DNA of 64,000 bases. Origin: Shigella phage Tf. The stretch is taken from the sequence record OR980947; one strand, 5' to 3'. Shown one piece after another: positions 1 through 64,000 of the stretch (within the stretch, counting starts at the first letter, position 1; the number at the start of each line of letters is the position of its first letter). The position numbers were made by a program, and so were the translations under genes. The notes under the pieces are model-generated. The model saw only the letters and a program-made list of their open reading frames with translations, ran no database searches and was not told the DNA's origin.

Positions 1-1
1 T

Positions 2-244
2 GTTGGTGTTGGTCATGCCTTCCCTAACGTATCTATGCTGGGTGAAGCTAACAACATCTTCGAAGTGGCATATGGCCCATGTCCTAAGATGGGTTATGCA
101 AATACACTTGGTCAGGAACTGTACGTATTCGAATACGAAAAAGACCGTGACGAAGGTATTGACTTCGAAGCTCACTCTTACATGCTGCCATACTGTACTC
201 GTCCTCAGTTGCTGGTAGATGTTCGTGCTGACGCCAAAGACTAA
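2..244 (+). CDS. 3' end of an upstream structural gene (partial; possibly major capsid protein)
   Basis: Open frame runs from the window start with no stop until 244; position just upstream of the head-tail and tail genes. Confidence 0.3.
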   Translation, partial: VGVGHAFPNVSMLGEANNIFEVAYGPCPKMGYANTLGQELYVFEYEKDRDEGIDFEAHSYMLPYCTRPQLLVDVRADAKD

Positions 245-265
245 TATTCTTAAGGAGGGTTATGA

Positions 266-715
266 ATGTGTTATACAGGCGACCCAGCCAATAACCCTCT
301 TGATAGAGTAAGAATCCTCTGCACAGACACCAATAATGATGAAATTCTTATTGAACAGTCTGTGCTAGAGTGGTTCTATCTAGAATCTGGAAAGGATGAA
401 AAGAAAGCAGCCATCAAAGCTCTTAAATATTTACTCTTTCAAGTAGCCAAGATGGGAGATGAGAAGGTTGGTGGTGTTTATTTACGTAACTCTTCCAGAT
501 TCAAATCTCTGAAAGCTGTTTATGACGACCTTGTTAAAAGCTCTGTTTCAGGACTACCTTATGCAGGTGGTATTAATCAGTGTGAAATTGATATGCGTCG
601 TCAGAATCCTTGCTCTGTCAAGAAATACACAGAATATGGTGATGCTGCCAGATACGAAGGCAGAGATTACTGCAACCGTGTTAATGGCGTATTTATTATC
701 GAGCGAGATGAATAA
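266..715 (+). CDS. hypothetical virion protein (head-tail joining region)
   Basis: ORF with RBS aaggaggg upstream; tightly packed with neighbouring structural genes. Confidence 0.3.
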   Translation: MCYTGDPANNPLDRVRILCTDTNNDEILIEQSVLEWFYLESGKDEKKAAIKALKYLLFQVAKMGDEKVGGVYLRNSSRFKSLKAVYDDLVKSSVSGLPYAGGINQCEIDMRRQNPCSVKKYTEYGDAARYEGRDYCNRVNGVFIIERDE

Positions 716-1197
716 TGGTTAAAAGGGTTATTCACCCCGCTAGAGCAAAATTAGTCGGGGCTATGAAGAACTTGCAGACGGCTAATGCTCAAGTTGGGTA
801 TTTTCAAGAACAAGGTCAACATAGCTCTGGTTTTTCTTATCCTGCTTTAATGTATTTACAAGAAGTTATTGGGGTTCCTTCAGCTTCTGGTAAAGTATAT
901 CGTAGGTTGTTTGAAATCACTATGATGCTAAACAAACAGACCTTGTTAGAGCAGACTAAGAAGAATCTATATAAGCAACTTAGTAGTCTCAACACAGACC
1001 CTTCAGATACCTTAGAAGCATTTGCAAAGAATGCTCAAAAGGCAATTAAAAGGGGCTTTGGTAATTCTGCTATCCTCCCTCCTAACGCACCTTCCACAGT
1101 CAAGAAAAAAGGCTTTAATGCACCTCTTGTTGAGACAGGTGACTTAAGGGATAACCTTGCTTATAAAATTTCTACTAAGAAGGGTATTAAGAAATGA
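715..1197 (+). CDS. hypothetical virion protein (head-tail region)
   Basis: Start overlaps previous stop (translational coupling); structural module position. Confidence 0.3.
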   Translation: MVKRVIHPARAKLVGAMKNLQTANAQVGYFQEQGQHSSGFSYPALMYLQEVIGVPSASGKVYRRLFEITMMLNKQTLLEQTKKNLYKQLSSLNTDPSDTLEAFAKNAQKAIKRGFGNSAILPPNAPSTVKKKGFNAPLVETGDLRDNLAYKISTKKGIKK

Positions 1198-1595
1198 GAC
1201 TCTTAAACAGACACAGCTTTGTAGTAAAGCGTAAAGTCTCTGAAGACGGTTATTATAACGATGATGGTGATTGGGTAGCTTCACAAGATGTTGTAGAGGT
1301 TAACTGTAAAGGTAATATCCAGCCATATATCAAAGGTTCTGTAAAGAACGGTACACAGATTGCTTTACCGGAAGGTATTAGACTTACTGATACAAGAATC
1401 CTGTATACCACATATAAACTTAGAACTTCAGATGATGTAGAGTGGAATGAGTCTGACATTGTTATGATTGATGGTCATGAGTATGAAGTATTTATGACTA
1501 TGGATTGGTCACAGCAATTAGCCCATACGTCCCATTATGAATATATCATTATTAGAAGGGATAAAATGAATGCAGTTAGAAACAGCAGAACTTGA
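1194..1595 (+). CDS. hypothetical virion protein (head-tail region)
   Basis: Overlapping start/stop with neighbours; structural module. Confidence 0.3.
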   Translation: MRLLNRHSFVVKRKVSEDGYYNDDGDWVASQDVVEVNCKGNIQPYIKGSVKNGTQIALPEGIRLTDTRILYTTYKLRTSDDVEWNESDIVMIDGHEYEVFMTMDWSQQLAHTSHYEYIIIRRDKMNAVRNSRT

Positions 1596-2169
1596 AAAAG
1601 GTCTAGTTAGAACCTTAGTGGATGTTATTGGTCACAGACTAGCTCGTGATAAGAATAATAGACCAAACGTAATTAGAGCTTACCCTTCTGATAACTCAAA
1701 TGACAAAGGTTTAAAACCTGACCAGCCATTTATTACCGTATATTGTCAAGATGCTGCAACACCTTATGGTTGGGTTCTTGATAAGTTTGTTGAGGATGAT
1801 GTAGTTTGCTACAGAATTGCTTTTCAGATTCCAGTATTAATTACGGTGAATGGTAAAGGTGCTCACAGTATTATGCTTGAGCTTAAACAACGATTAGAGA
1901 TGAGTTCAGTCAGGGATTTAATTCTTGAAGAGACAGGAGCTACAGTTTTAGACACTGGAGCTATTCCAAATGACTATACTTATCTTAATACAGATTTCGA
2001 AAATTCTGCGCCTCTTGTTGTAACTCTTGTAAAAAATTCAGTCCTGAAAGATGAACGTGGAAGTATTATTGAGCGTGTCATTGTTGATGGTGAATTAGTT
2101 TACGAAGAAGGACAAGAGCCACCAGAATATACTATCCATCTAGATGTAGACTCCAAAGGGGTAAAATAA
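1570..2169 (+). CDS. hypothetical tail completion-like protein
   Basis: Position immediately upstream of the putative sheath gene. Confidence 0.3.
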   Translation: MQLETAELEKGLVRTLVDVIGHRLARDKNNRPNVIRAYPSDNSNDKGLKPDQPFITVYCQDAATPYGWVLDKFVEDDVVCYRIAFQIPVLITVNGKGAHSIMLELKQRLEMSSVRDLILEETGATVLDTGAIPNDYTYLNTDFENSAPLVVTLVKNSVLKDERGSIIERVIVDGELVYEEGQEPPEYTIHLDVDSKGVK

Positions 2170-3522
2170 ATGTGGAATCCAATTGTTAATGTAGATATTA
2201 CATTGAACACCGCAGGAACTACAAGAGAAGGTTTTGGGCTACCACTATTTTTAGCTTCAACAGATAACTTTGAAGAAAGAGTCCGTGGTTACACTTCCTT
2301 AACTGAAGTTGCTGAAGATTTCGATGAGAGGTCTGCTGCATATAAGGCTGCTAAACAACTTTGGAGTCAGACTCCTAAAGTAACTCAGCTTTATATTGGT
2401 AGACGTGCTATGCAGTACACTGTATCAATTCCTGATGCCGTTACTGAGAGCACTGATTATTCTTTAACTGTAGCTGTGAGCGGTGGAATCTCTCAGCCAT
2501 TCCAGTACACTTCACAGGCATCAGATACCGCTGAGAAGGTGTTACAGCAGATTAAAACACAGATTGAAGCAGAACCTTCTGTAAAAGACCTTGTTACTGT
2601 CAATGTAACTGGTACTGGTGGTTCAGCGACAATGGTAATCACCAAAGCTGGTGTGAACGACTTCGTGAAGGTTACTACTACAGCACAAACAGTGTCAATT
2701 GCAAGTACAACTGCTGACACAGCATCGACTGCTCTGGCAGCTATTGAAGCTTATTCAACTGACTGGTATTTCATTGCAGCGGAAGACAGAACTCAACAGT
2801 TTGTCTTAGCAATGGCTTCTGAGATTCAAGCTCGTAAGAAGATTTTCTTTACAGCTAACTCTGATGTAACAGCCCTACAAGGTACAGAATTAGCCAGTGC
2901 AAATGATGTTCCAGCACAGCTTGCTAAGAATATGTACACTCGTACAGTTTGCTTGTGGCATCACACAGCAGCAGAGGATTATCCAGAAATGGCATACATT
3001 GCTTATGGTGCTCCATATGATGCAGGTTCGATTGCTTGGGGTAATGCACAGTTAACTGGTGTAGCTGCTTCTCTACAGCCAGCTAATAAGAGACCTCTGA
3101 CAAGTATTCAGAAGTCAGCTTTAGATGCACGTCACTGTAACTTTATTGACCTTGATGGTGGTGTTCCAGTGGTTCGTAGAGGGATTACTTCTGGTGGGGA
3201 ATGGATTGATATCATCCGTGGTGTTGACTGGTTAGAATCAGACCTGAAAACTTCTCTGAGAGACTTGCTAATTAACCAGAAGGGTGGTAAGATTACTTAT
3301 GATGATACTGGTATTACCCGTATTCGTCAAGTCATTGAAACCTCTCTGCAAAGAGCAGTCAACAGAAACTTCCTGTCATCTTACACAGTTAATGTTCCTA
3401 AAGCCTCTCAAGTTGCTTTGGCAGACAAGAAAGCACGTATCCTGAAAGACGTTACCTTCGCAGGTGTCTTAGCAGGGGCTATCTTGGATGTTGACTTGAA
3501 AGGTACAGTGGCTTACGAATAA
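2170..3522 (+). CDS. putative tail sheath protein
   Basis: 450 aa ORF directly upstream of a ~150 aa tube-sized ORF, chaperones and tape measure (P2/Mu-like order). Confidence 0.5.
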   Translation: MWNPIVNVDITLNTAGTTREGFGLPLFLASTDNFEERVRGYTSLTEVAEDFDERSAAYKAAKQLWSQTPKVTQLYIGRRAMQYTVSIPDAVTESTDYSLTVAVSGGISQPFQYTSQASDTAEKVLQQIKTQIEAEPSVKDLVTVNVTGTGGSATMVITKAGVNDFVKVTTTAQTVSIASTTADTASTALAAIEAYSTDWYFIAAEDRTQQFVLAMASEIQARKKIFFTANSDVTALQGTELASANDVPAQLAKNMYTRTVCLWHHTAAEDYPEMAYIAYGAPYDAGSIAWGNAQLTGVAASLQPANKRPLTSIQKSALDARHCNFIDLDGGVPVVRRGITSGGEWIDIIRGVDWLESDLKTSLRDLLINQKGGKITYDDTGITRIRQVIETSLQRAVNRNFLSSYTVNVPKASQVALADKKARILKDVTFAGVLAGAILDVDLKGTVAYE

Positions 3523-3537
3523 TAGAGGTAAATTGGA

Positions 3538-3984
3538 ATGGCTATGTATCAGCAATATTCCCCTAAAGACGTTGTATGTAGCTGGAATGGTATTGCCATT
3601 GAAGGCTTTGCCCCAGACTCATTCTTGCGTCTACAGAGAACATCACCACTTATCACACCAGTTGTAGGTGCAGGTGGTCAAGTTGCTCTGACAAGAAATG
3701 CAGACAAGACAGGTACTATTGAGATTGAGCTAATGCAGACTTCTCTCTCTAACCAGATGCTTTCTGCAATTCAAGCTAAACAAGACAATATGGAACTTGA
3801 AGAAGATATCTCTTCTAACTTCGTAATCTACGACCCATCAGGCTCTGTTCTGGCAACTGGTATTAATGCTTGGTTGCAGGAATTACCACAGATTGAACTT
3901 GGTCGTGACCAGAACTCTAAAACTTGGATTTTTGGTTGTGAGAAGTTAGACTACACTTCTACAATTCCAGCGTCAAGTGTTTAA
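3538..3984 (+). CDS. putative tail tube protein
   Basis: 148 aa ORF between sheath-sized gene and chaperone/tape-measure genes; followed by a terminator. Confidence 0.5.
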   Translation: MAMYQQYSPKDVVCSWNGIAIEGFAPDSFLRLQRTSPLITPVVGAGGQVALTRNADKTGTIEIELMQTSLSNQMLSAIQAKQDNMELEEDISSNFVIYDPSGSVLATGINAWLQELPQIELGRDQNSKTWIFGCEKLDYTSTIPASSV

Positions 3985-3995
3985 TAAATCCTATA

Positions 3996-4029
3996 AGGGG
4001 GAGACTTTAAAAGGTCTTCCCCTTTTTTG
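3996..4029 (+). terminator. rho-independent terminator
   Basis: GC hairpin gggggagac...gtcttcccc followed by tttttt. Confidence 0.6.
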
Positions 4030-4057
4030 TTTCTTTTAAAAGTATTAAGGAATCACA

Positions 4058-4456
4058 ATGAAAACAGAATCTAGAGTAATTAATGGTAAGAAAGTAAATA
4101 TCGTTCTGCTTGGGGCGAGAGATGGTATTAAGATGTCTATGAAGTTGGGTAAAATTGTTGTTCCAACCTTTGCACAGATGCTGTCAAGTCTGACTGATAA
4201 AGATAAGAAAGAAGCTCCAATGGTTCCATTTAAAGAACTTGTTGAAGCTTGTTTTGACAGAATTGAAGAAATTAACCTTGAAGAAATGGCTACACTATTA
4301 TTTCAAGGGGCAACTGTTGATGACTTCCCACTTAATATTGATACATACTTCCAAGCAAACTACGGTGAATTTATTGATTACTTAGCATTTGCGCTGGAGG
4401 CAAACTTCGGAAGTTTTTTCGAAGCAAGCATTTTCAAAAGCCTAACTTCTCAGTAA
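4058..4456 (+). CDS. putative tail assembly chaperone
   Basis: 132 aa ORF immediately upstream of tape measure gene. Confidence 0.4.
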   Translation: MKTESRVINGKKVNIVLLGARDGIKMSMKLGKIVVPTFAQMLSSLTDKDKKEAPMVPFKELVEACFDRIEEINLEEMATLLFQGATVDDFPLNIDTYFQANYGEFIDYLAFALEANFGSFFEASIFKSLTSQ

Positions 4457-4458
4457 AC

Positions 4459-4696
4459 ATGGGTAATACTCTACAGACACCACTGACTGATGCTGCTGTA
4501 GAGGCAACCTATGAAGAAGCAGACGAGATGAAATTTGTGCTTGCTATTTATGGTATGGAAGGGTGTAAAGAAACACTTGACCAACTCTTTGCTATGACAT
4601 TCTCTGATTTATTATCATTGAGACAATTTCTTGAAATTCAGAGGTCGTATAAAGAGGAAATTGCTTACAACGAACTTAGAAGAGCAGGAAAATGTA

Positions 4697-4716
<20 letters not shown>
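4459..4716 (+). CDS. putative second tail assembly chaperone-like protein
   Basis: 85 aa ORF between chaperone and tape measure; overlaps tape measure start by about 20 nt. Confidence 0.3.
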
Positions 4717-10060
<5,344 letters not shown>

Positions 10061-10061
<1 letters not shown>

Positions 10062-11530
10062 TGGCAGGACTAACTACAACAGGATTACAAACTCTAAGAT
10101 ATCAGGAGATTTTTGATAATATCAAATCAAGGCTTCTTAGAGATATTTCACCCAACCTTGACGTGTCTGAAGATAGTCAATTAGGACTCTTCCTAGCTTC
10201 AATTGCAAGGTCTTTAGCAGATACTCATGAGATTCTATCAGAAATCTACGATGGGGGTACAATTGATAAGGCTGAAGGCTTTAACCTTGATGATATTACC
10301 GCTTTAAACGCTGTATATAGGTATGTTGCACAGGCAACAAGAGGTCAGGTGGAGTTTACTGGAACCACTGGTGCTACTATTCCTTCAACAACAAGATTAA
10401 GAAGTACTGCCGGAAACATCTTTTACCCAGTTAACAACATTACCCTTACCCCATCATATTGTGTTGAAGCTGTCCTTGAAGTTAACTCTTTACGAACTGA
10501 TGCAGATTATGTTATTATTATTGATAACGTCATTTTCTCATATAAACCAACCTCATCAGACACAATCACCATACTTCTAACAAAATTAGCAGAAGCTATT
10601 AATGGTGGTATTGTAGCAAAGGCAGAAGTAATTAATGACGGAGCCTCATTAAGAATCTATAAAGATGAGGGTGATATCATTGCAAGAACAAACCCTATGG
10701 TTGTCACTGCGACAACGTTTCTTACCTTTACAAAAATTACAACTATTTCAGATGTAGTAGCTGAAGAGGTGGGTGCTACCCCTGCTTTAGCTGGTACGCT
10801 TATTGAGATTGAGACAACTGTTGATGGTCTTGACAGTATTTATAACAGGTATGATTTAACAACTGGTAGAAACGAAGAAACTGACACAGAACTCAGACAG
10901 AGATATTTAGAGTCTTTAGCAGTTACTGGTGTAGGTACTTTGGATGCAATTGTAGCTGCTGTTAAAAGAGTTCAAGGGGTCTCAGATGCTTCAGGTGTTG
11001 AAAATGATACTGAAGAGACAAACTCAGAAGGTCTTCCACCAAAATCTTTTAAGATTGTTGTAGTTGGTGGTCAAAATGATAATGTTGCTCAAGCAATCTG
11101 GGATACAAAACCTGCTGGTATCAGGGCTTATGGCTCAATTTTTGGTACAGCCTATGATTTAGGTGGTCTGGCACATAATATCTATTTTAGCAGACCAACA
11201 CCAAAATACGCATTTGTTAAGGTGTCTTACTCATTATATGACGAAGAAAGTTTGACAATCCCTGAAGAGGATATCAGAGACAGCATTGTACAAGGTATTA
11301 ATGCTTATGGGAGAACTCTTAAGGTTGGTAATGATGTTATCCCTAACAGAATCTATGGATATATCTATGACGTAATTAAAGGTATTGAGATTAATGAGGT
11401 TAAAGTAGCCTTATCAAACAGCCAATCAGTTCCACCTAGTGACGGGCAGTATACTACAGCAAGAATTACTGTTGACGGTGACCAATATACTGTATGGGAA
11501 AGTAGTCAGTACACCATTGCTAAGGAGTAA
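10061..11530 (+). CDS. putative baseplate J-like protein
   Basis: 489 aa ORF following gpW-like gene; size and position typical of baseplate J. Confidence 0.5.
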
Positions 11531-11532
11531 TA

Positions 11533-12387
11533 ATGTTTCAGAAAATTGATGATGTCTACTATAAGACTCTTGACGAAAGAACTGTAACACAGTTTAAAGA
11601 TAAATTTATCTATACAAGTATCTTGAAAGCAATCACTGATGAATTACAAACTCTAGAAGATGTTTGCTGGCAGATGCACACAGAGAGAAATATCAGGACG
11701 TCAGTAGGCCAACAACTTGATAACATTGGCTCACTGATTAAAGTTCCTAGACCTTTAGGTGCAGATGATGAAACATATAGGGCTATGCTTTATATTCAAA
11801 TCTTCCTAAGACGCTCTGACACTACTCCAACATTCTTGCAAAAAGCAATTATGACACTATATGGTGCAACTTTCTCTCAGATTTTTGAGCATATTACTCC
11901 TAAGACTGGTGGTATCGTTATCCGTATTAACACCAGAAAGAGCGTTCTTGATGCTGCATATACACTGTCAAAGATTTCTGCAACAACTACTGGTTCTGCT
12001 GTTATCTTAAGAGATGTTACTTTAAATGGAACTGCTTGGACACCTGTAGAGGTTGCTGATTCAGCACTTGCCATTGTTGATGATAAAGAGAACTGGTTTG
12101 TAACTGATGCTAACAGAGGTCTGGTAACAAATAACACTGGTGGCTCTCTGGAGTCCAACCTAGTAGGGAGTCTTACAGATGCTGGTGTTATTGATGGTTA
12201 CTTTAAGGTTGACAGAACAGCAAACTCACAGAGTGATGATTATATGACTGTAGATAGGTCCAATAATAGTGGCTATTTCATCGTTGGTAAAGAAGCTATT
12301 GCAGGTGGTGCATATGGAATCATGGCTGAGGTTGCACAAATTGTCAAAGGCAGAAAAGATAAATCACAACAAGAAGGAAATTCTTAA
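11533..12387 (+). CDS. putative baseplate/tail fibre-associated protein (gpI-like)
   Basis: Synteny: follows J-like gene and precedes tail fibres. Confidence 0.4.
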
Positions 12388-12689
12388 TGGCAGTTTTAAA
12401 TTGGTCTACAAATGAAGTAGATACTGATGGTAACCAGTTAAAAGTTTTACCACCACCGGAAGTTCAAGAGACAGGTCTTTTAAAGGGTGAACCTATGGGT
12501 AGACAGTGGTTCAACTATATTATCAACTACCTGCTTAATAAAGTAAACGGCACTGTTGGTGAAGTTCGCTCATATGCAACTCAGCAACCAGATTTAGTAG
12601 CCAATGGCTGGAAACTAATTAAGTCTGAGACAGGGACTGCAACAACAAGTACAAAGAACCTTTACACATATGAATATGTAGGAGCTTAA
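12387..12689 (+). CDS. hypothetical tail fibre-associated protein
   Basis: 100 aa ORF coupled to flanking tail genes. Confidence 0.3.
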
Positions 12690-12691
12690 TA

Positions 12692-13867
12692 ATGGCAGTC
12701 GGTGAAATTCAAATTAGTGCCTTGCCACAAGCGGCATTACCAGTTGATTTAAGTGATATCTTCCATCTTAAGCAAGGTGTTGAAGATAAAAGATGTACAC
12801 TTGAACATTTGTTAGCACCTCACGCATCTTTAAGGAATAACCCCCATGGCGTAACCAAATCGCAAGTGGGTCTTGATAATGTTATTAACTCTCTTCAATT
12901 AGTTGCAGATAATAACTTGTCAGATATTGTAAATGTTGCTGAGGCAAGAGCAAATCTACAAATTATGTCGTCAGAAGAAGTGAATAGTTTAATTCAGCGA
13001 CATATTGACGACAAAAGTAACCCACACAATACAACGAAAGCACAGGTCGGTTTAAGTAATGTTCAGAACTGGACAACATCCAATCTGTACAATGAAGATG
13101 CTGATAAATATGCTACCGCGAAAGCAGTTAATAATTTATACAAAGCTATCCAAGCGTCATATCCAGTAGGGACTATTCATCTATCTGTTAACTCTGCTAA
13201 CCCATCCACTTACTTACTTTGTGGAGGTACTTGGGAGTTAGTCTCTAAAGGTAGAGCACTAGTTGGTTATGATACAGATTCTAGACCTGTTGGTTCAACG
13301 TTTGGTTCTCAGACTGTAGCATTAACAAATAATAATTTACCAGCACATACACACTCTATCTATTTAACAGGTGGTGGTCACACACACTCTGCAAGCGTAT
13401 CTATCTCTAGTTTTGATTATGGTTCAAAAAGTACATCAACTTTTGATTACGGTACAAAAACGACTAATAGTGCTGGTGCTCATACTCACACGTTTAGTGG
13501 CACAACAAGTAATGCTGGTAACCACAACCACAGAGTACCTATGAGGGGTAATGATAGAGGTGGTACAAATGCTATTACTGCATCTGCTGATGCTGGTGTT
13601 GGTAATGCTATGTATACTGATTTAGCTGGTGCTCACACCCATAGCTTCTCAGGCACAACTGCATCATCTGGTGCTCATAGTCATACTGTTGCAATTGGTG
13701 CTCATAGTCACACTGTCAATATTGGTTCACACAGTCATACTGGCACTGTTACTGTTTCTAGCTCTGAGCATACACACTCAGGGACATCTGGTTCTGTTGG
13801 TGGTGGTCAAGCTTTCAGTGTTGAGCAACCATCTTTTGTAGTATATGTATGGCAGAGAACAGCTTAA
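12692..13867 (+). CDS. tail fibre protein with C-terminal His-x-His repeat domain
   Basis: C-terminal repeats HTHS/HSHT/HNH (LPAHTHS, GAHTHTFSGTT, GAHSHTV) and FDYG(S/T)K repeats, resembling metal-binding fibre tips; terminator follows. Confidence 0.55.
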   Translation: MAVGEIQISALPQAALPVDLSDIFHLKQGVEDKRCTLEHLLAPHASLRNNPHGVTKSQVGLDNVINSLQLVADNNLSDIVNVAEARANLQIMSSEEVNSLIQRHIDDKSNPHNTTKAQVGLSNVQNWTTSNLYNEDADKYATAKAVNNLYKAIQASYPVGTIHLSVNSANPSTYLLCGGTWELVSKGRALVGYDTDSRPVGSTFGSQTVALTNNNLPAHTHSIYLTGGGHTHSASVSISSFDYGSKSTSTFDYGTKTTNSAGAHTHTFSGTTSNAGNHNHRVPMRGNDRGGTNAITASADAGVGNAMYTDLAGAHTHSFSGTTASSGAHSHTVAIGAHSHTVNIGSHSHTGTVTVSSSEHTHSGTSGSVGGGQAFSVEQPSFVVYVWQRTA

Positions 13868-13877
13868 TTTCTTTACA

Positions 13878-13897
13878 GGGGCTTTGTAGCCCCTTTT
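13878..13897 (+). terminator. rho-independent terminator
   Basis: Hairpin ggggct ttgt agcccc followed by tttt. Confidence 0.55.
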
Positions 13898-13913
13898 AAG
13901 AGGAAAATTTATA

Positions 13914-16274
13914 ATGGCAGATTACAAATTGAGTCAATTAAACTCAATCGACACAATTCGTTCAGAAGACCTATTGCACATCAGAGTTAAGAAAAGACCT
14001 GAAATGTTGGGTGACGAAGACCGTCGAATGACCTATCAAGACTTCTTAGCATCTTTTAAACTAGAAAGATTTGTTCAGATTGCTGGTAGCACTATGACGG
14101 GTGACTTAGGAATTGTTAAGTTACTTTATGGTGGTAAGGCAGTCTTTGACCCAACAGGCTCTTCTGAGATTAATATTGGTGATGTTTTAAAGACTTTTAA
14201 AATCAACGCAAATGGTCTTAAGTTAACCGTTGCAGATGCTTCAAGGTCTGCAACTGTTTATCATACTCTTAATAAACCAAGCCCTAATGAACTTGGGATG
14301 AGAACCAATGAAGAGAACGATGCAAGGTATGCAAAACTATCTGCAAATAACATCTTTACATCCCAACAAACTATCCAAGCAAATGGTGAAGCTATTAGGT
14401 TAAAAAACTCTTCTGAGAACTCACCGTTGTATATCAGAGGTCAGGATAGTGCTGGTGAGAATAGATGGTATATCGGTAATGGTTCAGGGGGTGATAATGT
14501 TACTATCCGCAACCACAAGACAGACTGTGAAGTTATTCTATCTAGTGTCGTGGCTATCAATAAAACATTAAGCATCACGGGTCAAGTCAAACCTTCTGAC
14601 TTCTCTAACTTAGATGCTAGATATTTCACTCAGACAGTCGCTAATCAGAGATTTGCACAGTTAGCTGGCAATAACACCTTTACAGGTGCTAACACATTTA
14701 GGACTATGAGTGTTATTTCAAATGCTGCTGCCATCACACTGCAATGTGCATCAGCAAACGAATCCCTGTATCTACTTGCAAAAGATTATGAAGGTGGAAA
14801 CTTATGGTATCTTGGTAAAGATAGTTCAGGTGCTGGTGTAACTATCTACAACTATACCACTAACACCTCTTTGTTCTTAGATGCTGCTGGGGTATCAGCA
14901 AATAAAAATGTCAGAATCACTGGACAAGTTCAACCTTCAGATTGGACTAACATTGACTCTAGATACATTCCAGTAGCTACTTTGAGCAATCTTGCTAAAA
15001 TTAATGTGTCTAACACTTTCACAAATGTGCAGACTATTGTATCAAATAATGAAGGTGTAGTATTAAAGAACTTAACACAGGGACAGCCGCAATATATCCG
15101 TGGTGTTGATACTGCGAACGTATCTAGGTGGTGGGTAGGTGTAGGTGATGCAAATTCTACTGATGTAGCCTTAAACAACAGCTTCTCTGGGACTCAAATT
15201 ACTCTTATGACTTCAGCGATTAAGGCTAATAAGAATCTAACCATTACTGGTCAAGTACAACCTTCTGATTGGTCTAACTTAGATGCTAGATATTTCTTGA
15301 AAACAAAACTATTAAACCAATCTTTAATGACAAGGACAGCTAATAGACTGGATGACCCATCATCATTCAACAAAGATTATTCAGGGTTTGTAAGAAATAA
15401 TAACATAGAGCAGGGTCTGAAAGATTTAGCCATCCATGTAGCACATGCTGCTGGTATTGCTCATGCCAGAGGTATTGCTTTTGAATATGGGTCTACAGGT
15501 CTTAATGTCTTCACATATGCCTATGGCAAAAATGGTGACTATGCCGGAGAAGCACAGATTTATACAACTGCTTTTAAACCAACCCCTTCAGAAATTGGTG
15601 CATACACTAAAGCTGAAACTGACCAGAAGATTGCAGAAGCGATTAGTGACTCTACAGACCTTAATAAAATCTATCCAGTAGGTATTGTAACGTGGTTTAA
15701 CAGTAATGTTAACCCTAATACAGCACTTCCTGGTCTAACTTGGACGTACCTGAATAATGGTGTTGGTAGAACTATTAGAATTGCAGCAGCAAACGGTTCA
15801 GATGTTGCTACAACTGGTGGTTCAGACTCTGTAACGTTGTCTGTTGGTAACTTACCTTCACACACGCATAGTTTCTCTGGAACGACTTCTTGGTTTGACT
15901 ATGGAACTAAGTACACAGACGGTCAGGGTGCTCACGACCATGACAGAGGTAACATGGAAATCTCTGGTGACTTTGGTTTCTTCAGAAGTGATGCAAATAA
16001 CTTTTATACAGCAAGTGGGGCATTCGCTATCTCAGGTTCACAAGCCTCTAGGGGTTTTACTGGCTCTAAGTTCACTTATGGTACACCTGTCAACTTCTAC
16101 GCATCAAGAACTTGGACAGGGAGAACAAGCTGGGTAGGTGCTCATGCACATGGTGTAGGTATTGGTGCTCACAACCATACGGTAAGTGGTAACACAGGTG
16201 TCACAGGTTCTGGTTCAGCATTTAGTGTCACTAACCAATTCTATAAGTTAATGGCTTGGGTAAGAACTGCTTAA
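13914..16274 (+). CDS. long tail fibre protein with triplicated internal repeat and HxH C-terminal domain
   Basis: Three copies of ITGQV(K/Q)PSD(F/W)(S/T)N(L/I)D(A/S)RY; C-terminus shares LPSHTHSFSGTT and GAHAHGVGIGAHNHTV motifs with ORF 12692..13867. Confidence 0.55.
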   Translation: MADYKLSQLNSIDTIRSEDLLHIRVKKRPEMLGDEDRRMTYQDFLASFKLERFVQIAGSTMTGDLGIVKLLYGGKAVFDPTGSSEINIGDVLKTFKINANGLKLTVADASRSATVYHTLNKPSPNELGMRTNEENDARYAKLSANNIFTSQQTIQANGEAIRLKNSSENSPLYIRGQDSAGENRWYIGNGSGGDNVTIRNHKTDCEVILSSVVAINKTLSITGQVKPSDFSNLDARYFTQTVANQRFAQLAGNNTFTGANTFRTMSVISNAAAITLQCASANESLYLLAKDYEGGNLWYLGKDSSGAGVTIYNYTTNTSLFLDAAGVSANKNVRITGQVQPSDWTNIDSRYIPVATLSNLAKINVSNTFTNVQTIVSNNEGVVLKNLTQGQPQYIRGVDTANVSRWWVGVGDANSTDVALNNSFSGTQITLMTSAIKANKNLTITGQVQPSDWSNLDARYFLKTKLLNQSLMTRTANRLDDPSSFNKDYSGFVRNNNIEQGLKDLAIHVAHAAGIAHARGIAFEYGSTGLNVFTYAYGKNGDYAGEAQIYTTAFKPTPSEIGAYTKAETDQKIAEAISDSTDLNKIYPVGIVTWFNSNVNPNTALPGLTWTYLNNGVGRTIRIAAANGSDVATTGGSDSVTLSVGNLPSHTHSFSGTTSWFDYGTKYTDGQGAHDHDRGNMEISGDFGFFRSDANNFYTASGAFAISGSQASRGFTGSKFTYGTPVNFYASRTWTGRTSWVGAHAHGVGIGAHNHTVSGNTGVTGSGSAFSVTNQFYKLMAWVRTA

Positions 16275-16353
16275 TCCCTTGTTGACTGATTGTTAAGATG
16301 GTGTTAATATTCTTTATGGGTATTCTCACCATCTTGGCTGATGAGGTGATTAA

Positions 16354-16548
16354 ATGCCTACAATCCTAGCAATTCTTCTAAAAAATCTAGGTAGCTTCTT
16401 CTGGAAACTCATTTTATCCCTTCTAAGTGAATACATGATTGAGAAAGTGTTCTTTAAGCTTGCAAGATATCTTGCGAGTAAAACAGACACACCTATTGAT
16501 GATGAGTTCGTAGATAACTTAGAAAAAGCTTTTAAGGGGGAGAAATAA
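16354..16548 (+). CDS. putative holin-like small membrane protein
   Basis: 64 aa, N-terminal hydrophobic segment and charged C-terminus; follows the tail fibre genes. Confidence 0.3.
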   Translation: MPTILAILLKNLGSFFWKLILSLLSEYMIEKVFFKLARYLASKTDTPIDDEFVDNLEKAFKGEK

Positions 16549-16920
16549 ATGAAGTGGCTAGAGGAAGCTTTTAAAAATAATATTGGTGCAATTGTAGTTG
16601 GTATTTTTAGTGTTATCGGAATGTATACCACGATGCAAGTGTCAAGTGGTAAACAAGAGGTGTCTGTCAAAACAAAGTTACAACAGTTGGATAATTACAC
16701 AAGTAGTAACTATTCAGCTATTCGTGATTTACAGTCTGACATTAGACTTATTCAGTTAGGGATGGAGAACCAGAAAGTTCAGTTAGAGAATGTTAAGGGT
16801 GAGAACGCAAAACTTACTAAAACCCTTGATAAATTTTCTGATAGTGTGAACAATCTGGCTCAATCAGTATCAGCCCTCCAAGCTATTACTGAAAAGAACA
16901 CAAAGAATACTGAAAAATAA
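16549..16920 (+). CDS. membrane-anchored coiled-coil protein (possible lysis accessory)
   Basis: N-terminal TM helix IGAIVVGIFSVIGMY then coiled-coil-like sequence. Confidence 0.3.
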   Translation: MKWLEEAFKNNIGAIVVGIFSVIGMYTTMQVSSGKQEVSVKTKLQQLDNYTSSNYSAIRDLQSDIRLIQLGMENQKVQLENVKGENAKLTKTLDKFSDSVNNLAQSVSALQAITEKNTKNTEK

Positions 16921-16926
16921 AATTTT

Positions 16927-16960
16927 AAGGCTCCCGTAAAAAGGAGCCTTTTTTGTTTTT
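16927..16960. terminator. bidirectional rho-independent terminator between convergent gene blocks
   Basis: Hairpin aaggctcc cgtaaaaa ggagcctt flanked by A/T runs on both sides; lies between + gene ending 16920 and - gene ending 16960. Confidence 0.6.
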
Positions 16961-17859
16961 TACTTACCTACTGATAAAGGTGCTTCAATCTTCCCTGCAT
17001 GTTGGTAGTTGTTAATGCCACCAATAAAATCACTTGCAGTAAGATGTTTAAGGTCACTTAGAGTGTTAAGCTGTACACCAATCTCAAAAGTTGGTGCATG
17101 GAACTCTTCGTTGTTCAGTAGTTCATAAACCTGTTTCATGTGGTTCTGATAAATCTGAGTATCTCCAAAGACACCTATCAAGTACCGTGGAGTGTATCCA
17201 GTCATCTTACAAAGAACTTCCAGAATAAAACCGTAAGATGCAATATTAAACGGAAGTCCTAAAAAGGTATCTACTGAACGTTGATACCATTGTAAGTCAA
17301 CTTCACCTTCGTTGGTGATATAAATCTGAAACAGAACATGACAAGGTGCTAAAGCCATTGAGTTAGTTGCAATATCTGCTGCATTCCAAGCATTAACAAG
17401 CATGTAACGGTCTGTGATATCACCTTTCATCTTCGTTACTAAGGTTTCTAACTGGTCTACAACACAACCATTATGACCTTCAAAGTTTCTCCACTGAACC
17501 CCGTAGATTCTCCCACCTGCATCTTCTAACCAGTCTTGTTCAGAAGAATAGTTAGAGCTTAACCATCGTTTAAAATCATCTGACCAGATAGTCCAGCGTT
17601 CTCCATCATTTTCACCCCAAGTACGGTAACGAAGTTCACCAAGCTTATTCTCACCGTTCAGGAACCATAAAGCTTCACCAATAACTTGCCGTGTAAACAC
17701 CTGTTTAGATGTTAAGAGCGGGAAACCAGTACGCATATCAAAACGAAACTGTGGTGGAGCAAATGCAGAGATAACATCTCCAGTTCGTGTAGTACGCAGT
17801 TCACCAACGGATAAAACATGGTTCAGGATATTTTTGTAACTTGAATCTGCTTGTGACAT
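16960..17859 (-). CDS. thyA: thymidylate synthase
   Basis: ThyA motifs: RTGTG-like RTTRTGDVIS, IYGVQWR, active-site APCH; DHFR gene adjacent. Confidence 0.85.
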   Translation of the reverse strand: MSQADSSYKNILNHVLSVGELRTTRTGDVISAFAPPQFRFDMRTGFPLLTSKQVFTRQVIGEALWFLNGENKLGELRYRTWGENDGERWTIWSDDFKRWLSSNYSSEQDWLEDAGGRIYGVQWRNFEGHNGCVVDQLETLVTKMKGDITDRYMLVNAWNAADIATNSMALAPCHVLFQIYITNEGEVDLQWYQRSVDTFLGLPFNIASYGFILEVLCKMTGYTPRYLIGVFGDTQIYQNHMKQVYELLNNEEFHAPTFEIGVQLNTLSDLKHLTASDFIGGINNYQHAGKIEAPLSVGK

Positions 17860-17860
17860 A

Positions 17861-18406
17861 TCAAAAGTGTCCTTTTACTTGTGGAACATAAATTTCAAAA
17901 GTTGCTTTACCATCCTCTGATGGTTTTGACTGTACCTTTGTAAATACACGGTTATCATACAACTTCTCAAAAAAGTTTTCAAAAGGTAAATGCACAGTGG
18001 CCTCTTCAGTAACTTTATGGAAAACAGTATGGAACACCACACTAGCATACGGTAAAGCATTGACAAGGACACCTACACCACCAATTACAAAGACATCTTC
18101 ATCAATAGAGCTATCAAGATACTTTAAAAATGCTCCAAAGGACTCTTTACTAGCCTTAGCATACATTACATTGTCTTTGCCAAAGTCTATGCCTAAGTAT
18201 GGTACAGAATTTGTTAAGATTAGGTTTGCACGTTCTGGTAGAGGTTTACTACCCAGAGTCTTAAAAGTCTCATTACCCATGACTACTAAGTTATTTTTAG
18301 TGAGTCTCTTAAACTCTTGCATATCCTGTTTATGTCGAGGCCACGGCATACCAGTTGGAGTACCAAACTCCCCATTTTCACCACTTGCAAAGATTAATTT
18401 AATCAT
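17861..18406 (-). CDS. frd: dihydrofolate reductase
   Basis: DHFR signature GMPWP...VVMGNETFKTLGSKPLPER; adjacent to thyA. Confidence 0.8.
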   Translation of the reverse strand: MIKLIFASGENGEFGTPTGMPWPRHKQDMQEFKRLTKNNLVVMGNETFKTLGSKPLPERANLILTNSVPYLGIDFGKDNVMYAKASKESFGAFLKYLDSSIDEDVFVIGGVGVLVNALPYASVVFHTVFHKVTEEATVHLPFENFFEKLYDNRVFTKVQSKPSEDGKATFEIYVPQVKGHF

Positions 18407-18663
18407 TTTGTAAATCCTTTCTTAATGAACCAGTTGATAACATTCTTCACAGCTTTATTGCTATAGTAGATAAAATGTGGAGATGGTTGGTATGAACCAT
18501 AAGCCCAGAAAGCGATAATTTCATTACACCCTGTACACCTTGTACTCTCTTCAGCAATATGACCGTTGACTATTTCACTTACCTCACCTTGCAAGTCTGT
18601 ACACCCACAATGTGGACATCGGATAGGTGTTCCATCAGACTCGTAGCAGTGTTCAATTTTCAT
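18403..18663 (-). CDS. zinc-ribbon protein
   Basis: CPHCGC ... CTGCN cysteine pairs. Confidence 0.35.
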   Translation of the reverse strand: MKIEHCYESDGTPIRCPHCGCTDLQGEVSEIVNGHIAEESTRCTGCNEIIAFWAYGSYQPSPHFIYYSNKAVKNVINWFIKKGFTK

Positions 18664-19185
18664 CTATTTAACCTCAAAAACTGGCTCAAGAACCAATATA
18701 AAGTCTACACAGTCATCTTCTTCATCCAGAATACCATCAAAGTTCTTAGGAACGAAGTCGAAGAGGCTCATAACAAAACAGTCAGAAGTAACCCTGATAG
18801 CTCCTCCCATGTTCTCTACAGTTAACACTGTACGACTTTCTTTTACCTCCCTCAGAAGATTACCCACAAAGTCATCTAAGAAGTACTTCATCAGTGACTT
18901 AAAACCTTTAGGGTAATCTGTACCAGAGTATGTTTCAATCTGAGGCACAAGCTTAACATTTATACTAGTCTTTGTTAAGAATGCACTAGAGAACATACTA
19001 TCAGGTAGCTTACAAACAGTCTTTCCAGTACCTTCATGTTCAATCTCAACAAAACCAGCTTCATCGCCACATGTAACTATTTTAAAAGATGCTTCATTCT
19101 CATACTGTGAAGCCATAAACTTTTTAAGCATCACTTTAAGGAAGTCTGCATGAGCATCTTGTAAGTAGATATCAATCATAATCAA
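18664..19185 (-). CDS. hypothetical protein
   Basis: 173 aa ORF in minus-strand operon. Confidence 0.3.
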   Translation of the reverse strand: MIMIDIYLQDAHADFLKVMLKKFMASQYENEASFKIVTCGDEAGFVEIEHEGTGKTVCKLPDSMFSSAFLTKTSINVKLVPQIETYSGTDYPKGFKSLMKYFLDDFVGNLLREVKESRTVLTVENMGGAIRVTSDCFVMSLFDFVPKNFDGILDEEDDCVDFILVLEPVFEVK

Positions 19186-19192
19186 TCACCTA

Positions 19193-19552
19193 TTATGGGA
19201 ACAAGCACTTAATGTCATCGTTTTTGAAAACGAAACTTGTGTAGTTGTGACCATCAACATCCAACCAGACAGCCTGAACATCTACACCATCAAGGTTGTG
19301 GTAAAGCTCTTTGATGAAGTGGTCTTTTACAATCTGGCTGCTAGTTGTTTCCAGCTTAATGTTTGAGATTGCTGAACCTACAGCCATATAGCCCATGACA
19401 CGTTTCTTCTCAGTATGCTTAATCTTACCATCTTTGTAAGCCATAATGAGATTGGAGAGAATCTTCACACCATAATGCTTTTCAAGGTGAGTAGGTACAC
19501 CATAAAAGCCTAATGCAAAGTTTTCAGAGTGGATAATGTTTTCACGTTTCAT
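19193..19552 (-). CDS. hypothetical protein
   Basis: 119 aa ORF in minus-strand operon. Confidence 0.3.
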   Translation of the reverse strand: MKRENIIHSENFALGFYGVPTHLEKHYGVKILSNLIMAYKDGKIKHTEKKRVMGYMAVGSAISNIKLETTSSQIVKDHFIKELYHNLDGVDVQAVWLDVDGHNYTSFVFKNDDIKCLFP

Positions 19553-19553
19553 A

Positions 19554-19883
19554 TTAATCTGCCAACCTTAAATTAAAATTAACACCAAATTTTTCACATA
19601 CTTCCAACATATACTCAAGGGAGACATTACCAGTGAGATGGATTATGTTGGATACACGAGCTTGAGAGATACCACAAATTTTAGCGACTTGCTCTTGAGA
19701 AAGACCTCTGGATTTAATCTCTCTCTTAAAACGATGTGCAACGAAGTCTCTCATTTCGTCTACATCCATTGGACAAATATAACTCTCCATTTCAGCCTCT
19801 CTGTCAGCCTCCCAATCATCTTGTGGAGCATAAGGGTCAAAGAACTCATTCATCTTTCTTCTTCCGTTTGCGTGGAGTATCAA
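19554..19883 (-). CDS. helix-turn-helix (XRE-like) DNA-binding protein
   Basis: HTH motif LSQEQVAKICGISQARVSNI. Confidence 0.45.
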   Translation of the reverse strand: MILHANGRRKMNEFFDPYAPQDDWEADREAEMESYICPMDVDEMRDFVAHRFKREIKSRGLSQEQVAKICGISQARVSNIIHLTGNVSLEYMLEVCEKFGVNFNLRLAD

Positions 19884-20058
19884 TCAATGAATCTATGTTT
19901 GTAGCCCTAACCTTTTCACGTTCATCATTAAGATAATCATCAAGAGCCTTCTCAATCTGTGAATCATCTTGACAGATAACTGTAAAGACTGTAAAGCCAT
20001 CTGTATCGTCAATTATCTTACCATAACCGCTTCTGGGATGTAACTTTTTAAGAGCCAT
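19846..20058 (-). CDS. hypothetical protein
   Basis: 70 aa ORF with basic C-terminus. Confidence 0.25.
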   Translation of the reverse strand: MALKKLHPRSGYGKIIDDTDGFTVFTVICQDDSQIEKALDDYLNDEREKVRATNIDSLIDTPRKRKKKDE

Positions 20059-20059
20059 A

Positions 20060-20443
20060 TCAAATACCTGTGCAGCTTCTGTTTTCTAAGAAATACTCAA
20101 CACCATACATAGCTTTTTGCATCAAATCTTCTTTAAACTGGATACGATGATTGAGCATAGCTTGTACATCAATATCGTCATGGTGTTTCTCTTTGATATT
20201 TGCAGATTGTAAGAAATACTCTGCAAGGACACGATACTGATAGTCAGTTACCTTATCAGTCATCTCTGTTAAAGACTCTTCAGAGATTGGTTTAAGTAGC
20301 TCGCCATTAGCTAGAGCAACACCTTTAACAATCTGACAAGTGTCTTCTGGAACACCTGATAAGTTCACATTTGGAAGTTCTGTTGCATTGACTGGTAAAT
20401 TCATTGCCATAACCATTGCAGCAGATAATAAAATCTTTTTCAT
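20060..20443 (-). CDS. secreted/periplasmic protein of unknown function
   Basis: N-terminal signal peptide MKKILLSAAMVMAMNLPVNA. Confidence 0.35.
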   Translation of the reverse strand: MKKILLSAAMVMAMNLPVNATELPNVNLSGVPEDTCQIVKGVALANGELLKPISEESLTEMTDKVTDYQYRVLAEYFLQSANIKEKHHDDIDVQAMLNHRIQFKEDLMQKAMYGVEYFLENRSCTGI

Positions 20444-20731
20444 AATGACCTCAAAGTTATATTAAATTTTGTATTACGTTGAGTATAAAAATAAGCTATA
20501 ACACCTGACTTGTCAACAGACTTTATAGCTTATTTGGCAGATTTTTTATAAGGCTACTGCCATCCTTCCATACATTACCATACCTCACCGGACCCTACCC
20601 GACCGGGCCTCACCCTGCCTTGCCAAACATCACTTAAAAATCCTCTTAGAAGACTCTTAAGTGATGCTGGTGAGTACCCGTTGGTTTATGCTGCTCAGTA
20701 TACTCACCAAATTTTCTATGTCAACAACTTT

Positions 20732-21836
20732 TTATTCGTAATCTCGAATAACTAACCCAACAGGGAACTGTAAAGACCCCTTACGAGTCATCTTCTGGAA
20801 CTGTACCGTCAAAGGTTTCCCGATAAACTCTTCAGGATGTTCAGCAAGATACTGTTTTTTCTCGTGTGTAGTTTTCCATGAAACATCTACAAAGACGTTA
20901 GGAAGAGTCTCTACAACGAACTTGCCATGACCACGTTTATCAGTCTTTACACCAGTCACTTTAAACTCTTCAGTGTGCATCTTCTTGTGCTTAATCAAGA
21001 AGTATGAACGGTGACAACACTCATAGAAGGAGTCTTCAGAGATTGAACGGTACATTGCACCTTCAAACTGAGCTTCAACCCACTTATCATGGGCTTCATC
21101 AAACTCTTCCCAAGAATTTACACGACGAGACTTAACAGGAACAACTTTACAGCCGTCTCTGAAGTCATTCAATGGTGAAGTCTCGATAATATCTCTACGC
21201 TCAGGCCACGTCTTAGTGCTGTCACAGATATCGTACCAGTAGAACTTAAGTAAGTGTCTGTCAGGATTGTCTTCATTTTTAATCATGGAGACAATATCTT
21301 CTAAGTCCCACCCATGAGCATAAATCTCTCCATCAAATTCATCAACATCTTTGTGGAGCCTTAACATTGCCATAATGTCGGGTATTAGTTCAGTAGGGAT
21401 TTTATAAACAGTATTCTCACGAGAGTATGCTGTGAATACACTACCAATGCTTAAGTGTCTTGAAATTCTACAACGTACACCATCAAGCTTCGGTTGGGCA
21501 TCAGCAGGAAATTTCAAATACTTTGCATGGCTAACCTTTGCAGCATCATGAGCAAGCTGTACACCTACCTTTTCAGTATTCTGTGCAGACTCTTTTGTGT
21601 AAGCATAACCTTTGCGGTCAACCTGCTTTTTATACTTAGCAGCAACTTCAAAGAGAGCTTGCTGTTCAGCGTTACGCTCATTCTTTTTACCGATGTTTTT
21701 AGGTTCTGCTGTATACTCTTCAAACATCATCTTGCCATTTTCTTTACCGTAGGTTGTAATAACTTTGTCACCTACAGCAACGCATGACCAGACGTTAAAA
21801 GAGCCATCTTTATTTTGTTTGTACAGAATTGTCATT
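20732..21836 (-). CDS. ATP-dependent DNA ligase
   Basis: Nucleotidyltransferase motif I KLDGVRC (active-site lysine); T7-ligase-like size; probable ATG start at 21836 with gaggt RBS. Confidence 0.7.
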
Positions 21837-22028
21837 TTTAACCTCTGAGTGATACCAAGTGTAACAAGCATTACATGCGTAAAGCTCTAAGTCATTTTTA
21901 TCTGGTTTATGGAAACAGTTTGACCCACAACGACACCGGAATAGTTTACCATCAACACGAAGAATGAATGTTTCAAGCTCACCATCTTCTGTAAGAACTG
22001 CGTTCTTAAATTTATCTTCTACAGTCAT
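21810..22028 (-). CDS. small zinc-ribbon protein
   Basis: CRCGSNC ... CNAC cysteine motifs. Confidence 0.3.
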   Translation of the reverse strand: MTVEDKFKNAVLTEDGELETFILRVDGKLFRCRCGSNCFHKPDKNDLELYACNACYTWYHSEVKNDNSVQTK

Positions 22029-22231
22029 TTTCTCTTACCACCAATCTCTACGTCAATCACTTGAACATCACCAGCAACATCAAACTTATGAATGATGCTT
22101 TCCACAGTGTAAGTCCAACCCTCGATTCGAACCAACTCACCTTCTCGTGGGACGATTGGGTTACGTTGAGCTACGGTTGTAGTGGAGTGAACAACATCAT
22201 AACAGTAGATATAGTTTACTAGGACTTCCAT
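22025..22231 (-). CDS. hypothetical protein
   Basis: 68 aa ORF, coupled to neighbours. Confidence 0.3.
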   Translation of the reverse strand: MEVLVNYIYCYDVVHSTTTVAQRNPIVPREGELVRIEGWTYTVESIIHKFDVAGDVQVIDVEIGGKRK

Positions 22232-22240
22232 ATCTTCACC

Positions 22241-22495
22241 TTAAAAGAATAAGTCAGATGCTTTTGGGTTGATTAAACTCATGCAGTTTTGAAGCATGGC
22301 TTCATTGTACCCATCTTGGCAAACTACGTAGAGTTTATCGAAAGTTTCTTTTGATACTGGGTAGACTGATAACTCTTGGCATACACTAAGATACCATTCG
22401 TAATCTAAGCCTCTGCTCCAAGCGTCAGCGATTAGGGCTGTAGCTTTGTCTTTGCTTCTGATAACTTCATCAGACTTTTCAATTTTACTGTTCAC
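22241..22495 (-). CDS. hypothetical protein
   Basis: 84 aa ORF, GTG start. Confidence 0.3.
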   Translation of the reverse strand: MNSKIEKSDEVIRSKDKATALIADAWSRGLDYEWYLSVCQELSVYPVSKETFDKLYVVCQDGYNEAMLQNCMSLINPKASDLFF

Positions 22496-22640
22496 GATGT
22501 TCTACCTCTCTGTACGTTCGTCGATAGTATATGATAAGCTGTGCTAACTCGTTGCTTTTAACATCTGAACGTAGCAGTTGCCAATCAAAACCTTTACCGA
22601 CTCTTCCATATAAGCTAAATAATTTTACTTTGCGTTTCAT
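22485..22640 (-). CDS. small hypothetical protein (51 aa, not in ORF track)
   Basis: ATG at 22640 preceded by gggag RBS; MKRKVKLFSLYGRVGKGFDWQ...; stop overlaps next start. Confidence 0.3.
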   Translation of the reverse strand: MKRKVKLFSLYGRVGKGFDWQLLRSDVKSNELAQLIIYYRRTYREVEHREQ

Positions 22641-22657
22641 TTTGGTACTCCCAATAC

Positions 22658-22885
22658 TCAGAGACCAATACTAATACGTTCACCCTTAAGAACTCCAGTA
22701 CGGTCTTTTGCAATCTTCCCTTCAACAATAAGAATGTGTGCAGACCTTAAAGTGTCACTGTTAAAACCTTTTACGAACTTACTAGGCATCACTACAATAG
22801 ACATCTCCTGAATCAAATCTGGAGTGTAGCAATTGTCGTGAAGTTGCTGAATAACGTCTGCAAGTGTCATTTTTGATGTCTCCAA
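22658..22885 (-). CDS. hypothetical protein
   Basis: 75 aa ORF. Confidence 0.3.
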   Translation of the reverse strand: METSKMTLADVIQQLHDNCYTPDLIQEMSIVVMPSKFVKGFNSDTLRSAHILIVEGKIAKDRTGVLKGERISIGL

Positions 22886-23076
22886 TACTCAATGTCAATA
22901 AGTTCTTGTGCAATGCTTTTCAGATTACCTTTCAAGAAAACCTTCTCAGAACCTGAAAGAGATGAATTGTCAATTAACCTGTTCATTCTCTCAAACAACT
23001 TCTGCTTACGATTCTTGATAGTTTCCTTTGAAGCACCTTTCATCATCGCTGCATGGGTTCTTCCACGGTGGCTCAT
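22867..23076 (-). CDS. hypothetical basic protein
   Basis: 69 aa ORF. Confidence 0.25.
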   Translation of the reverse strand: MSHRGRTHAAMMKGASKETIKNRKQKLFERMNRLIDNSSLSGSEKVFLKGNLKSIAQELIDIEYWRHQK

Positions 23077-23127
23077 AAGCCCTCCTATACAAGATATAGT
23101 ATAAGGTACTCTTCCATGAGCACCTTG

Positions 23128-23640
23128 TCAAATTAGTTTTGCAAACTCTCCGTGGAGTTTAATAGCAGCTTCACAGTAAGCTTTATGGGCTTCTTCAGGC
23201 GTGTCAAACATACCAAGATGATAGTTTTTACCTTGTAAACGTATCATTGCTCGAAACCTTTTATTTATCTTCTGTACACCTTTTGGCAACCCAGATAGGG
23301 ACTTTCTTGACCGATTGCAAGAGTTTTGTGAAGCTGTACAAACCCTTAAATTCAAGTACCTATTGTCCCAACCATCCCCATTCTTATGGTCAACCTGTAA
23401 GGTTTTATCAGGCAGATATCCATCAATATACAAGATAACTAAACGATTTGCTTGGTAACTCCTTCCATCAATCAGCAACTGAACTGACTTGTGTCCATCA
23501 GTATTTGTTCTGTAGTTTCCAGCCCTCTTACCTCCAAATCTAGAGTTAAAATTTGCATTACCTTCTCTAAACTTCCAAGTAAAGACCCCTGTTTCGGGGT
23601 CGTAGTCCAATAGCTCCTTAAGACGAATTTCTGTAATCAT
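23128..23640 (-). CDS. HNH homing endonuclease with AP2-like DNA-binding domain (free-standing)
   Basis: LLDYDPETGVFTW N-terminus, HNH core VDHKNGDGWDNRYLNLRVCTASQN, AP2-like GMFDTPEEAHKAY; probable start at 23640 within tracked ORF ending 23679. Confidence 0.75.
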   Translation of the reverse strand: MITEIRLKELLDYDPETGVFTWKFREGNANFNSRFGGKRAGNYRTNTDGHKSVQLLIDGRSYQANRLVILYIDGYLPDKTLQVDHKNGDGWDNRYLNLRVCTASQNSCNRSRKSLSGLPKGVQKINKRFRAMIRLQGKNYHLGMFDTPEEAHKAYCEAAIKLHGEFAKLI

Positions 23641-23650
23641 TTCAACACCA

Positions 23651-24207
23651 TCAATGTACCTCATACCAGCTCTTACCAACCTTACCTGTGCCAGTTACAA
23701 GCGTCTCACTCTTCAAACCTAAATTCTTAGATGCCTGACCATACATCCAGTCAGTTATGGCTTTAACTTCTTGAGTCATACTTTCTGGGCATTCCCAACT
23801 GTTCTCATCGTGGTATGCCAGCAAAAGTCTAGCACCAATTGCTGGTTTCCGTCCATTTAATTTTGTCAACCCTTCTTCACATGCTCTTCTACAAGCAAGG
23901 TTAATTGCCTCGTTCTGAATCTGACTTTCCGAACCCATGAGCAAATAATTCAACAACTTATGTGGAGATTTACACCACAACCAAGCTCCAGCAACCTTTA
24001 CAAAACCCCCTTTAGAGATTGCAGCAGTCTTACCAAACACCTCTTCAAGAGCCTTTTTAGTTGCTTTGTAGTCAGCTTCCAAGTCATCTAGCAGCTTCTT
24101 AATCTTTGGCAAACGCACAAAGTAAGTCTGTTTAGTTAATGCACCTTCCTGAGTAGTGGCTGCCTTAATAGTTTTAGCAAACTTTTCATCACCTGCACCG
24201 AACAATA
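23651..24207 (-). CDS. DNA polymerase (family A), exon 2
   Basis: Begins with motif B continuation LFGAGDEK (T7 pol FLYGAGDEK) and contains motif C YHDE; in-frame stop immediately upstream. Confidence 0.8.
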
Positions 24208-24518
24208 CATCTGGTCAATACACTCGCAAGGTGTACCAGTTCTCTTATGAACTTCTCCGCATTTCTACGGAGTGTCGGACTATATCACGTAGTAGTAATA
24301 CTACCGTTGCACTTGGGAATGGTCATTAGCTTACCACCCTACTCTACTCAGTTCATACATTAAGTATGCTTTTCGATAGTCTCTGAACGTTTCTCTGTTA
24401 GGAATCTCTATAGTTATGTTATTTGCTTTAGGAGTCCTAACAGAGACTTCGCTGCTGATTACCATATCTTTACAGACTTAGGCTTCCAGCAATTCACAAC
24501 GTTTTACATGCGCCACTG
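24208..24518 (-). ncRNA. group I self-splicing intron (ORF-less) in DNA polymerase gene
   Basis: Conserved group I elements on the minus-strand RNA: P gaattgctggaa, Q aatcagcagc, R gttcagagacta, S gatatagtcc; 5' splice after U, terminal G at 3' end; joining exons gives IYALLFGAGDEK. Confidence 0.75.
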
Positions 24519-26694
24519 ACGCATAGATACCATTCTTAGCCTTCTTGCGGCCTTTACTAATCTCATGAAGAAGATTCTCATCCTGAGTAGCTCGACAAGT
24601 CAAGATGTCCTGCTCATCATTCAAGCTAAAGTAAATACTGTTCAGTGTATGTGCATCAGTCCCTGAATAGACAACGTACAGGTCATTCTCAGAGTCATAG
24701 CGCAGGTACTTATCAATCTCTGGGTTGAGGTACTCATCAAAATGTTTACAGTAATAACGTCCATCTTCTTGACGAATAAACTCAATCTCTTCTTTACCTT
24801 GCGTTACCGCTTTGGTGAACTCTTTATCACCCATAAAGTTACAAAGTAGAACTAACTGGGCTGAGTTCATATCAACAGAGACTACGTTGGTTCCCTCTTC
24901 ACAAATCCACACCTCCCTCATAGGTGCTCCATAGACAGCAGCACCAGACGGTACGTTTACAATACCATATTGTGTCATTCGTCCAGTTGAAGTACCAAAC
25001 ACCATTGCACCAGCACTAAGGCGACCATCAGGACGAATCTGGTTCAACCAACCTTTTTCACCATCCTTTGAGTTCTCAATAGTTCTGCGTCGGTGCATCA
25101 AAGTATAGTACTTAGCAATCTTCTGTCCAAGCTCACCTTCAATCGTATCATAAGAAGACTCAGTAAGTTTTGGTGAAGTACGGATTAAGCAAGGTTCAAG
25201 CAAATCTGTGTACTTCTTCACAGACCAGTTATGCTCAATGTACTGTACACCTTCATGTTCAACATAGCTCAAACCACACCGCTCAACCATTTCCTGCCAC
25301 TTAGGATGTTTTGTAATCATCTTTTTATTGTCTTTGAAACGACAAACTTTGACAGGGCGACCGTCTGAGTCTTTCTTGTAGTTCCAGTCATCTGGAATCC
25401 AACCAACTGATTTCAAGTAGTCTTTAACAACTGCTACCTGAGTCATACGAGAAACTTCAAAATCAATTGGTGTATATGGTGCATCAATCAAACCTGTGTA
25501 GCGACTTGACTCAAGTTCAAAGTGGTTAACAACGTGACTGTTATAGTACTTCACAGTTTTAACTGTTTTTACTGGCTTCCAGTCTTTGCATTTCTTACCA
25601 ATCTTTGCATTCAACTCATTGCAAATTGCACGAGCATCCTTCATTGCTACAAAGCCTTCCTTGTACTCTTCACCAGTTACAGAGTTGGTTGGTGTATAGC
25701 AATTTCTCTTTTCAATGTTAAAAATCTTTGTAGTTGGCTTACCAAATGGCTTGATTTCATATGTCTGCATCTCACCGTTACGTACCTGCTGACGATACTT
25801 TGTCTTAGGGTACTTGGTAATTCTTTTCAGTCCATCTGCATGACCAAATGTTTCAACATACTCATTCCAAGCTTTTGCAAACTCTTCTCCAGTGACTTTA
25901 CCTTTGGTCTTAATAGTTGGAGGAAGATGTGGTTCAACTTCTGAAGCAAGCTCATTAGTCAACTTGTCAAGTTCCTTTACATGGAACTCCATAAGTTCTT
26001 TATCAGCTTTCCAACCATTGATAGCCTGTTGACTCATCCAGAAAGATGTTTCTTTAGCTCGCATGTAGGTTTCATAAGTGTCTATGCCACACTTCTTAAG
26101 CTTGAGATACTCATTATCAAGTGCCCGTTTAGTTTTGGCGTTAATACGGATATCTTCTACAACACGAGTGAAGATTTCTGCATTCCACACACCCCAATGC
26201 TCAATCTCTGGTTTACGAACACCAACACGAGCACCCCATGCAGCCAAACCATGAGCACCTTTATAACCCTTTGGAGTTGGTCTATCCATCCACTGAACAC
26301 GAGACTGGATAAGAGAGTCCTGAAAGAAATTACTCCACGGTTTACACTTTGGGTTATCAAAGTTCCATAAATCAGGTGCAATGTGATTGAAAACCCACCA
26401 GTCATAACCGAGACCGTTATGGATGCAAAGACGTTTTGCCTTTAACGCAAATTCAACGCCTTCACGCAAACCACCTTTAATGTACTTGGTATACTTGTGA
26501 CCGAGGATAGGCTCATCTGTAAAGACCCATACAGGCGGCTCTTCATCGTCAGATTTATAGTCTGCGAAAGCCATTACGTGCACTTTAGTGAACTCAAGGA
26601 GTAAACCATCAGTTTCTGTATCACCAACCAAATGTAAGTTTTTAAAATCTACGTTTTCCATTTCTACTCCCTCTAAATCATTAACCTCATACAT
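24519..26694 (-). CDS. DNA polymerase (family A), exon 1 with 3'-5' exonuclease domain
   Basis: Exo I motif GDTETDG; pol motif A VSVDMNSAQL; motif B start RKKAKNGIYA; tracked ORF runs 13 codons into the intron before a stop; alternative start at 26661 with gaggga RBS. Confidence 0.8.
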
Positions 26695-26917
26695 TACTGC
26701 AAAAAATTATAAAAAGCAAGTTGACAATGCACTTGACAAGGTGTTAATCTTTGCGAAGTGGGTTTTTACTTAAAAGGTTACTTAACAGTTTAACTATACA
26801 GATACTTTAAAACTCTTAAAAGATTATTTAAAAGCTTTTAAAAAGCTTTAAAGTATAACGTATAGAATACGTTAAGATAAAAGATTAAAACTTAATAGTT
26901 ACTTAAAAGAGGCTTAC
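26695..26917. promoter_or_regulatory. AT-rich divergent intergenic control region with palindromes
   Basis: Lies between divergent gene blocks; palindromes aaagcttttaaaaagcttt (26831-26849) and aacgtatagaatacgtt (26857-26873); duplicated cttgacaa. Confidence 0.45.
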
Positions 26918-27340
26918 ATGCAGAAAATGTTTGTTCACCCAGACATAGCTGACTTTGTTAGAGCTTTGCAGAAGTTGGAAGAACTTGACATTGCTGCTCA
27001 ACGGGAATATGCTCACCATCACAGGAGAATGGTTGATATACAACATGAAATAGAGTTGTCTGAAAACTATGAAGATGACTTAAAATGCTCTGTATTTGAG
27101 CATATGAAAGATGTTGCTACAGCTAGACGTAAAGCCAAAGACACAGTTGCTTTACTAGATTCTCTTAAAAAGAGGTTGCAAAGTGGTACAGACCTGTGTA
27201 ATCTAGCGTCACTGATTAACGATGTTGAAACTTCTTGGGATAGACATTACTATCCACGTTCTGAAAAGACACTTGACTTTTCTTCATCCGAAAACTTAAA
27301 ATGTTCTAGAAAGAAACTTAACCAACTGAGAGAGAAATAA
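26918..27340 (+). CDS. hypothetical early protein
   Basis: RBS aaagagg upstream of ATG; 140 aa. Confidence 0.35.
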   Translation: MQKMFVHPDIADFVRALQKLEELDIAAQREYAHHHRRMVDIQHEIELSENYEDDLKCSVFEHMKDVATARRKAKDTVALLDSLKKRLQSGTDLCNLASLINDVETSWDRHYYPRSEKTLDFSSSENLKCSRKKLNQLREK

Positions 27341-27341
27341 T

Positions 27342-28142
27342 ATGAATATCGATGTAGAAAAGATGCTTGAAGAAAAAGGTGTTGATGAAGCATTCTTAAT
27401 CAATGCTGTAGAAAGCATGGCTATGATTCTTCGTGGTAACAACTACACAGAGCAGTTTATGCCTGCAAGCTATAACTTGCCTGAAGACAAGTCTGATAAC
27501 GGTGCTTTTGCAGAACAGGTCAACATGATGCTGTGTGACAAAAAACTTGCTTTAGCATCTATCGTTGTAGGTGTTGATGCTCTTGCAGAGTTCATTTTTT
27601 ATGAGATGCAGAAAAATGACTATATTGCCATGACCTCTGAAGAAAAAGACTCGCTACTACTCGCAGGTAATGATGAGCTAATTGACCTGTTAATTTCATC
27701 AACGAGTGCTGTTATGGCTGTTCTTGAGAAGCGCATGGAAGAGAAACTTTCACGATATGAAAAACTTGATTGGGGTGTAGAAGAACTAAACCCACGAATC
27801 AAGGAGATTATCCAGCAAACTAAAGAGTCTTTGGAAGAAGCTGTTGAAAATGACTCTGTAGCTGACATCGAACCACTTCAGGTGAAAGTTGCACTGATGA
27901 TTCCAGCTATCTCTACGATGATGAATATCGTTGCACTAATCCAACTGTCACAGATGATGGATGTGAGTATTGAGTTCATTGAAGAGATGACTGGTGGTGT
28001 CAGTATGCAAGCAATCAATGATGTTTTGGTGAACATTGGTGCTTCAATCATTGAAGAGAAACTACGCATTAACTTCGGTGATGATTTTGTGAAGCAAATC
28101 TCAGCTATGGCTGAAAAAGAGTATGCTGACCAACTGCACTAA
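27342..28142 (+). CDS. acidic hypothetical protein
   Basis: 266 aa, D/E-rich; start coupled to previous stop. Confidence 0.35.
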   Translation: MNIDVEKMLEEKGVDEAFLINAVESMAMILRGNNYTEQFMPASYNLPEDKSDNGAFAEQVNMMLCDKKLALASIVVGVDALAEFIFYEMQKNDYIAMTSEEKDSLLLAGNDELIDLLISSTSAVMAVLEKRMEEKLSRYEKLDWGVEELNPRIKEIIQQTKESLEEAVENDSVADIEPLQVKVALMIPAISTMMNIVALIQLSQMMDVSIEFIEEMTGGVSMQAINDVLVNIGASIIEEKLRINFGDDFVKQISAMAEKEYADQLH

Positions 28143-28203
28143 GTCTTTATAAATCTTACAAGCCTCCTTAGTTGGGGGCTTTTTAGCAATTAATGGAGAT
28201 AAA

Positions 28204-28947
28204 ATGAGTAGTATTATTGCATTTACTGGAAAGGCACGTTCTGGAAAAGACACCTCGTGTTCTATTGTGAAGAACATCTTAGAGGATGAGTATGGCTACA
28301 ATGTTGCTGTAATGGCCTTTGCAGACAACCTTAAGCTATCTGCATCAAAGATATTTGACCTGACTTGGAATGACCTGTATGGTGAAACTAAAGAGACTCC
28401 ACAGGTTTTTGACTTATCATATCCTGAACTGATGTTCAAAGTTACAGAAGCTATGGAGTTCACCTTCAAAGGTGAGCGTTACCATATGGATTTTAAGCTT
28501 ATGTCAGAACTAACCGGACGATTAATTATGGAATTGAAGAAGGTTGCTAAACCGACTCTATTGACACGTCTGGGATTTAGCAATAAGTATAAATTCTCAT
28601 CAAGACAAATTCAACAGATTTGGGGTACTGAAGTCATCCGTAAAGTTATGGGTGACAAATTCTGGGCTAAAGACCTTGAAAAACGAATGGCTCGCTTCTT
28701 TGAATCTTGTTCACTTATGAATCAAGAAGGTGTTGTTTTAATCAGTGATTTAAGATTTGATTCTGAAGCTGAGTGGCTGAGTAGATTTGCACACCAAACC
28801 ATTGAAGTAAAAAGAGACAATGTGGACAAAGTTTCGTCACATGTTTCAGAAAATGGGATTTCTACAAAATATGAGCGTGACATTATCCATAATAATGGTA
28901 CTCTTGCAGACCTTGAAAGTAAGCTAAGAGCTATCCTGAAGATTTAA
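28204..28947 (+). CDS. deoxynucleoside monophosphate kinase (T4 gp1-like)
   Basis: P-loop AFTGKARSGKDT matching T4 dNMP kinase GVKRSGKDT. Confidence 0.65.
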   Translation: MSSIIAFTGKARSGKDTSCSIVKNILEDEYGYNVAVMAFADNLKLSASKIFDLTWNDLYGETKETPQVFDLSYPELMFKVTEAMEFTFKGERYHMDFKLMSELTGRLIMELKKVAKPTLLTRLGFSNKYKFSSRQIQQIWGTEVIRKVMGDKFWAKDLEKRMARFFESCSLMNQEGVVLISDLRFDSEAEWLSRFAHQTIEVKRDNVDKVSSHVSENGISTKYERDIIHNNGTLADLESKLRAILKI

Positions 28948-28955
28948 AAGAGAGA

Positions 28956-29156
28956 ATGAAGATGAGAGTAAAAGACAATTTTAAAGTTATTGACCACCGT
29001 TTAGTGGAACTCTCATCTCTTTCCAATGAGGTAATGATTGAACGTCTTAAGAGAGTTGAATCACGAAGGAAAGAGATTGCAGATGAAATTCATGAACTGG
29101 ACAAGATTGAAAATGGATTGAAGGCAGAACTACAACGAAGAGGTGCTAATGTCTAA
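28956..29156 (+). CDS. small coiled-coil protein
   Basis: 66 aa ORF upstream of primase-helicase. Confidence 0.3.
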   Translation: MKMRVKDNFKVIDHRLVELSSLSNEVMIERLKRVESRRKEIADEIHELDKIENGLKAELQRRGANV

Positions 29157-31134
29157 AGGTCGTAAATTGAAAGAGGCTGGTCAGTTTATTGGTCATTGTG
29201 CATGTCCACGTTGTGGTTCATCAGATGCTGGTTCAATCTATCATCATGACGATGATTCTTATTCGATGACTTGCTTTAGCTGTAACAAAGGTTTCCCAGA
29301 GTGGGATTTTGATAAAGGACAAATCGTGAGCACTTATTCTACTGGTTCAGATAACAAAAACCGTACTTTCCGTGGAATGGATTTAGACGATGTAAAAGAA
29401 AACCTTGAAGCAATGGACTTAAAAGACAGGAAAATCCCTGCAAAAGTCCTTGAACGCTTAGGTATCAAGGTTGACATTGACAGTGATGGTGAAATTGACG
29501 CACATTTCTATCCAACTTACAAACGTAATGAAGATGGCAAGCTAGAACATGTTGGCTACCGTGTTCGTCACCGTTACCCAGAAGACCATCCAAAAGAGCA
29601 CCTACGTGGTAAGTTAAAGGACTTTTCTGGTGGTGTTGGAGACATTAAAGGTGAACTGGCAATGTTCGGTTCATGGATTGCTCCAGAAGGTGGTAACCGT
29701 CTATTCATCTGGGAAGGTGAGATGGAATGTGCGACAGCAATCTACATGACTTCTCTGGCAATTAAGGACAAATCTCGTCGTAAGAATTACTGTCACGTAT
29801 CTGTTCCATCAGGTGCAAACATCAAGTCTATCAAAGATAACTATCAGTACATTACATCATTTGATGAGATTTACTTGTGCTTTGATAACGATGAAGCAGG
29901 TGCTAAAGCCACTAAAGAGGCTGCTGGCATTCTCCCTATCGAGAAGGTTCGTTTATTCCAGTATCCAGAGGGTGTGAAAGACCTTAACGAGTGGTGGACA
30001 AAGTTCTATAAAGAGAAAGACACAGTTCTGGAAGGATTTAAGCAGCGTATCTACAACGCACCTCGTTACTGTCCTGCTGGTATCAAGAACTTTGCAGATG
30101 GTTTTGAGGCAATGAAGAATCGTGGTCAGATTCCATTGATTCCTTTCCCAGAATCTTTCGGGGATTTGAACAGACTGACTTATGGTGGTTACGGTTTAGG
30201 TGAGATTACAACTCTGGCAGCACCATCTTCAGTGGGTAAATCTGCATACACTCGTGAAATGATTTACACTGCTTGGAAAGATACCGATTACAATATTGGT
30301 GTAATTCCAGTTGAAGATACCTATGAAGAGTTGATGGAGATGCTCTGTGCAATTCACCTGAGCAAGCAGATTTCTGAGATTCCTTATGACGAACGTGATT
30401 GGGATGAATTGAAGGAAGCACATGCAGAACTGTCTAAAGGTCGTCGTATCCATATCGTTGACCATCAAGGGGCAATTGACCAAGATAACCTGCTGGAATT
30501 TGTTGACTATCTTGTTAACAGTTTAGACTGTAAGATTATCATTCTTGACCCTATCACGTTAGCTCTGTCACGTTCTGATACGGATGAAGAAGAAGTTTTG
30601 TCTGAGCTATTGCGTCGTTGCAAACGCTACCAGTATGCGCAGGTAAACGTATGTCACGTTCGTAAGAGTGCAGGTGGCCAGAAAGCTAACTCTGAAGGTG
30701 GGGATATCTCTGAAGAGGATATCAAGGGTTCTGGTGCGTATTTCCAGATTTCCATGAATAATATTTTGTTAATGCGTAACAAGGTTGACCCAGACCCTGT
30801 TAAGAAAAACTTGACAAAAATCAAGTTAACTAAATGTCGTCGTCACGGTAAGTCAACGGGTATTGCTGGTCATACTTGGTACAATCCAGATACAGGACGT
30901 CTTATCAAAGCTTCTGGATGTGGTGTTGATATTGATGGTGCAGCAGAAAATATCCGTCAACAGTTTGGTATTGGTGAAGCTGAAGACCATTACGATGACT
31001 CTTTGCCACATTATGAGGATGAAGTGTTTGACCGTGAGACTGGTGAAGTCTATACTGAAGAGCAGCGTCAAAGCTCAACGATTCCACCTGTATTAAGTGA
31101 GGATGCAGATGACTGCCCGTTCGAAACTGAGTGA
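29149..31134 (+). CDS. DNA primase-helicase (T7 gp4-like)
   Basis: N-terminal zinc ribbon CPRCGSSD...CFSCN, central primase region, C-terminal helicase Walker A AAPSSVGKSAY and Walker B IIILDP; ATG at 29149 (tracked ORF starts 29143). Confidence 0.8.
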   Translation: MSKGRKLKEAGQFIGHCACPRCGSSDAGSIYHHDDDSYSMTCFSCNKGFPEWDFDKGQIVSTYSTGSDNKNRTFRGMDLDDVKENLEAMDLKDRKIPAKVLERLGIKVDIDSDGEIDAHFYPTYKRNEDGKLEHVGYRVRHRYPEDHPKEHLRGKLKDFSGGVGDIKGELAMFGSWIAPEGGNRLFIWEGEMECATAIYMTSLAIKDKSRRKNYCHVSVPSGANIKSIKDNYQYITSFDEIYLCFDNDEAGAKATKEAAGILPIEKVRLFQYPEGVKDLNEWWTKFYKEKDTVLEGFKQRIYNAPRYCPAGIKNFADGFEAMKNRGQIPLIPFPESFGDLNRLTYGGYGLGEITTLAAPSSVGKSAYTREMIYTAWKDTDYNIGVIPVEDTYEELMEMLCAIHLSKQISEIPYDERDWDELKEAHAELSKGRRIHIVDHQGAIDQDNLLEFVDYLVNSLDCKIIILDPITLALSRSDTDEEEVLSELLRRCKRYQYAQVNVCHVRKSAGGQKANSEGGDISEEDIKGSGAYFQISMNNILLMRNKVDPDPVKKNLTKIKLTKCRRHGKSTGIAGHTWYNPDTGRLIKASGCGVDIDGAAENIRQQFGIGEAEDHYDDSLPHYEDEVFDRETGEVYTEEQRQSSTIPPVLSEDADDCPFETE

Positions 31135-31204
31135 TAGCTATAAAAGGGAGGGGTTCACACCCTTCTTTGAAGAAAAAAGTTTAAATAAATTTCAGGAAGA
31201 GTGT

Positions 31205-31233
31205 TTGACAAAGGTTGATAGGTTCTATAGAAT
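31205..31233 (+). promoter_or_regulatory. sigma70-like promoter (ttgaca-N17-tagaat)
   Basis: gtgtttgaca, 17-nt spacer, tagaat; sits inside a probably spurious tracked ORF. Confidence 0.55.
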
Positions 31234-31386
31234 GCTCTACATGAAATGTGATGGATGCGTTGAGGCAGAAGAAAAGTTCCATCACAGCATAATCACAGTC
31301 ACCATTACTATACCTAAACATAATATTGGTTGGCTCTTTATAATTAAAGAAAATGTGTTTGAATATCAAGTATATCGGAGAATATC

Positions 31387-31536
31387 ATGAAACACTCTAA
31401 AGCATTTGAAAAAGTTTTTGGGGATTCCTTAAAAGCCACTGCTGGTAAACCAGCAAAATACTATGAAGAAAAACGTGTAAGAACTGGAAAAACTGCACGT
31501 AAAGCAGCTTCTAAAGATAAGCACAACTTCCAGTAA
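31387..31536 (+). CDS. small basic protein (49 aa, not in ORF track)
   Basis: ATG preceded by ggaga RBS; MKHSKAFEKVFGDSLKATAGKPAKYYEEKRVRTGKTARKAASKDKHNFQ; flanked by two consensus promoters. Confidence 0.4.
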   Translation: MKHSKAFEKVFGDSLKATAGKPAKYYEEKRVRTGKTARKAASKDKHNFQ

Positions 31537-31543
31537 TTAGTGT

Positions 31544-31572
31544 TTGACAATAGAGTATCAACAAACTAGAAT
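31544..31572 (+). promoter_or_regulatory. sigma70-like promoter (ttgaca-N17-tagaat)
   Basis: gtgtttgaca, 17-nt spacer, tagaat upstream of the SSB-like gene. Confidence 0.55.
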
Positions 31573-31608
31573 TGGTACTCTTCATAAATTGAGATAGAGG
31601 TTTAAATA

Positions 31609-32466
31609 ATGTCTAAAGTTGTTAAAATGAAAGCTCCGGTAGAGAAGTACAACGGTACTGAACGTCAAACTCTGCGTTACCTGCTGAAAGATGTCTGGTT
31701 TTATTACCTGAATACTTCACCACGTCCGGGAAAAGGTAAGTCTATTGATAAGAAATTCCCAGGAAAAGATTGTAACTACAGCGTATCAATTCTGGCAGAA
31801 GACGGTAACAAGCTCTTTAAAGAGTTTACTAAGTCTAAGAAAAATCCAGAAGGCTGGGATAAAGTCACTACTGAAGCAGTTGATGCAGACGACTTTGAAG
31901 AGAAGTTTGGTTGTAAACCACCTTTTGAAGCAGACACTTACTACATCTTGAAAGTAAGTCGTGCAGCAGCTTATAAAGATGGTGCTGTGTGGACAGCTAA
32001 ACAGTCATTCCCTGTAATGCTGATTGAAGAAGTAAATGGTAAGCGTGTAGCTGTTAAGCAGCCGATGAAGAAAATCAAAGCTCAAGCATCTGACAAACAT
32101 GAAGATGATAAGAACTATGATGTAATTCATCCAGATATTGCAGTTGGTAACGGTTCTTTTGGTAGTGTGATTCTTTCTACTCACTTCTACACTTTTGAGA
32201 ACAATGTCTTGACAAAGCCTATTCAGGAACAGTTTATCATTGATACTCTTGTACCTTACACTGGTGGTAACGGTGCTAACGGTGAACCTGAACTGGATGA
32301 AGATGAACTGGCTATGCTTGGTCTTGATGGTGTTGAAGATAACGGTGAAATCACTGAAGAAGATGCAAAAGACCACAAACCTTCGAATGATTCTGATGAT
32401 GGTGACGATGAAGACTTGCCAGACCCAGATGACGAAGGAGATGAAGGCTTCGATACAGAAGACTAA
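31609..32466 (+). CDS. putative single-stranded DNA-binding protein with acidic C-terminal tail
   Basis: Very acidic C-terminus DDGDDEDLPDPDDEGDEGFDTED; position between primase-helicase and exonuclease as in T7-like replication modules. Confidence 0.45.
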   Translation: MSKVVKMKAPVEKYNGTERQTLRYLLKDVWFYYLNTSPRPGKGKSIDKKFPGKDCNYSVSILAEDGNKLFKEFTKSKKNPEGWDKVTTEAVDADDFEEKFGCKPPFEADTYYILKVSRAAAYKDGAVWTAKQSFPVMLIEEVNGKRVAVKQPMKKIKAQASDKHEDDKNYDVIHPDIAVGNGSFGSVILSTHFYTFENNVLTKPIQEQFIIDTLVPYTGGNGANGEPELDEDELAMLGLDGVEDNGEITEEDAKDHKPSNDSDDGDDEDLPDPDDEGDEGFDTED

Positions 32467-32483
32467 TCTCTAAAAGTTACTTT

Positions 32484-32513
32484 AAAGCCCTGTACTTAGT
32501 ATGGGGCTTTTTC
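32484..32513 (+). terminator. rho-independent terminator
   Basis: Hairpin agccctgtact...atggggct followed by ttttt. Confidence 0.5.
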
Positions 32514-32528
32514 ATATGGAGAGTCACA

Positions 32529-33569
32529 ATGGAGAAGTATACGTTAACAAAACTTCCCGATTCAGTTACACATGTCTTTATTGACTCTGACAGTATTGCC
32601 TATAAAGGTGCTTGTGTAGTTGAGAAAGCAAAATATAAATACGTCAATAAACTCACAGCAGAAGAATCTGAATCATTTGATAATGCGAAAGATGCTGCAA
32701 GATGGTTAGCAGACCAGAGAATCCTTGTGGAAGAACTTGGCCTGACATTTGATGAAGATGAATGGGAAAGACAGACTTGGAAAGAAGCTAAGAGTGAAAA
32801 AGAAGCTATCATGGCTACTCAACAGGTGCTTCAGGAATGGCTTAAGGTTGTTGGTAAAGAGAGAACTTGGGTAGGTTATTTAACAGAGAAAGGTGTGCAT
32901 AAACATAAAGACATTAAAGGTCTTGAGCACCAATATCAAGGGAACCGTAAAGATGCTGTCACACCAACACACTTAGTCGCTTGTCGTGAATACCTTCTGT
33001 CAAGACCAGAGTTCAAGCTCTTAAGGGGCGGCTTCGAAGCCGATTCAATCGTAATTGCTAAAGCTGAAAAGATGGGTAAGAAAGCTGCTCTGATGAGTAT
33101 TGACAAAGACCTTCGACAAGCTGAAGGAACTTATTGCATTGATATGACTTATGAAAAGTCACCACTAATTTTTATCGCTGATAATAATGTTGGTGATATC
33201 TGGGATTGCCCTATCAAGTCAAAACCAAAAGCTGCAAAAACAGTTGGTGTAGGTTTTAAATTCTTGTGCTATCAGGCTGTTGCTGGAGATAATGCAGACA
33301 ACTACTTCGGCCTTAAAGGTGCTGGAAAAGTAGCTGTGATGAATGCTTTAGATGGTAAAGAGACCTATAAAGAGTGTCTTGACGCTATCTATGAACTCTA
33401 TGCTAAAAAAGACTCTTACACCTATGTATCATGGGATGGACAGACTGTTACAAAGACACCGTTAGAGCTAATGGAACAGCATTTCTTCCTAGCTTATCAA
33501 GAAAGAAATCCAAAAGATAATTTCTCTTTTAAGAAATATAATTGGGAGCCGTGTATGAATGAAGATTAA
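32529..33569 (+). CDS. 5'-3' exonuclease / flap endonuclease (T7 gp6-like)
   Basis: SIDKDLRQ and YQAVAGDNADNYFGLKGAG align to T7 gp6 ISCDKDFK and FQTIKGDITDGYSGIAGWG. Confidence 0.6.
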   Translation: MEKYTLTKLPDSVTHVFIDSDSIAYKGACVVEKAKYKYVNKLTAEESESFDNAKDAARWLADQRILVEELGLTFDEDEWERQTWKEAKSEKEAIMATQQVLQEWLKVVGKERTWVGYLTEKGVHKHKDIKGLEHQYQGNRKDAVTPTHLVACREYLLSRPEFKLLRGGFEADSIVIAKAEKMGKKAALMSIDKDLRQAEGTYCIDMTYEKSPLIFIADNNVGDIWDCPIKSKPKAAKTVGVGFKFLCYQAVAGDNADNYFGLKGAGKVAVMNALDGKETYKECLDAIYELYAKKDSYTYVSWDGQTVTKTPLELMEQHFFLAYQERNPKDNFSFKKYNWEPCMNED

Positions 33570-34056
33570 AGGATTTGGCAATTGTCCCACCTATGGTCAT
33601 TGGGTATCTTTATGTGGGGAAGTTGACCCCACTAAACATTTTGGCTTTGTCTATTTAGTGCACTGTAAGAAAACTGGGCAATACTATATAGGAAGGAAAC
33701 AGTTTAACAGTGTTACCAAAAGAAAAGTTGCTGGGAAGACTCGGAAGAAGGTAGTCACTAAGGAAAGTGATTGGATGACTTACGAGACTTCTTCTGAGTA
33801 TATTAAAAAAGATATTGAGAGCTTTGGAAAAGAATTTTTTGACTTTTACATTATCCAAACCTACTACACAAAAGGTGGCCTAGTTTATGGTGAAGCAAAC
33901 CTTCAACATAAGTTCGATGTAATGACAAAAAGGATTGACTCGAAGCTCAGACTCTTCTACAATGCCAATATTGCAGCAATTAAGTTTATCACTAAAGAAA
34001 CTTATGAAGATGCTGAAAAAAGAATCCATAAGGTAATGAAAGCAAATTGTGCTTGA
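33559..34056 (+). CDS. GIY-YIG homing endonuclease (free-standing)
   Basis: GIY-YIG motif FVYLVHCKKTGQYYIGRK near the N-terminus; overlaps 3' end of exonuclease gene. Confidence 0.6.
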   Translation: MKIKGFGNCPTYGHWVSLCGEVDPTKHFGFVYLVHCKKTGQYYIGRKQFNSVTKRKVAGKTRKKVVTKESDWMTYETSSEYIKKDIESFGKEFFDFYIIQTYYTKGGLVYGEANLQHKFDVMTKRIDSKLRLFYNANIAAIKFITKETYEDAEKRIHKVMKANCA

Positions 34057-34062
34057 TAACTA

Positions 34063-34326
34063 TTGAGAGAGAATAAAATGTTTAACAAAAGCAAAGCTGT
34101 GAGTCATGTAGCAAAAGTTGACAGCAAGATTGAAGAACTTGAGCGCATCCTTGCAAATGCTAGAGAGTCAATAATCAAAGAAGTTGAAGCTGTTGAATCT
34201 CAAATGCAGCACCTAATGCTTAAACGTCAAGAGCTACGTGAGCATCTGGAATATATTGAAACACGAGAGCTAAAAGTTAACAGATATTTTAAGGAGTCCG
34301 AATGTTTAACTCAAGAGAATCAGTAA
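34063..34326 (+). CDS. small coiled-coil protein
   Basis: 87 aa ORF. Confidence 0.3.
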   Translation: MRENKMFNKSKAVSHVAKVDSKIEELERILANARESIIKEVEAVESQMQHLMLKRQELREHLEYIETRELKVNRYFKESECLTQENQ

Positions 34327-35057
34327 AAAACTGGAATCTTCGTTGCGGAAACACCCAAAAGCAACCTTACAGTGATGAGTATTGGGAATCTTTGAAATCC
34401 CAGTCTCTGTGTATGCTTGAAGAAGCAAAAGAGCTTGTAAAAGCAATTGAAGAGAAAGACCCCATTGAGACACTGGATGCTCAGGCAGATTTGCAATATG
34501 TTCTTGACGGTTTGATTTACCTGTCACAACATGACCATAACGGTGCTATGAAAGCTGTTTGCCATAATAATGACCTGAAGTATACAGACGACTATGAAGA
34601 AGCTTTAAAACGTCTTGCAGATATTGAGAAGCGTACTGGTCAAGAGTGTATCATCAGAATGTCAGTAGTTGATGGTAAAGAGTGGTATGCAATTGTTCGT
34701 GCAGCCGATGGGAAGATTATGAAGCAATCAAATCTCCCTAAAGTACAGCTTGGTGAATACATTGTAGAGCTTGAAAGCCAAGAACTTTTTGTGGTAGTAT
34801 CTGAGACATGCGTTATCTGCAAAGGTATTGTATGTAGCTTAAAGGATTTGGGTGTAGATGGTTTTGTAGAAGTTAATCCAATTACCTCTAAAGCAGATAA
34901 AGATTTCTGTAAAGAGAATGGACTATGGATTGCAGATATTGTCTACTATGATGGTGAGCAGTTCCATGTAACCTCATACCCAAAACTGAATTATGATGCT
35001 AATAACCTGAAGTGCTGGTTAAAAGGGGTTGGTTATAATGGATTCACAGAACATTAA
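34302..35057 (+). CDS. MazG-like nucleotide pyrophosphohydrolase domain protein (tentative)
   Basis: EExxE-type helix LEEAKELVKAIEEKDPIETLDAQADLQYVLDGLIY typical of all-alpha NTP pyrophosphatases. Confidence 0.35.
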   Translation: MFNSRESVKNWNLRCGNTQKQPYSDEYWESLKSQSLCMLEEAKELVKAIEEKDPIETLDAQADLQYVLDGLIYLSQHDHNGAMKAVCHNNDLKYTDDYEEALKRLADIEKRTGQECIIRMSVVDGKEWYAIVRAADGKIMKQSNLPKVQLGEYIVELESQELFVVVSETCVICKGIVCSLKDLGVDGFVEVNPITSKADKDFCKENGLWIADIVYYDGEQFHVTSYPKLNYDANNLKCWLKGVGYNGFTEH

Positions 35058-35361
35058 TAAAGAGGGTGTGGCTCAGAAGAGCCACTTCTCAAACTACAAT
35101 ATTTCTATGACGGTGTTTATGAATGACCCGTTACTTGAAAAATATGGTGAGACTCCAGATACACTTCTGGATAATGAACAAGTTTTAAAAGCAGTCCTGT
35201 ACAAATACGGGATTGATATTGAGAAAGAGTATTCCTTTGAAATCTGCCAACACAGGAATACTTTCGGTAAAGTTGTGATGGCTCCACTCTTTATGGGTGT
35301 AGAAAGGACTGACTATGGTTGGTTGTATCTAAAAAGAAACTTGGAGAAATACCGTGCCTAA
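35029..35361 (+). CDS. hypothetical protein
   Basis: 110 aa ORF. Confidence 0.3.
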   Translation: MVIMDSQNINKEGVAQKSHFSNYNISMTVFMNDPLLEKYGETPDTLLDNEQVLKAVLYKYGIDIEKEYSFEICQHRNTFGKVVMAPLFMGVERTDYGWLYLKRNLEKYRA

Positions 35362-35689
35362 AGCAAAAAAGCTATCTTATGATGACATTATCTCAGGTGC
35401 TAAGTTAGGTGTTGACAGTATCGGACAAGATTTCAAGCACGGGGACACAGTGATGTACTGTGATGACCGAAGAGGAAGAAGTGCAATCTTGTTTGGAAGA
35501 ATTGTTTGCAAAATGCGAGGTAATTACGTTGTTGCAGACATGGATGTGAATGCCACACAAAAACTTGAAACAATTATGGATGCTAGTACACCATCATGGT
35601 TCCTGAATTGTATGCACACTTCTTCAGTCACAAAGGTAAGTGATAAGTTTTACGATATGTGGCAGAATGAGCAAATTTTCAAGATTTAA
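35354..35689 (+). CDS. hypothetical protein
   Basis: 111 aa ORF followed by terminator. Confidence 0.3.
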   Translation: MPKAKKLSYDDIISGAKLGVDSIGQDFKHGDTVMYCDDRRGRSAILFGRIVCKMRGNYVVADMDVNATQKLETIMDASTPSWFLNCMHTSSVTKVSDKFYDMWQNEQIFKI

Positions 35690-35693
35690 ACTA

Positions 35694-35718
35694 GGGAGCC
35701 TCTTCGGAGGCTCTTTTC
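35694..35718 (+). terminator. rho-independent terminator (UUCG tetraloop)
   Basis: gagcctc ttcg gaggctc followed by ttttc. Confidence 0.6.
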
Positions 35719-35735
35719 ATCTGTAGGATTTAAAA

Positions 35736-37970
35736 ATGATTAAGACAATTAAAAAATCAAACGGTACAGTAGTAAACTTTGACCCAGAAAGACTGAATAA
35801 GTGGGCATCATGGGCAGATAAGCGTGGTATTATCTGGTCAGAAGTCACTATGGAAGCCATGAAACGTGTCTATGAAGGTTGCACTACAAAAGAGATGCAC
35901 CAAGCCATGATTGATGTTTGTGTTGATAAACAAACTCAAGAGTACTCAGATATGGCTGGACGGCTACTTCTGGGGATTATCTACAAAGAAGCCTTTGGAG
36001 GCTTTACTAAGGTTCCTACACTGGTTACCTTCGTTAAAAATATGGAGAGAGCAGGACTTTGGGAGAAGATGGACTATTCACAAGAAGAGCTTGAATATCT
36101 GCAAGGTTACATCGTACACTCAAAAGATATCTCTTACGGTTATGCAGTCTTGAAACAGTTCAGAGACAAGTACGGTATCCGTGATATTAAAACTGGAAGA
36201 CTTTTTGAGTCACCACAGTTTATGTTTATGGGTATGGCTATGAAAGCCTTTGAGAAGCAACCAAAGCACCGTAGACTGCAAGATGTTATCAAGCTGTACA
36301 CTTACCTATCTGACCTAAAGATTAACGCCCCTACACCTTATTTAAACGGTTTAAGAGCTACTAAATCAGGTTATGCGTCATGTTGTTTGATTAAGGCAAA
36401 TGATACTGCTGAATCACTCGGTATTGCTGCAAAGGTTGCTTATGATATGACTACAAAGCAAGCTGGTATCGGTATGCTGATGGAGACTCGTACTATTGGT
36501 GATGGTATCCGTCAAAACACCATTGAGCACATGGGTAAACTACCTTATTATAAGCTTGTACGTTCATCTGTAGAGGCAAATAAACAGAAGAGTCGTGGTG
36601 GCTCAGCTAATAACTTCTACACTGCTCTAGACCCGCAGATTGAAGATTTACTGCGTTTGAAGCACCCTACAACGGTCCCTTCTAAACGTATTAATGAGAT
36701 GGACTACTCATTCGGTACAAACGATTATTTCTGGCAGTGTGTTCAATATGATACAGACTGGTTGCTATTCTCTTACAAGGATGCACCAAAACTCTATGAC
36801 ATGTTCTACACAGCATCTGCTGATGAGTTTGCTATGGCAGTTGGTCACGCAGTACATTCAGGTGTTAAGCACAGAAGAGTAAAGGCTCGTGAAATTGCTA
36901 AACTATTTATTCAACAGCGTTATGCAACAGGTCGTGTGTATCCATTCTTCACGAATAATGCGAACACACATACACCATTTAAAGAACCATTGAAGATGTC
37001 AAATCTTTGTATGGAGATTGTGTTGCCAGTATATGGCTTTGAGAAGGAGACAGACCTTTACAGAGATGATGCTGTGAAAGAGGATGGTGAGGTAGCTCTT
37101 TGCTTCCTAGCTAGTTTGGTTGCAGGGAGAATTTCAGAAGATGAATACGCTGACGTTGCTTATTATGCTCTTGCAATGGTTGACTCCGTTATTGACCTTA
37201 TGGATTATCCGTATCCGTCGATGCGTAACCATGTTCAGAAGCGTCGTTCTGTTGGGATTGGCCTTACAAATGTGGCTCATTACCTTGCGAAGAACTACGT
37301 GAACTACTCTTCAAGAGCAGGTAAGACGAAGCTTCATGAGCTTGCTGAAATGCACTCTTACTACTTACACGAAGCTTCTTTAAGACTTGCTAAAGAACGT
37401 GGTGTGCCTGAGTATATGCAGTTCACTAAGTATCCTGAAGGTTGGGTTCCTCCAAAGACAGCTAACAAGAAGATTGATGAAAAGCATGATGCAAAACTAC
37501 GATATGATTGGGATGACTTAGCACAACGTATCAAAGAAAATGGTGGAATCCGAAACTCTGTATTAGAAGCTTACATGCCTAATGAGAGTTCTTCACTAGC
37601 AACTAATACGACAAATGGCTTGTACCCAATTCGTGACTTTATTTTAACTAAAAAGTCTGCAACTGGTAACGTACTGTTTATTGTTCCAGATTATGAAGAG
37701 TTGAAGTATGTCTATGAAATTGCTTGGGATATCGACACCTTTGACCTAATTGATTGTTATGCAATTGTTCAAAAGTTCACTGGTCAAGCTATCTCTTCAG
37801 ATTTCTATGTTGACTATGCAAAGTCTAAGAAGGTATCATTGGCTCAAGCTCTGAAGTACATGATTTATGCCAACTCGGTAGGTATGAAAACCATGTACTA
37901 CCTTAACAGTCGCATTGGTGTAGGTAAATCTGCACTGCAAGATGCTTATTGCGAGGGTTGTGGTGTTTAG
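35736..37970 (+). CDS. nrdA: ribonucleotide reductase class Ia large subunit
   Basis: 744 aa; active-site region SNLCMEIV; followed by nrdB and a glutaredoxin. Confidence 0.85.
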   Translation: MIKTIKKSNGTVVNFDPERLNKWASWADKRGIIWSEVTMEAMKRVYEGCTTKEMHQAMIDVCVDKQTQEYSDMAGRLLLGIIYKEAFGGFTKVPTLVTFVKNMERAGLWEKMDYSQEELEYLQGYIVHSKDISYGYAVLKQFRDKYGIRDIKTGRLFESPQFMFMGMAMKAFEKQPKHRRLQDVIKLYTYLSDLKINAPTPYLNGLRATKSGYASCCLIKANDTAESLGIAAKVAYDMTTKQAGIGMLMETRTIGDGIRQNTIEHMGKLPYYKLVRSSVEANKQKSRGGSANNFYTALDPQIEDLLRLKHPTTVPSKRINEMDYSFGTNDYFWQCVQYDTDWLLFSYKDAPKLYDMFYTASADEFAMAVGHAVHSGVKHRRVKAREIAKLFIQQRYATGRVYPFFTNNANTHTPFKEPLKMSNLCMEIVLPVYGFEKETDLYRDDAVKEDGEVALCFLASLVAGRISEDEYADVAYYALAMVDSVIDLMDYPYPSMRNHVQKRRSVGIGLTNVAHYLAKNYVNYSSRAGKTKLHELAEMHSYYLHEASLRLAKERGVPEYMQFTKYPEGWVPPKTANKKIDEKHDAKLRYDWDDLAQRIKENGGIRNSVLEAYMPNESSSLATNTTNGLYPIRDFILTKKSATGNVLFIVPDYEELKYVYEIAWDIDTFDLIDCYAIVQKFTGQAISSDFYVDYAKSKKVSLAQALKYMIYANSVGMKTMYYLNSRIGVGKSALQDAYCEGCGV

Positions 37971-38283
37971 TTTTAACAACTATGAGGGTCGTAAAAGACC
38001 CTCTAAAAATAACTTTGGAGAGACCATGAAAGATTTAATAGAAAAACATGAGCGGCCTATATACTTGCTCCACAAGCCTCGGAAAACGATGTACTATGTG
38101 GGTAGCACAGATATGATGATAAAACAAAATGATGACTCATGGGTTGCTGGTATCTCTTACATCTCTACAGCAGATGGTAAAATCTACGCAAGACCTTATG
38201 AGATGTTTAACAAAGAAAATTGGGAAGTTCTAGACCGAAAACAAGCCTTAGAAATGATAAAGAAAGGAGAAATCACACTATGA
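37942..38283 (+). CDS. hypothetical protein
   Basis: 113 aa ORF between nrdA and nrdB. Confidence 0.3.
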   Translation: MLIARVVVFSFNNYEGRKRPSKNNFGETMKDLIEKHERPIYLLHKPRKTMYYVGSTDMMIKQNDDSWVAGISYISTADGKIYARPYEMFNKENWEVLDRKQALEMIKKGEITL

Positions 38284-39353
38284 TTAACCAGCACCCAATC
38301 TTTTTAGGTGGTGAGAGAAAAACTTTTGACTCACTTAATAAACACTACCCAAAAATCTTTGAACTTTATAAACAACAAAAAGCACAAGACTGGTCAGAAG
38401 ATGAGTTCCCTTTTGAACAATCACGTCTTGATTTTGAGAGTGTCCCAGCATCAATGTCAGGTGTAATGCTTGAGATTCTTAAGTGGCAATGGGAAGCAGA
38501 CACCCAAGTTGCTAAGAGCTTGGCATTTGCCTTTGCACCATTTATCTCTGATGACATCTATGCAACTGCAATTATGAAGCAGTCTGAGATTGAAAACCTA
38601 CATGCTCTTACTTACTCAGAGATTGTAAGGCAATGTATTAAAAACCCTGAAACAATCTTAGATGAGATTAACCAGAATGTTGCTGTACAAGACCGATTAA
38701 AAACTGTGAATCGTGTTCTTGAAGAATTACTGGATGAAGGTATAAACTATCGTCTGAGTTATGTGCGTGATTCACTTCTGGACAAAGACCCTTTACACTT
38801 CCATAAAGTGATTCTGAAAGGGCTGTTTGCAGTGACTGCACTTGAAGGTATATCTTTTATGGCATCCTTTGCATGTACTTTTGCACTTGATGCTCAAGAT
38901 AAATTTCAGGGTATTGCTCAAGCTGTTCAGAAAATTATGCTTGATGAAATCCTTCACACTAAAATTGATATTGAAGTTTTAAAAGAAACTTTAAGAGACG
39001 ATGAGTGGCAAAAAGCTTTCCAACAAATTCTTCCAGAGATTAAAGTAATCTTAGATGAAGAAGTTGAAAGCGAAGAAAAATGGTCGTATTATATCTTCTC
39101 CGAAGGACGTGCTGTAGTTGGTTTAAATACAAAGCTTCTTCATGAGTGGGTTTACTATAATGCTGCCCCACTGTATGATATGTTTGGCATTCCCAGAGAT
39201 TTTGTAGCTCCTAAAGAACCACCTTTGAAGTACATGATTAAGAAGATGGAAATTGATAAAGAGCAGAATGCTAATCAGGAGCAACAGAACGGTGCGTATT
39301 TATTGAATACTGTTGTAGATGATTTGAATAGTGGATTTTTAGAGGTTCCTTAA
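38280..39353 (+). CDS. nrdB: ribonucleotide reductase class Ia small subunit
   Basis: 357 aa from ATG at 38280 with aaaggaga RBS; ferritin-like helices; synteny with nrdA. Confidence 0.8.
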   Translation: MINQHPIFLGGERKTFDSLNKHYPKIFELYKQQKAQDWSEDEFPFEQSRLDFESVPASMSGVMLEILKWQWEADTQVAKSLAFAFAPFISDDIYATAIMKQSEIENLHALTYSEIVRQCIKNPETILDEINQNVAVQDRLKTVNRVLEELLDEGINYRLSYVRDSLLDKDPLHFHKVILKGLFAVTALEGISFMASFACTFALDAQDKFQGIAQAVQKIMLDEILHTKIDIEVLKETLRDDEWQKAFQQILPEIKVILDEEVESEEKWSYYIFSEGRAVVGLNTKLLHEWVYYNAAPLYDMFGIPRDFVAPKEPPLKYMIKKMEIDKEQNANQEQQNGAYLLNTVVDDLNSGFLEVP

Positions 39354-39595
39354 TGACTTATGTAATTTACTCCAAAACTGGATGCCCTCAGTGTGAGACT
39401 GCAAAGAATTTTGCGAAAGCTCGTGGTATTGACCATGTTGTGAGAATGTTAGGGCAGGATTATGAACTGTCAGACCTGATGGACATTGCACAGATGCCAG
39501 TTCGTCAGATGCCATTCATCATGAAAACTGACGGTCAAAACTTAAAACCTGTTGGTACGCTACAGAATTTTATGGCAGAGGTGAATAATGCTTAA
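39353..39595 (+). CDS. glutaredoxin-like protein (NrdH-like)
   Basis: Thioredoxin-fold CPQC active site at N-terminus; start overlaps nrdB stop. Confidence 0.6.
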   Translation: MTYVIYSKTGCPQCETAKNFAKARGIDHVVRMLGQDYELSDLMDIAQMPVRQMPFIMKTDGQNLKPVGTLQNFMAEVNNA

Positions 39596-39794
39596 ACGCA
39601 TTTGGGAAGGTTTGGTTGTTGATGCACCAGCTATTGTGATTGGTATGCTTATTGTTAACCTGTTTACTGACTTTGAACAAGGTTCATTGTTTGGAGCTAT
39701 GTTACTATGGGTTATCTTTGAAATATTAGAGATACAGTTAGGCATCACTGAAAAACTAAGAGAACTCTTTTCGAAGTTTTCTAAAAAGATTTAA
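39588..39794 (+). CDS. small membrane protein
   Basis: 68 aa, two hydrophobic segments; terminator follows. Confidence 0.3.
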   Translation: MLKRIWEGLVVDAPAIVIGMLIVNLFTDFEQGSLFGAMLLWVIFEILEIQLGITEKLRELFSKFSKKI

Positions 39795-39799
39795 AATGA

Positions 39800-39824
39800 A
39801 AGGGTCTCTTCAGAGACCTTTTTA
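39800..39824 (+). terminator. rho-independent terminator
   Basis: aagggtctct tc agagacctt followed by ttt. Confidence 0.55.
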
Positions 39825-39842
39825 GCATGTAAAGGGGCAATA

Positions 39843-41039
39843 ATGAACAAAGTACAGATTATTAAAAAGAATGGCTCACTTGAAGAACCTGATATCAAAA
39901 AAGTTTTAGCGGCAGTAACAAAGTCAGCTAACAGGGTTGGATATAAAGAACTGCCACCAGATGTTACCCAAGCTCTTGAGTCAGCATTTATGAGGATTCT
40001 GGTAAAATCCACTAAGCAGAATAACTTACTCGTTTCAGTAAATGATATTCACAGTATTGTTGAGGGTGCTTTGGCAGAAGTCAATCACGAGATTTATGAG
40101 TCTTACTCAACATATAGAAATTATCGTAAAGAGGTTGCTCAAAATTGGGATGAGCTTTACCAAAAGACTAGAGACACACTCTTCTTAGGTGACCGTGAAA
40201 ATGCTAACTTTGACAGCAGTTTAATTTCTACAAAAGGTTCAATTATTCGTGGTTACCTGACTAAAGAAATCTTTAAACAGTACCATTTAACACCAGAGGA
40301 ACTTGAAGCCATTGAAAAAGGGTTTATCTACATCCATGACTTAAGAGACCTGATTTTTGGTGGTATCAACTGTTGCCTGTTTGACATTGGTAAAGTGCTG
40401 AAGGGTGGCTTTGAAATGTCTGGCATCGAATACTGTGAACCAAAGTCTGTGCTGTCGGCCTTGCAGGTTATTGGTGACGTAGTTCTTTCAGCAACTGCAC
40501 AGCAATTTGGTGGCTTTACTTTAGCAGAGATTGATAAGGTACTTGTACCGTATGCTAAGAAGTCTCTACGCTATCATGCTGAGAAAGCAGCATCTTATGG
40601 TATTCCTAAAGAACATTACCACAATTATGTCATGGAGCAGTTACAGATTGAACTAACTCAAGGTTTCCAGTCACTTGAAATGAAACTAAATACTGTACCT
40701 TGTAGCCGTGGGGATTTTGCATTTACAACTTTGACATTCGGGTTACTTGATTCAGATATGTCTAATGAAGATAACCGACTGCAATACATGATTGCAAGTA
40801 CTCTCCTAGATGTTCGTATGAATGGACAAGGCAAGAGTAAAAAACCTGTTGTATTCCCTAAACTGGTTTATATTTATGACCAGAAGAGACATGATGAGAA
40901 TATCTGTCAAGGTCACCTGTACAGTAAAGCTATTGAGTGTTGCTCTAAAGCAATGTACCCAGATTTCTTAAGTGTGTCTGGTCATGGTGCTGTAGCAGAG
41001 GCTTTTGAGCGTTCTGGTAAGGTAATTTCACCGATGGGT
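39843..41039 (+). CDS. nrdD: anaerobic ribonucleoside-triphosphate reductase, exon 1
   Basis: NrdD-like sequence YIHDLRDLIFGGINCCLFD; exon ends ...ISPMG, stop follows within intron. Confidence 0.8.
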
Positions 41040-41781
41040 TAACAAGCTCTATAGCTCATCTAAAACGTGCCTAAACAGGGAAACTCTACAGATGTAGACA
41101 ATCCTGTGCTAAATGATGTACGATGTAAGAAACTATACAACATAGGAGTATTACATGCCAAATTATCATGTTACTGAGGACGGAAGGGTCTTTAGGAAAA
41201 ATGGTGTAGAACTTACGCAGTGGAAATCCAACACTGGTTATATGAAAGTAAGGTTTTATGGAAGGAAGAATCGTGACATGTATGTCCATAGGTTAGTTGC
41301 TGAAAAGTATGTACCTAACCCTAACAATCTTCCAATTGTAAAACACAAAGATGATAACAAACTGAACAACCATGCTTCTAACTTAGAATGGGGAACTCAT
41401 TCTGAGAATGTTAAAGAAGGCTATGAGAATGGTTGCTACAAGTTTTGTAAGCGTTCATATGCTGTGAAGGCTACACATAAAGTGACAAAAGAAGTTATTG
41501 TTGCTAAGTCAATACGAGAGTTATCCAATATACTCGGATATAATCGCAAGACTATCTCTTCAATATTGAAGGGTGTAAAAGAACATAATAACTTTGAACA
41601 TGAATTTGAATACATCTAAATGCCGAACGACTAACCGTGATGAATGTAGCGGTGTAGGGTCAAGCGACTCGAAATGGTACGCTACTTAGAAATAAGTAGA
41701 AGATATAGTCTGGACTTACTGGCGACAGTAAGCAGCTTGAATAAAGCGGGGTAAGCTTAGCGAACTTACCTGAACAACAAG
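41040..41781 (+). mobile_element. group I intron in nrdD carrying an HNH homing endonuclease ORF
   Basis: P4 pairing cagggaaa / caatcctgtg upstream of the ORF; R-like cgaacgactaac and S-like agatatagtct downstream; 5' splice after U, 3' terminal G; joined exons read ISPMG-CRAFLSPYHNEYGEEFYVGRANIGAASLNLP. Confidence 0.7.
41155..41619 (+). CDS. HNH homing endonuclease (intron-encoded)
   Basis: HNH motif HKDDNKLNNHASNLEWGTHSENV; taggag RBS; located in intron loop. Confidence 0.75.
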   Translation: MPNYHVTEDGRVFRKNGVELTQWKSNTGYMKVRFYGRKNRDMYVHRLVAEKYVPNPNNLPIVKHKDDNKLNNHASNLEWGTHSENVKEGYENGCYKFCKRSYAVKATHKVTKEVIVAKSIRELSNILGYNRKTISSILKGVKEHNNFEHEFEYI

Positions 41782-42729
41782 TGTAGAGCATTTTTATCAC
41801 CATACCATAACGAATATGGAGAAGAGTTTTACGTTGGTCGTGCTAATATTGGTGCTGCATCTTTGAACTTACCAATGATTTACCAGTATTCTAAAGAGAA
41901 TGGTTTAGATTTCTGGAAAGAGCTTGATAAGTACCTAGAAATGATTCGCAGCTTCCATAAGAAACGTTACGAAATGATTGCCAATATGCCAGCAAGTTCT
42001 AACCCTCTTGCATTCACACAAGGTGGTCTGTATAAAGGGACTAAGAAGCCTACTGACAAGGTTGGTTGGGATATTGTGAAATCCTTCACAGCTTCTTTTG
42101 GGGTTACTGCTCTTGATGAGTTATCTGTTCTTGCTGAAGGTAAACGACTTCATGAAGTTGGAAGTTCTAGTTTTGCATACGATGTTCTGGCATACATTAA
42201 CATGAAAACTGAAGAGTTTAAGAATGAAGATGGCTTCCTGTATGCAGTATATGGCACTCCAGCAGAGTCATTGTGTGGAACTCAGCTAAAACAGTTCAGA
42301 GATATGTTTGGTGTTATTAAAGGCGTTTCTGACAAGGAATACTTTACAAACAGCTTCCATATGAATGTTGCAGCAAACATCTCACCATTTGAGAAGCAGG
42401 ACTTAGAAGAGCCATTCTTCCATATCTGTAGAGGTGGCAGAATCCAGTATGTAAGGGTAGCTAACCCAGAAAACTTACCAGCACTTAAGAGTTGTATTAC
42501 CAGAGGGATGTTGAAGGGTTTTTATCAGGGACTTAACTTTGACTTAGCAATCTGTGAGCATTGTGGTAACAGACCAAAGGCTGATGTTGAAGAGTGTGAG
42601 GTTTGCCATTCACATGATATCTCTGTGATTAACAGGGTGTGTGGGTACTTGTCATTCACAAAAATTAAAGGTCAGTCTCGAATGAATGACGCTAAGATGG
42701 CAGAAATTAAGGATAGAGTCTCTATGTAA
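41782..42729 (+). CDS. nrdD: anaerobic ribonucleoside-triphosphate reductase, exon 2
   Basis: Zinc site CEHCGN...CEVCHSHD and glycyl-radical motif RVCGYLSF at C-terminus. Confidence 0.8.
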   Translation, partial: CRAFLSPYHNEYGEEFYVGRANIGAASLNLPMIYQYSKENGLDFWKELDKYLEMIRSFHKKRYEMIANMPASSNPLAFTQGGLYKGTKKPTDKVGWDIVKSFTASFGVTALDELSVLAEGKRLHEVGSSSFAYDVLAYINMKTEEFKNEDGFLYAVYGTPAESLCGTQLKQFRDMFGVIKGVSDKEYFTNSFHMNVAANISPFEKQDLEEPFFHICRGGRIQYVRVANPENLPALKSCITRGMLKGFYQGLNFDLAICEHCGNRPKADVEECEVCHSHDISVINRVCGYLSFTKIKGQSRMNDAKMAEIKDRVSM

Positions 42730-42738
42730 AACTTGACA

Positions 42739-42778
42739 AGGTGATGTGGGTCTTGATAGGCTTACATCACCTTTTTTA
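42739..42778 (+). terminator. rho-independent terminator
   Basis: aggtgatgt ... acatcacct followed by tttttt. Confidence 0.55.
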
Positions 42779-42883
42779 TTGGATGTTAGACATGGCAGAG
42801 AGTATTATTGGGTTGTTCATAGGTTCTGTCTTACTAGGGTTCTTTTTAGGACTCTCTTATTGTGAGTTGAGAGATAAGTTAAA

Positions 42884-43084
42884 ATGTTTAAAATACCAAA
42901 AACGTTGATATACATACTCCATATTCTAATCTTCTTCTTTGGGGTTAGTGTTATGGTATGGGGTTTTTCAGACCCACAATGGGGTTTCTCATATCATGGT
43001 CAGATGGATTTATGGTCATGCTTCAAACCATTTTTAGGGTTAGCCATAGCATTCAGTACATTACCAACTAAGGTGAAATTATGA
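42884..43084 (+). CDS. small membrane protein
   Basis: 66 aa hydrophobic ORF. Confidence 0.3.
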   Translation: MFKIPKTLIYILHILIFFFGVSVMVWGFSDPQWGFSYHGQMDLWSCFKPFLGLAIAFSTLPTKVKL

Positions 43085-43296
43085 TTAAGTTGAACCAAAA
43101 ACAGTTAGAGTGGATTAAAGATAACGCTTCAGAGTACGGCTCTTGTGAAAAGAATCATGTAAGATACTCAACATTCCGCACGACATTTACATTGTACATC
43201 AGTGACAACGTTCTAAGTAAATCCATAGAAGATGGTGCAGCGTTGCCTAATGAGTTGCTTGACAAATTAGTTGTAGTCACTGGAACTTGGTCTTAA
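43081..43296 (+). CDS. hypothetical protein
   Basis: 71 aa ORF. Confidence 0.3.
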   Translation: MIKLNQKQLEWIKDNASEYGSCEKNHVRYSTFRTTFTLYISDNVLSKSIEDGAALPNELLDKLVVVTGTWS

Positions 43297-43535
43297 GAAG
43301 ACGGTCACGAACTATCTAACGATGTTGTCTTCTACAGTATTGATAACATTATGAATCCAGAGTACATTATGCTAATGACTTGTGCACAAGACTGTGTTCC
43401 ATTACAAAACTTCATTAAAGAGCACTGTGAAGAGTTTATTACTAAACAGGTTCCTTGTCAGGTAGTGTTTGAATGAGTAAAACAATTCGAAGAAAAGGTT
43501 TAAAGAACATTTATATTTATTGGTGAGGTAACTAG

Positions 43536-44021
43536 ATGAATTACATGGAGATTAGACCATTTGACACGGCTAATGGTGAAGGGGTTCGTGTAAGCCTCTT
43601 CGTAGCTGGCTGTAAACATCACTGTGAAGGCTGCTTTAACAGGGAGTCTTGGAAGTTTAATGCTGGTAAAGAGTTTACTTATGCAAACCTCTACGGCATC
43701 ATTAAATTAATGGATGATGAAGCCATCAGTGGGTTGTCAATACTTGGTGGAGAGCCTCTTGATGACAGAAACATTCAAGAAGTTACCAATATATGCAAAC
43801 GTATTAAAACCGTTTACCCAGAAAAATCTATCTGGCTCTGGACAGGTTTTCAGTTACACGAAAAAATTCACCTAGATGTTATGAAATATGTTGACGTGGT
43901 GATTGATGGTAAGTATGATTCTTCTAAACCAACAGTTAAACCATATCGTGGTTCTGATAACCAAAACCTCTGGAGAAAAGAGTATGGATGGCAAGGCGAT
44001 TGTCAATGGCGAGCAGAGTAA
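43536..44021 (+). CDS. nrdG: anaerobic ribonucleotide reductase activating protein (radical SAM)
   Basis: Cysteine cluster CKHHCEGCFN near N-terminus; size ~160 aa; follows nrdD. Confidence 0.75.
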   Translation: MNYMEIRPFDTANGEGVRVSLFVAGCKHHCEGCFNRESWKFNAGKEFTYANLYGIIKLMDDEAISGLSILGGEPLDDRNIQEVTNICKRIKTVYPEKSIWLWTGFQLHEKIHLDVMKYVDVVIDGKYDSSKPTVKPYRGSDNQNLWRKEYGWQGDCQWRAE

Positions 44022-44361
44022 ATCTCGTCGTAAAATTGGCTACGGTAAAGGTGAGATAATGATTATCTCTTTTAATAGTGCTTTATTAGGTACTTACAAA
44101 GTTAAGGCCGAGCTACTTGATGAATGGAGAAAGTATACAAACTCCCTTTTCGGTAATGTTGGAATGGAAGCCTTAGCAGAGCTTGAGAAGGCTGGAACAT
44201 TTGAAGTTGTCGGTAAAGGTAACTACACAATGTTCTACAAAACAAATTTAAACGTTGGTGACAGTATTGTTGGTGTCACTGAAGAAGAACTTAAAACATT
44301 TTGTGAAAAGATTGAGAGAGATGCGAAATGGGACTCTGGAGCAGTTTTAAATCAAAAGTAA
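43984..44361 (+). CDS. hypothetical protein
   Basis: ATG at 43984 within tracked ORF 43903..44361; overlaps nrdG 3' end. Confidence 0.3.
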   Translation: MDGKAIVNGEQSKSRRKIGYGKGEIMIISFNSALLGTYKVKAELLDEWRKYTNSLFGNVGMEALAELEKAGTFEVVGKGNYTMFYKTNLNVGDSIVGVTEEELKTFCEKIERDAKWDSGAVLNQK

Positions 44362-44585
44362 AAGCAGCACTAGCTTCATTAGGTATGCTCACTGGTGTTG
44401 ATGTGACTCATCTTATGCAGAACTTCAAAATGGATGAGAAGCTGGCTAATGAGATTATGAAAAGTATCTATGTAGGCCGTGGCAAAGGTGGTAAGAAACA
44501 AGCCCACCGTCCGTCTGGTGCAGCAGCTATTAAACGAGCAGCTAAGAAAGCTCGTAACCGTAAACGTAATAAGAAGGCTAAATAA
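44328..44585 (+). CDS. small highly basic protein
   Basis: C-terminus AAIKRAAKKARNRKRNKKAK. Confidence 0.3.
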   Translation: MGLWSSFKSKVKAALASLGMLTGVDVTHLMQNFKMDEKLANEIMKSIYVGRGKGGKKQAHRPSGAAAIKRAAKKARNRKRNKKAK

Positions 44586-44587
44586 TC

Positions 44588-44908
44588 ATGAGCAAAGTTT
44601 ATAACACTCGTAAATTACAGATTTTCGTACTGTGCCAGTTTATGGCTAAAGAGTATAACTACTACTATTGTGGCACAGGGTTCATTAGTGATAATGACGG
44701 CTCATACCTCCCATTCAAAGAAGCTGTAAAACTCTTTAATGAAGAGAAAAGCCCTAAGAAAGATATTGAAAAGGTTAAGCTAACCTACAGCAAGAAAGAT
44801 AAGAAGATTATCTGCCTAGATAACTTTGTAAAAGTTACTGGAGAAGCAAAAGAGTTTATGGATGAGAGTGAAATCTCATTCACAAGCATCTTGAAAGTAG
44901 CTCAGTAA
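44588..44908 (+). CDS. hypothetical protein
   Basis: 106 aa ORF followed by hairpin and T-run. Confidence 0.3.
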   Translation: MSKVYNTRKLQIFVLCQFMAKEYNYYYCGTGFISDNDGSYLPFKEAVKLFNEEKSPKKDIEKVKLTYSKKDKKIICLDNFVKVTGEAKEFMDESEISFTSILKVAQ

Positions 44909-44959
44909 ACAGATACTATAAGGGGACTGTAAAGGTTCCCTTTTTATTTTGGAGATAAT

Positions 44960-45475
44960 ATGTATCTGTCAAATCTAAAACGTTCGGCTGCAATGTCAGT
45001 GTTAAGGCTCAGCTTTGAGGAACGTCAAGAGTTCATTGACTCCCACCAATATGACCCTTCCAACTCCAATCACATGATTCTCTGGAATCGTGAGAGTACT
45101 CGTGAAAGAGCATTATTCCGATATTACCCATACTACACCATAGACAACCTGTATGAGTGTTTTGTTGTGAAGAACACCATTACAGTACTCAATAAACTTT
45201 GCAGATATACAGGTAGTCAATCCTTCACATTAGGCCACCACAAACCTGTTACAAAGGGTGGTGAGCACCACTGTGCAAACTGGTTTATCCAGACTAAACT
45301 TGATAACCAGAAGCAAGGGGATAATCTTCTAAGCACTCCTAAGATGACCTACGAAGAGCAAGAGAAATATATCAAAAATAATATGCCAGATGTGCTTGAC
45401 AACAACTATACAGATTTGGCAATATCTCTCCTGTTGAAGTTCGAGACAGTTTATAGGGCAACTTACAATGGCTAA
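44960..45475 (+). CDS. HNH-motif nuclease family protein
   Basis: HNH-like core GHHKPVTKGGEHHCANWFIQTKLDNQ. Confidence 0.4.
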   Translation: MYLSNLKRSAAMSVLRLSFEERQEFIDSHQYDPSNSNHMILWNRESTRERALFRYYPYYTIDNLYECFVVKNTITVLNKLCRYTGSQSFTLGHHKPVTKGGEHHCANWFIQTKLDNQKQGDNLLSTPKMTYEEQEKYIKNNMPDVLDNNYTDLAISLLLKFETVYRATYNG

Positions 45476-45746
45476 AGAGAAGTGGGAGATTTTACCATTA
45501 GTCAGTGAAGGCGGTAATGGTTGTGAAATGTACATGATACGTGGTCATGTTCCAGAACCAATTGCACTTGAGATGGTAAACAACTTTACAGATGGCTCTT
45601 ACAAAGATTTAGGAGAACCAACTGTCAAGCAACAATGGGTTAAACCTGTACCAGACAGCACAGGTAACTGTAGTGTACTTTATCACGTTGTAGACCCTGC
45701 AAAATGCAAATCTGCAATGGCAGTAACAAACGTAACTTTTGATTGA
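45468..45746 (+). CDS. hypothetical protein
   Basis: 92 aa ORF. Confidence 0.3.
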   Translation: MAKEKWEILPLVSEGGNGCEMYMIRGHVPEPIALEMVNNFTDGSYKDLGEPTVKQQWVKPVPDSTGNCSVLYHVVDPAKCKSAMAVTNVTFD

Positions 45747-45758
45747 GAGAAAAAAACT

Positions 45759-46640
45759 ATGAAGACATCTATTCGTGTTATAATTCATTCACCGACAAAA
45801 GGGTCTCATGAAGAAGAGTTTAACATCATCCAGTTCCCTTCTGGTGAGATTGGTGGACACTTTTCACAAGAGCTTGTTGATTTTACTGCTTATGCAGCAT
45901 CATCTATCAACAATGTGATTATGATTGTAAAAGGTTATGATAAGGACACATTGTTTGCTGTGGCACTCGCTAAAGAAGCAATTGATGATTTAATTCCTCA
46001 TGATTATGCCTTAAAGACTGTCATCTTTTACTACTTACCAAATGCACGATATGACCGTCACATGTTTAAAGGTGATGCAGCAGCTTTGAAGGTTTTTGCT
46101 AAACAGGTTAACGCAATGGGGTTTGGTGCAGTATGTGCAGTTGACCCTCACAGCTATGTACCAGATAACCTGTTTGACTGCTTCCAAAGTATTCCTCAAA
46201 ATGAAATTGCAGTCCACTATGCAAATGACCCACTGGTTGATTACTTAGTAGCCCCAGATGCAGGTGCTGCTAAGAAGATTGCAGAGACTGCTAAAGAGGT
46301 GGATAAACCATATATCACAATGTCTAAGGTGCGCAACCTTAAAACTGGTGAAATTACTGGTATGCGAATCCTTGATGATGTTGATTTGACAGATAAAACT
46401 GTTATGATTCTTGATGATATCTGTGATGGTGGTCGAACCTTCATAGAAGCAGCTAAACATCTTCGTGAAGCAGGTGCAAAACGTGTTGAGCTTTATGTAA
46501 CACATGGTATCTTCTCTAAAGGTGTTGAAAACCTTCTTGACAATGGTATCGACCATATTTACACTACAAACTCTTTAGGAGAAGCTAAAGACCGTAGCTT
46601 AACACATTATAGTCAAGTTACTGTAGCAAACCTTGATTGA
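45759..46640 (+). CDS. prs: ribose-phosphate pyrophosphokinase-like protein (Prs-like; possible ADP-ribose pyrophosphokinase)
   Basis: PRPP-binding motif VMILDDICDGGRTF; ~290 aa; adjacent to NAMPT-like gene. Confidence 0.55.
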   Translation: MKTSIRVIIHSPTKGSHEEEFNIIQFPSGEIGGHFSQELVDFTAYAASSINNVIMIVKGYDKDTLFAVALAKEAIDDLIPHDYALKTVIFYYLPNARYDRHMFKGDAAALKVFAKQVNAMGFGAVCAVDPHSYVPDNLFDCFQSIPQNEIAVHYANDPLVDYLVAPDAGAAKKIAETAKEVDKPYITMSKVRNLKTGEITGMRILDDVDLTDKTVMILDDICDGGRTFIEAAKHLREAGAKRVELYVTHGIFSKGVENLLDNGIDHIYTTNSLGEAKDRSLTHYSQVTVANLD

Positions 46641-46648
46641 AAGTTTAT

Positions 46649-46670
46649 AGGGGCTTGAAAGCCCCATTTT
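46649..46670 (+). terminator. putative terminator/attenuator hairpin
   Basis: ggggctt gaaa gcccc followed by atttt. Confidence 0.4.
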
Positions 46671-46685
46671 GAGAGAGATTAAAAG

Positions 46686-48467
46686 ATGACTAAATCACTT
46701 TATGCAGTACCAGCAGGTTTAAACGCGGACGCTTACAAGGCATCACATATATATCAGTATCCAGATGCTACGCAATACCTTATGTTGAACCTGACACCAC
46801 GTAGTGACAAATGGTTTAACAGCCCTTTGGCAATTGACGGTGTAGTGGCTTTTGGTATTCAACGTTTCGTTAAAGATTACTTGATAGACCACTGGAACGC
46901 CACTTTCTTTGAACGTGATAAAAAAGAAGCAATTGACGAAATCTTAGAAGTCATGAATGGTGTTCTGGGTAAAGATGCTATCGGTCGAGAGCATTGGGAA
47001 GCACTTCACGACTTAGGTTATCTACCAGTTGAAGTATACGCTGTAGAAGAAGGTACAGTTGTTCCTATGCGTGTACCAATGATTGTCTTCCAGAACACTG
47101 TTTCAGGTTTCCATTGGGTAGCGGGATATCTGGAAGATGCTTTCTCTGCTGAGATTTGGAAGGCTTGTACCATTGCAACTATTGCATTGCATTATAAACG
47201 CATCTGTAAGAAGTGGGCTGACCTTACTTGCGACAATGACTTACATTTACCTTATCAGTGTCATGACTTTGCTATGCGTGGTATGTCCGGCTTTACTGAT
47301 GACGCATTTAATGCTGTAGGCCACTTGACCAGCTTTAAAGGAACTGATAGCTTCCCTGCTGTATACACGGCTAAACGCATCTACGGACAGTCTTACCCAG
47401 TCTCTGATATTGGTGGTTCTGTACCAGCCACTGAACACTCTGTAATGTGTGCAAACATTGCTTGGGAAGGTGGTAATGAATTGATTGAAGAGGAAAGACG
47501 CTTTAAAGGTGAGTTACAAACCTTCCGTCGTTTCTTAACAGAAACTTACCCAACTGGTATTGCAAGTGTTGTTTCAGATACTTATAACTTCTGGAGAACT
47601 GTATCAGTCATATTGCCAGAACTCCGTAAAGAGATTATGGAACGTGATGGCAAACTGGTAATTCGTCCTGATTCTGGAGACCCTGTACATATTGTCACAG
47701 GATACAAAGCAATCCATTTAGAGTGTGCTAAAAAGGCTTATTACGAACACCTAAGTAAGCTGGAAGCCAGCGACACAATGCTGAATGCTGTTCTGAACAT
47801 GAAGCTTGAAAACATCAATTATGGCATTGCTGGATGGCTACTGTCAGAAGGCTACGAAATGGTTGTTGACAGAGAAGACTTTGAAGTTGCTGATACAGTG
47901 CTGTTGAAAAATGCTTATATGGTTGGTTCTGCAAACGTTGTAACACGTCCTGTAGCGGAGATTGATGGAGCTATCAAGACACTGTATAACATCTTTGGAG
48001 GAACTATCAACTCTAAAGGTTTTAAAGTACTGGATGAGCATATCGGGCTTATTTATGGTGACTCTATCACGTTGGAACGTGCAAACGAAATACTGAAGCG
48101 TTTGTATGAAATGGGTTTTGCAAGCTCTAACGTAGTATTTGGTGTAGGTTCTTACACTTACCAGTACATGACTCGTGACACTTTTGCATTTGCTGTCAAA
48201 GCAACTCTTGCAAGCATTGGTGGTAAAGAGATTATGCTTGCAAAAGACCCTAAAACAGACAGTGGCGTTAAGAAATCTGCCTTTGGTGGTGTAGCACCTA
48301 TGTGGGATGGTGATAAGCTGAAAGCTGTAGATGGCTATGGATTCCAGAGTTTTGCAGATGTACTTGACCACCCAGCTTGTGCTTTACGTTTAGTCTTTAG
48401 TGACTCTGAGCAGTTCGGTTACACAACTCTTGGTGATATTCGAAATAATATTGACAAGCAGCTTTAA
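46686..48467 (+). CDS. nadV: nicotinamide phosphoribosyltransferase-like protein (NadV/NAMPT family)
   Basis: 593 aa; general NAMPT-like architecture; adjacent to prs-like gene as in other large lytic phages; family assignment by inspection only. Confidence 0.5.
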   Translation: MTKSLYAVPAGLNADAYKASHIYQYPDATQYLMLNLTPRSDKWFNSPLAIDGVVAFGIQRFVKDYLIDHWNATFFERDKKEAIDEILEVMNGVLGKDAIGREHWEALHDLGYLPVEVYAVEEGTVVPMRVPMIVFQNTVSGFHWVAGYLEDAFSAEIWKACTIATIALHYKRICKKWADLTCDNDLHLPYQCHDFAMRGMSGFTDDAFNAVGHLTSFKGTDSFPAVYTAKRIYGQSYPVSDIGGSVPATEHSVMCANIAWEGGNELIEEERRFKGELQTFRRFLTETYPTGIASVVSDTYNFWRTVSVILPELRKEIMERDGKLVIRPDSGDPVHIVTGYKAIHLECAKKAYYEHLSKLEASDTMLNAVLNMKLENINYGIAGWLLSEGYEMVVDREDFEVADTVLLKNAYMVGSANVVTRPVAEIDGAIKTLYNIFGGTINSKGFKVLDEHIGLIYGDSITLERANEILKRLYEMGFASSNVVFGVGSYTYQYMTRDTFAFAVKATLASIGGKEIMLAKDPKTDSGVKKSAFGGVAPMWDGDKLKAVDGYGFQSFADVLDHPACALRLVFSDSEQFGYTTLGDIRNNIDKQL

Positions 48468-48480
48468 AAGTATATGATAA

Positions 48481-48505
48481 GAGGCTCCTACGGGAGCCTT
48501 TTTAA
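48481..48505 (+). terminator. rho-independent terminator
   Basis: gaggctcc tacg ggagcctt followed by ttt. Confidence 0.6.
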
Positions 48506-48520
48506 TTTCTGGAGAAAACT

Positions 48521-48856
48521 ATGAAAATCAAAGAGATGAATATCAACATTGTCTTAGAAGAACGTTGGGAGAACATTAAGAAACCTAAAGATGGTAAAAA
48601 ATTCCTTAACAAAATTTTAGTAGCAGCTAAAGAAGAACTGACTGGCAAGATTGCAGCAGCAATCACAATAAAAGTCTGTGTAAAAGGTCTTCCACAACAT
48701 CACCAATTTGCACTTGACGAGTTTAAAGAAAGCTTCTACAATCCAAACAAACAGATGCTTGAAAGTAACTTTGCAGTGTCTACAAGTATCGTCCATGACA
48801 GAAGCTTTATCCTTTACAAAAATATGAGAGGTGAGTCATGCAAGCATATTGGATAG
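48521..48856 (+). CDS. hypothetical protein
   Basis: 111 aa ORF. Confidence 0.3.
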   Translation: MKIKEMNINIVLEERWENIKKPKDGKKFLNKILVAAKEELTGKIAAAITIKVCVKGLPQHHQFALDEFKESFYNPNKQMLESNFAVSTSIVHDRSFILYKNMRGESCKHIG

Positions 48857-49014
48857 AAATTTTACTGTCACTTGGTAGTGTAGCAGTATTTGTTTACCTT
48901 CTTTGCAAGTACTATGCAGAACACAAAAAATGTGACTTCTGTAATGGGGAAGGATATACAAGAGCAGGCTGTTGCCCTATCTGTGGCGGTTCTGGTAAAA
49001 TGTTTAATAAGTAA
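48838..49014 (+). CDS. small membrane-anchored zinc-finger protein (58 aa, not in ORF track)
   Basis: Strong RBS gaggtgag; N-terminal TM helix then two CxxCxGxG motifs (CDFCNGEG, CPICGGSG) as in DnaJ zinc fingers. Confidence 0.4.
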   Translation: MQAYWIEILLSLGSVAVFVYLLCKYYAEHKKCDFCNGEGYTRAGCCPICGGSGKMFNK

Positions 49015-49042
49015 TTTAACAGTAAACTAAGAGGAAAGTATT

Positions 49043-51409
49043 ATGCGCATGGTAAACGACCACGCAGAAGTGATTAAGAGTTCAACTTCTTTAGAGACGT
49101 CTCAAGCACAGATTACAATGACACCTGAAATGTTCAGCCTTTTGAGTTCTGGTGTATATACCTTTAAAGAAAGGGCAGTGATTCGTGAACTGTCATGTAA
49201 CGCAGTAGATGCTCAGAAAGAAGCTGGAAAAGAGAACATCCCGTTCCATGTGCATTTACCTACTCGTTTTGAGCCTTACTTTGAAGTTCGTGATTTTGGA
49301 ACTGGATTGACTCATGATAAAGTTATGAGTTTGTACCTAAACTACGGGGCTTCTACGAAGAATGACTCTAATGACTACATTGGTGCAATGGGTATCGGCT
49401 CAAAATCACCATTTGCAATCGCTCAGTCATTCACAGTATCTAGCTATGTTGACGGTGTTGTTAATAAGTACTCTGTTTATCTTGAGAATGGTATTCCTCA
49501 AGTAACTAAGCTGACTACCAACCCAACAAAGGAACCTAATGGCTTAGCTGTACGTGTAGCAGTTGCTGACCATCGTATCTCAAAATTCTTTGAAGAGGCT
49601 GGTCAGGTATACTCATACTTTACTGTAAAACCAGAAAGTAATATCGTGTATGATGATGTATTAGCAGACATGAACGTCATTGCCCGTGAAGAAGGTGTTT
49701 ATGATGCCATGATTCATAAGCAAAGCTGGCGTTCTAGTAGTAACAGGACAGGGTTTAATGTGGTGATGGGTAACATTGCCTACCCAGTTAACATGGAAGC
49801 ATTGCTTGGTGATGATTTCTTCGAAGTCTTGCCAGAATTTTTCCGTAGGAGTGTAGACCTTGTAAACATTTACATGCCTATTGGCTCAGTTGCCATTGCA
49901 GCTTCTCGTGAAGCATTACAGATGAATGATACGACAAAAAATGTTATCATCGAGGCTACTAAAAAGATAACTGAAGCAATTACAAAGGATGTTATCAAGA
50001 AAGTTAACAGTCAACCTACACTCATGGATGCTGCACAGGCTTATGCGGAGTTACGTTTGAACTCACGAGAAATGTTTAATGCTGTGTGTCCAAAGCTAGA
50101 GTGGGGAGGTGTTAAGCTTGATTCTCTGGAAGAAGAATTGCTAAACATTCGTCGTGGGATTATCTACGCAGAAGACGGCTCAGTCATTTATGAACGTGAC
50201 GGTAAAGGTAATATTAAGGTTGATAGGAACGGGAACAATATCCCTAAAGTAGATTATCTTTATGACCCAGTTGCTTATGTCAAGTTCAACTCTTTAGAGA
50301 GTAAGATTCGTGCAACAGCACTTTCCTACACTCAAGAGGCAAGTATGTTCAATATCTTTGGTGCAATGCGTAAAAGCCAAATTGAACAGTTTTTGTTTGT
50401 TATAAATGACCGTCGCAATAAAAACGGTACTGAGAAGACTGTAGGCCGCAATCAGATTCTGCGTGGTGCATGTCGAGACTATGCCAGTGAGTCGAGTATG
50501 TTTCACAGATACAATGGTATTGTCTTCGTATTCTCTACTGAGAAAGAGTTAGACGACCTAATCAATCTGCACAAACTTGATAAAAGCTTGTTAAAGATTG
50601 TGAAGATGTCTGATAAGGAACACCACTATCAGCGTAAAGAAGCTGTAAGGGGTGTTGTAAAACTCTGGAAAGCTGTTCCAGCAGAAACCAACGCTTCATA
50701 CAAAGAGGTGTCAGAAGACTTAGACACAATTGAAGAGCCTCAGCTTTATATTAAGGCAGTAGGTGACACAGTTGATGGTAGATGTTTTTGCTCATCTCCA
50801 GAGGATGTAGCTAAGTCAGTTGCTAATGTTACAGGTAAGACAGTCTATGTTTTCCGAAAAGCAAATTGGAAAAAGATACCAGAAGACTGGATTGAAGTAG
50901 ATGAGAAGCTCTTGAACGACAGCTTAACTGATGTTCATTGGATTAACCATAACAGGTATATGACACGCATCTACATGAATGGTATTCTTGACCTTACAAG
51001 TAGCTGGATTATTGCCAGAAACTTCACATTCAATAACAGGAAGATTTCTCGTGGTTATTGCTATTCACGGGATACAAACAAAACTATCTTCCTAGAAGGT
51101 AATGAAGAGGCTGTAGAGGCAATGTTTGGTAAGATTCAGTATGTGGCTGCACCGTTTGCATACACTTACACTGTCAGCGTTCTTCAGGATTTGAAGTCAT
51201 GCCTCGACAATGACACAAAACTGTACAAGAAGATTAAGAAAGCAGGTGACCGCATGGTTATCAAGTTGACAAACTATCTTTCAAAAAGAAAACAAGAAAA
51301 CTTCTTGCTTTCACACTTAGATTGGAATAAAGTTTCACCTATCGAGGTGAGTAAGTTTTTAGGCTTTAATGTGAAATGTGTTCCAGAAGGTACAACAATT
51401 TACGATTAA
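49043..51409 (+). CDS. rIIA: rIIA-like protein with N-terminal GHKL ATPase-like domain
   Basis: HATPase-like motifs ELSCNAVDA, VRDFGTGL, GAMGIGSKS; ~790 aa; followed by rIIB-sized gene. Confidence 0.55.
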   Translation: MRMVNDHAEVIKSSTSLETSQAQITMTPEMFSLLSSGVYTFKERAVIRELSCNAVDAQKEAGKENIPFHVHLPTRFEPYFEVRDFGTGLTHDKVMSLYLNYGASTKNDSNDYIGAMGIGSKSPFAIAQSFTVSSYVDGVVNKYSVYLENGIPQVTKLTTNPTKEPNGLAVRVAVADHRISKFFEEAGQVYSYFTVKPESNIVYDDVLADMNVIAREEGVYDAMIHKQSWRSSSNRTGFNVVMGNIAYPVNMEALLGDDFFEVLPEFFRRSVDLVNIYMPIGSVAIAASREALQMNDTTKNVIIEATKKITEAITKDVIKKVNSQPTLMDAAQAYAELRLNSREMFNAVCPKLEWGGVKLDSLEEELLNIRRGIIYAEDGSVIYERDGKGNIKVDRNGNNIPKVDYLYDPVAYVKFNSLESKIRATALSYTQEASMFNIFGAMRKSQIEQFLFVINDRRNKNGTEKTVGRNQILRGACRDYASESSMFHRYNGIVFVFSTEKELDDLINLHKLDKSLLKIVKMSDKEHHYQRKEAVRGVVKLWKAVPAETNASYKEVSEDLDTIEEPQLYIKAVGDTVDGRCFCSSPEDVAKSVANVTGKTVYVFRKANWKKIPEDWIEVDEKLLNDSLTDVHWINHNRYMTRIYMNGILDLTSSWIIARNFTFNNRKISRGYCYSRDTNKTIFLEGNEEAVEAMFGKIQYVAAPFAYTYTVSVLQDLKSCLDNDTKLYKKIKKAGDRMVIKLTNYLSKRKQENFLLSHLDWNKVSPIEVSKFLGFNVKCVPEGTTIYD

Positions 51410-51414
51410 AGTGT

Positions 51415-51444
51415 TTGACAAGGGGATTTGAAGCCCCTTAGAAT
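51415..51444 (+). promoter_or_regulatory. sigma70-like promoter (gtgtttgaca-N18-tagaat)
   Basis: Third copy of gtgtttgaca -35 context with tagaat -10; spacer contains hairpin gggg...cccc. Confidence 0.45.
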
Positions 51445-51488
51445 AACCTCACAAAATGATTTATTAACTAACAAGAGAGAGTAACAAG

Positions 51489-52595
51489 ATGACTACTAAA
51501 ACTAAAGCACAGATTGACGCAGAAATTTACGAACTGGTTAAAGAAGGTAAGCTGACTAAAACAGCTATCGCACAGAAGTTCAATACTTCAACCCGTTCAG
51601 TTGGTCGTGCTGTAGAGCGTCATGAAGCAACCTTAAAAGGTAAGAAAAAGGTAGTTTCTAAACCAGCTACGAAGACTTTGAAGCAAGTTGCTAAGACTCT
51701 TAAAAAGAAAGCTGACAAGCCAGTTAAAAAGGCTGTTAAAGAGTCTGTACAGAAAGCTCCGGTAAATAAACTGCATGAAGCTATGCAGAATGGCGACCAG
51801 ATTGAGTACATGATTACTGGTGACTCTGTTATCATGACTTTCGGTGCAGATTCTGAAATTGTTGAATCTACCCATCCGAACTACAAAGAAATCGTGATGG
51901 CTGTTGTATCCGGTGAGTATAAGAAAGCTTTCGAACTGATGAACATTCGTAAGTCTATCGAAAACTTCACTCAGGGTACTATCACCATCAAAGGTGACAA
52001 GTTATTCTACGGTGCTGTTGAGATGCGTTCTACTCTGGTTGACCGTATTCTTCATATGATGAAGACTGGTGATAAAGGTTTCAAACGCCTTGTAATGTTC
52101 TTCGAAAAACTGATGGAAAACCCATCTAAAGGTTCTGTAGAACAACTGTGGGGATTCATATCTCACCTTGATGTTGAAATTGATGAAGAAGGTTACATTA
52201 TCGGTTGGAAAAAGGTACAAAGTAAAGCTGACGGTTCTCTGGTAGACAGTCACACTCATAAAGTACCTAATGACTTGGGTAACCTAGTTGAGATGCCTCG
52301 TTGGATGGTTGATAGTGACCCTAACCGCACTTGCTCTCAGGGTTTACATGTTGGTGCATGGGAATACGTATCATGTTTTGGAGGTGATACCATCCTGAAA
52401 GTTCGTGTCCATCCACGAGATGTTGTATCTGTCCCGATTGATTACAACGATATGAAGATGCGTGTATCAGCTTATGAGTCTTTTGCGATTGTTGACAGCA
52501 ACCGTAGAGTTATCAAGACTCACTCTGGCTCTGGTGGGTATCGTGTGGTGATTGGTTCTCGCGGTGAGTTAATCTCCAAGACAGCACGCGTTTAA
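51489..52595 (+). CDS. rIIB: rIIB-like protein (tentative)
   Basis: Synteny directly downstream of rIIA-like gene; 368 aa. Confidence 0.4.
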   Translation: MTTKTKAQIDAEIYELVKEGKLTKTAIAQKFNTSTRSVGRAVERHEATLKGKKKVVSKPATKTLKQVAKTLKKKADKPVKKAVKESVQKAPVNKLHEAMQNGDQIEYMITGDSVIMTFGADSEIVESTHPNYKEIVMAVVSGEYKKAFELMNIRKSIENFTQGTITIKGDKLFYGAVEMRSTLVDRILHMMKTGDKGFKRLVMFFEKLMENPSKGSVEQLWGFISHLDVEIDEEGYIIGWKKVQSKADGSLVDSHTHKVPNDLGNLVEMPRWMVDSDPNRTCSQGLHVGAWEYVSCFGGDTILKVRVHPRDVVSVPIDYNDMKMRVSAYESFAIVDSNRRVIKTHSGSGGYRVVIGSRGELISKTARV

Positions 52596-52606
52596 TAGTT
52601 TACAAT

Positions 52607-52630
52607 AGGCTACTTCGGTAGCCTTTTTTG
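52607..52630 (+). terminator. rho-independent terminator (UUCG tetraloop)
   Basis: aggctac ttcg gtagcct followed by tttttt. Confidence 0.6.
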
Positions 52631-52644
52631 ATATGGGAGGATGA

Positions 52645-53544
52645 ATGGCTAAAGCAGAACTTGATAAATACTACACACCAGACGAAGTAATAAGTGTGTG
52701 TGAAGAGAAGCTACAAAAGGTCTTTAAAGGCTCTATTTCGTGCATTATAGACCCCTGTGCAGGTGACGGAAGATGGAAAGACTCTTTTAAGAGGGTTTGT
52801 CAAGATGTTGTGCTATACGACATCGAACCAGACTCTGAAGATGTTAGCACAAGAGACTTCCTGAAAGATGACTTAGAAATTCCAGATAAGCCTTTTGCGA
52901 TTGTTACCAACCCTCCATTTGGTAAGGCAAACAGTCTGTCTACAAAGTTCTTTAACAAGGCTGCTACAATGAATCCAGACTACATTTGCTTCCTAGTTCC
53001 TATTAACTTTGGGAAGAAGAATCTTAGCAGACTTAGCAGAGAGTACACCTGCATTGATGAAGTAGAGCTACCTAACCTTCATTTTGAAAGGATTGATGGA
53101 GTTGCCTACTCAGCAAAAGAGTCATCACTACGCTGTAACTTCCAAATCTGGAAGAGACAAAAACGGATAGATAAAATTTGTAAGATTGTACCTGTGATAG
53201 TTGATGGTGTAAGAGTCTATAAGCGTGAGAAATTCACACTATACAGACCACCATGTCACAAGATTGATGGTAAAGAGCAGCCAGTTGGTGTTTTAGGTAA
53301 ACTAGATGGCAAAGACTTGTTCACGATTATCACGCATGGTCGCAAGGCTGGTACTGTGAAGGTTTTTGAACCAGATAAAGACAAGGTGTCAGTGAAACAG
53401 TTTATCGAACCACACATAGAAGGACTTTACTCAGCAATCAAACAAGAATGGTTTAATGATTTGAGAGATGGTTTTGCACTGAGTTATGCAGGCTCTATCA
53501 ACTCACAAGAAATCATAAATACTTTAGAAAAACACTTGCATTAA
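52645..53544 (+). CDS. DNA N6-adenine methyltransferase (gamma-class, TaqI-like motif order)
   Basis: N-terminal YYTP, SAM motif IDPCAGDG, catalytic NPPF (TNPPFG). Confidence 0.7.
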   Translation: MAKAELDKYYTPDEVISVCEEKLQKVFKGSISCIIDPCAGDGRWKDSFKRVCQDVVLYDIEPDSEDVSTRDFLKDDLEIPDKPFAIVTNPPFGKANSLSTKFFNKAATMNPDYICFLVPINFGKKNLSRLSREYTCIDEVELPNLHFERIDGVAYSAKESSLRCNFQIWKRQKRIDKICKIVPVIVDGVRVYKREKFTLYRPPCHKIDGKEQPVGVLGKLDGKDLFTIITHGRKAGTVKVFEPDKDKVSVKQFIEPHIEGLYSAIKQEWFNDLRDGFALSYAGSINSQEIINTLEKHLH

Positions 53545-53601
53545 TAAAAGAATTTATATAGTATACCTGTAAACAAACCTAGTAGACGAGAGAGAGCAAC
53601 T

Positions 53602-54441
53602 ATGAAATTCAAAGAGTTCCAGAGCAAAACACCTTGCAAGATTGATTTCGTTTGTGGTGTAGCTTCCTTCTTCATGGGGTACATGGATTGGGCTAACTGT
53701 GCAAAGCCTTACTCAGCAAACCGTAGCATTGAACGACGAATTGCTAAACCTTACCTTAATGAAGAACTTCGTGAGGTGGATTTACGTTCCCGTGTTACGG
53801 GTGTACTGTTCAATGGAGAAGTTATCAACATTGATTCTCATGCGCGTGTAGAGAACTGGAAGAATGGGAAGTTAGGTGCTCCCAAGAACGGCCTTGTCTA
53901 TGTGACCCTGTTTGCTGTTAATTCACAGGAAGAAGTAGATTTCCTCTACGACCAAGAAAACTCACTGGACTCACGAGCCACAAATGGTGACCAAGTTACA
54001 ACTGCAATACTACGCTCTGGTTATAAGCCACAGACAGCGTTCACCAAGAAATTTACTGGTGCTGGCGTGTGGGCCTTATTAGGTCTCCGTGGATGCCTTG
54101 ATGAAGCATTTGTACTCTATCAAGAAGAGCTTAAACTTATTGATGCACTCGGCATTGATAAGGATGAGATGGATAAGTACAAAGAGAAGACTGTAAACGG
54201 TGTTAAGCAGAAGTGTGAACTGCGTAAAAAGTACTCTGCTCCAATTATGGCAGCAATGCTTAAGAGCTTCAAAGAAAACCCTGAAAAAGCTACAAAGTTC
54301 TGGTTGGACTACCGTGATGATGATAAGTCTGTAAGCAGCTTCTTAGATGCTATGAAGACCCAGTATGACCAGAATGGTGGTGTGTTTCAAGGTTATGTAA
54401 TGTCACAAGCTGACGTTGCATTTAGAGCTTATAAGGACTGA
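53602..54441 (+). CDS. ParB/Srx-like domain protein, paralog A (function unknown)
   Basis: ParB-like motif INIDSHARVENW; homologous over most of its length to ORF 57492..58223 (KYSAPIMAAML vs KYSSGIRAAML, FWLDY vs FWEDY); directly downstream of a methyltransferase. Confidence 0.35.
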   Translation: MKFKEFQSKTPCKIDFVCGVASFFMGYMDWANCAKPYSANRSIERRIAKPYLNEELREVDLRSRVTGVLFNGEVINIDSHARVENWKNGKLGAPKNGLVYVTLFAVNSQEEVDFLYDQENSLDSRATNGDQVTTAILRSGYKPQTAFTKKFTGAGVWALLGLRGCLDEAFVLYQEELKLIDALGIDKDEMDKYKEKTVNGVKQKCELRKKYSAPIMAAMLKSFKENPEKATKFWLDYRDDDKSVSSFLDAMKTQYDQNGGVFQGYVMSQADVAFRAYKD

Positions 54442-54442
54442 T

Positions 54443-54676
54443 ATGCAAGTTAAAAAGATGATGGTCAGAGTTGCTCTCAAGTATCTGGGGGCAGCTACAC
54501 AATACGAAGTAGCAGAGTACCTCTCTGCAAAGTTTGGTAAGAAATATCTCCCATCGGATTTTACACAGACCTTTATAGACTTAGAGAAGACGAAAACTAT
54601 CACTAAGTTACCTGTTAAGCGTCGTAACTTTCGTAATGGGAAACCTACAGGTTTTGGGAACCTCTATGTAATGTAA
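54443..54676 (+). CDS. small putative winged-helix DNA-binding protein
   Basis: ATG overlaps upstream stop (tgatATG); LKYLGAATQYEVAEYLSAKFG resembles an HTH. Confidence 0.3.
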   Translation: MQVKKMMVRVALKYLGAATQYEVAEYLSAKFGKKYLPSDFTQTFIDLEKTKTITKLPVKRRNFRNGKPTGFGNLYVM

Positions 54677-54680
54677 CTAA

Positions 54681-54706
54681 AAGGCTGCTTCGGCGGCCTT
54701 TTTTAT
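54681..54706 (+). terminator. rho-independent terminator (UUCG tetraloop)
   Basis: ggctgc ttcg gcggcc followed by ttttttatttg. Confidence 0.6.
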
Positions 54707-54765
54707 TTGTATTTTGTGCAGAGTGCTGTATAATTGTTGTCACGATAAACTAAACAGGAGAACCA

Positions 54766-55314
54766 ATGAAGAAATTGATTCTAGGTTTGTGCTTAATGTT
54801 TACAGCACACTTATCTTATGCAGTTGACTGCCCAGAGCTATCAATTAGCCAAAAAGTAAACATGTTAAAAGCTTACCAGTATGGTGAGAATAATATGGGG
54901 AAAGGCTGGGGTATTACTCTAGCAGCTATAGCCTTACAAGAGTCAGAGTTAGGTCTGAAGGTAGAGAATAAAAAGACCCACGACTATGGTATTTTCCAGA
55001 ATCACTTGAAGACTGTTGTAAAGCGTAACAAAATTAGTCCTAATGTGGCTAAAAAGAAACTCTTAAAAGATTTTGATTATGCCGCTAAAGAAACACATAA
55101 AGAGCTTGAGTTTTGGACAAAGGTGCATGGTCAGCCAAAGTCAAAGAAGACTTTACAAAAAGTTTTAGCATCATATAATGCTGGGTATTCGTACAAAATT
55201 CCTAAAGCTAAGAAATACTCTCAAGATGTCTATAACAATATGAAAGTCATCGCTCAATGTGAATTTGCAACAAACATTTCTAAGGTAAACCATGAAAAAA
55301 TTAAGAAAGTCTGA
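54766..55314 (+). CDS. secreted lysozyme-like / lytic transglycosylase-like protein (candidate endolysin)
   Basis: Signal peptide MKKLILGLCLMFTAHLSYA; ALQESELG...DYGIFQ resembles SLT/lysozyme catalytic region. Confidence 0.35.
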   Translation: MKKLILGLCLMFTAHLSYAVDCPELSISQKVNMLKAYQYGENNMGKGWGITLAAIALQESELGLKVENKKTHDYGIFQNHLKTVVKRNKISPNVAKKKLLKDFDYAAKETHKELEFWTKVHGQPKSKKTLQKVLASYNAGYSYKIPKAKKYSQDVYNNMKVIAQCEFATNISKVNHEKIKKV

Positions 55315-55987
55315 TGAAGTATTGTGTCATGCTTATGACTTGCATCCTCATGAGTTAGGTCTTGATTCCTGTGTATGGACTCCAGAACAGTGCAGGGATT
55401 TTGAAGACACTGCAAGAGAAGTTGTATGTTCACTTGAAGAGTTCCACACTTCAGAACCAGTTGTGAACGTTGTGGATAAAGAGACGGGGCAATCTATAGG
55501 TGTAAGACGTGACAGTTTAGTCATAGTCAATAAAGACCTTGTAGAAAAAGGTAACCTCATCTTAGCAGATATTGATGGTGTTCTTACAAATTTTAATCAC
55601 GAAGATTGCTCAACGGAACTGATTGATGGTTCATTTTCACAGTACACTAATTTGCTTGACTCTGTAAGTGCAAAACCAACGTATGTTTTCAATATTATTG
55701 ACGCAATCTCTAATCATGCTACTATTGGACTCTTGACAGCGAGGGGTGAATCTCAGAGAATACCTACTGAGATGTTTTTAAGGCATTACATAGAGCATGA
55801 TTACATGCTTTTTATGCGTGGTTTTGGAACTAACTCTATAAGTGCAGAAAGTTTAAAGGTTAGGATGATTCAGTCTTGCATTCTTCCTTATTTTAATATA
55901 GTATGCTTTATAGAAGATACAGAGAAGAATGTTCAGAAGGTAAACAGAATCCTTCCACACATCAAAACCATGTTAGTTAAACATTGA
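55292..55987 (+). CDS. HAD-superfamily phosphatase-like protein (possible nucleotidase)
   Basis: HAD motif I DIDGVLT, motif II GLLTARG, downstream acidic motif; Cys-rich N-terminal extension. Confidence 0.45.
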   Translation: MKKLRKSDEVLCHAYDLHPHELGLDSCVWTPEQCRDFEDTAREVVCSLEEFHTSEPVVNVVDKETGQSIGVRRDSLVIVNKDLVEKGNLILADIDGVLTNFNHEDCSTELIDGSFSQYTNLLDSVSAKPTYVFNIIDAISNHATIGLLTARGESQRIPTEMFLRHYIEHDYMLFMRGFGTNSISAESLKVRMIQSCILPYFNIVCFIEDTEKNVQKVNRILPHIKTMLVKH

Positions 55988-55997
55988 GAGAAAACTT

Positions 55998-56462
55998 ATG
56001 AACAATATCATTACGGTAGCACTGGACGTTACGGCAAACAAATCTGAAGTGGTTCGTAACATTATCAAGAACAACTTCGAGGGTAAAATCTTTCGTGCTG
56101 TCAATGTAAAAGCAGATGGTAACATTCGGGAGTATCGTGCTCTTTTGAATGTTAAGAAACACGTAAAAGGTTCTGGCTCAACGACAGCACACAAAGAAAA
56201 CCTGATGACTATCTATGATATGGGGATGGCTTCAGAGTTAGGTGCTGAAGGTATCGTTAAAGAAGGTGCTCCGTATCGCTCTTTCAATCTGGAAACTGCT
56301 CTTATGCTTTCCTTTACAAGTGGTTCTAAAACAACTACTTATCTCTTTACTGATGCTGCAACGGTATCTGCTATTAAGGATAGCACTGTCAAAGCTGGGG
56401 TAGCTGCTGCTGCAAAAGCTTCTTCGATGGCTGCGAATATCCTTGCTAAAGTCCTCGGTTAA
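55998..56462 (+). CDS. hypothetical protein
   Basis: 154 aa ORF followed by strong terminator. Confidence 0.3.
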   Translation: MNNIITVALDVTANKSEVVRNIIKNNFEGKIFRAVNVKADGNIREYRALLNVKKHVKGSGSTTAHKENLMTIYDMGMASELGAEGIVKEGAPYRSFNLETALMLSFTSGSKTTTYLFTDAATVSAIKDSTVKAGVAAAAKASSMAANILAKVLG

Positions 56463-56473
56463 GGTTAAGATAC

Positions 56474-56496
56474 AGGCTCCTTCGGGAGCCTTTTTA
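56474..56496 (+). terminator. rho-independent terminator (UUCG tetraloop)
   Basis: ggctcc ttcg ggagcc followed by ttttt; identical to the hairpin at 58229. Confidence 0.65.
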
Positions 56497-56513
56497 AATT
56501 TCAAGGAGTATTA

Positions 56514-57398
56514 ATGAAGCCGATGTTCAAATATCTTGGTGGTAAAACAAGAATATTAAAAGAGTATGAGCGTTTAGGTGTCTTTCCAGACAACTGTACA
56601 AACTTCTATGACCTGTTTTCAGGTGGTGGTTCAGTGGCTATCTGGGCTTATAACAGATACCCAGAGGCAAAAGTGTTTATTAATGAGATAAATAAACATA
56701 TTATAGGTCTTTACACAACTTTCAGAGATGACTATGAAAACTTCATGGAAGAATTTGAGTACTTGTCAAAAAGGTACTTAGCCTTACCTATGCAGGAAGA
56801 GTATGCCGTGAAAGGTCAGCGTCATAACCGTCTACGCTATAAAATGTATTACAGTGTAAGAGAGGAACTTCTTTTGCTTGGTGAAGAGGGAGCATATGAC
56901 TACAGATACTATGCCAGACAGTTTTTCCTTCAAAAACTAAGTTTTGGTGGTGTATGGCAGACAACTAAAGAGATGAAAGGTCACTATGCAACACCTTGCG
57001 GGTATTTGCTGGAAGAAGAGATTTTCTTCACAAAAACTAAAGAATCACTATCCGAGTTTTACAGTTTTATCACCGATGAAAGGGTAATACTTAGCAGTGA
57101 ACCTTATGACAGGGTTGACATAGAACATGGAGGAGGTACAGTTATTTACTGTGACCCCCCGTATATCAACACCAACCAGAAATATGGTGCAAAGTTTGAC
57201 ATTGAGATGTCTGTAAAATTATGCGAAGATATGATTTCTTGGGGGGAGTTAGGCTCTAAAGTTTTGATGTCAAACTCTCAGTGGGATGGATGGGCAAAGC
57301 TAATTCCTGAAAATTTTAACTTGACAGAGGTTAGTCATTCATACACAATACATGCACAGAGAAGCAAAGATATTAACGAAGTAATTATTCACAACTAA
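56514..57398 (+). CDS. dam: Dam-family DNA N6-adenine methyltransferase (alpha-class)
   Basis: N-terminal YLGGKTRIL, SAM motif DLFSGGGSV, C-terminal catalytic DPPY. Confidence 0.75.
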   Translation: MKPMFKYLGGKTRILKEYERLGVFPDNCTNFYDLFSGGGSVAIWAYNRYPEAKVFINEINKHIIGLYTTFRDDYENFMEEFEYLSKRYLALPMQEEYAVKGQRHNRLRYKMYYSVREELLLLGEEGAYDYRYYARQFFLQKLSFGGVWQTTKEMKGHYATPCGYLLEEEIFFTKTKESLSEFYSFITDERVILSSEPYDRVDIEHGGGTVIYCDPPYINTNQKYGAKFDIEMSVKLCEDMISWGELGSKVLMSNSQWDGWAKLIPENFNLTEVSHSYTIHAQRSKDINEVIIHN

Positions 57399-57491
57399 GG
57401 TATCAAGTTATGGCAAACAGCATCAATGTAGCACTGAATGGCAAGGTTGTTAAAATTCACACTAAGATTATCAGTGTCGAGGATTTCCTTA

Positions 57492-58223
57492 ATGAAAAAC
57501 GTTACAAAGAAAAACCCTCGTCAACGAAATACACTTAAGCGTCTGAAAAGCAAACACCTTAATGGTGACGTATCACCAGACCAAACAGTAGTCCATGTGG
57601 CTAAGTTCGGTAGTTCACTGTTCATCATTGATGGTCACTCACGTCGAGAGGCGTGGAAAGTTGGTAACCTGACACGACCAGAAAACTTGATTGCAGTTAT
57701 ATACCATGTGAACTCCATATTGGATGTCACAGATTTGTACACTCATTTTGACTCTGAGTTAGCAAGAGAAAAACCCTCAGAAGTTTATTACGGAAATATG
57801 AAGATGATTTCTTTCAACCCAGAGTCAGAACTGATGAAAGCATCTTGGGCAACTGCTATTAAATATGTTGCTGCATACTACGGTGTACAACAAGTATCTA
57901 ACACTGAAACAGTTAAATATCTTAATGACTTTAAAAATGAGCTGGAACAAATTGATTCTCTTGAAGTACAGCTTAAAGGTGTAGTAAACGCAAAACGGAA
58001 ATATTCTTCTGGGATTCGTGCAGCAATGTTAATTACACTACGCCTATATGGTGATGCTGCATTTTCCTTTTGGGAAGACTATAATGACTACTGTGAAGGT
58101 ATGTCTAACAAATATGTTACAGAGGTATACCAACTGGCATTACAAGCTGGTCGCGGAGCACAGGCTGATAAGTTGTTGATGAATCAAGCGATTTCACTTG
58201 TCAACTATTACAGTCAAGAATAA
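57492..58223 (+). CDS. ParB/Srx-like domain protein, paralog B (function unknown)
   Basis: Motif FIIDGHSRREAWKVGNL; paralog of ORF 53602..54441; probable ATG at 57492 (gagga RBS) within tracked ORF 57438..58223; directly downstream of Dam methyltransferase. Confidence 0.35.
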   Translation: MKNVTKKNPRQRNTLKRLKSKHLNGDVSPDQTVVHVAKFGSSLFIIDGHSRREAWKVGNLTRPENLIAVIYHVNSILDVTDLYTHFDSELAREKPSEVYYGNMKMISFNPESELMKASWATAIKYVAAYYGVQQVSNTETVKYLNDFKNELEQIDSLEVQLKGVVNAKRKYSSGIRAAMLITLRLYGDAAFSFWEDYNDYCEGMSNKYVTEVYQLALQAGRGAQADKLLMNQAISLVNYYSQE

Positions 58224-58228
58224 TACAC

Positions 58229-58251
58229 AGGCTCCTTCGGGAGCCTTTTTC
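58229..58251 (+). terminator. rho-independent terminator (UUCG tetraloop)
   Basis: ggctcc ttcg ggagcc followed by ttttt. Confidence 0.65.
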
Positions 58252-58269
58252 ATTTCAGGAGATTGTTAA

Positions 58270-58617
58270 ATGACATTTAAAGAGTTCTGTCAAGCTACTT
58301 TCATAATTGTTTTCTTAGTTGGGACAGGTGTCTGGGGAGGATACTCTTACAGAGACTACCAAGTTGCTGAAACTGAGCTAAATAATGAGAAACTAATAAG
58401 TGTTGCTAAAGATGCTTATCAGGAAGGTTTAGTTACACTGAGCACCAATTACAAAAATGATTTGAAAGATGTGCTTGCTAAGAATAAGCACACAAAAGAG
58501 GTAATAACATATGAAAAGACTAAGCCAGAGTTTTATAATGTTTGTGTTACTGATAATTATGTCAGGGTGTTCAACGAACAAAGTGAGCAGTACATTCAAA
58601 AACTCCCAAGTAAGTGA
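58270..58617 (+). CDS. putative i-spanin (Rz-like)
   Basis: N-terminal TM helix FIIVFLVGTGVWGG then periplasmic charged/coiled region; o-spanin ORF overlaps its 3' end. Confidence 0.45.
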   Translation: MTFKEFCQATFIIVFLVGTGVWGGYSYRDYQVAETELNNEKLISVAKDAYQEGLVTLSTNYKNDLKDVLAKNKHTKEVITYEKTKPEFYNVCVTDNYVRVFNEQSEQYIQKLPSK

Positions 58618-58780
58618 GAGTGATAAGTACACTCAAGAGGAATCAAGATTCACTGTCAAAGGTAATACTGGCAGCGATGTGGCAGCAGCCCTTGAGTTTT
58701 ATCGTGACGGCTTTTACCAGTGCACAATCAAAGCTAATAACCTTATTGACATGATTTTATTAGGAAATAAACAGCAATGA
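58511..58780 (+). CDS. putative o-spanin lipoprotein (Rz1-like), overlapping i-spanin in another frame
   Basis: Lipoprotein signal with lipobox LLIIMSGC; starts inside the i-spanin gene and extends beyond it. Confidence 0.5.
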   Translation: MKRLSQSFIMFVLLIIMSGCSTNKVSSTFKNSQVSESDKYTQEESRFTVKGNTGSDVAAALEFYRDGFYQCTIKANNLIDMILLGNKQQ

Positions 58781-59046
58781 CAGAGAATGAAGACACTTTC
58801 TATGTAGAGGGTTACTTACTGTTGCCACGACCAAAAGAAACTTATATGCGGGTTGATTTCTCACCAACCATTATGGATAATGTGATGTGCCATATCTTTA
58901 TGCAAGGTGTCACAGCACAGCTTAAGCATGTTGGTAAAGAGTGCAAAATAAAGGTTGACACTCATCCAGAAATCAAAGAGAATCACTACACATGGTTCTT
59001 ACCAGACTCTAAAGAAATCTTAGCAGTTCTAAAAACGAGGAAGTAA
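58777..59046 (+). CDS. hypothetical protein
   Basis: 89 aa ORF, start overlaps previous stop. Confidence 0.3.
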   Translation: MTENEDTFYVEGYLLLPRPKETYMRVDFSPTIMDNVMCHIFMQGVTAQLKHVGKECKIKVDTHPEIKENHYTWFLPDSKEILAVLKTRK

Positions 59047-59048
59047 CT

Positions 59049-59375
59049 ATGCAGATTAATGGAAGAGAATTTGTAGCCGTTTACTATGAGAACGAGAAAG
59101 AAGTTGGTGTAGCACAGGTAACCTATGGTAATGGTAAGTGGCTATATGGGACAATTGCAGTAGTCGGAACAAGAAGTGATACAAAAACTTTTAAAGATTG
59201 TGTTGACCTTCTTGAAGAATCCATCCAGAATCATTGGTGTCTGATATGGATGACTGACAACGAAGTGATGGAGCGTTTCAAAAAGATTGGTGTCAACATT
59301 GACAGTATTGAGCATGTTGATTTATATGAGCTAACTGAGATGGTAAACTATGAAAGTAATACTAGCCAGAGATAA
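59049..59375 (+). CDS. hypothetical protein
   Basis: 108 aa ORF. Confidence 0.3.
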   Translation: MQINGREFVAVYYENEKEVGVAQVTYGNGKWLYGTIAVVGTRSDTKTFKDCVDLLEESIQNHWCLIWMTDNEVMERFKKIGVNIDSIEHVDLYELTEMVNYESNTSQR

Positions 59376-59577
59376 AAAGACACGAAAAATTATCCGGTCA
59401 GCAGTACTCATTGGAAGAAATGAAGTGATTCCTTTTACAGCAAATGATGTGATAATCTACAGGAAAAAATTAGCATTCAGTTATTGCTTACGTGGCTTTA
59501 TCTCCCAGCCATTGGAAGACTTTAAAAGTCGTTGTGGTAAAGGTATCATCATTCAAGAGGCAATTATTCATGGCTGA
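59350..59577 (+). CDS. hypothetical protein
   Basis: 75 aa ORF. Confidence 0.25.
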   Translation: MKVILARDKKTRKIIRSAVLIGRNEVIPFTANDVIIYRKKLAFSYCLRGFISQPLEDFKSRCGKGIIIQEAIIHG

Positions 59578-59770
59578 TTTCTGCAAGAAGTGTGCAATAG
59601 AACATTTTGGTGTTGATACAGGGGACTTGAAAGGTCTCTTCACCAAAGAAGAGTTTGAAGCTGGTTCAGCTATGCCAGTAATCTGTGAAGGTTGTGGATG
59701 TATCTGGGTAGACCATGAAGGGCAACGTGTAAAACCTTCAGAAGATAAAGAATCTTGGGAGAGATGTTAA
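59570..59770 (+). CDS. small cysteine-rich (zinc-binding) protein
   Basis: ATG at 59570; CKKC ... CEGCGC cysteine motifs; 66 aa. Confidence 0.3.
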   Translation: MADFCKKCAIEHFGVDTGDLKGLFTKEEFEAGSAMPVICEGCGCIWVDHEGQRVKPSEDKESWERC

Positions 59771-60556
59771 ATGGGTATTGTAAAAATCATCAATGGTGAT
59801 ATCTTTAATGCTTTTGATAAAGGTAAGTTTGACATCATTGGTCACGGTTGTAATTGTATGAATTTAATGGGTGCAGGTATCGCTGACAAGATTTCTAAAC
59901 TTTACCCAAAAGCATATGAGACCGATACAGAAGTTTACCTATATGCAGGTGGCATAGGTCACAAACCCTGTGAAAATTTACTGGGTAATTTCTCTGTAGC
60001 ACGTTTAAAACAAGGTCGTATAGCTAACCTTTACACTCAGCTTAAAACTGGTAAAGATGCCAGATACAGTGCTTTAGAGTCATCTTTGAAGCAGCTTAAC
60101 AGATACTGTGAAGTTAATCAGTTGAAGAAAGTCGGTTTACCTATGATTGGTGCAGGTATCGGTGGGTTGGACCCTCAAGCCGTCACAGTTATCATCAATC
60201 AGGTGATGAAGAGTGTAGATGTTTATCTATATGTCTATGAAGGAGAGATGTACCACAAGTTACGCTCAGGTTGGAAGAACTACTGTGAACCAGAATACTT
60301 TGCAGGTGTAGTTGTGTTCACGGATAATGCAGTTACCCTCTTCAGACGAAGAAAAGGTAAGATACATCAAAGTAACCCTCCGGTTGAAAAGATGTCTCTG
60401 AGTAACGCTCTAGTTACCCACCTGTCGAAGAGCAATCACAGGATTGCAGTAACATTTGGCAGCGATGCAGATACTTACATCTATGCAAGAACTGATGAGG
60501 ATATCGAAGCAATTTTCTCTTCACCAGAAGTTACCTTCTTAGACGCAAAGAACTAA
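59771..60556 (+). CDS. macrodomain protein (ADP-ribose binding/hydrolase family) with C-terminal extension
   Basis: Macro motifs GDIFNAFDKGKFDIIGHGCNCMNLMGAGIADKI and GLPMIGAGIGGLDP. Confidence 0.6.
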   Translation: MGIVKIINGDIFNAFDKGKFDIIGHGCNCMNLMGAGIADKISKLYPKAYETDTEVYLYAGGIGHKPCENLLGNFSVARLKQGRIANLYTQLKTGKDARYSALESSLKQLNRYCEVNQLKKVGLPMIGAGIGGLDPQAVTVIINQVMKSVDVYLYVYEGEMYHKLRSGWKNYCEPEYFAGVVVFTDNAVTLFRRRKGKIHQSNPPVEKMSLSNALVTHLSKSNHRIAVTFGSDADTYIYARTDEDIEAIFSSPEVTFLDAKN

Positions 60557-60586
60557 GAAACTCTGTAGAATATTCACAATAGATTA

Positions 60587-60635
60587 AGCCTTCCTTATCT
60601 GGTAAATTTTTCAGGTAAGGAAGGCTTTTTTATTT
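60587..60635 (+). terminator. rho-independent terminator
   Basis: agccttcctta ... taaggaaggct hairpin followed by ttttttattt. Confidence 0.65.
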
Positions 60636-60639
60636 CAAG

Positions 60640-60825
60640 ATTGTGCAGGTAGAGTTCTGTAGAGAAATCTGTAGAGAAAATTTTGAACTCCAAAGAGAAA
60701 ATTCATTTTCAAACTGTGCAGGTAATCTCCAAAGAGATTTTTCATTTTCAAAACGTGCAGAGAAAAATCAGGTCGGGCAAGAAAAATCATTTTAGAATTG
60801 TGCAGGTAGGTGGGTGCAGGTGGGG
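60640..60825. repeat. iteron-like direct repeat cluster in a ~500-bp noncoding region
   Basis: gtgcag(g) recurs at about 60643, 60715, 60746, 60800, 60814; tandem ctgtagagaaa x2; cattttcaaaac x2. Confidence 0.6.
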
Positions 60826-60984
60826 ATGTCGCCATTTCTCACAAGGCTACCACATCTGAAAAGAAAAGTCAACAGAAAAATTTGTAGCGGATTGAAAAAT
60901 AATTCTTGATTTGTGTTCTGTTTTGTGGTATTCGCGCGCACCCGTTTCATTACATTTTTGCCAAAAATATTTTTAAAATTTTTC

Positions 60985-61013
60985 TTGACTATTCGAACGG
61001 GGTTATCTAGTAT
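60985..61013 (+). promoter_or_regulatory. early promoter (ttgact-N17-tagtat) with conserved leader
   Basis: -35 ttgact, 17-nt spacer, -10 tagtat; leader hairpin ggagagggaatgaccttcccc and shared RBS leader ccttaaactaggagattcaaaaATG. Confidence 0.55.
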
Positions 61014-61077
61014 TTGCATCAACGGAGAGGGAATGACCTTCCCCACTAAATTAACCCTTAAACTAGGAGATTCAAAA

Positions 61078-61266
61078 ATGGTATCAAGAAAAATTAAAGT
61101 TGGCGATGAGGTTAACATTAAGCACGAATACTCTTACAAAATGCTAACTATACGCTCTTATAAGGTTTATCAGGTGGAAGCTATCCACAAAGATAATACT
61201 TTTTCCTTAAAAGGGTATAGCGAACGTTTCCCCGCTGAACTCTTTGAGAAATGGAGCGCGAAATAA
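61078..61266 (+). CDS. small early protein (62 aa)
   Basis: ATG preceded by taggag RBS within conserved leader. Confidence 0.4.
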   Translation: MVSRKIKVGDEVNIKHEYSYKMLTIRSYKVYQVEAIHKDNTFSLKGYSERFPAELFEKWSAK

Positions 61267-61472
61267 TGCTTTACAGTCGTGAATTGATGGTTACAAATAA
61301 CGTTAACACAAATGTAAAACGTTTTTACATGAAAATCTGTGGTGTATGGTCCAGAATATCAGAAGCCGACTATTGCAACTATGTAGAAACGGCAATCAAC
61401 TCTGATTGTTATCTTACAAAGAATACTAAAAAATTTACGAGACAGACAGCAGTTTACTACTACGATATCTAA
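61266..61472 (+). CDS. small early protein (68 aa)
   Basis: ATG overlapping upstream stop (taATG). Confidence 0.3.
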   Translation: MLYSRELMVTNNVNTNVKRFYMKICGVWSRISEADYCNYVETAINSDCYLTKNTKKFTRQTAVYYYDI

Positions 61473-61560
61473 TAAAGTACTTTACAAGGGGCTTATAGTT
61501 CGATAAAGTAAGCCCCAGATAAAGAGCTTTACCACTAAATCCTAAATTGGAGAACTTAAA
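61472..61560 (+). repeat. intergenic repeat cassette type A (hairpin + promoter/RBS leader), copy 1
   Basis: aaagtactttacaaggggcttatagttcgataaagtaagccccagataaagagctttaccactaaatcctaaattggagaac; near-identical at 63129 and 63926, variant at 61816. Confidence 0.6.
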
Positions 61561-61561
61561 A

Positions 61562-61819
61562 ATGGCTATTATCAAAAACGTTGTAATTACTGTAAAGACT
61601 CGTGATGACGCTCGTATCATGGCTAAAAAGTTATGCGGGAAAGTGGTTGACAACGGAAAACAATCTGCTGTAAGGTGGGGCGTGAAGGTTGATAAACAAC
61701 TAACCTTAAAACGCAGTTCAAACAACCTTTTTAAAGGTGTAAAATCACTCGGTAAAGTGAACGTTTTTACCAAAAAAGGCTATAAAATGCACTTATCATT
61801 AACTGGCAATTTAATCTGA
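61562..61819 (+). CDS. small early protein (85 aa)
   Basis: ATG after conserved cassette with ggagaa RBS. Confidence 0.4.
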   Translation: MAIIKNVVITVKTRDDARIMAKKLCGKVVDNGKQSAVRWGVKVDKQLTLKRSSNNLFKGVKSLGKVNVFTKKGYKMHLSLTGNLI

Positions 61820-61908
61820 TAAAGTACTTTACAGGGGGCTTAAAAGCTGATATCTTAAGCCCCAGATAAAGAGCTTTACTAACTAACCTTAAACTAGGAG
61901 ATTCAAAA
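61816..61908 (+). repeat. intergenic repeat cassette type A (variant), copy 2
   Basis: ctgataaagtactttacagggggcttaaaagctgatatcttaagccccagataaagagctttac followed by shared leader ccttaaactaggagattcaaaaATG. Confidence 0.55.
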
Positions 61909-62421
61909 ATGAAAACTGTAGACGCTACCTTTGAAGTTGTAAAAGAAAAATTTTCCATCATTTACGAAGCTGTCAACTGCTACGAACCAAGTCATGCCCT
62001 TGAAGATTGGGAATTTACAGATGACCATCAAGGCGGGGTAACTATAAAAAATCCTAACTATCAACACAATGCATTTAAATATGCAATCCCTTTACATTAC
62101 AGCCTGAAACAGCTTTCGAGTGACTATGCAAAACAAGGCCGGGCAAATCCATCCCGTGAGGCTTATATCAGCTTACAGGAAGAACTGCAAAGGGATTTAG
62201 AAGCTTCAGAATATTACCTATCTGCAAAAGTTGTCGATGCAAACGGGAAAACGGTTTTAGATAGTTTTTCTATTGGTTACGCTTTCGATTGGTGCTATAG
62301 TGACGGCGTCGATTTAGCGGATAGACTAAAAGAGGAAGTGAGCAATTCAGGCGCAGAATCTGAAGTTATGGAACAATTAGAAGCCTTAAAAGATTCAGTG
62401 ATGAATATCTTTAAAAATTAA
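61909..62421 (+). CDS. early protein (170 aa)
   Basis: ATG after shared leader. Confidence 0.4.
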   Translation: MKTVDATFEVVKEKFSIIYEAVNCYEPSHALEDWEFTDDHQGGVTIKNPNYQHNAFKYAIPLHYSLKQLSSDYAKQGRANPSREAYISLQEELQRDLEASEYYLSAKVVDANGKTVLDSFSIGYAFDWCYSDGVDLADRLKEEVSNSGAESEVMEQLEALKDSVMNIFKN

Positions 62422-62437
62422 ATTAAGAGGAAACAGC

Positions 62438-62770
62438 ATGTTAATGATGGGTATCACTGCAATCATTGCCATTGTAGCACTTTATAAGGCATATAAAGCC
62501 TATAATCTGGCAAGTAAGGCAATCACACAACAGGTTAGCAATAGCCTTGTAGAGAGCTTTCTGGAGCGTTTAAGCAATGAGCAATTAAAACGGTTAGAAA
62601 TGAGCTTCAGATTCCAATCAAAAACTTATCAAATCAGCGACATTTTTAAAGAGGATTTTCAGCTTGTCGATGATTATAATTCACTGATAAATGCTTTAAA
62701 TGTCAGTGACTTAAAAGACTACTACGCTGTAATTGTTCAAGAACTGAGCAAACGAAAACAAAATGCTTGA
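62438..62770 (+). CDS. small early protein with N-terminal TM helix (110 aa)
   Basis: Hydrophobic N-terminus MLMMGITAIIAIVALY; stop overlaps next promoter. Confidence 0.35.
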   Translation: MLMMGITAIIAIVALYKAYKAYNLASKAITQQVSNSLVESFLERLSNEQLKRLEMSFRFQSKTYQISDIFKEDFQLVDDYNSLINALNVSDLKDYYAVIVQELSKRKQNA

Positions 62771-62859
62771 CACTGGTTTTTAGATAGATTAAATTACACA
62801 TCAACGGGGAGGGAATGGCCTTCCCACTAAATAAAGTCCTTAAACTAGGAGGTTCTAAA
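62758..62859 (+). repeat. promoter cassette type B, copy 2 (ttgaca-N17-taaatt + leader hairpin)
   Basis: cttgacactggtttttagatagattaaattacacatcaacggggagggaatggccttccc; near-identical to 63624..63727; related to 60981..61077. Confidence 0.6.
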
Positions 62860-63132
62860 ATGTATACTACTAACAACGGTCGCACTTTAAATGCCACACT
62901 ACGTCACTATGTAGATGGTGTCATGCACTTTGAGGATTTACAAGCTGAGCAACACATCTTAGATTGGCAAGTCGCAGGACTCCAAAAAACTGCTACCGGA
63001 TACGGTAAAAAGATTCCAACTAGTTGGAAAGTACACTACGAAGGCCGTTTGCGCAGAATTTATCAGGATGTGCAAAGCAATAGTGCATCGAGTTACATCA
63101 TGGTAAAAGGTAAAAAGCTGCATCTAGTGTAA
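62860..63132 (+). CDS. small early protein (90 aa)
   Basis: ATG after taggag RBS in conserved leader. Confidence 0.4.
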   Translation: MYTTNNGRTLNATLRHYVDGVMHFEDLQAEQHILDWQVAGLQKTATGYGKKIPTSWKVHYEGRLRRIYQDVQSNSASSYIMVKGKKLHLV

Positions 63133-63218
63133 AGTACTTTACAAGGGGCTTATAGTTCGATAAAGTAAGCCCCAGATAAAGAGCTTTACCACTAAATCCT
63201 AAATTGGAGAACTTGAAA
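63129..63218 (+). repeat. intergenic repeat cassette type A, copy 3
   Basis: Near-identical to 61472..61560 including hairpin ggggcttatagttcgataaagtaagcccc. Confidence 0.6.
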
Positions 63219-63623
63219 ATGGCTATTAATAACCGTGAATTATCAATTTTAAAAGCACGTTTGACCGTTAACCGGATTAATGTTATTACGTCATCAGCAC
63301 CAGATGAAACATTGCACAACATTATTGGGAAGATTCAAAGTGTTATCTTAGACGTTGAAAACGTGAAAAACTCATTAACTGACGTTGCAGTAGGTATCAC
63401 GCTAGACGGTGCACAATACGAAATGGCTGACATGTTGGGCAAATCTAAGGTAATGAATAAAGAGCTGGATTTGAAAATGTTTCGTTTTGCCGTGAAAGTA
63501 TGGCTATCCGTCGAATATGATGCTAATTATGCAATCGCTGACTTTTTCGCCACTTGGTTGCAGCGTAATTTGACAAATCACGATTTTCGTAATATCTGCG
63601 ATGCAATCTATTCAGAACTTTAA
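63219..63623 (+). CDS. early protein (134 aa)
   Basis: ATG after conserved cassette. Confidence 0.4.
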   Translation: MAINNRELSILKARLTVNRINVITSSAPDETLHNIIGKIQSVILDVENVKNSLTDVAVGITLDGAQYEMADMLGKSKVMNKELDLKMFRFAVKVWLSVEYDANYAIADFFATWLQRNLTNHDFRNICDAIYSEL

Positions 63624-63727
63624 AAAATTTTCTTGACACTGGTTTTTAGATAGATTAAATTACACATCAACGGGGAGGAAATGACTTCCCCACTAAATAA
63701 AAACCCTTAAACTAGGAGATTCAAAAA
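63624..63727 (+). repeat. promoter cassette type B, copy 3
   Basis: tcttgacactggtttttagatagattaaattacacatcaacggggaggaaatgacttcccc then shared RBS leader. Confidence 0.6.
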
Positions 63728-63925
63728 ATGGCTATTGTTAACGGTTTAAACATTGAAACTACTCACATCAAAGATATCAAAGTCGGTGATATAGTCCTTT
63801 TTCACGGCGTAGAAAGAACTGTTACTGAAAAGGATATCAAGGAGGATTCATTCATGGGCCGGACTCTCTTTGGTGATTCATATTGCTTAGGTTACCTTGC
63901 AGTTTTAAAAGTTGTCAAAAATTAA
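63728..63925 (+). CDS. small early protein (65 aa)
   Basis: ATG after shared leader. Confidence 0.4.
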   Translation: MAIVNGLNIETTHIKDIKVGDIVLFHGVERTVTEKDIKEDSFMGRTLFGDSYCLGYLAVLKVVKN

Positions 63926-64000
63926 CTGATAAAGTACTTTACAAGGGGCTTATAGTTCGATAAAGTAAGCCCCAGATAAAGAGCTTTACCACTAAATCCT
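63926..64000 (+). repeat. intergenic repeat cassette type A, copy 4 (truncated by window end)
   Basis: ctgataaagtactttacaaggggcttatagttcgataaagtaagccccagataaagagctttaccactaaatcct. Confidence 0.55.

Follow-up and report, generated by a model that had tools for sequence, protein, structure and literature searches.

A conserved iteron-like array of bipartite direct repeats, probably protein-binding, upstream of the first early promoter of Felix O1-like phages

The DNA considered here is a stretch of 64,000 nucleotides from Shigella phage Tf (record OR980947), hereafter the window, in which a non-coding gap of 521 bp (60557-61077; about 500 bp according to the initial annotation) extends from the stop codon of a macrodomain gene to an ATG at 61078 (Table 1). 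When 900 bp around the repeat array in this gap were used as a query, 288 phage records were matched, nearly all of them Felixounavirus and other Ounavirinae (Felix O1-like myoviruses), the best being Escherichia phage LNA1 with 96% identity. The macrodomain gene lies directly 5' of the array in all relatives examined and is the sole neighbouring gene that is always present; the match of its product to the DarG-like macro family is weak and falls far under the family cutoff. The gap contains, in this order, a terminator, four repeat units, a G+C-rich tract, a 48-bp A/T-rich block, a semi-conserved stretch, an upstream element and the first early promoter, which confirms the earlier placement of the array between the macrodomain terminator (60586-60627) and that promoter (60985/61008).

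The terminator is a hairpin of 17 pairs (60586-60627) followed by a T-tract, and in the ASO1B record both a terminator at the corresponding spot and a promoter at the position of the early promoter are annotated. The latter combines the -35 hexamer TTGACT (60985-60990), a 17-bp spacer and the -10 hexamer TAGTAT (61008-61013), with TTGAC and the TA...T of the -10 being invariant in nine of nine aligned genomes. It drives the first of several small, individually promoted genes without known function, and family scans assigned a function to none of the flanking small proteins. Among relatives the gap is constant and the genes 3' of the promoter are shuffled; apparent gap insertions of 280-480 bp in ekra and C600M2 proved to be an extra early-gene module placed after the promoter and not between array and promoter. 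The G+C-rich tract at 60809-60863 is G-rich in the window and is replaced in most relatives by the homopyrimidine mirror repeat CCCCTCTCCCCCTCTTACTCCCCCTCTCCCC. In the 48-bp block nearly every column is 100% conserved over 29 Felixouna-, Susp- and Mooglevirus sequences, and two -35-like hexamers within the block point away from each other, TTGACT (minus strand) and TTGATT (plus strand), the latter of which, at 60906, forms a candidate weak promoter with TATTCG at 60929.

Table 1. Features in and around the non-coding gap, in window coordinates.
Feature	Coordinates	Strand	Basis or detail
Macrodomain ('phosphatase') gene	59771-60556	+	Pfam Macro match; PHROG 335
Intrinsic terminator of upstream operon	60586-60637	+	Terminator scan, inverted repeat
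Neighbouring spurious ORF	60595-60693	-	Start, length, frame not conserved
Unit 1	60613-60654	+	TTATTT 60630-60635, N7, GTGCA 60643-60647
Spurious 66-aa ORF over units 2-4	60635-60835	-	Start, length, frame not conserved
Tandem TCTGTAGAGAAA x2	60656-60679	+	TRF; perfect two-copy repeat
Unit 2, AACTCCAAAGAGAAAATTCATTTTCAAACTGTGCAGGTAATC	60686-60727	+	TCATTT 60703, GTGCA 60716
Unit 3, ATCTCCAAAGAGATTTTTCATTTTCAAAACGTGCAGAGAAAA	60725-60766	+	TCATTT 60742, GTGCA 60755
Unit 4, AGGTCGGGCAAGAAAAATCATTTTAGAATTGTGCAGGTAGGT	60770-60811	+	TCATTT 60787, GTGCA 60800
Neighbouring spurious ORF	60792-61118	-	Start, length, frame not conserved
Variable G+C-rich strand-asymmetric tract	60809-60863	+	Lowest conservation of the gap (29 sequences)
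Fifth GTGCAGG, without TCATTT half-site	60814-60827	+	Alignment of relatives
Near-invariant 48-bp A/T-rich block, AAAGTCAAnAGAAAAATTTGTAGCGGATTGAAAAATAATTCTTGA	60864-60911	none	29-sequence alignment
First early sigma-70 promoter with A/T-rich upstream element	60962-61013	+	Promoter scan

The array itself takes up about 190 bp of the gap and is built of four units of about 34 nt, all on the + strand, with the consensus aCTCCAAAGrG-W5-TCATTT-N7-GTGCAGgt. Each unit begins with a purine-rich start, continues with a 5-nt A- or T-tract and ends with the half-sites TCATTT and GTGCA, which are separated by exactly seven A/T-rich bases and thus lie about one helical turn apart within a non-palindromic, bipartite core of 18 nt. 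The GTGCA anchors of the four units are found at 60643, 60716, 60755 and 60800, i.e. at spacings of 73, 39 and 45 bp, and the units are almost contiguous, the spacers between them measuring about 3-10 nt with one of about 40 nt. A CRISPR array or a solitary repeat mimic, considered on layout only, would require spacers of about 30 nt and was rejected. Unit 1 reads TTATTT in the window and TCATTT in most relatives, is near-invariant over 29 distinct relatives, and its left half is formed by the 3' arm of the terminator together with the T-tract.

The other repeats at the locus can be placed with respect to these units. Of the at least five copies of GTGCAG(G) that had been reported initially, all are present and all are on the + strand, four of them in full units and the fifth in a partial duplication that lacks the TCATTT half-site and is therefore incomplete as a unit. 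This fifth copy, which duplicates 14 bp from the end of unit 4, is clade-specific within Felixounavirus, being intact in the window, Z31 and five further relatives, degenerate in six others and single-copy in VpaE1. The tandem ctgtagagaaa pair was likewise recovered by TRF as a perfect duplicate (60656-60679); this TCTGTAGAGAAA tandem lies within the 73-bp interval of units 1 and 2, and its conservation is lower outside Felixounavirus. The second repeated pair listed at the outset, cattttcaaaac in two copies, is real as well and represents portions of units 2 and 3; two copies of CATTTTCAAA(A)C lie at 60704 and 60743.

Such a cluster is not expected by chance. The five + strand copies of GTGCAG within 186 bp (60643, 60716, 60755, 60800 and 60814) compare with a background of 0.067 per 186 bp on that strand, which gives a Poisson P(>=5) of 1e-8 per 186-bp stretch and a P of about 7e-6 when multiplied by the approximately 690 such stretches over both strands. 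The bipartite pattern TCATTT-N7-GTGCA has three exact matches in the 64-kb window, all three of them in the array, where 0.09 are expected and none of 100 shuffles reaches three. Matches to the 22-mer TCATTTTCAAACTGTGCAGGTA with no more than three mismatches are also confined to the array throughout the 64-kb window, and the core was found neither elsewhere in the window nor in the remaining approximately 25 kb of the genome of one relative. A pattern of two units, when run over 2.9 M viral contigs (IMG/VR), retrieved nothing but Ounavirinae and four unrelated coding tandem repeats; the same pattern gave 19 unrelated matches, none of them in Enterobacterales, in GTDB with its one genome per prokaryotic species, and no match in 5,426 E. 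coli genomes. The motif was not found in the searchable literature, in which no origin, transcriptome or repeat array and no experiment on replication or binding is reported for Ounavirinae, and the essentiality map of Bas63 covers genes, with the array gap lying outside it.

The array is located right after the macrodomain-gene terminator in every genome examined, and these genomes span four genera: Felixounavirus (Felix O1, UAB_Phi87, wV8, VpaE1, Z31, SPJ41 and many IMG/VR contigs), Suspvirus (SUSP2, mistaenkt), Mooglevirus (ESh22 and six further loci, with macrodomain proteins 64-66% identical to that of the window) and Erwinia Kolesnikvirus (phiEa104 and one further locus, with a macrodomain protein 45% identical over 58% of its length). 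Si3-like genomes have three units only. A lack of conservation in related genomes had been named initially as grounds for refuting the cluster, and the conservation over four genera decisively contradicts it. Twelve representative units, drawn from three lineages, all agree in TCATTT, in GTGCA and in the 7-nt distance between the two, and the tract that precedes TCATTT is in every case a run of five A's or of five T's. Conservation of the unit cores is approximately 100% over 29 distinct gap sequences, with the variation falling into the short inter-unit spacers and into 60809-60863, and the identity between the window and Suspvirus or Mooglevirus amounts to 73-85% in the array, compared with 70-73% in the macrodomain gene and 60-75% in the upstream 1 kb. 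The spacing is fixed within lineages, at 73/39/45 in 23 distinct arrays of Felixounavirus and Suspvirus, at 75/41/45 or 77/39/45 in Mooglevirus and at 37/37/39 in Kolesnikvirus; the helical phasing of the units, also relative to the promoter, differs between genera. Unit 4 of the window, GGGCAAGAAAAATCATTTTAGAATTGTGCAG, is orthologous to unit 3 of phiEa104, TGGCAAGAAAAATCATTTTCGATTTGTGCAT, and all four Kolesnikvirus units read GTGCAT(A) as opposed to GTGCAG(G) elsewhere, a concerted G-to-T change. No other non-coding element found in this analysis of Ounavirinae is as strongly conserved as the array, which is under purifying selection at the level of DNA.

Conservation of this kind has to be weighed against two other explanations. 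First, unit 1 derives from the 3' arm of the terminator and its T-tract and the other units are similar to it, and hence the array probably arose by duplication; it could then conceivably be a functionless relic, left by tandem duplication of the terminator tail and passively carried along. Such a remnant, however, should neither match nor exceed the conservation of the neighbouring genes over four genera, as the array does, nor should it combine invariant half-sites with variable spacers and change G to T in concert in all Kolesnikvirus copies, and we consider this the least probable of all explanations discussed here. Terminators formed by a hairpin and T-tract in each unit were also looked for, and a 6-bp stem exists in unit 3 of the window alone and is not conserved.

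Second, the repeats might be a by-product of a small protein gene or a non-coding RNA encoded on the minus strand. In many Felixounavirus genomes, whose spacings of 39 and 45 bp are divisible by three, an open minus-strand frame does run over units 2-4, and several records list it as a hypothetical protein. In the clade of the window a promoter-like site, TTGACT-17-TAGCCT, can be made out by eye ahead of this frame on the same strand, although it is absent from the promoter scan. This site is not conserved, however, and the frame is broken by the spacings of 37 and 41 bp, by a 2-nt deletion in wV8 and by the 14-bp indel (VpaE1 is without the segment). Moreover, the units fall into different frames in Mooglevirus and Kolesnikvirus, and the variable N7 positions alter all three codon positions. 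The minus-strand ORFs called over the gap differ among relatives in start, length and frame and are spurious, as the initial annotation had suspected. With respect to RNA, RNAalifold detected no conserved fold (consensus of -8.5 and -3.2 kcal/mol for the two strands, with covariation of about 0), and Rfam yielded no family, only sub-threshold eukaryotic matches. A gene or an RNA as the reason for the repeats thus appears very improbable.

A bipartite motif of about 34 bp that is kept at the same spot in all four genera of the subfamily and found nowhere else in the genome is what a docking array for a DNA-binding protein would look like, and we therefore propose, with a probability that we put at roughly 0.85, that the cluster is a functional cis-acting array of four protein-binding sites (iterons) acting at the level of DNA. 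Each unit would be bound by one asymmetric protein, either an asymmetric dimer or a monomer that reads DNA through two elements, and the four bound copies would assemble into a nucleoprotein complex beside the G+C tract, the invariant A/T-rich block and the first strong early promoter. The putative binder seems more likely to be encoded by the phage than by the host. The concerted G-to-T switch in Kolesnikvirus is as expected if the units co-evolved with a binding protein; since host and phage phylogeny coincide, this switch is compatible with a phage factor as well as with a host factor. Among candidate binders, scans of the flanking and replication-module proteins with Pfam, PHROG and NCBIfam returned no DNA-binding or initiator family, and a sequence search of the PDB with a 285-aa protein of unassigned function gave no match. 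None of the sites of the host factors IHF, Fis and CRP, nor the marbox, the UP element or the EcoKI site, fits the unit when compared by eye. Taken together, the cluster is apparently an undescribed protein-binding direct-repeat array, although of a kind of element that is already known.

As to what such an array might do, the initial annotation had offered replication origins, packaging sites and multi-site operators, and its description of an iteron-like direct-repeat cluster stands, whereas its packaging option does not, the termini lying approximately 6 kb to the right. Pac sites often contain repeat arrays. A pac-type site recognized by terminase at this position could in addition be reconciled with the fact that Felix O1 is without an identified small terminase subunit (PMC3185647). 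The ends of Felix O1-like genomes are fixed, however, and formed by a direct terminal repeat of 608-613 bp (PMC4837284, PMC6454146), and in the SPJ41 record an exact repeat of 613 bp stands at either end, with the gap at 6222-6738. The 613-bp repeat maps to 15639-16252 of the UAB_Phi87 locus, of which the gap occupies 9001-9522, and the SpeI site of UAB_Phi87 at 11817 plus the published end fragment of 4322 bp gives 16139, inside 15639-16252. This mapping in relatives places the ends some 6 kb beyond the gap, in another non-coding region to the right of window position 64000, and consequently makes a packaging site unlikely; the terminal region moreover has separate repeat arrays of its own, and we give the packaging explanation very little credence. 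The gap was also suspected to be the terminal repeat of about 610 bp itself, given that the sequences of KhF1, Andreotti and two further loci break there, and this was ruled out by the same mapping in SPJ41 and UAB_Phi87.

A role in replication initiation is weakly favoured on the grounds of the unique locus, the iteron-like anatomy and the nearby promoter and A/T-rich DNA, and is predicted here only tentatively. The complex formed on the array would in that case mark the site of replication initiation or of replisome loading, and transcription nearby would help to open or prime the DNA. The four + strand units do provide the three or more equally oriented direct repeats, at a locus that is unique, which are looked for in an origin. 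Other properties of the locus fit less well. No initiator is recognisable, in that no Rep-like family occurs among the flanking or replication-module proteins scanned, many of which are without assigned function. The replisome is T7-like (a split PolA, a gp4-like primase-helicase, an exonuclease and a ligase), and to our knowledge origins of the T7 type need no iterons. The gap contains no outstanding DNA-unwinding element, its least stable 40-mers being at about -44 to -45 kcal/mol where the 40-mers of the window average -49.9 (sd 2.8) and reach an extreme of about -40 kcal/mol, and none of the 15 least stable 40-mer sites of the window is in the gap. DnaA boxes are not enriched either, the two one-mismatch matches to TTWTNCACA in the 521-bp gap being equal to the background rate. 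The window's least stable 40-mer is found in a divergent intergenic region adjoining the replication genes (26695-26917), which also has repeats of its own and is a better candidate for a classical AT-rich origin than the array gap.

The comparison with iteron origins of plasmids and lambdoid phages is similarly divided. With R6K gamma, F, pPS10, P1 oriR and lambda ori the array shares several direct repeats of one orientation at a unique locus, and also a non-palindromic, bipartite site that extends over about two major grooves; monomeric two-domain Rep proteins read iterons across two major grooves. In contrast to those origins, the array comes without a recognised Rep gene, an outstanding AT-rich unwinding element or DnaA boxes, and the replisome is T7-like. 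Its units are also longer and more widely spaced, with 34 bp at spacings of 37-45 and 73 bp, unlike usual iterons, which measure 17-22 bp and are spaced at about 22 bp. The primary origin of T7, made up of the promoters phi1.1A/B and an AT-rich region, works with promoters of the phage RNA polymerase and has no iterons. The gap resembles it in the type of replisome (PolA, gp4-like primase-helicase) and in having an intergenic promoter and A/T-rich DNA inward from one end, and differs from it in the iterons and in that Felix O1-like phages use the host RNA polymerase (PMC3185647).

The iteron cluster of oriE is a further close counterpart in layout, although here, too, the likeness is partial: same-orientation direct repeats, a virulent myovirus as carrier, syntenic conservation, the vicinity of early transcription and an undefined role are common to T4 oriE and the array, whereas the T4 repeats are 12 nt long and evenly spaced, and those described here are units of about 34 nt with an 18-nt bipartite core and uneven spacings of 73/39/45 (a comparison of layout), and no genes resembling RepEA/RepEB were recognised. 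The T4 cluster was reportedly described by Vaiskunaite et al. in 1999. It is regarded as a conserved iteron cluster with a role that is still undefined (PMC3016281). If the array does serve replication, it might even represent a new class of phage origin, in which long bipartite iterons would be read by an initiator conserved across Ounavirinae; we view this, too, as a tentative proposal.

Only slightly less likely than replication is a role in controlling or insulating the early-gene block. According to this alternative, which we consider possible, the array would be a transcriptional control or boundary element whose four sites bind an early/middle regulator of the phage, or a host regulator, that would set the timing of, silence or insulate the end-proximal block of individually promoted early genes, and which would block read-through from the rIIA-macrodomain operon, loop to the first early promoter or nucleate a repressive complex. 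This is consistent with the location of the array, which always follows a strong terminator and precedes the first strong early promoter by about 180-200 bp in Felixounavirus and Kolesnikvirus alike; with the constancy of gap and promoter among relatives that have shuffled their downstream genes; and with the invariant block that separates array and promoter and bears the -35-like hexamers. However, the sites are 180-365 bp upstream of the -35 at 60985, with the array as a whole spanning about -175 to -370, which is far for sigma-70 operators, and none of them overlaps the promoter or comes within about 100 bp of it, the last unit ending at 60811. Inspection of the sequence disclosed no promoter of the sigma-54 type that would need a distant enhancer, and the phasing of the sites on the helix with respect to the promoter varies between lineages. 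Since the motif is unique and the other early promoters of the cluster are without such sites, the array is no general operator of early genes. Sigma-70 promoters within the units were considered as well, on either strand; inspection by eye revealed no consistent -35/-10 pair, and the scan returned no promoter within 60621-60811.

It is also conceivable, by analogy with the injection stop of T5, that the array is a checkpoint of DNA entry, at which incoming DNA would be held through the binding of a membrane-associated or virion protein until the host-takeover block of about 6 kb has been expressed, and from which it would be released by a phage protein. The T5 iss is an untranslated, repeat-rich region that borders a pre-early block of 7.9%; it is characterised by eight DnaA boxes together with inverted repeats and palindromes and lies inside a terminal repeat of about 10 kb (10.1101/866236). 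The gap is likewise untranslated, repeat-rich and conserved, and it is situated at the inner edge of small early genes close to an end, about 7-8% from that end. In particular, the terminal repeat is followed by about 5.6 kb of small, individually promoted genes and then by the array, which is separated from the end by about 7% of the genome, and in SPJ41 the direct terminal repeat (1-613), the small genes (1067-6222) and the gap (6222-6738) succeed one another such that the gap takes the inner-border position typical of iss. On the other hand, the terminal repeat measures only about 610 bp here and lies elsewhere, the repeats are exclusively direct, a cluster of DnaA boxes is missing, and no palindromes are prominent besides the terminator. 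Since the array lacks the DnaA boxes and palindromes by which the T5 iss is defined, we rate a checkpoint as improbable; the literature searched contains no report of two-step injection for Felix O1-like myoviruses. Should it nevertheless apply, these myoviruses would practise a T5-like injection in two steps with entirely different sequence elements.

Felix O1 is a classic typing phage of Salmonella, and phages related to it serve in biocontrol and phage therapy. Where such phages are engineered, insertions or deletions in the seemingly empty 520-bp gap would probably not be neutral, and the hypothetical-protein genes that many GenBank records annotate over the gap are artefacts. The protein-binding array that we propose is a single, small and clearly delimited target, by which the question of how replication or early regulation is brought about in this group of phages becomes directly testable.

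Beyond the array of four same-strand repeat units, the non-coding gap contains a 48-bp A/T-rich block which is almost 100% invariant across the 29 distinct Felixounavirus, Suspvirus and Mooglevirus gap sequences aligned and varies less than the units of the array do. Each strand of the block has a -35-like hexamer, TTGACT on the minus and TTGATT on the plus strand, and 17 bp past the latter lies a non-canonical TGnTAKKYG element. The tract between array and block is G-rich in the window and is replaced in most relatives by a homopyrimidine mirror repeat, CCCCTCTCCCCCTCTTACTCCCCCTCTCCCC (for example at 1020-1095 of L012, a relative's locus), which could form a triplex (H-DNA). As a separate observation, several metagenomic contigs end at the matching tract, and it is there that the sequence of the relative's record KhF1 becomes low-quality.

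The macrodomain gene is the only gene that always adjoins the array. Its product carries a C-terminal extension of about 100 residues, and its macro part resembles DarG weakly, scoring 47.9 bits where the family cutoff is 250; the structure predicted from the single sequence had a pLDDT of 32, too low to be used. The small protein encoded just upstream had no family match except one PHROG of unknown function, and its cysteines (CKKC and CEGCGC) resemble, by eye, a zinc-ribbon pattern; this protein may bind nucleic acids. The interval from rIIB to the macrodomain gene includes two ORFs that resemble DNA methyltransferases.

To the right of the gap, the small early genes are organised as modules, each consisting of a promoter, a 5'UTR hairpin and a gene, and these modules are shuffled among relatives (the window compared with loci L004, L007, L014, L080 and L081). 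The first gene past the gap varies by genome, its product beginning MVSRKIK, MAYRAPKF or MIYSREL, and the junction falls at the promoter or the 5'UTR.

Elsewhere in the window, the divergent region beside the DNA polymerase gene contains several CTTAAAAG-like repeats as well as the least stable 40-mer of the entire 64 kb (26872-26911); it has the classical look of a candidate origin, or of candidate divergent early promoters. The replication module contains a SegE-type endonuclease ORF, and the longest ORF-poor stretch of the window (806 bp) lacks any ORF of at least 75 aa. Beyond the window, at the genome ends of relatives, short repeats of the CTTAACAG/CTAACAAG type crowd the terminal repeat of about 610 bp and the sequence flanking it; these short repeats are a separate repeat system, probably tied to end formation.

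Coordinates of the features discussed (window positions unless a relative's locus is named)
Feature	Position	Strand	Remark
HNH/AP2-type homing endonuclease ORF	23128-23679	minus	at junction of split polymerase ORFs
Family-A DNA polymerase gene, two ORFs	24478-26694; 23651-24205	minus	split
Divergent intergenic region	26695-26917		between polymerase gene and plus-strand genes
SegE-type GIY-YIG endonuclease ORF	33559-34056		
ORF-poor stretch	42730-43535		
Methyltransferase-like ORFs	52645-53544; 56514-57398		
66-aa protein	59572-59770		MADFCKKC...CEGCGC...
Macrodomain gene	59771-60556		
Variable tract	60809-60863		
Invariant block	60864-60911		
Early-gene modules	61078-64000		
CTTAACAG/CTAACAAG-type repeats	L005 1-650; L006 900-2000; L007 1-613		relatives' genome ends

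Follow-up and report, generated by a model that had tools for sequence, protein, structure and literature searches.

Repeated stem-loop cassettes with predicted sigma-70 promoters in a shuffled small-gene array of a Felix O1-like phage

The DNA analysed here is a 64,000-nucleotide stretch of Shigella phage Tf (record OR980947), hereafter called the window, and its positions 60981-64000 are the first 3 kb of a hyperplastic small-gene array in a Felix O1-like phage. According to our main reading, to which we give a probability of roughly 0.7, this array is equipped with cassettes that each combine a promoter read by the host's sigma-70 RNA polymerase, a G/C-clamped stem-loop and a conserved leader with a Shine-Dalgarno sequence, and its units are shuffled by recombination between these cassettes. 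The sequence architecture, its conservation, the covariation in the stems and the footprints of recombination were established in the present analysis. All 254 phage records that match the window (at 88-91% identity) are Felix O1-like, and the window belongs to a Felixounavirus genome (Ounavirinae, about 87 kb) in which the region opens the array whose counterpart in Felix O1 is genes 14-23. In relatives, this array comprises about 9-19 genes, with about 10-17 promoter cassettes per genome.

The eight small ORFs (62-170 aa) that the earlier note had listed in this region are real; all lie on the + strand and every one has a full-length match to a PHROG family (Table 1). Searches of Pfam, NCBIfam and PHROGs with the array ORFs returned only families without assigned function and no known domains. 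Sequence searches of solved structures with the 170-aa and 134-aa ORFs gave nothing, and a structural model of the 170-aa protein (pLDDT 84.7) had no match among solved structures, the best fold match having E = 0.1 and TM <=0.28. No convincing family match was obtained for opposite-strand ORFs or for those in the upstream spacer. A cassette had been described before each of the eight ORFs, which is correct for six of them; those at 61266 and 62438 have just a Shine-Dalgarno sequence in front of them and are second cistrons. The window has seven cassettes, the last one cut by the window end. Cassettes are 85-100 nt long and the upstream stop codon lies at or within their 5' edge, as illustrated by the 110-aa ORF, whose TGA stop codon sits within the -35 hexamer of type B cassette 2.

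Table 1. Positions of cassettes, ORFs and the bordering terminator in the window.
Feature	Position	Strand	Details
Intrinsic terminator closing the upstream operon	60586..60627	+	17-bp stem then TTTTTATTT; left border of array region; t13 of the Felix O1 list (PMC3185647)
Type B cassette 1 (repeat copy 60971-61080)	60985..61077	+	-35 TTGACT 60985-60990; -10 TAGTAT 61008-61013; predicted start about 61020-61022; 5' stem-loop 61024-61044; AGGAG 61065-69
ORF, 62 aa, family F15	61078..61266	+	phrog_15633
ORF, 68 aa, family F09	61266..61472	+	phrog_5293; second cistron without cassette
Type A cassette 1 (repeat copy 61466-61564)	61473..61561	+	-35 TTTACA 61481-86; -10 TAAAGT 61504-09; upper stem 61488-95 with 61509-16; lower-stem partner TAAAGAGCTTTA 61520-31; predicted start about 61516-18
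ORF, 85 aa, family F10	61562..61819	+	phrog_5089
Type A cassette 2 (repeat copy 61813-61911)	61820..61908	+	-35 61828-33; hairpin 61835-63; -10 TATCTT 61851-56, preceded by TGn; leader of type B style; predicted start near 61864
ORF, 170 aa, family F02	61909..62421	+	PHROG match; found in all four genera
ORF, 110 aa, family F03	62438..62770	+	phrog_4375; second cistron
Type B cassette 2 (repeat copy 62756-62862)	62767..62859	+	TTGACA 62767-72; TAAATT 62790-95; predicted start about 62802-04; 5' stem-loop 62806-25
ORF, 90 aa, family F01	62860..63132	+	phrog_3436; found in 12/12 genomes compared
Type A cassette 3 (repeat copy 63123-63221)	63130..63218	+	-35 63138-43; hairpin 63145-73; -10 63161-66; predicted start near 63174
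ORF, 134 aa, family F04	63219..63623	+	phrog_4327
Type B cassette 3 (repeat copy 63622-63730)	63633..63727	+	TTGACA 63633-38; TAAATT 63656-61; predicted start about 63668-70; 5' stem-loop 63672-91; fold z-score -3.2
ORF, 65 aa, family F14	63728..63925	+	phrog_3623
Type A cassette 4, cut by window end (repeat copy 63923-64000)	63930..64000	+	-35 63938-43; hairpin 63945-73; predicted start near 63974; family F07 downstream in relatives

The existence of two repeated cassette families, and their near-identity over about 90 nt, was borne out. The families are repeated far beyond chance: type A copies are 78-99% identical over 78-99 nt, the two TTGACA-N17-TAAATT type B copies share 87% identity over 89 nt, and the hairpin GGGGCTTA-N13-TAAGCCCC occurs four times (0.00 expected) and is confined to this array within the 64 kb. 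Several finer points of the earlier description had to be amended. The type B consensus TTGACA-N17-TAAATT applies to two copies, but the first copy has TTGACT with TAGTAT as its -10; this copy is the first promoter of the array and its position is kept in all four genera. The type A hairpin, described as embedded in TTTACA-N17-TAAAGT, is indeed present four times, but the copy at 61813 has TATCTT as its -10, a 9-bp stem and an 11-nt loop. The type A element is also larger than described, since TAAAGTACTTTA upstream and TAAAGAGCTTTA downstream, with 8 occurrences versus 0.19 expected, stretch its hairpin to about 19-20 bp in three segments. The leader CTTAAACTAGGAGATTCAAAAATG, which both families were thought to share, does recur (4 occurrences at <=2 mismatches versus 0 expected), but among the three complete type A copies a single one has the exact type B leader; the other two carry a related yet different leader, CCTAAATTGGAGAACTTAAAAATG.

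We examined the promoter-like elements in a census of 100 cassettes (53 type A and 47 type B) from 11 genomes of four Ounavirinae genera. The -35 element, the spacer and the -10 were kept throughout, just as expected from the idea that the cassettes act as promoters: the spacer measured 17 bp in 97/100 cassettes, the -35 hexamer was nearly fixed and the -10 was always TAnnnT. For type A (n=53, 11 genomes), the -35 was TTTACA in 52 cassettes, the spacer was 17 bp long in 51, with the other 2 at 18 bp, and TAnnnT was found in 53/53 while being spelled as 13 different hexamers. This motif is retained though it lies inside an otherwise variable hairpin loop, where T at -12 and A at -11 are the only invariant loop positions in alignment A1. 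Type B cassettes (n=47) had a TTGACA-like -35, a 17-bp spacer in 46/47, and TAAATT, TAAAGT, TAGTAT, TAATAT or TACTAT as -10 hexamers. Within the window, a sigma-70 scan flagged 7/7 cassettes with 9-10 of 12 matches. A point against the promoter reading is that the single-sequence promoter scan was only weakly enriched in the region (33 sites versus 22.2 +/- 4.7 expected). A/T-rich tracts, for example AAAATTTTTC, lie upstream of the boxes. Sigma-70 promoters are marked by hexamers spaced 17 +/- 1 bp apart and by a -10 with A as its second and T as its sixth base, and the census supports the prediction that the cassettes are such promoters; it is on this basis that we infer promoter activity. 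An E. coli cell-free extract supplied with naked DNA of Felix O1 or VpaE1 can produce these phages (PMC10933291), and the host polymerase alone would therefore start their programme. We also considered a MotA-box-like reading of the type A GCTTTA motif and rejected it, because the transcription start would then fall within the Shine-Dalgarno sequence.

With respect to timing, end-point RT-PCR in Felix O1 placed the peak of genes 16, 20, 21 and 22 at 5 min and that of genes 14, 17, 19 and 23 at 25 min, with a late peak for none of these eight array genes (PMC3185647). Such timing is crude and mixed, and does not separate type A from type B. We infer that the array is expressed early and strongly. 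According to both the Felix O1 genome paper (PMC3185647) and the VpaE1 paper, it is not known how transcription is controlled over time.

The type A hairpin consists of helices of 6, 5 and 8-9 bp separated by 1x1 and 3x3 internal loops, and folds with -24.3 kcal/mol (z-score -4.05). In its upper stem the spacer pairs with the discriminator, which leaves the -10 hexamer in the loop, and in its middle stem the -35 hexamer pairs with +5 to +9. Across the alignment, 96.5% of cells were paired, a level reached by 0/500 shuffles. Compensatory changes from G-C to U-A were found at pair 19-44 (8 copies) and pair 6-57 (3 copies), and pair 21-42 was U·G in 23 copies and C-G in 20; this covariation represents few evolutionary events, and cassette copies from the same genome are not independent. 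The sense strand outfolded the antisense strand in 31/44 copies, and within Felixounavirus the antisense strand folded about as well as the sense strand. Type B stem-loops have variable stems and were folded sequence by sequence, which gave 28 different stem-loop sequences, always placed 10-11 nt past the -10 hexamer. In Kolesnikvirus, the -35 or the -10 hexamer is located in the hairpin loop. Judged by the compensatory changes and the sense-strand G·U pairs, the stem-loops are probably selected as structures.

What could these structures do? In type B, transcription from the promoter would yield an RNA whose 5' end forms the stem-loop within 2-5 nt, and this would shield the mRNA from decay that depends on the 5' end. 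The predicted promoter of type A is wrapped in the three-segment hairpin. Because the transcript of the type A promoter itself lacks the 5' arm, the hairpin would form only in read-through RNA from the upstream unit, where it would insulate units from each other through attenuation, RNase III-type processing or 3'-end stabilisation.

The strongest competitor, possible though in our view not probable, gives processing the leading part: type A would mainly be a site at which host RNase III cuts the hairpin in read-through transcripts, so that each mRNA gains a stable 3' hairpin, and the promoter-like boxes would be secondary or weak. This is consistent with the three helices (19-20 bp in total) and their two internal loops, with a hairpin start 0-10 nt past the upstream stop codon, with G·U pairs that favour the sense strand, and with the absence of a U-tract. 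However, an RNase III site has no need of an invariant TTTACA, a 17-bp spacing and a TAnnnT within a variable loop, and an Rfam search of 60400-64000 returned no family. Processing and promoter roles are, moreover, compatible rather than exclusive.

We consider it rather unlikely that type A is an operator or recognition site for a phage protein, be it a repressor that turns off early genes, a middle-gene activator or a recombination factor, which would read either two AAAGnnCTTT palindromes flanking the core promoter or the GGGG...CCCC clamp. The sequence TAAAGNNCTTTA does occur 8 times (0.19 expected), only in type A cassettes and with centres 47 bp apart, and in four genera these blocks, like some unpaired bases, hardly vary. 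The authors who described the PeSL (promoter-early stem-loop) cassettes of T4-type phages likewise suspected a stem-loop-binding protein (PMC2839356). Pairing leaves the invariant unpaired positions (AGA at +1 to +3, and A at column 55 of A1) unexplained, and a protein may therefore also read the element. Yet the compensatory changes at pair 6-57 link the upstream and downstream half-sites and break both palindromes while keeping the long hairpin, and the invariance of TAAAG follows from its pairing with the constrained -35 hexamer. Nor did the analysis find a candidate regulator, and the array ORFs have no known domains.

A more speculative proposal, to which we attach little probability, is that type A is a switch that couples the promoter to upstream transcription, supercoiling or replication, or an element read by a phage protein. 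As a switch, it could work through hairpin or cruciform extrusion, via the pairing of the -35 with the first transcribed bases and of the spacer with the discriminator. As for the protein, a reader of type A could time early shut-off or catalyse cassette exchange. If this were true, the array would resemble an integron that lacks an integrase.

The earlier note had named hairpins acting only as terminators as grounds for abandoning its reading, and our data point the other way. No U-tract follows any type A or type B stem (the sequence is AGATAAAG after type A stems and ACTAAAT after type B stems), and a terminator scan of this stretch flagged only the bordering terminator of Table 1. Since the hairpins covary and have no U-tracts, they are not simply terminators. 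The notion that they are just intergenic terminators or attenuators with an accidental likeness to -35 and -10 boxes is accordingly very unlikely, even though they directly follow stop codons and PeSL stem-loops cut read-through in lacZ fusions (PMC2839356): the same arrays place canonical terminators with a hairpin and U-run where a promoter is absent, upstream of F08, the type B stem-loop lies downstream of its promoter, and the promoter hexamers and spacing are conserved in 100/100 cassettes.

Gene shuffling at the repeats, which had been suggested from the window, was supported by comparison with relatives in the form of gain and loss of units, a crossover inside a cassette, and mosaic cassettes. 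The gene map revealed gain, loss, duplication (F10 in Michonne) and relocation (F15, F11 and F17) of single units, and F12 follows cassettes of different types in different places. The Tf genome lost F06 through a crossover that maps within a cassette, and loop and leader variants are mosaic relative to the downstream gene. Positional orthologues of the cassettes in close relatives were conserved not much better than genes. Since every unit has about 100 nt of near-identical sequence at its flanks, we propose that the cassettes undergo homologous recombination; it would delete, insert, duplicate and move units, and would also homogenise the cassettes. In a distant search, cassette matches were confined to Ounavirinae, with copies occurring in this array only, in Ounavirinae-like contigs of 81-94 kb. 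Five single matches to a type A 17-mer in unrelated viral contigs lacked the rest of the cassette and were dismissed as chance. The many copies, the palindromic core and the signs of within-genome homogenisation might also suggest that the repeats are selfish intergenic elements (REP- or MITE-like) that play no part in regulation, but this is most improbable, as every copy has the same orientation, exactly fills the gap from stop codon to Shine-Dalgarno sequence and ATG, keeps the promoter geometry, and is confined to this array.

The closest known system is that of the PeSL cassettes (Arbiol, Comeau and Krisch 2010, PMC2839356; Comeau et al. 2014, PMC4122927). PeSL and Tf cassettes have in common an A/T-rich tract, sigma-70 boxes, a GGGG...CCCC stem-loop located between the boxes, overlapping one of them or downstream of the -10, and a Shine-Dalgarno sequence. 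Both are concentrated in a plastic region of small genes without known function, where close relatives differ by gain, loss or replacement of units with crossovers within the cassette. They differ in lineage (T4-like versus Ounavirinae, about 87 kb), have no detectable DNA similarity, and are arranged in several dispersed regions for PeSL versus one single array in Tf. The extended three-segment hairpin of Tf type A, which pairs the -35 with the initial transcribed sequence, sets it apart from PeSL. For PeSL, experiments demonstrated promoter activity, terminator activity and recombination mini-circles, whereas the Ounavirinae cassettes are known from sequence, and it is from this resemblance that we regard them as cassettes that probably work like PeSL in an independent or very distant lineage.

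Two further systems offer partial parallels. The early region of T7 has host-polymerase promoters, with RNase III hairpins between genes that are long and interrupted, contain an internal loop and lack a U-tract; its three tandem promoters at one end give one long transcript. Tf likewise has long interrupted hairpins with an internal loop and no U-tract between cistrons, but most of its units have a predicted promoter of their own, and the type A promoter is embedded in the hairpin. The host-takeover module of SPO1 contains about 20 small genes in many short operons with strong host-type early promoters and ribosome-binding sites; it lies in the terminal redundancy and is not built from near-identical repeated cassettes. 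SPO1 and Tf share a cluster of small genes that mostly lack a known function. In contrast to the SPO1 module, the Ounavirinae array is apparently not at a physical genome end, and the possibility that it enters the cell first was rejected on the terminus positions in relatives. In Fifi318, whose numbering starts at the PhageTerm terminus, about 14.5 kb separate the cassette match from the right end; the record start of UAB_Phi87 is not its 608-bp terminal repeat; and BPS15Q2 was opened about 460 bp past the array and carries no terminal repeat.

Parts of the cassettes had been recorded before. Whichard et al. (2010, PMC3185647) listed, without interpretation, a 57-bp repeat at Felix O1 genes 15/16 and 19/20, which is type A, and a 39-bp repeat at genes 18/19 and 20/21, which is type B; an earlier description in the phiEa21-4 genome paper is possible. 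The predicted cassette promoters are absent from the Felix O1 promoter list (P11, P41, P45, P102 and P117; PMC3185647).

Felix O1-like phages are used for Salmonella typing and biocontrol, and two genome papers leave the organisation of their early transcription unexplained. The cassettes offer a concrete promoter map for each genome, with predicted start sites, and may serve phage engineering as compact, portable expression units. They also suggest that the PeSL design, in which a promoter fused to a stem-loop serves at the same time as recombination linker, extends beyond T4-like phages. Altogether, the array would be a site of small-gene exchange among these phages, and its genes are candidates for host-takeover or anti-defence functions.

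The 60500-64000 region matched 254 phage records at 88-91% identity, all of them Felix O1-like myoviruses (genus Felixounavirus, subfamily Ounavirinae) with Escherichia, Salmonella, Shigella or Citrobacter as hosts. It corresponds to the Felix O1 region past terminator t13, genes 14 to about 20, and the array continues beyond the window end; in relatives it runs for 3-4 kb more and then meets a terminator. All eight plus-strand ORFs (Table) gave a full-length match to a PHROG family, every one of unknown function, and opposite-strand ORFs in the array gave no convincing family match. For the 170-aa protein a confident structure of strands and helices was predicted (pLDDT 84.7), with no significant match among solved structures. 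A homologue of its ORF (P0037) is encoded on a contig that was submitted as an Escherichia coli plasmid and measures 88,055 bp, a length consistent with that of a Felix O1-like phage genome entered as a plasmid.

The repeated cassettes are real and confined to the array. Four copies of the type A hairpin (GGGGCTTA-N13-TAAGCCCC) were counted where shuffles gave an expectation of 0.00, along with two exact copies of the type B promoter block and four copies, at up to two mismatches, of the leader common to the cassettes; none of these was found anywhere else in the 64-kb window. Identity among the type A copies is 78-99% across 78-99 nt, and the closest type B pair is 87% identical across 89 nt. 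The earlier note was largely right in both finding and interpretation, with corrections of detail. It had placed a cassette before each of the eight ORFs, which holds for all except those starting at 61266 and 62438, second cistrons without a cassette. The -35 given for type B, TTGACA, is TTGACT in the first copy; one type A copy departs from the perfect hairpin with a TAAAGT -10 by its 9-bp stem and TATCTT; and the leader said to end both types is replaced in two of the three complete type A copies by a related but different one.

Positions of features in the Tf window and in array loci of relatives (L numbers)
Genome or locus	Position	Strand	Feature
Tf	59771-60556		gene of the 261-aa protein
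Tf	60630-60830		direct repeats, four copies of about 26 nt each
Tf	60906-60934		promoter-like element TTGATT-N17-TATTCG
Tf	61040-61080		leader with mini-hairpin
Tf	61078-61266	+	ORF 1, PHROG match
Tf	61266-61472	+	ORF 2, PHROG match
Tf	61562-61819	+	ORF 3, PHROG match
Tf	61880-61911		leader with mini-hairpin
Tf	61909-62421	+	ORF 4 (170 aa), PHROG match
Tf	62438-62770	+	ORF 5, PHROG match
Tf	62860-63132	+	ORF 6, PHROG match
Tf	63219-63623	+	ORF 7, PHROG match
Tf	63728-63925	+	ORF 8, PHROG match
L001 (Felix O1)	5806-7429 (Felix O1 12305-13928)		post-array gene-free stretch
L007, L008, L010			post-array gene-free stretch
L004 (Barry)	5017-5380		duplicated type A cassette
L010 (Kolesnikvirus)	about 9216-9327		cassette with hexamer in loop
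L010 (Kolesnikvirus)	about 9860-9970		cassette with hexamer in loop
L011 (Kolesnikvirus)	about 10433-10544		cassette with hexamer in loop
L011 (Kolesnikvirus)	11070-11180		cassette with hexamer in loop
L011 (Kolesnikvirus)	11375-11484		cassette with hexamer in loop

Since one sequence alone cannot settle promoter status, we compared homologous arrays of 11 genomes from four genera (Felixounavirus, Suspvirus, Mooglevirus, and Kolesnikvirus, whose hosts are Erwinia and Hafnia), reading every intergenic region. Among 53 type A cassettes, 52 had TTTACA as the -35 hexamer, 51 had a 17-bp spacer and two an 18-bp one, and the -10 followed TAnnnT throughout, in 13 versions (e.g. TAAAGT, TATCTT, TAAGAT, TAGTAT, TACCTT and TAATCT). 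Within the variable hairpin loop, the alignment showed T at -12 and A at -11 as the sole invariant positions, which is explained by a sigma-70 -10 element and not by the hairpin alone. The 47 type B cassettes carried TTGACA, TTGCAA, TTGACT, TTGACG, TAGACA or TTGATT as -35, a 17-bp spacer in 46 cases, and TAAATT, TAAAGT, TAGTAT, TAATAT or TACTAT as -10. The proposal of two cassette families, each joining a promoter to a hairpin, is thus upheld by -35, 17-bp spacer and -10 elements kept across four genera. A sigma-70 scan of 56000-64000 returned 33 promoter-like sites against 22 expected, a weak enrichment, and the sigma-70 pattern was detected in all seven window cassettes with 9-10 of 12 matches. 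Published work gives indirect support: purified Felix O1 and VpaE1 DNA yields phage in E. coli cell-free extract (PMC10933291), which implies that host polymerase alone starts both programmes. Crude RT-PCR of Felix O1 placed the peak of array genes 16, 20, 21 and 22 at 5 min and of genes 14, 17, 19 and 23 at 25 min, with none of them peaking late (PMC3185647); this timing does not separate type A from type B. Altogether, we consider the cassettes to be host-type promoters with a probability of about 0.8. A further conserved promoter-like element, preceded by TGG, is found some 75 bp ahead of the first array promoter; it reads TTGACT-N17-TAGTTG or TATTCG in SUSP1 and Michonne, and its -10 hexamer atypically ends in G.

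The type A hairpin reported earlier is present, and was drawn too small: the whole cassette forms one three-segment hairpin (-24.3 kcal/mol, z-score -4.05). In its upper stem (8-9 bp) the promoter spacer pairs with the discriminator; a 3x3 internal loop leads to a 5-bp stem, in which the -35 hexamer (CTTTA) pairs with TAAAG at about +5 to +9, and in the 6-bp outer stem an upstream TAAAGT pairs with a downstream AGCTTTA. Over 44 distinct copies 96.5% of cells were paired, a level reached by 0 of 500 shuffles, and pairing fell to 32-57% when the partner columns were slid. By the columns of A1, the alignment of type A cassettes, pair 19-44 is G-C in 36 copies and U-A in eight, namely all Kolesnikvirus copies, while pair 21-42 is U·G in 23 and C-G in 20. 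Pair 6-57 is G-C in 39 copies and U-A in three, a change that breaks both local palindromes and keeps the long hairpin, which favours flank-to-flank pairing over two separate protein sites. The G·U pairs are functional as pairs on the sense strand only, and this strand folded better than the antisense in 31 of the 44 copies, with an advantage of 4-6 kcal/mol in three genera that is absent in Felixounavirus itself. A role as canonical intrinsic terminator was rejected for type A, and its hairpins are unlikely to act only as terminators, because no U-run follows the stem, the terminator scan gave no flag, and the arrays use a canonical hairpin-plus-U-run terminator at the promoter-less site upstream of F08 (F numbers denote protein families of the array). 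Since the type A transcript itself starts within the 3' arm, the full hairpin would exist only in read-through RNA from upstream or in single-stranded DNA. As an RNA, it would likely insulate the units from one another, via attenuation, RNase III-type processing or 3' stabilisation, each single role having even odds at best.

The type B stem-loop begins 10-11 nt past the -10 hexamer, or 2-5 nt past the predicted start, and occurs in 28 sequence versions, each with a GGG...CCC clamp; the stem is followed by ACTAAAT, without a U-run. In E. coli, stem-loops close to the 5' end classically shield transcripts from decay that depends on that end, and the type B element may protect its mRNA in the same manner. 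The leaders, including the two tabulated, carry a mini-hairpin of 3-4 bp closing a UAAACU loop and including the first Shine-Dalgarno bases (CCU...AGG). It recurs in shifted register as UCC...GGA in SUSP1 and Michonne and as CCUU...AAGG in Kolesnikvirus, and leader conservation exceeds the need of a ribosome-binding site alone.

Array proteins of 12 genomes were clustered and mapped together with the cassette types. Array order was broadly syntenic, with units gained and lost: F06 is missing in the Tf window and Felix O1, F10 in Felix O1 and GEP101 (with two copies in Michonne), and F02 in Barry and VpaE1. F15, first in the Tf array, lies mid-array in Michonne; F11 and F17 have a different place in Kolesnikvirus; F14 and F17 alternate at one site; and F12 stands behind a type B cassette in Felixounavirus and behind type A in SUSP1 and Michonne. 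In a three-way alignment, the Tf F09-F10 cassette equals the NJ12 F09-F06 cassette on its left and the NJ12 F06-F10 cassette on its right, and the crossover of this F06 loss or gain falls within the common CTAATAAAGT-CTTTACA stretch. Which loop (-10) or leader variant a cassette carries does not depend on its downstream gene, and two Felix O1 cassettes have one private loop variant in common, which points to exchange or conversion between cassettes. The absence of F11 in Tf left a junction without a cassette; cassettes account for some, not all, array differences. Same-position cassettes of close relatives are about as conserved as genes, and in distant relatives a DNA search still detects cassettes only, not genes. 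The earlier idea of recombination-driven shuffling is thus borne out in related phages by unit gain and loss, a crossover inside a cassette and mosaic loop and leader variants, and the cassettes probably mediate unit exchange. The type A motif is restricted to Ounavirinae-like contigs of 81-94 kb and their fragments; five isolated matches elsewhere lack the remainder of the cassette and were dismissed as chance. In phage Barry the duplicated type A cassette is annotated as Repeat_01, and three downstream genes have annotated starts within or ahead of the cassette, which means that these gene starts are mis-set.

Several features surround the array. Directly upstream of the terminator, at the same position in all genera, lies the gene of a 261-aa protein annotated in relatives as macro-domain phosphatase or O-acetyl-ADP-ribose deacetylase. 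The gene-free spacer from the terminator to the first array promoter holds the 26-nt repeats (TTTTCATTTTCAAnnTGTGCAGGTA), kept in position and sequence in all four genera (TTTTTCATTTTCAATTTGTGCATAGG in Erwinia/Hafnia phages) and followed by a C-rich tract in several genomes; these could be iterons or regulator sites. Past the array, beyond the window, all relatives have about 1.5-1.7 kb of sequence that holds internal repeats and no genes. Several GenBank records open inside it, e.g. BPS15Q2, whose two ends have no terminal repeat in common.

Early regulation in Felix O1-like phages was called unanswered in the VpaE1 paper, and the Felix O1 genome paper gave the cassette sequences merely as 57-bp and 39-bp direct repeats, not tied to transcription and absent from its promoter list (PMC3185647). 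The closest known system is that of the PeSLs, the promoter-early stem-loop cassettes of T4-type phages. PeSLs are repeated and combine a sigma-70 promoter and an A/T-rich tract with a Shine-Dalgarno sequence and a GGGG...CCCC stem-loop, whose place is between the promoter boxes, over them or after them (PMC2839356, PMC4122927). They cluster in regions of small orphan genes, have been found experimentally to be promoters and attenuators, and recombine into mini-circles (PMC2839356, PMC4122927). A literature search, whose reach did not extend to the older phiEa21-4 paper, found no paper linking Felix O1 to PeSLs. The Tf cassettes have all the sequence-level features of PeSLs; however, Tf is not a T4-type phage and its cassettes have no detectable sequence similarity to those of T4-type phages, which sets them outside the PeSL lineage. 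In Kolesnikvirus the combination of promoter and hairpin recurs in other registers, with a canonical terminator (GGGGC-TTTACA-GCCCC-TTTTT) that has the -35 TTTACA as its loop and, in other cassettes, a GGGGG/CCCCC hairpin whose loop is the -10 TAAAAT. Type A elaborates on the PeSL design by its extended hairpin, in which the -35 hexamer is paired to the earliest transcribed nucleotides. Judged by these sequence features, the array would function as PeSL arrays do and is best classed as a PeSL-like system of a second phage lineage.
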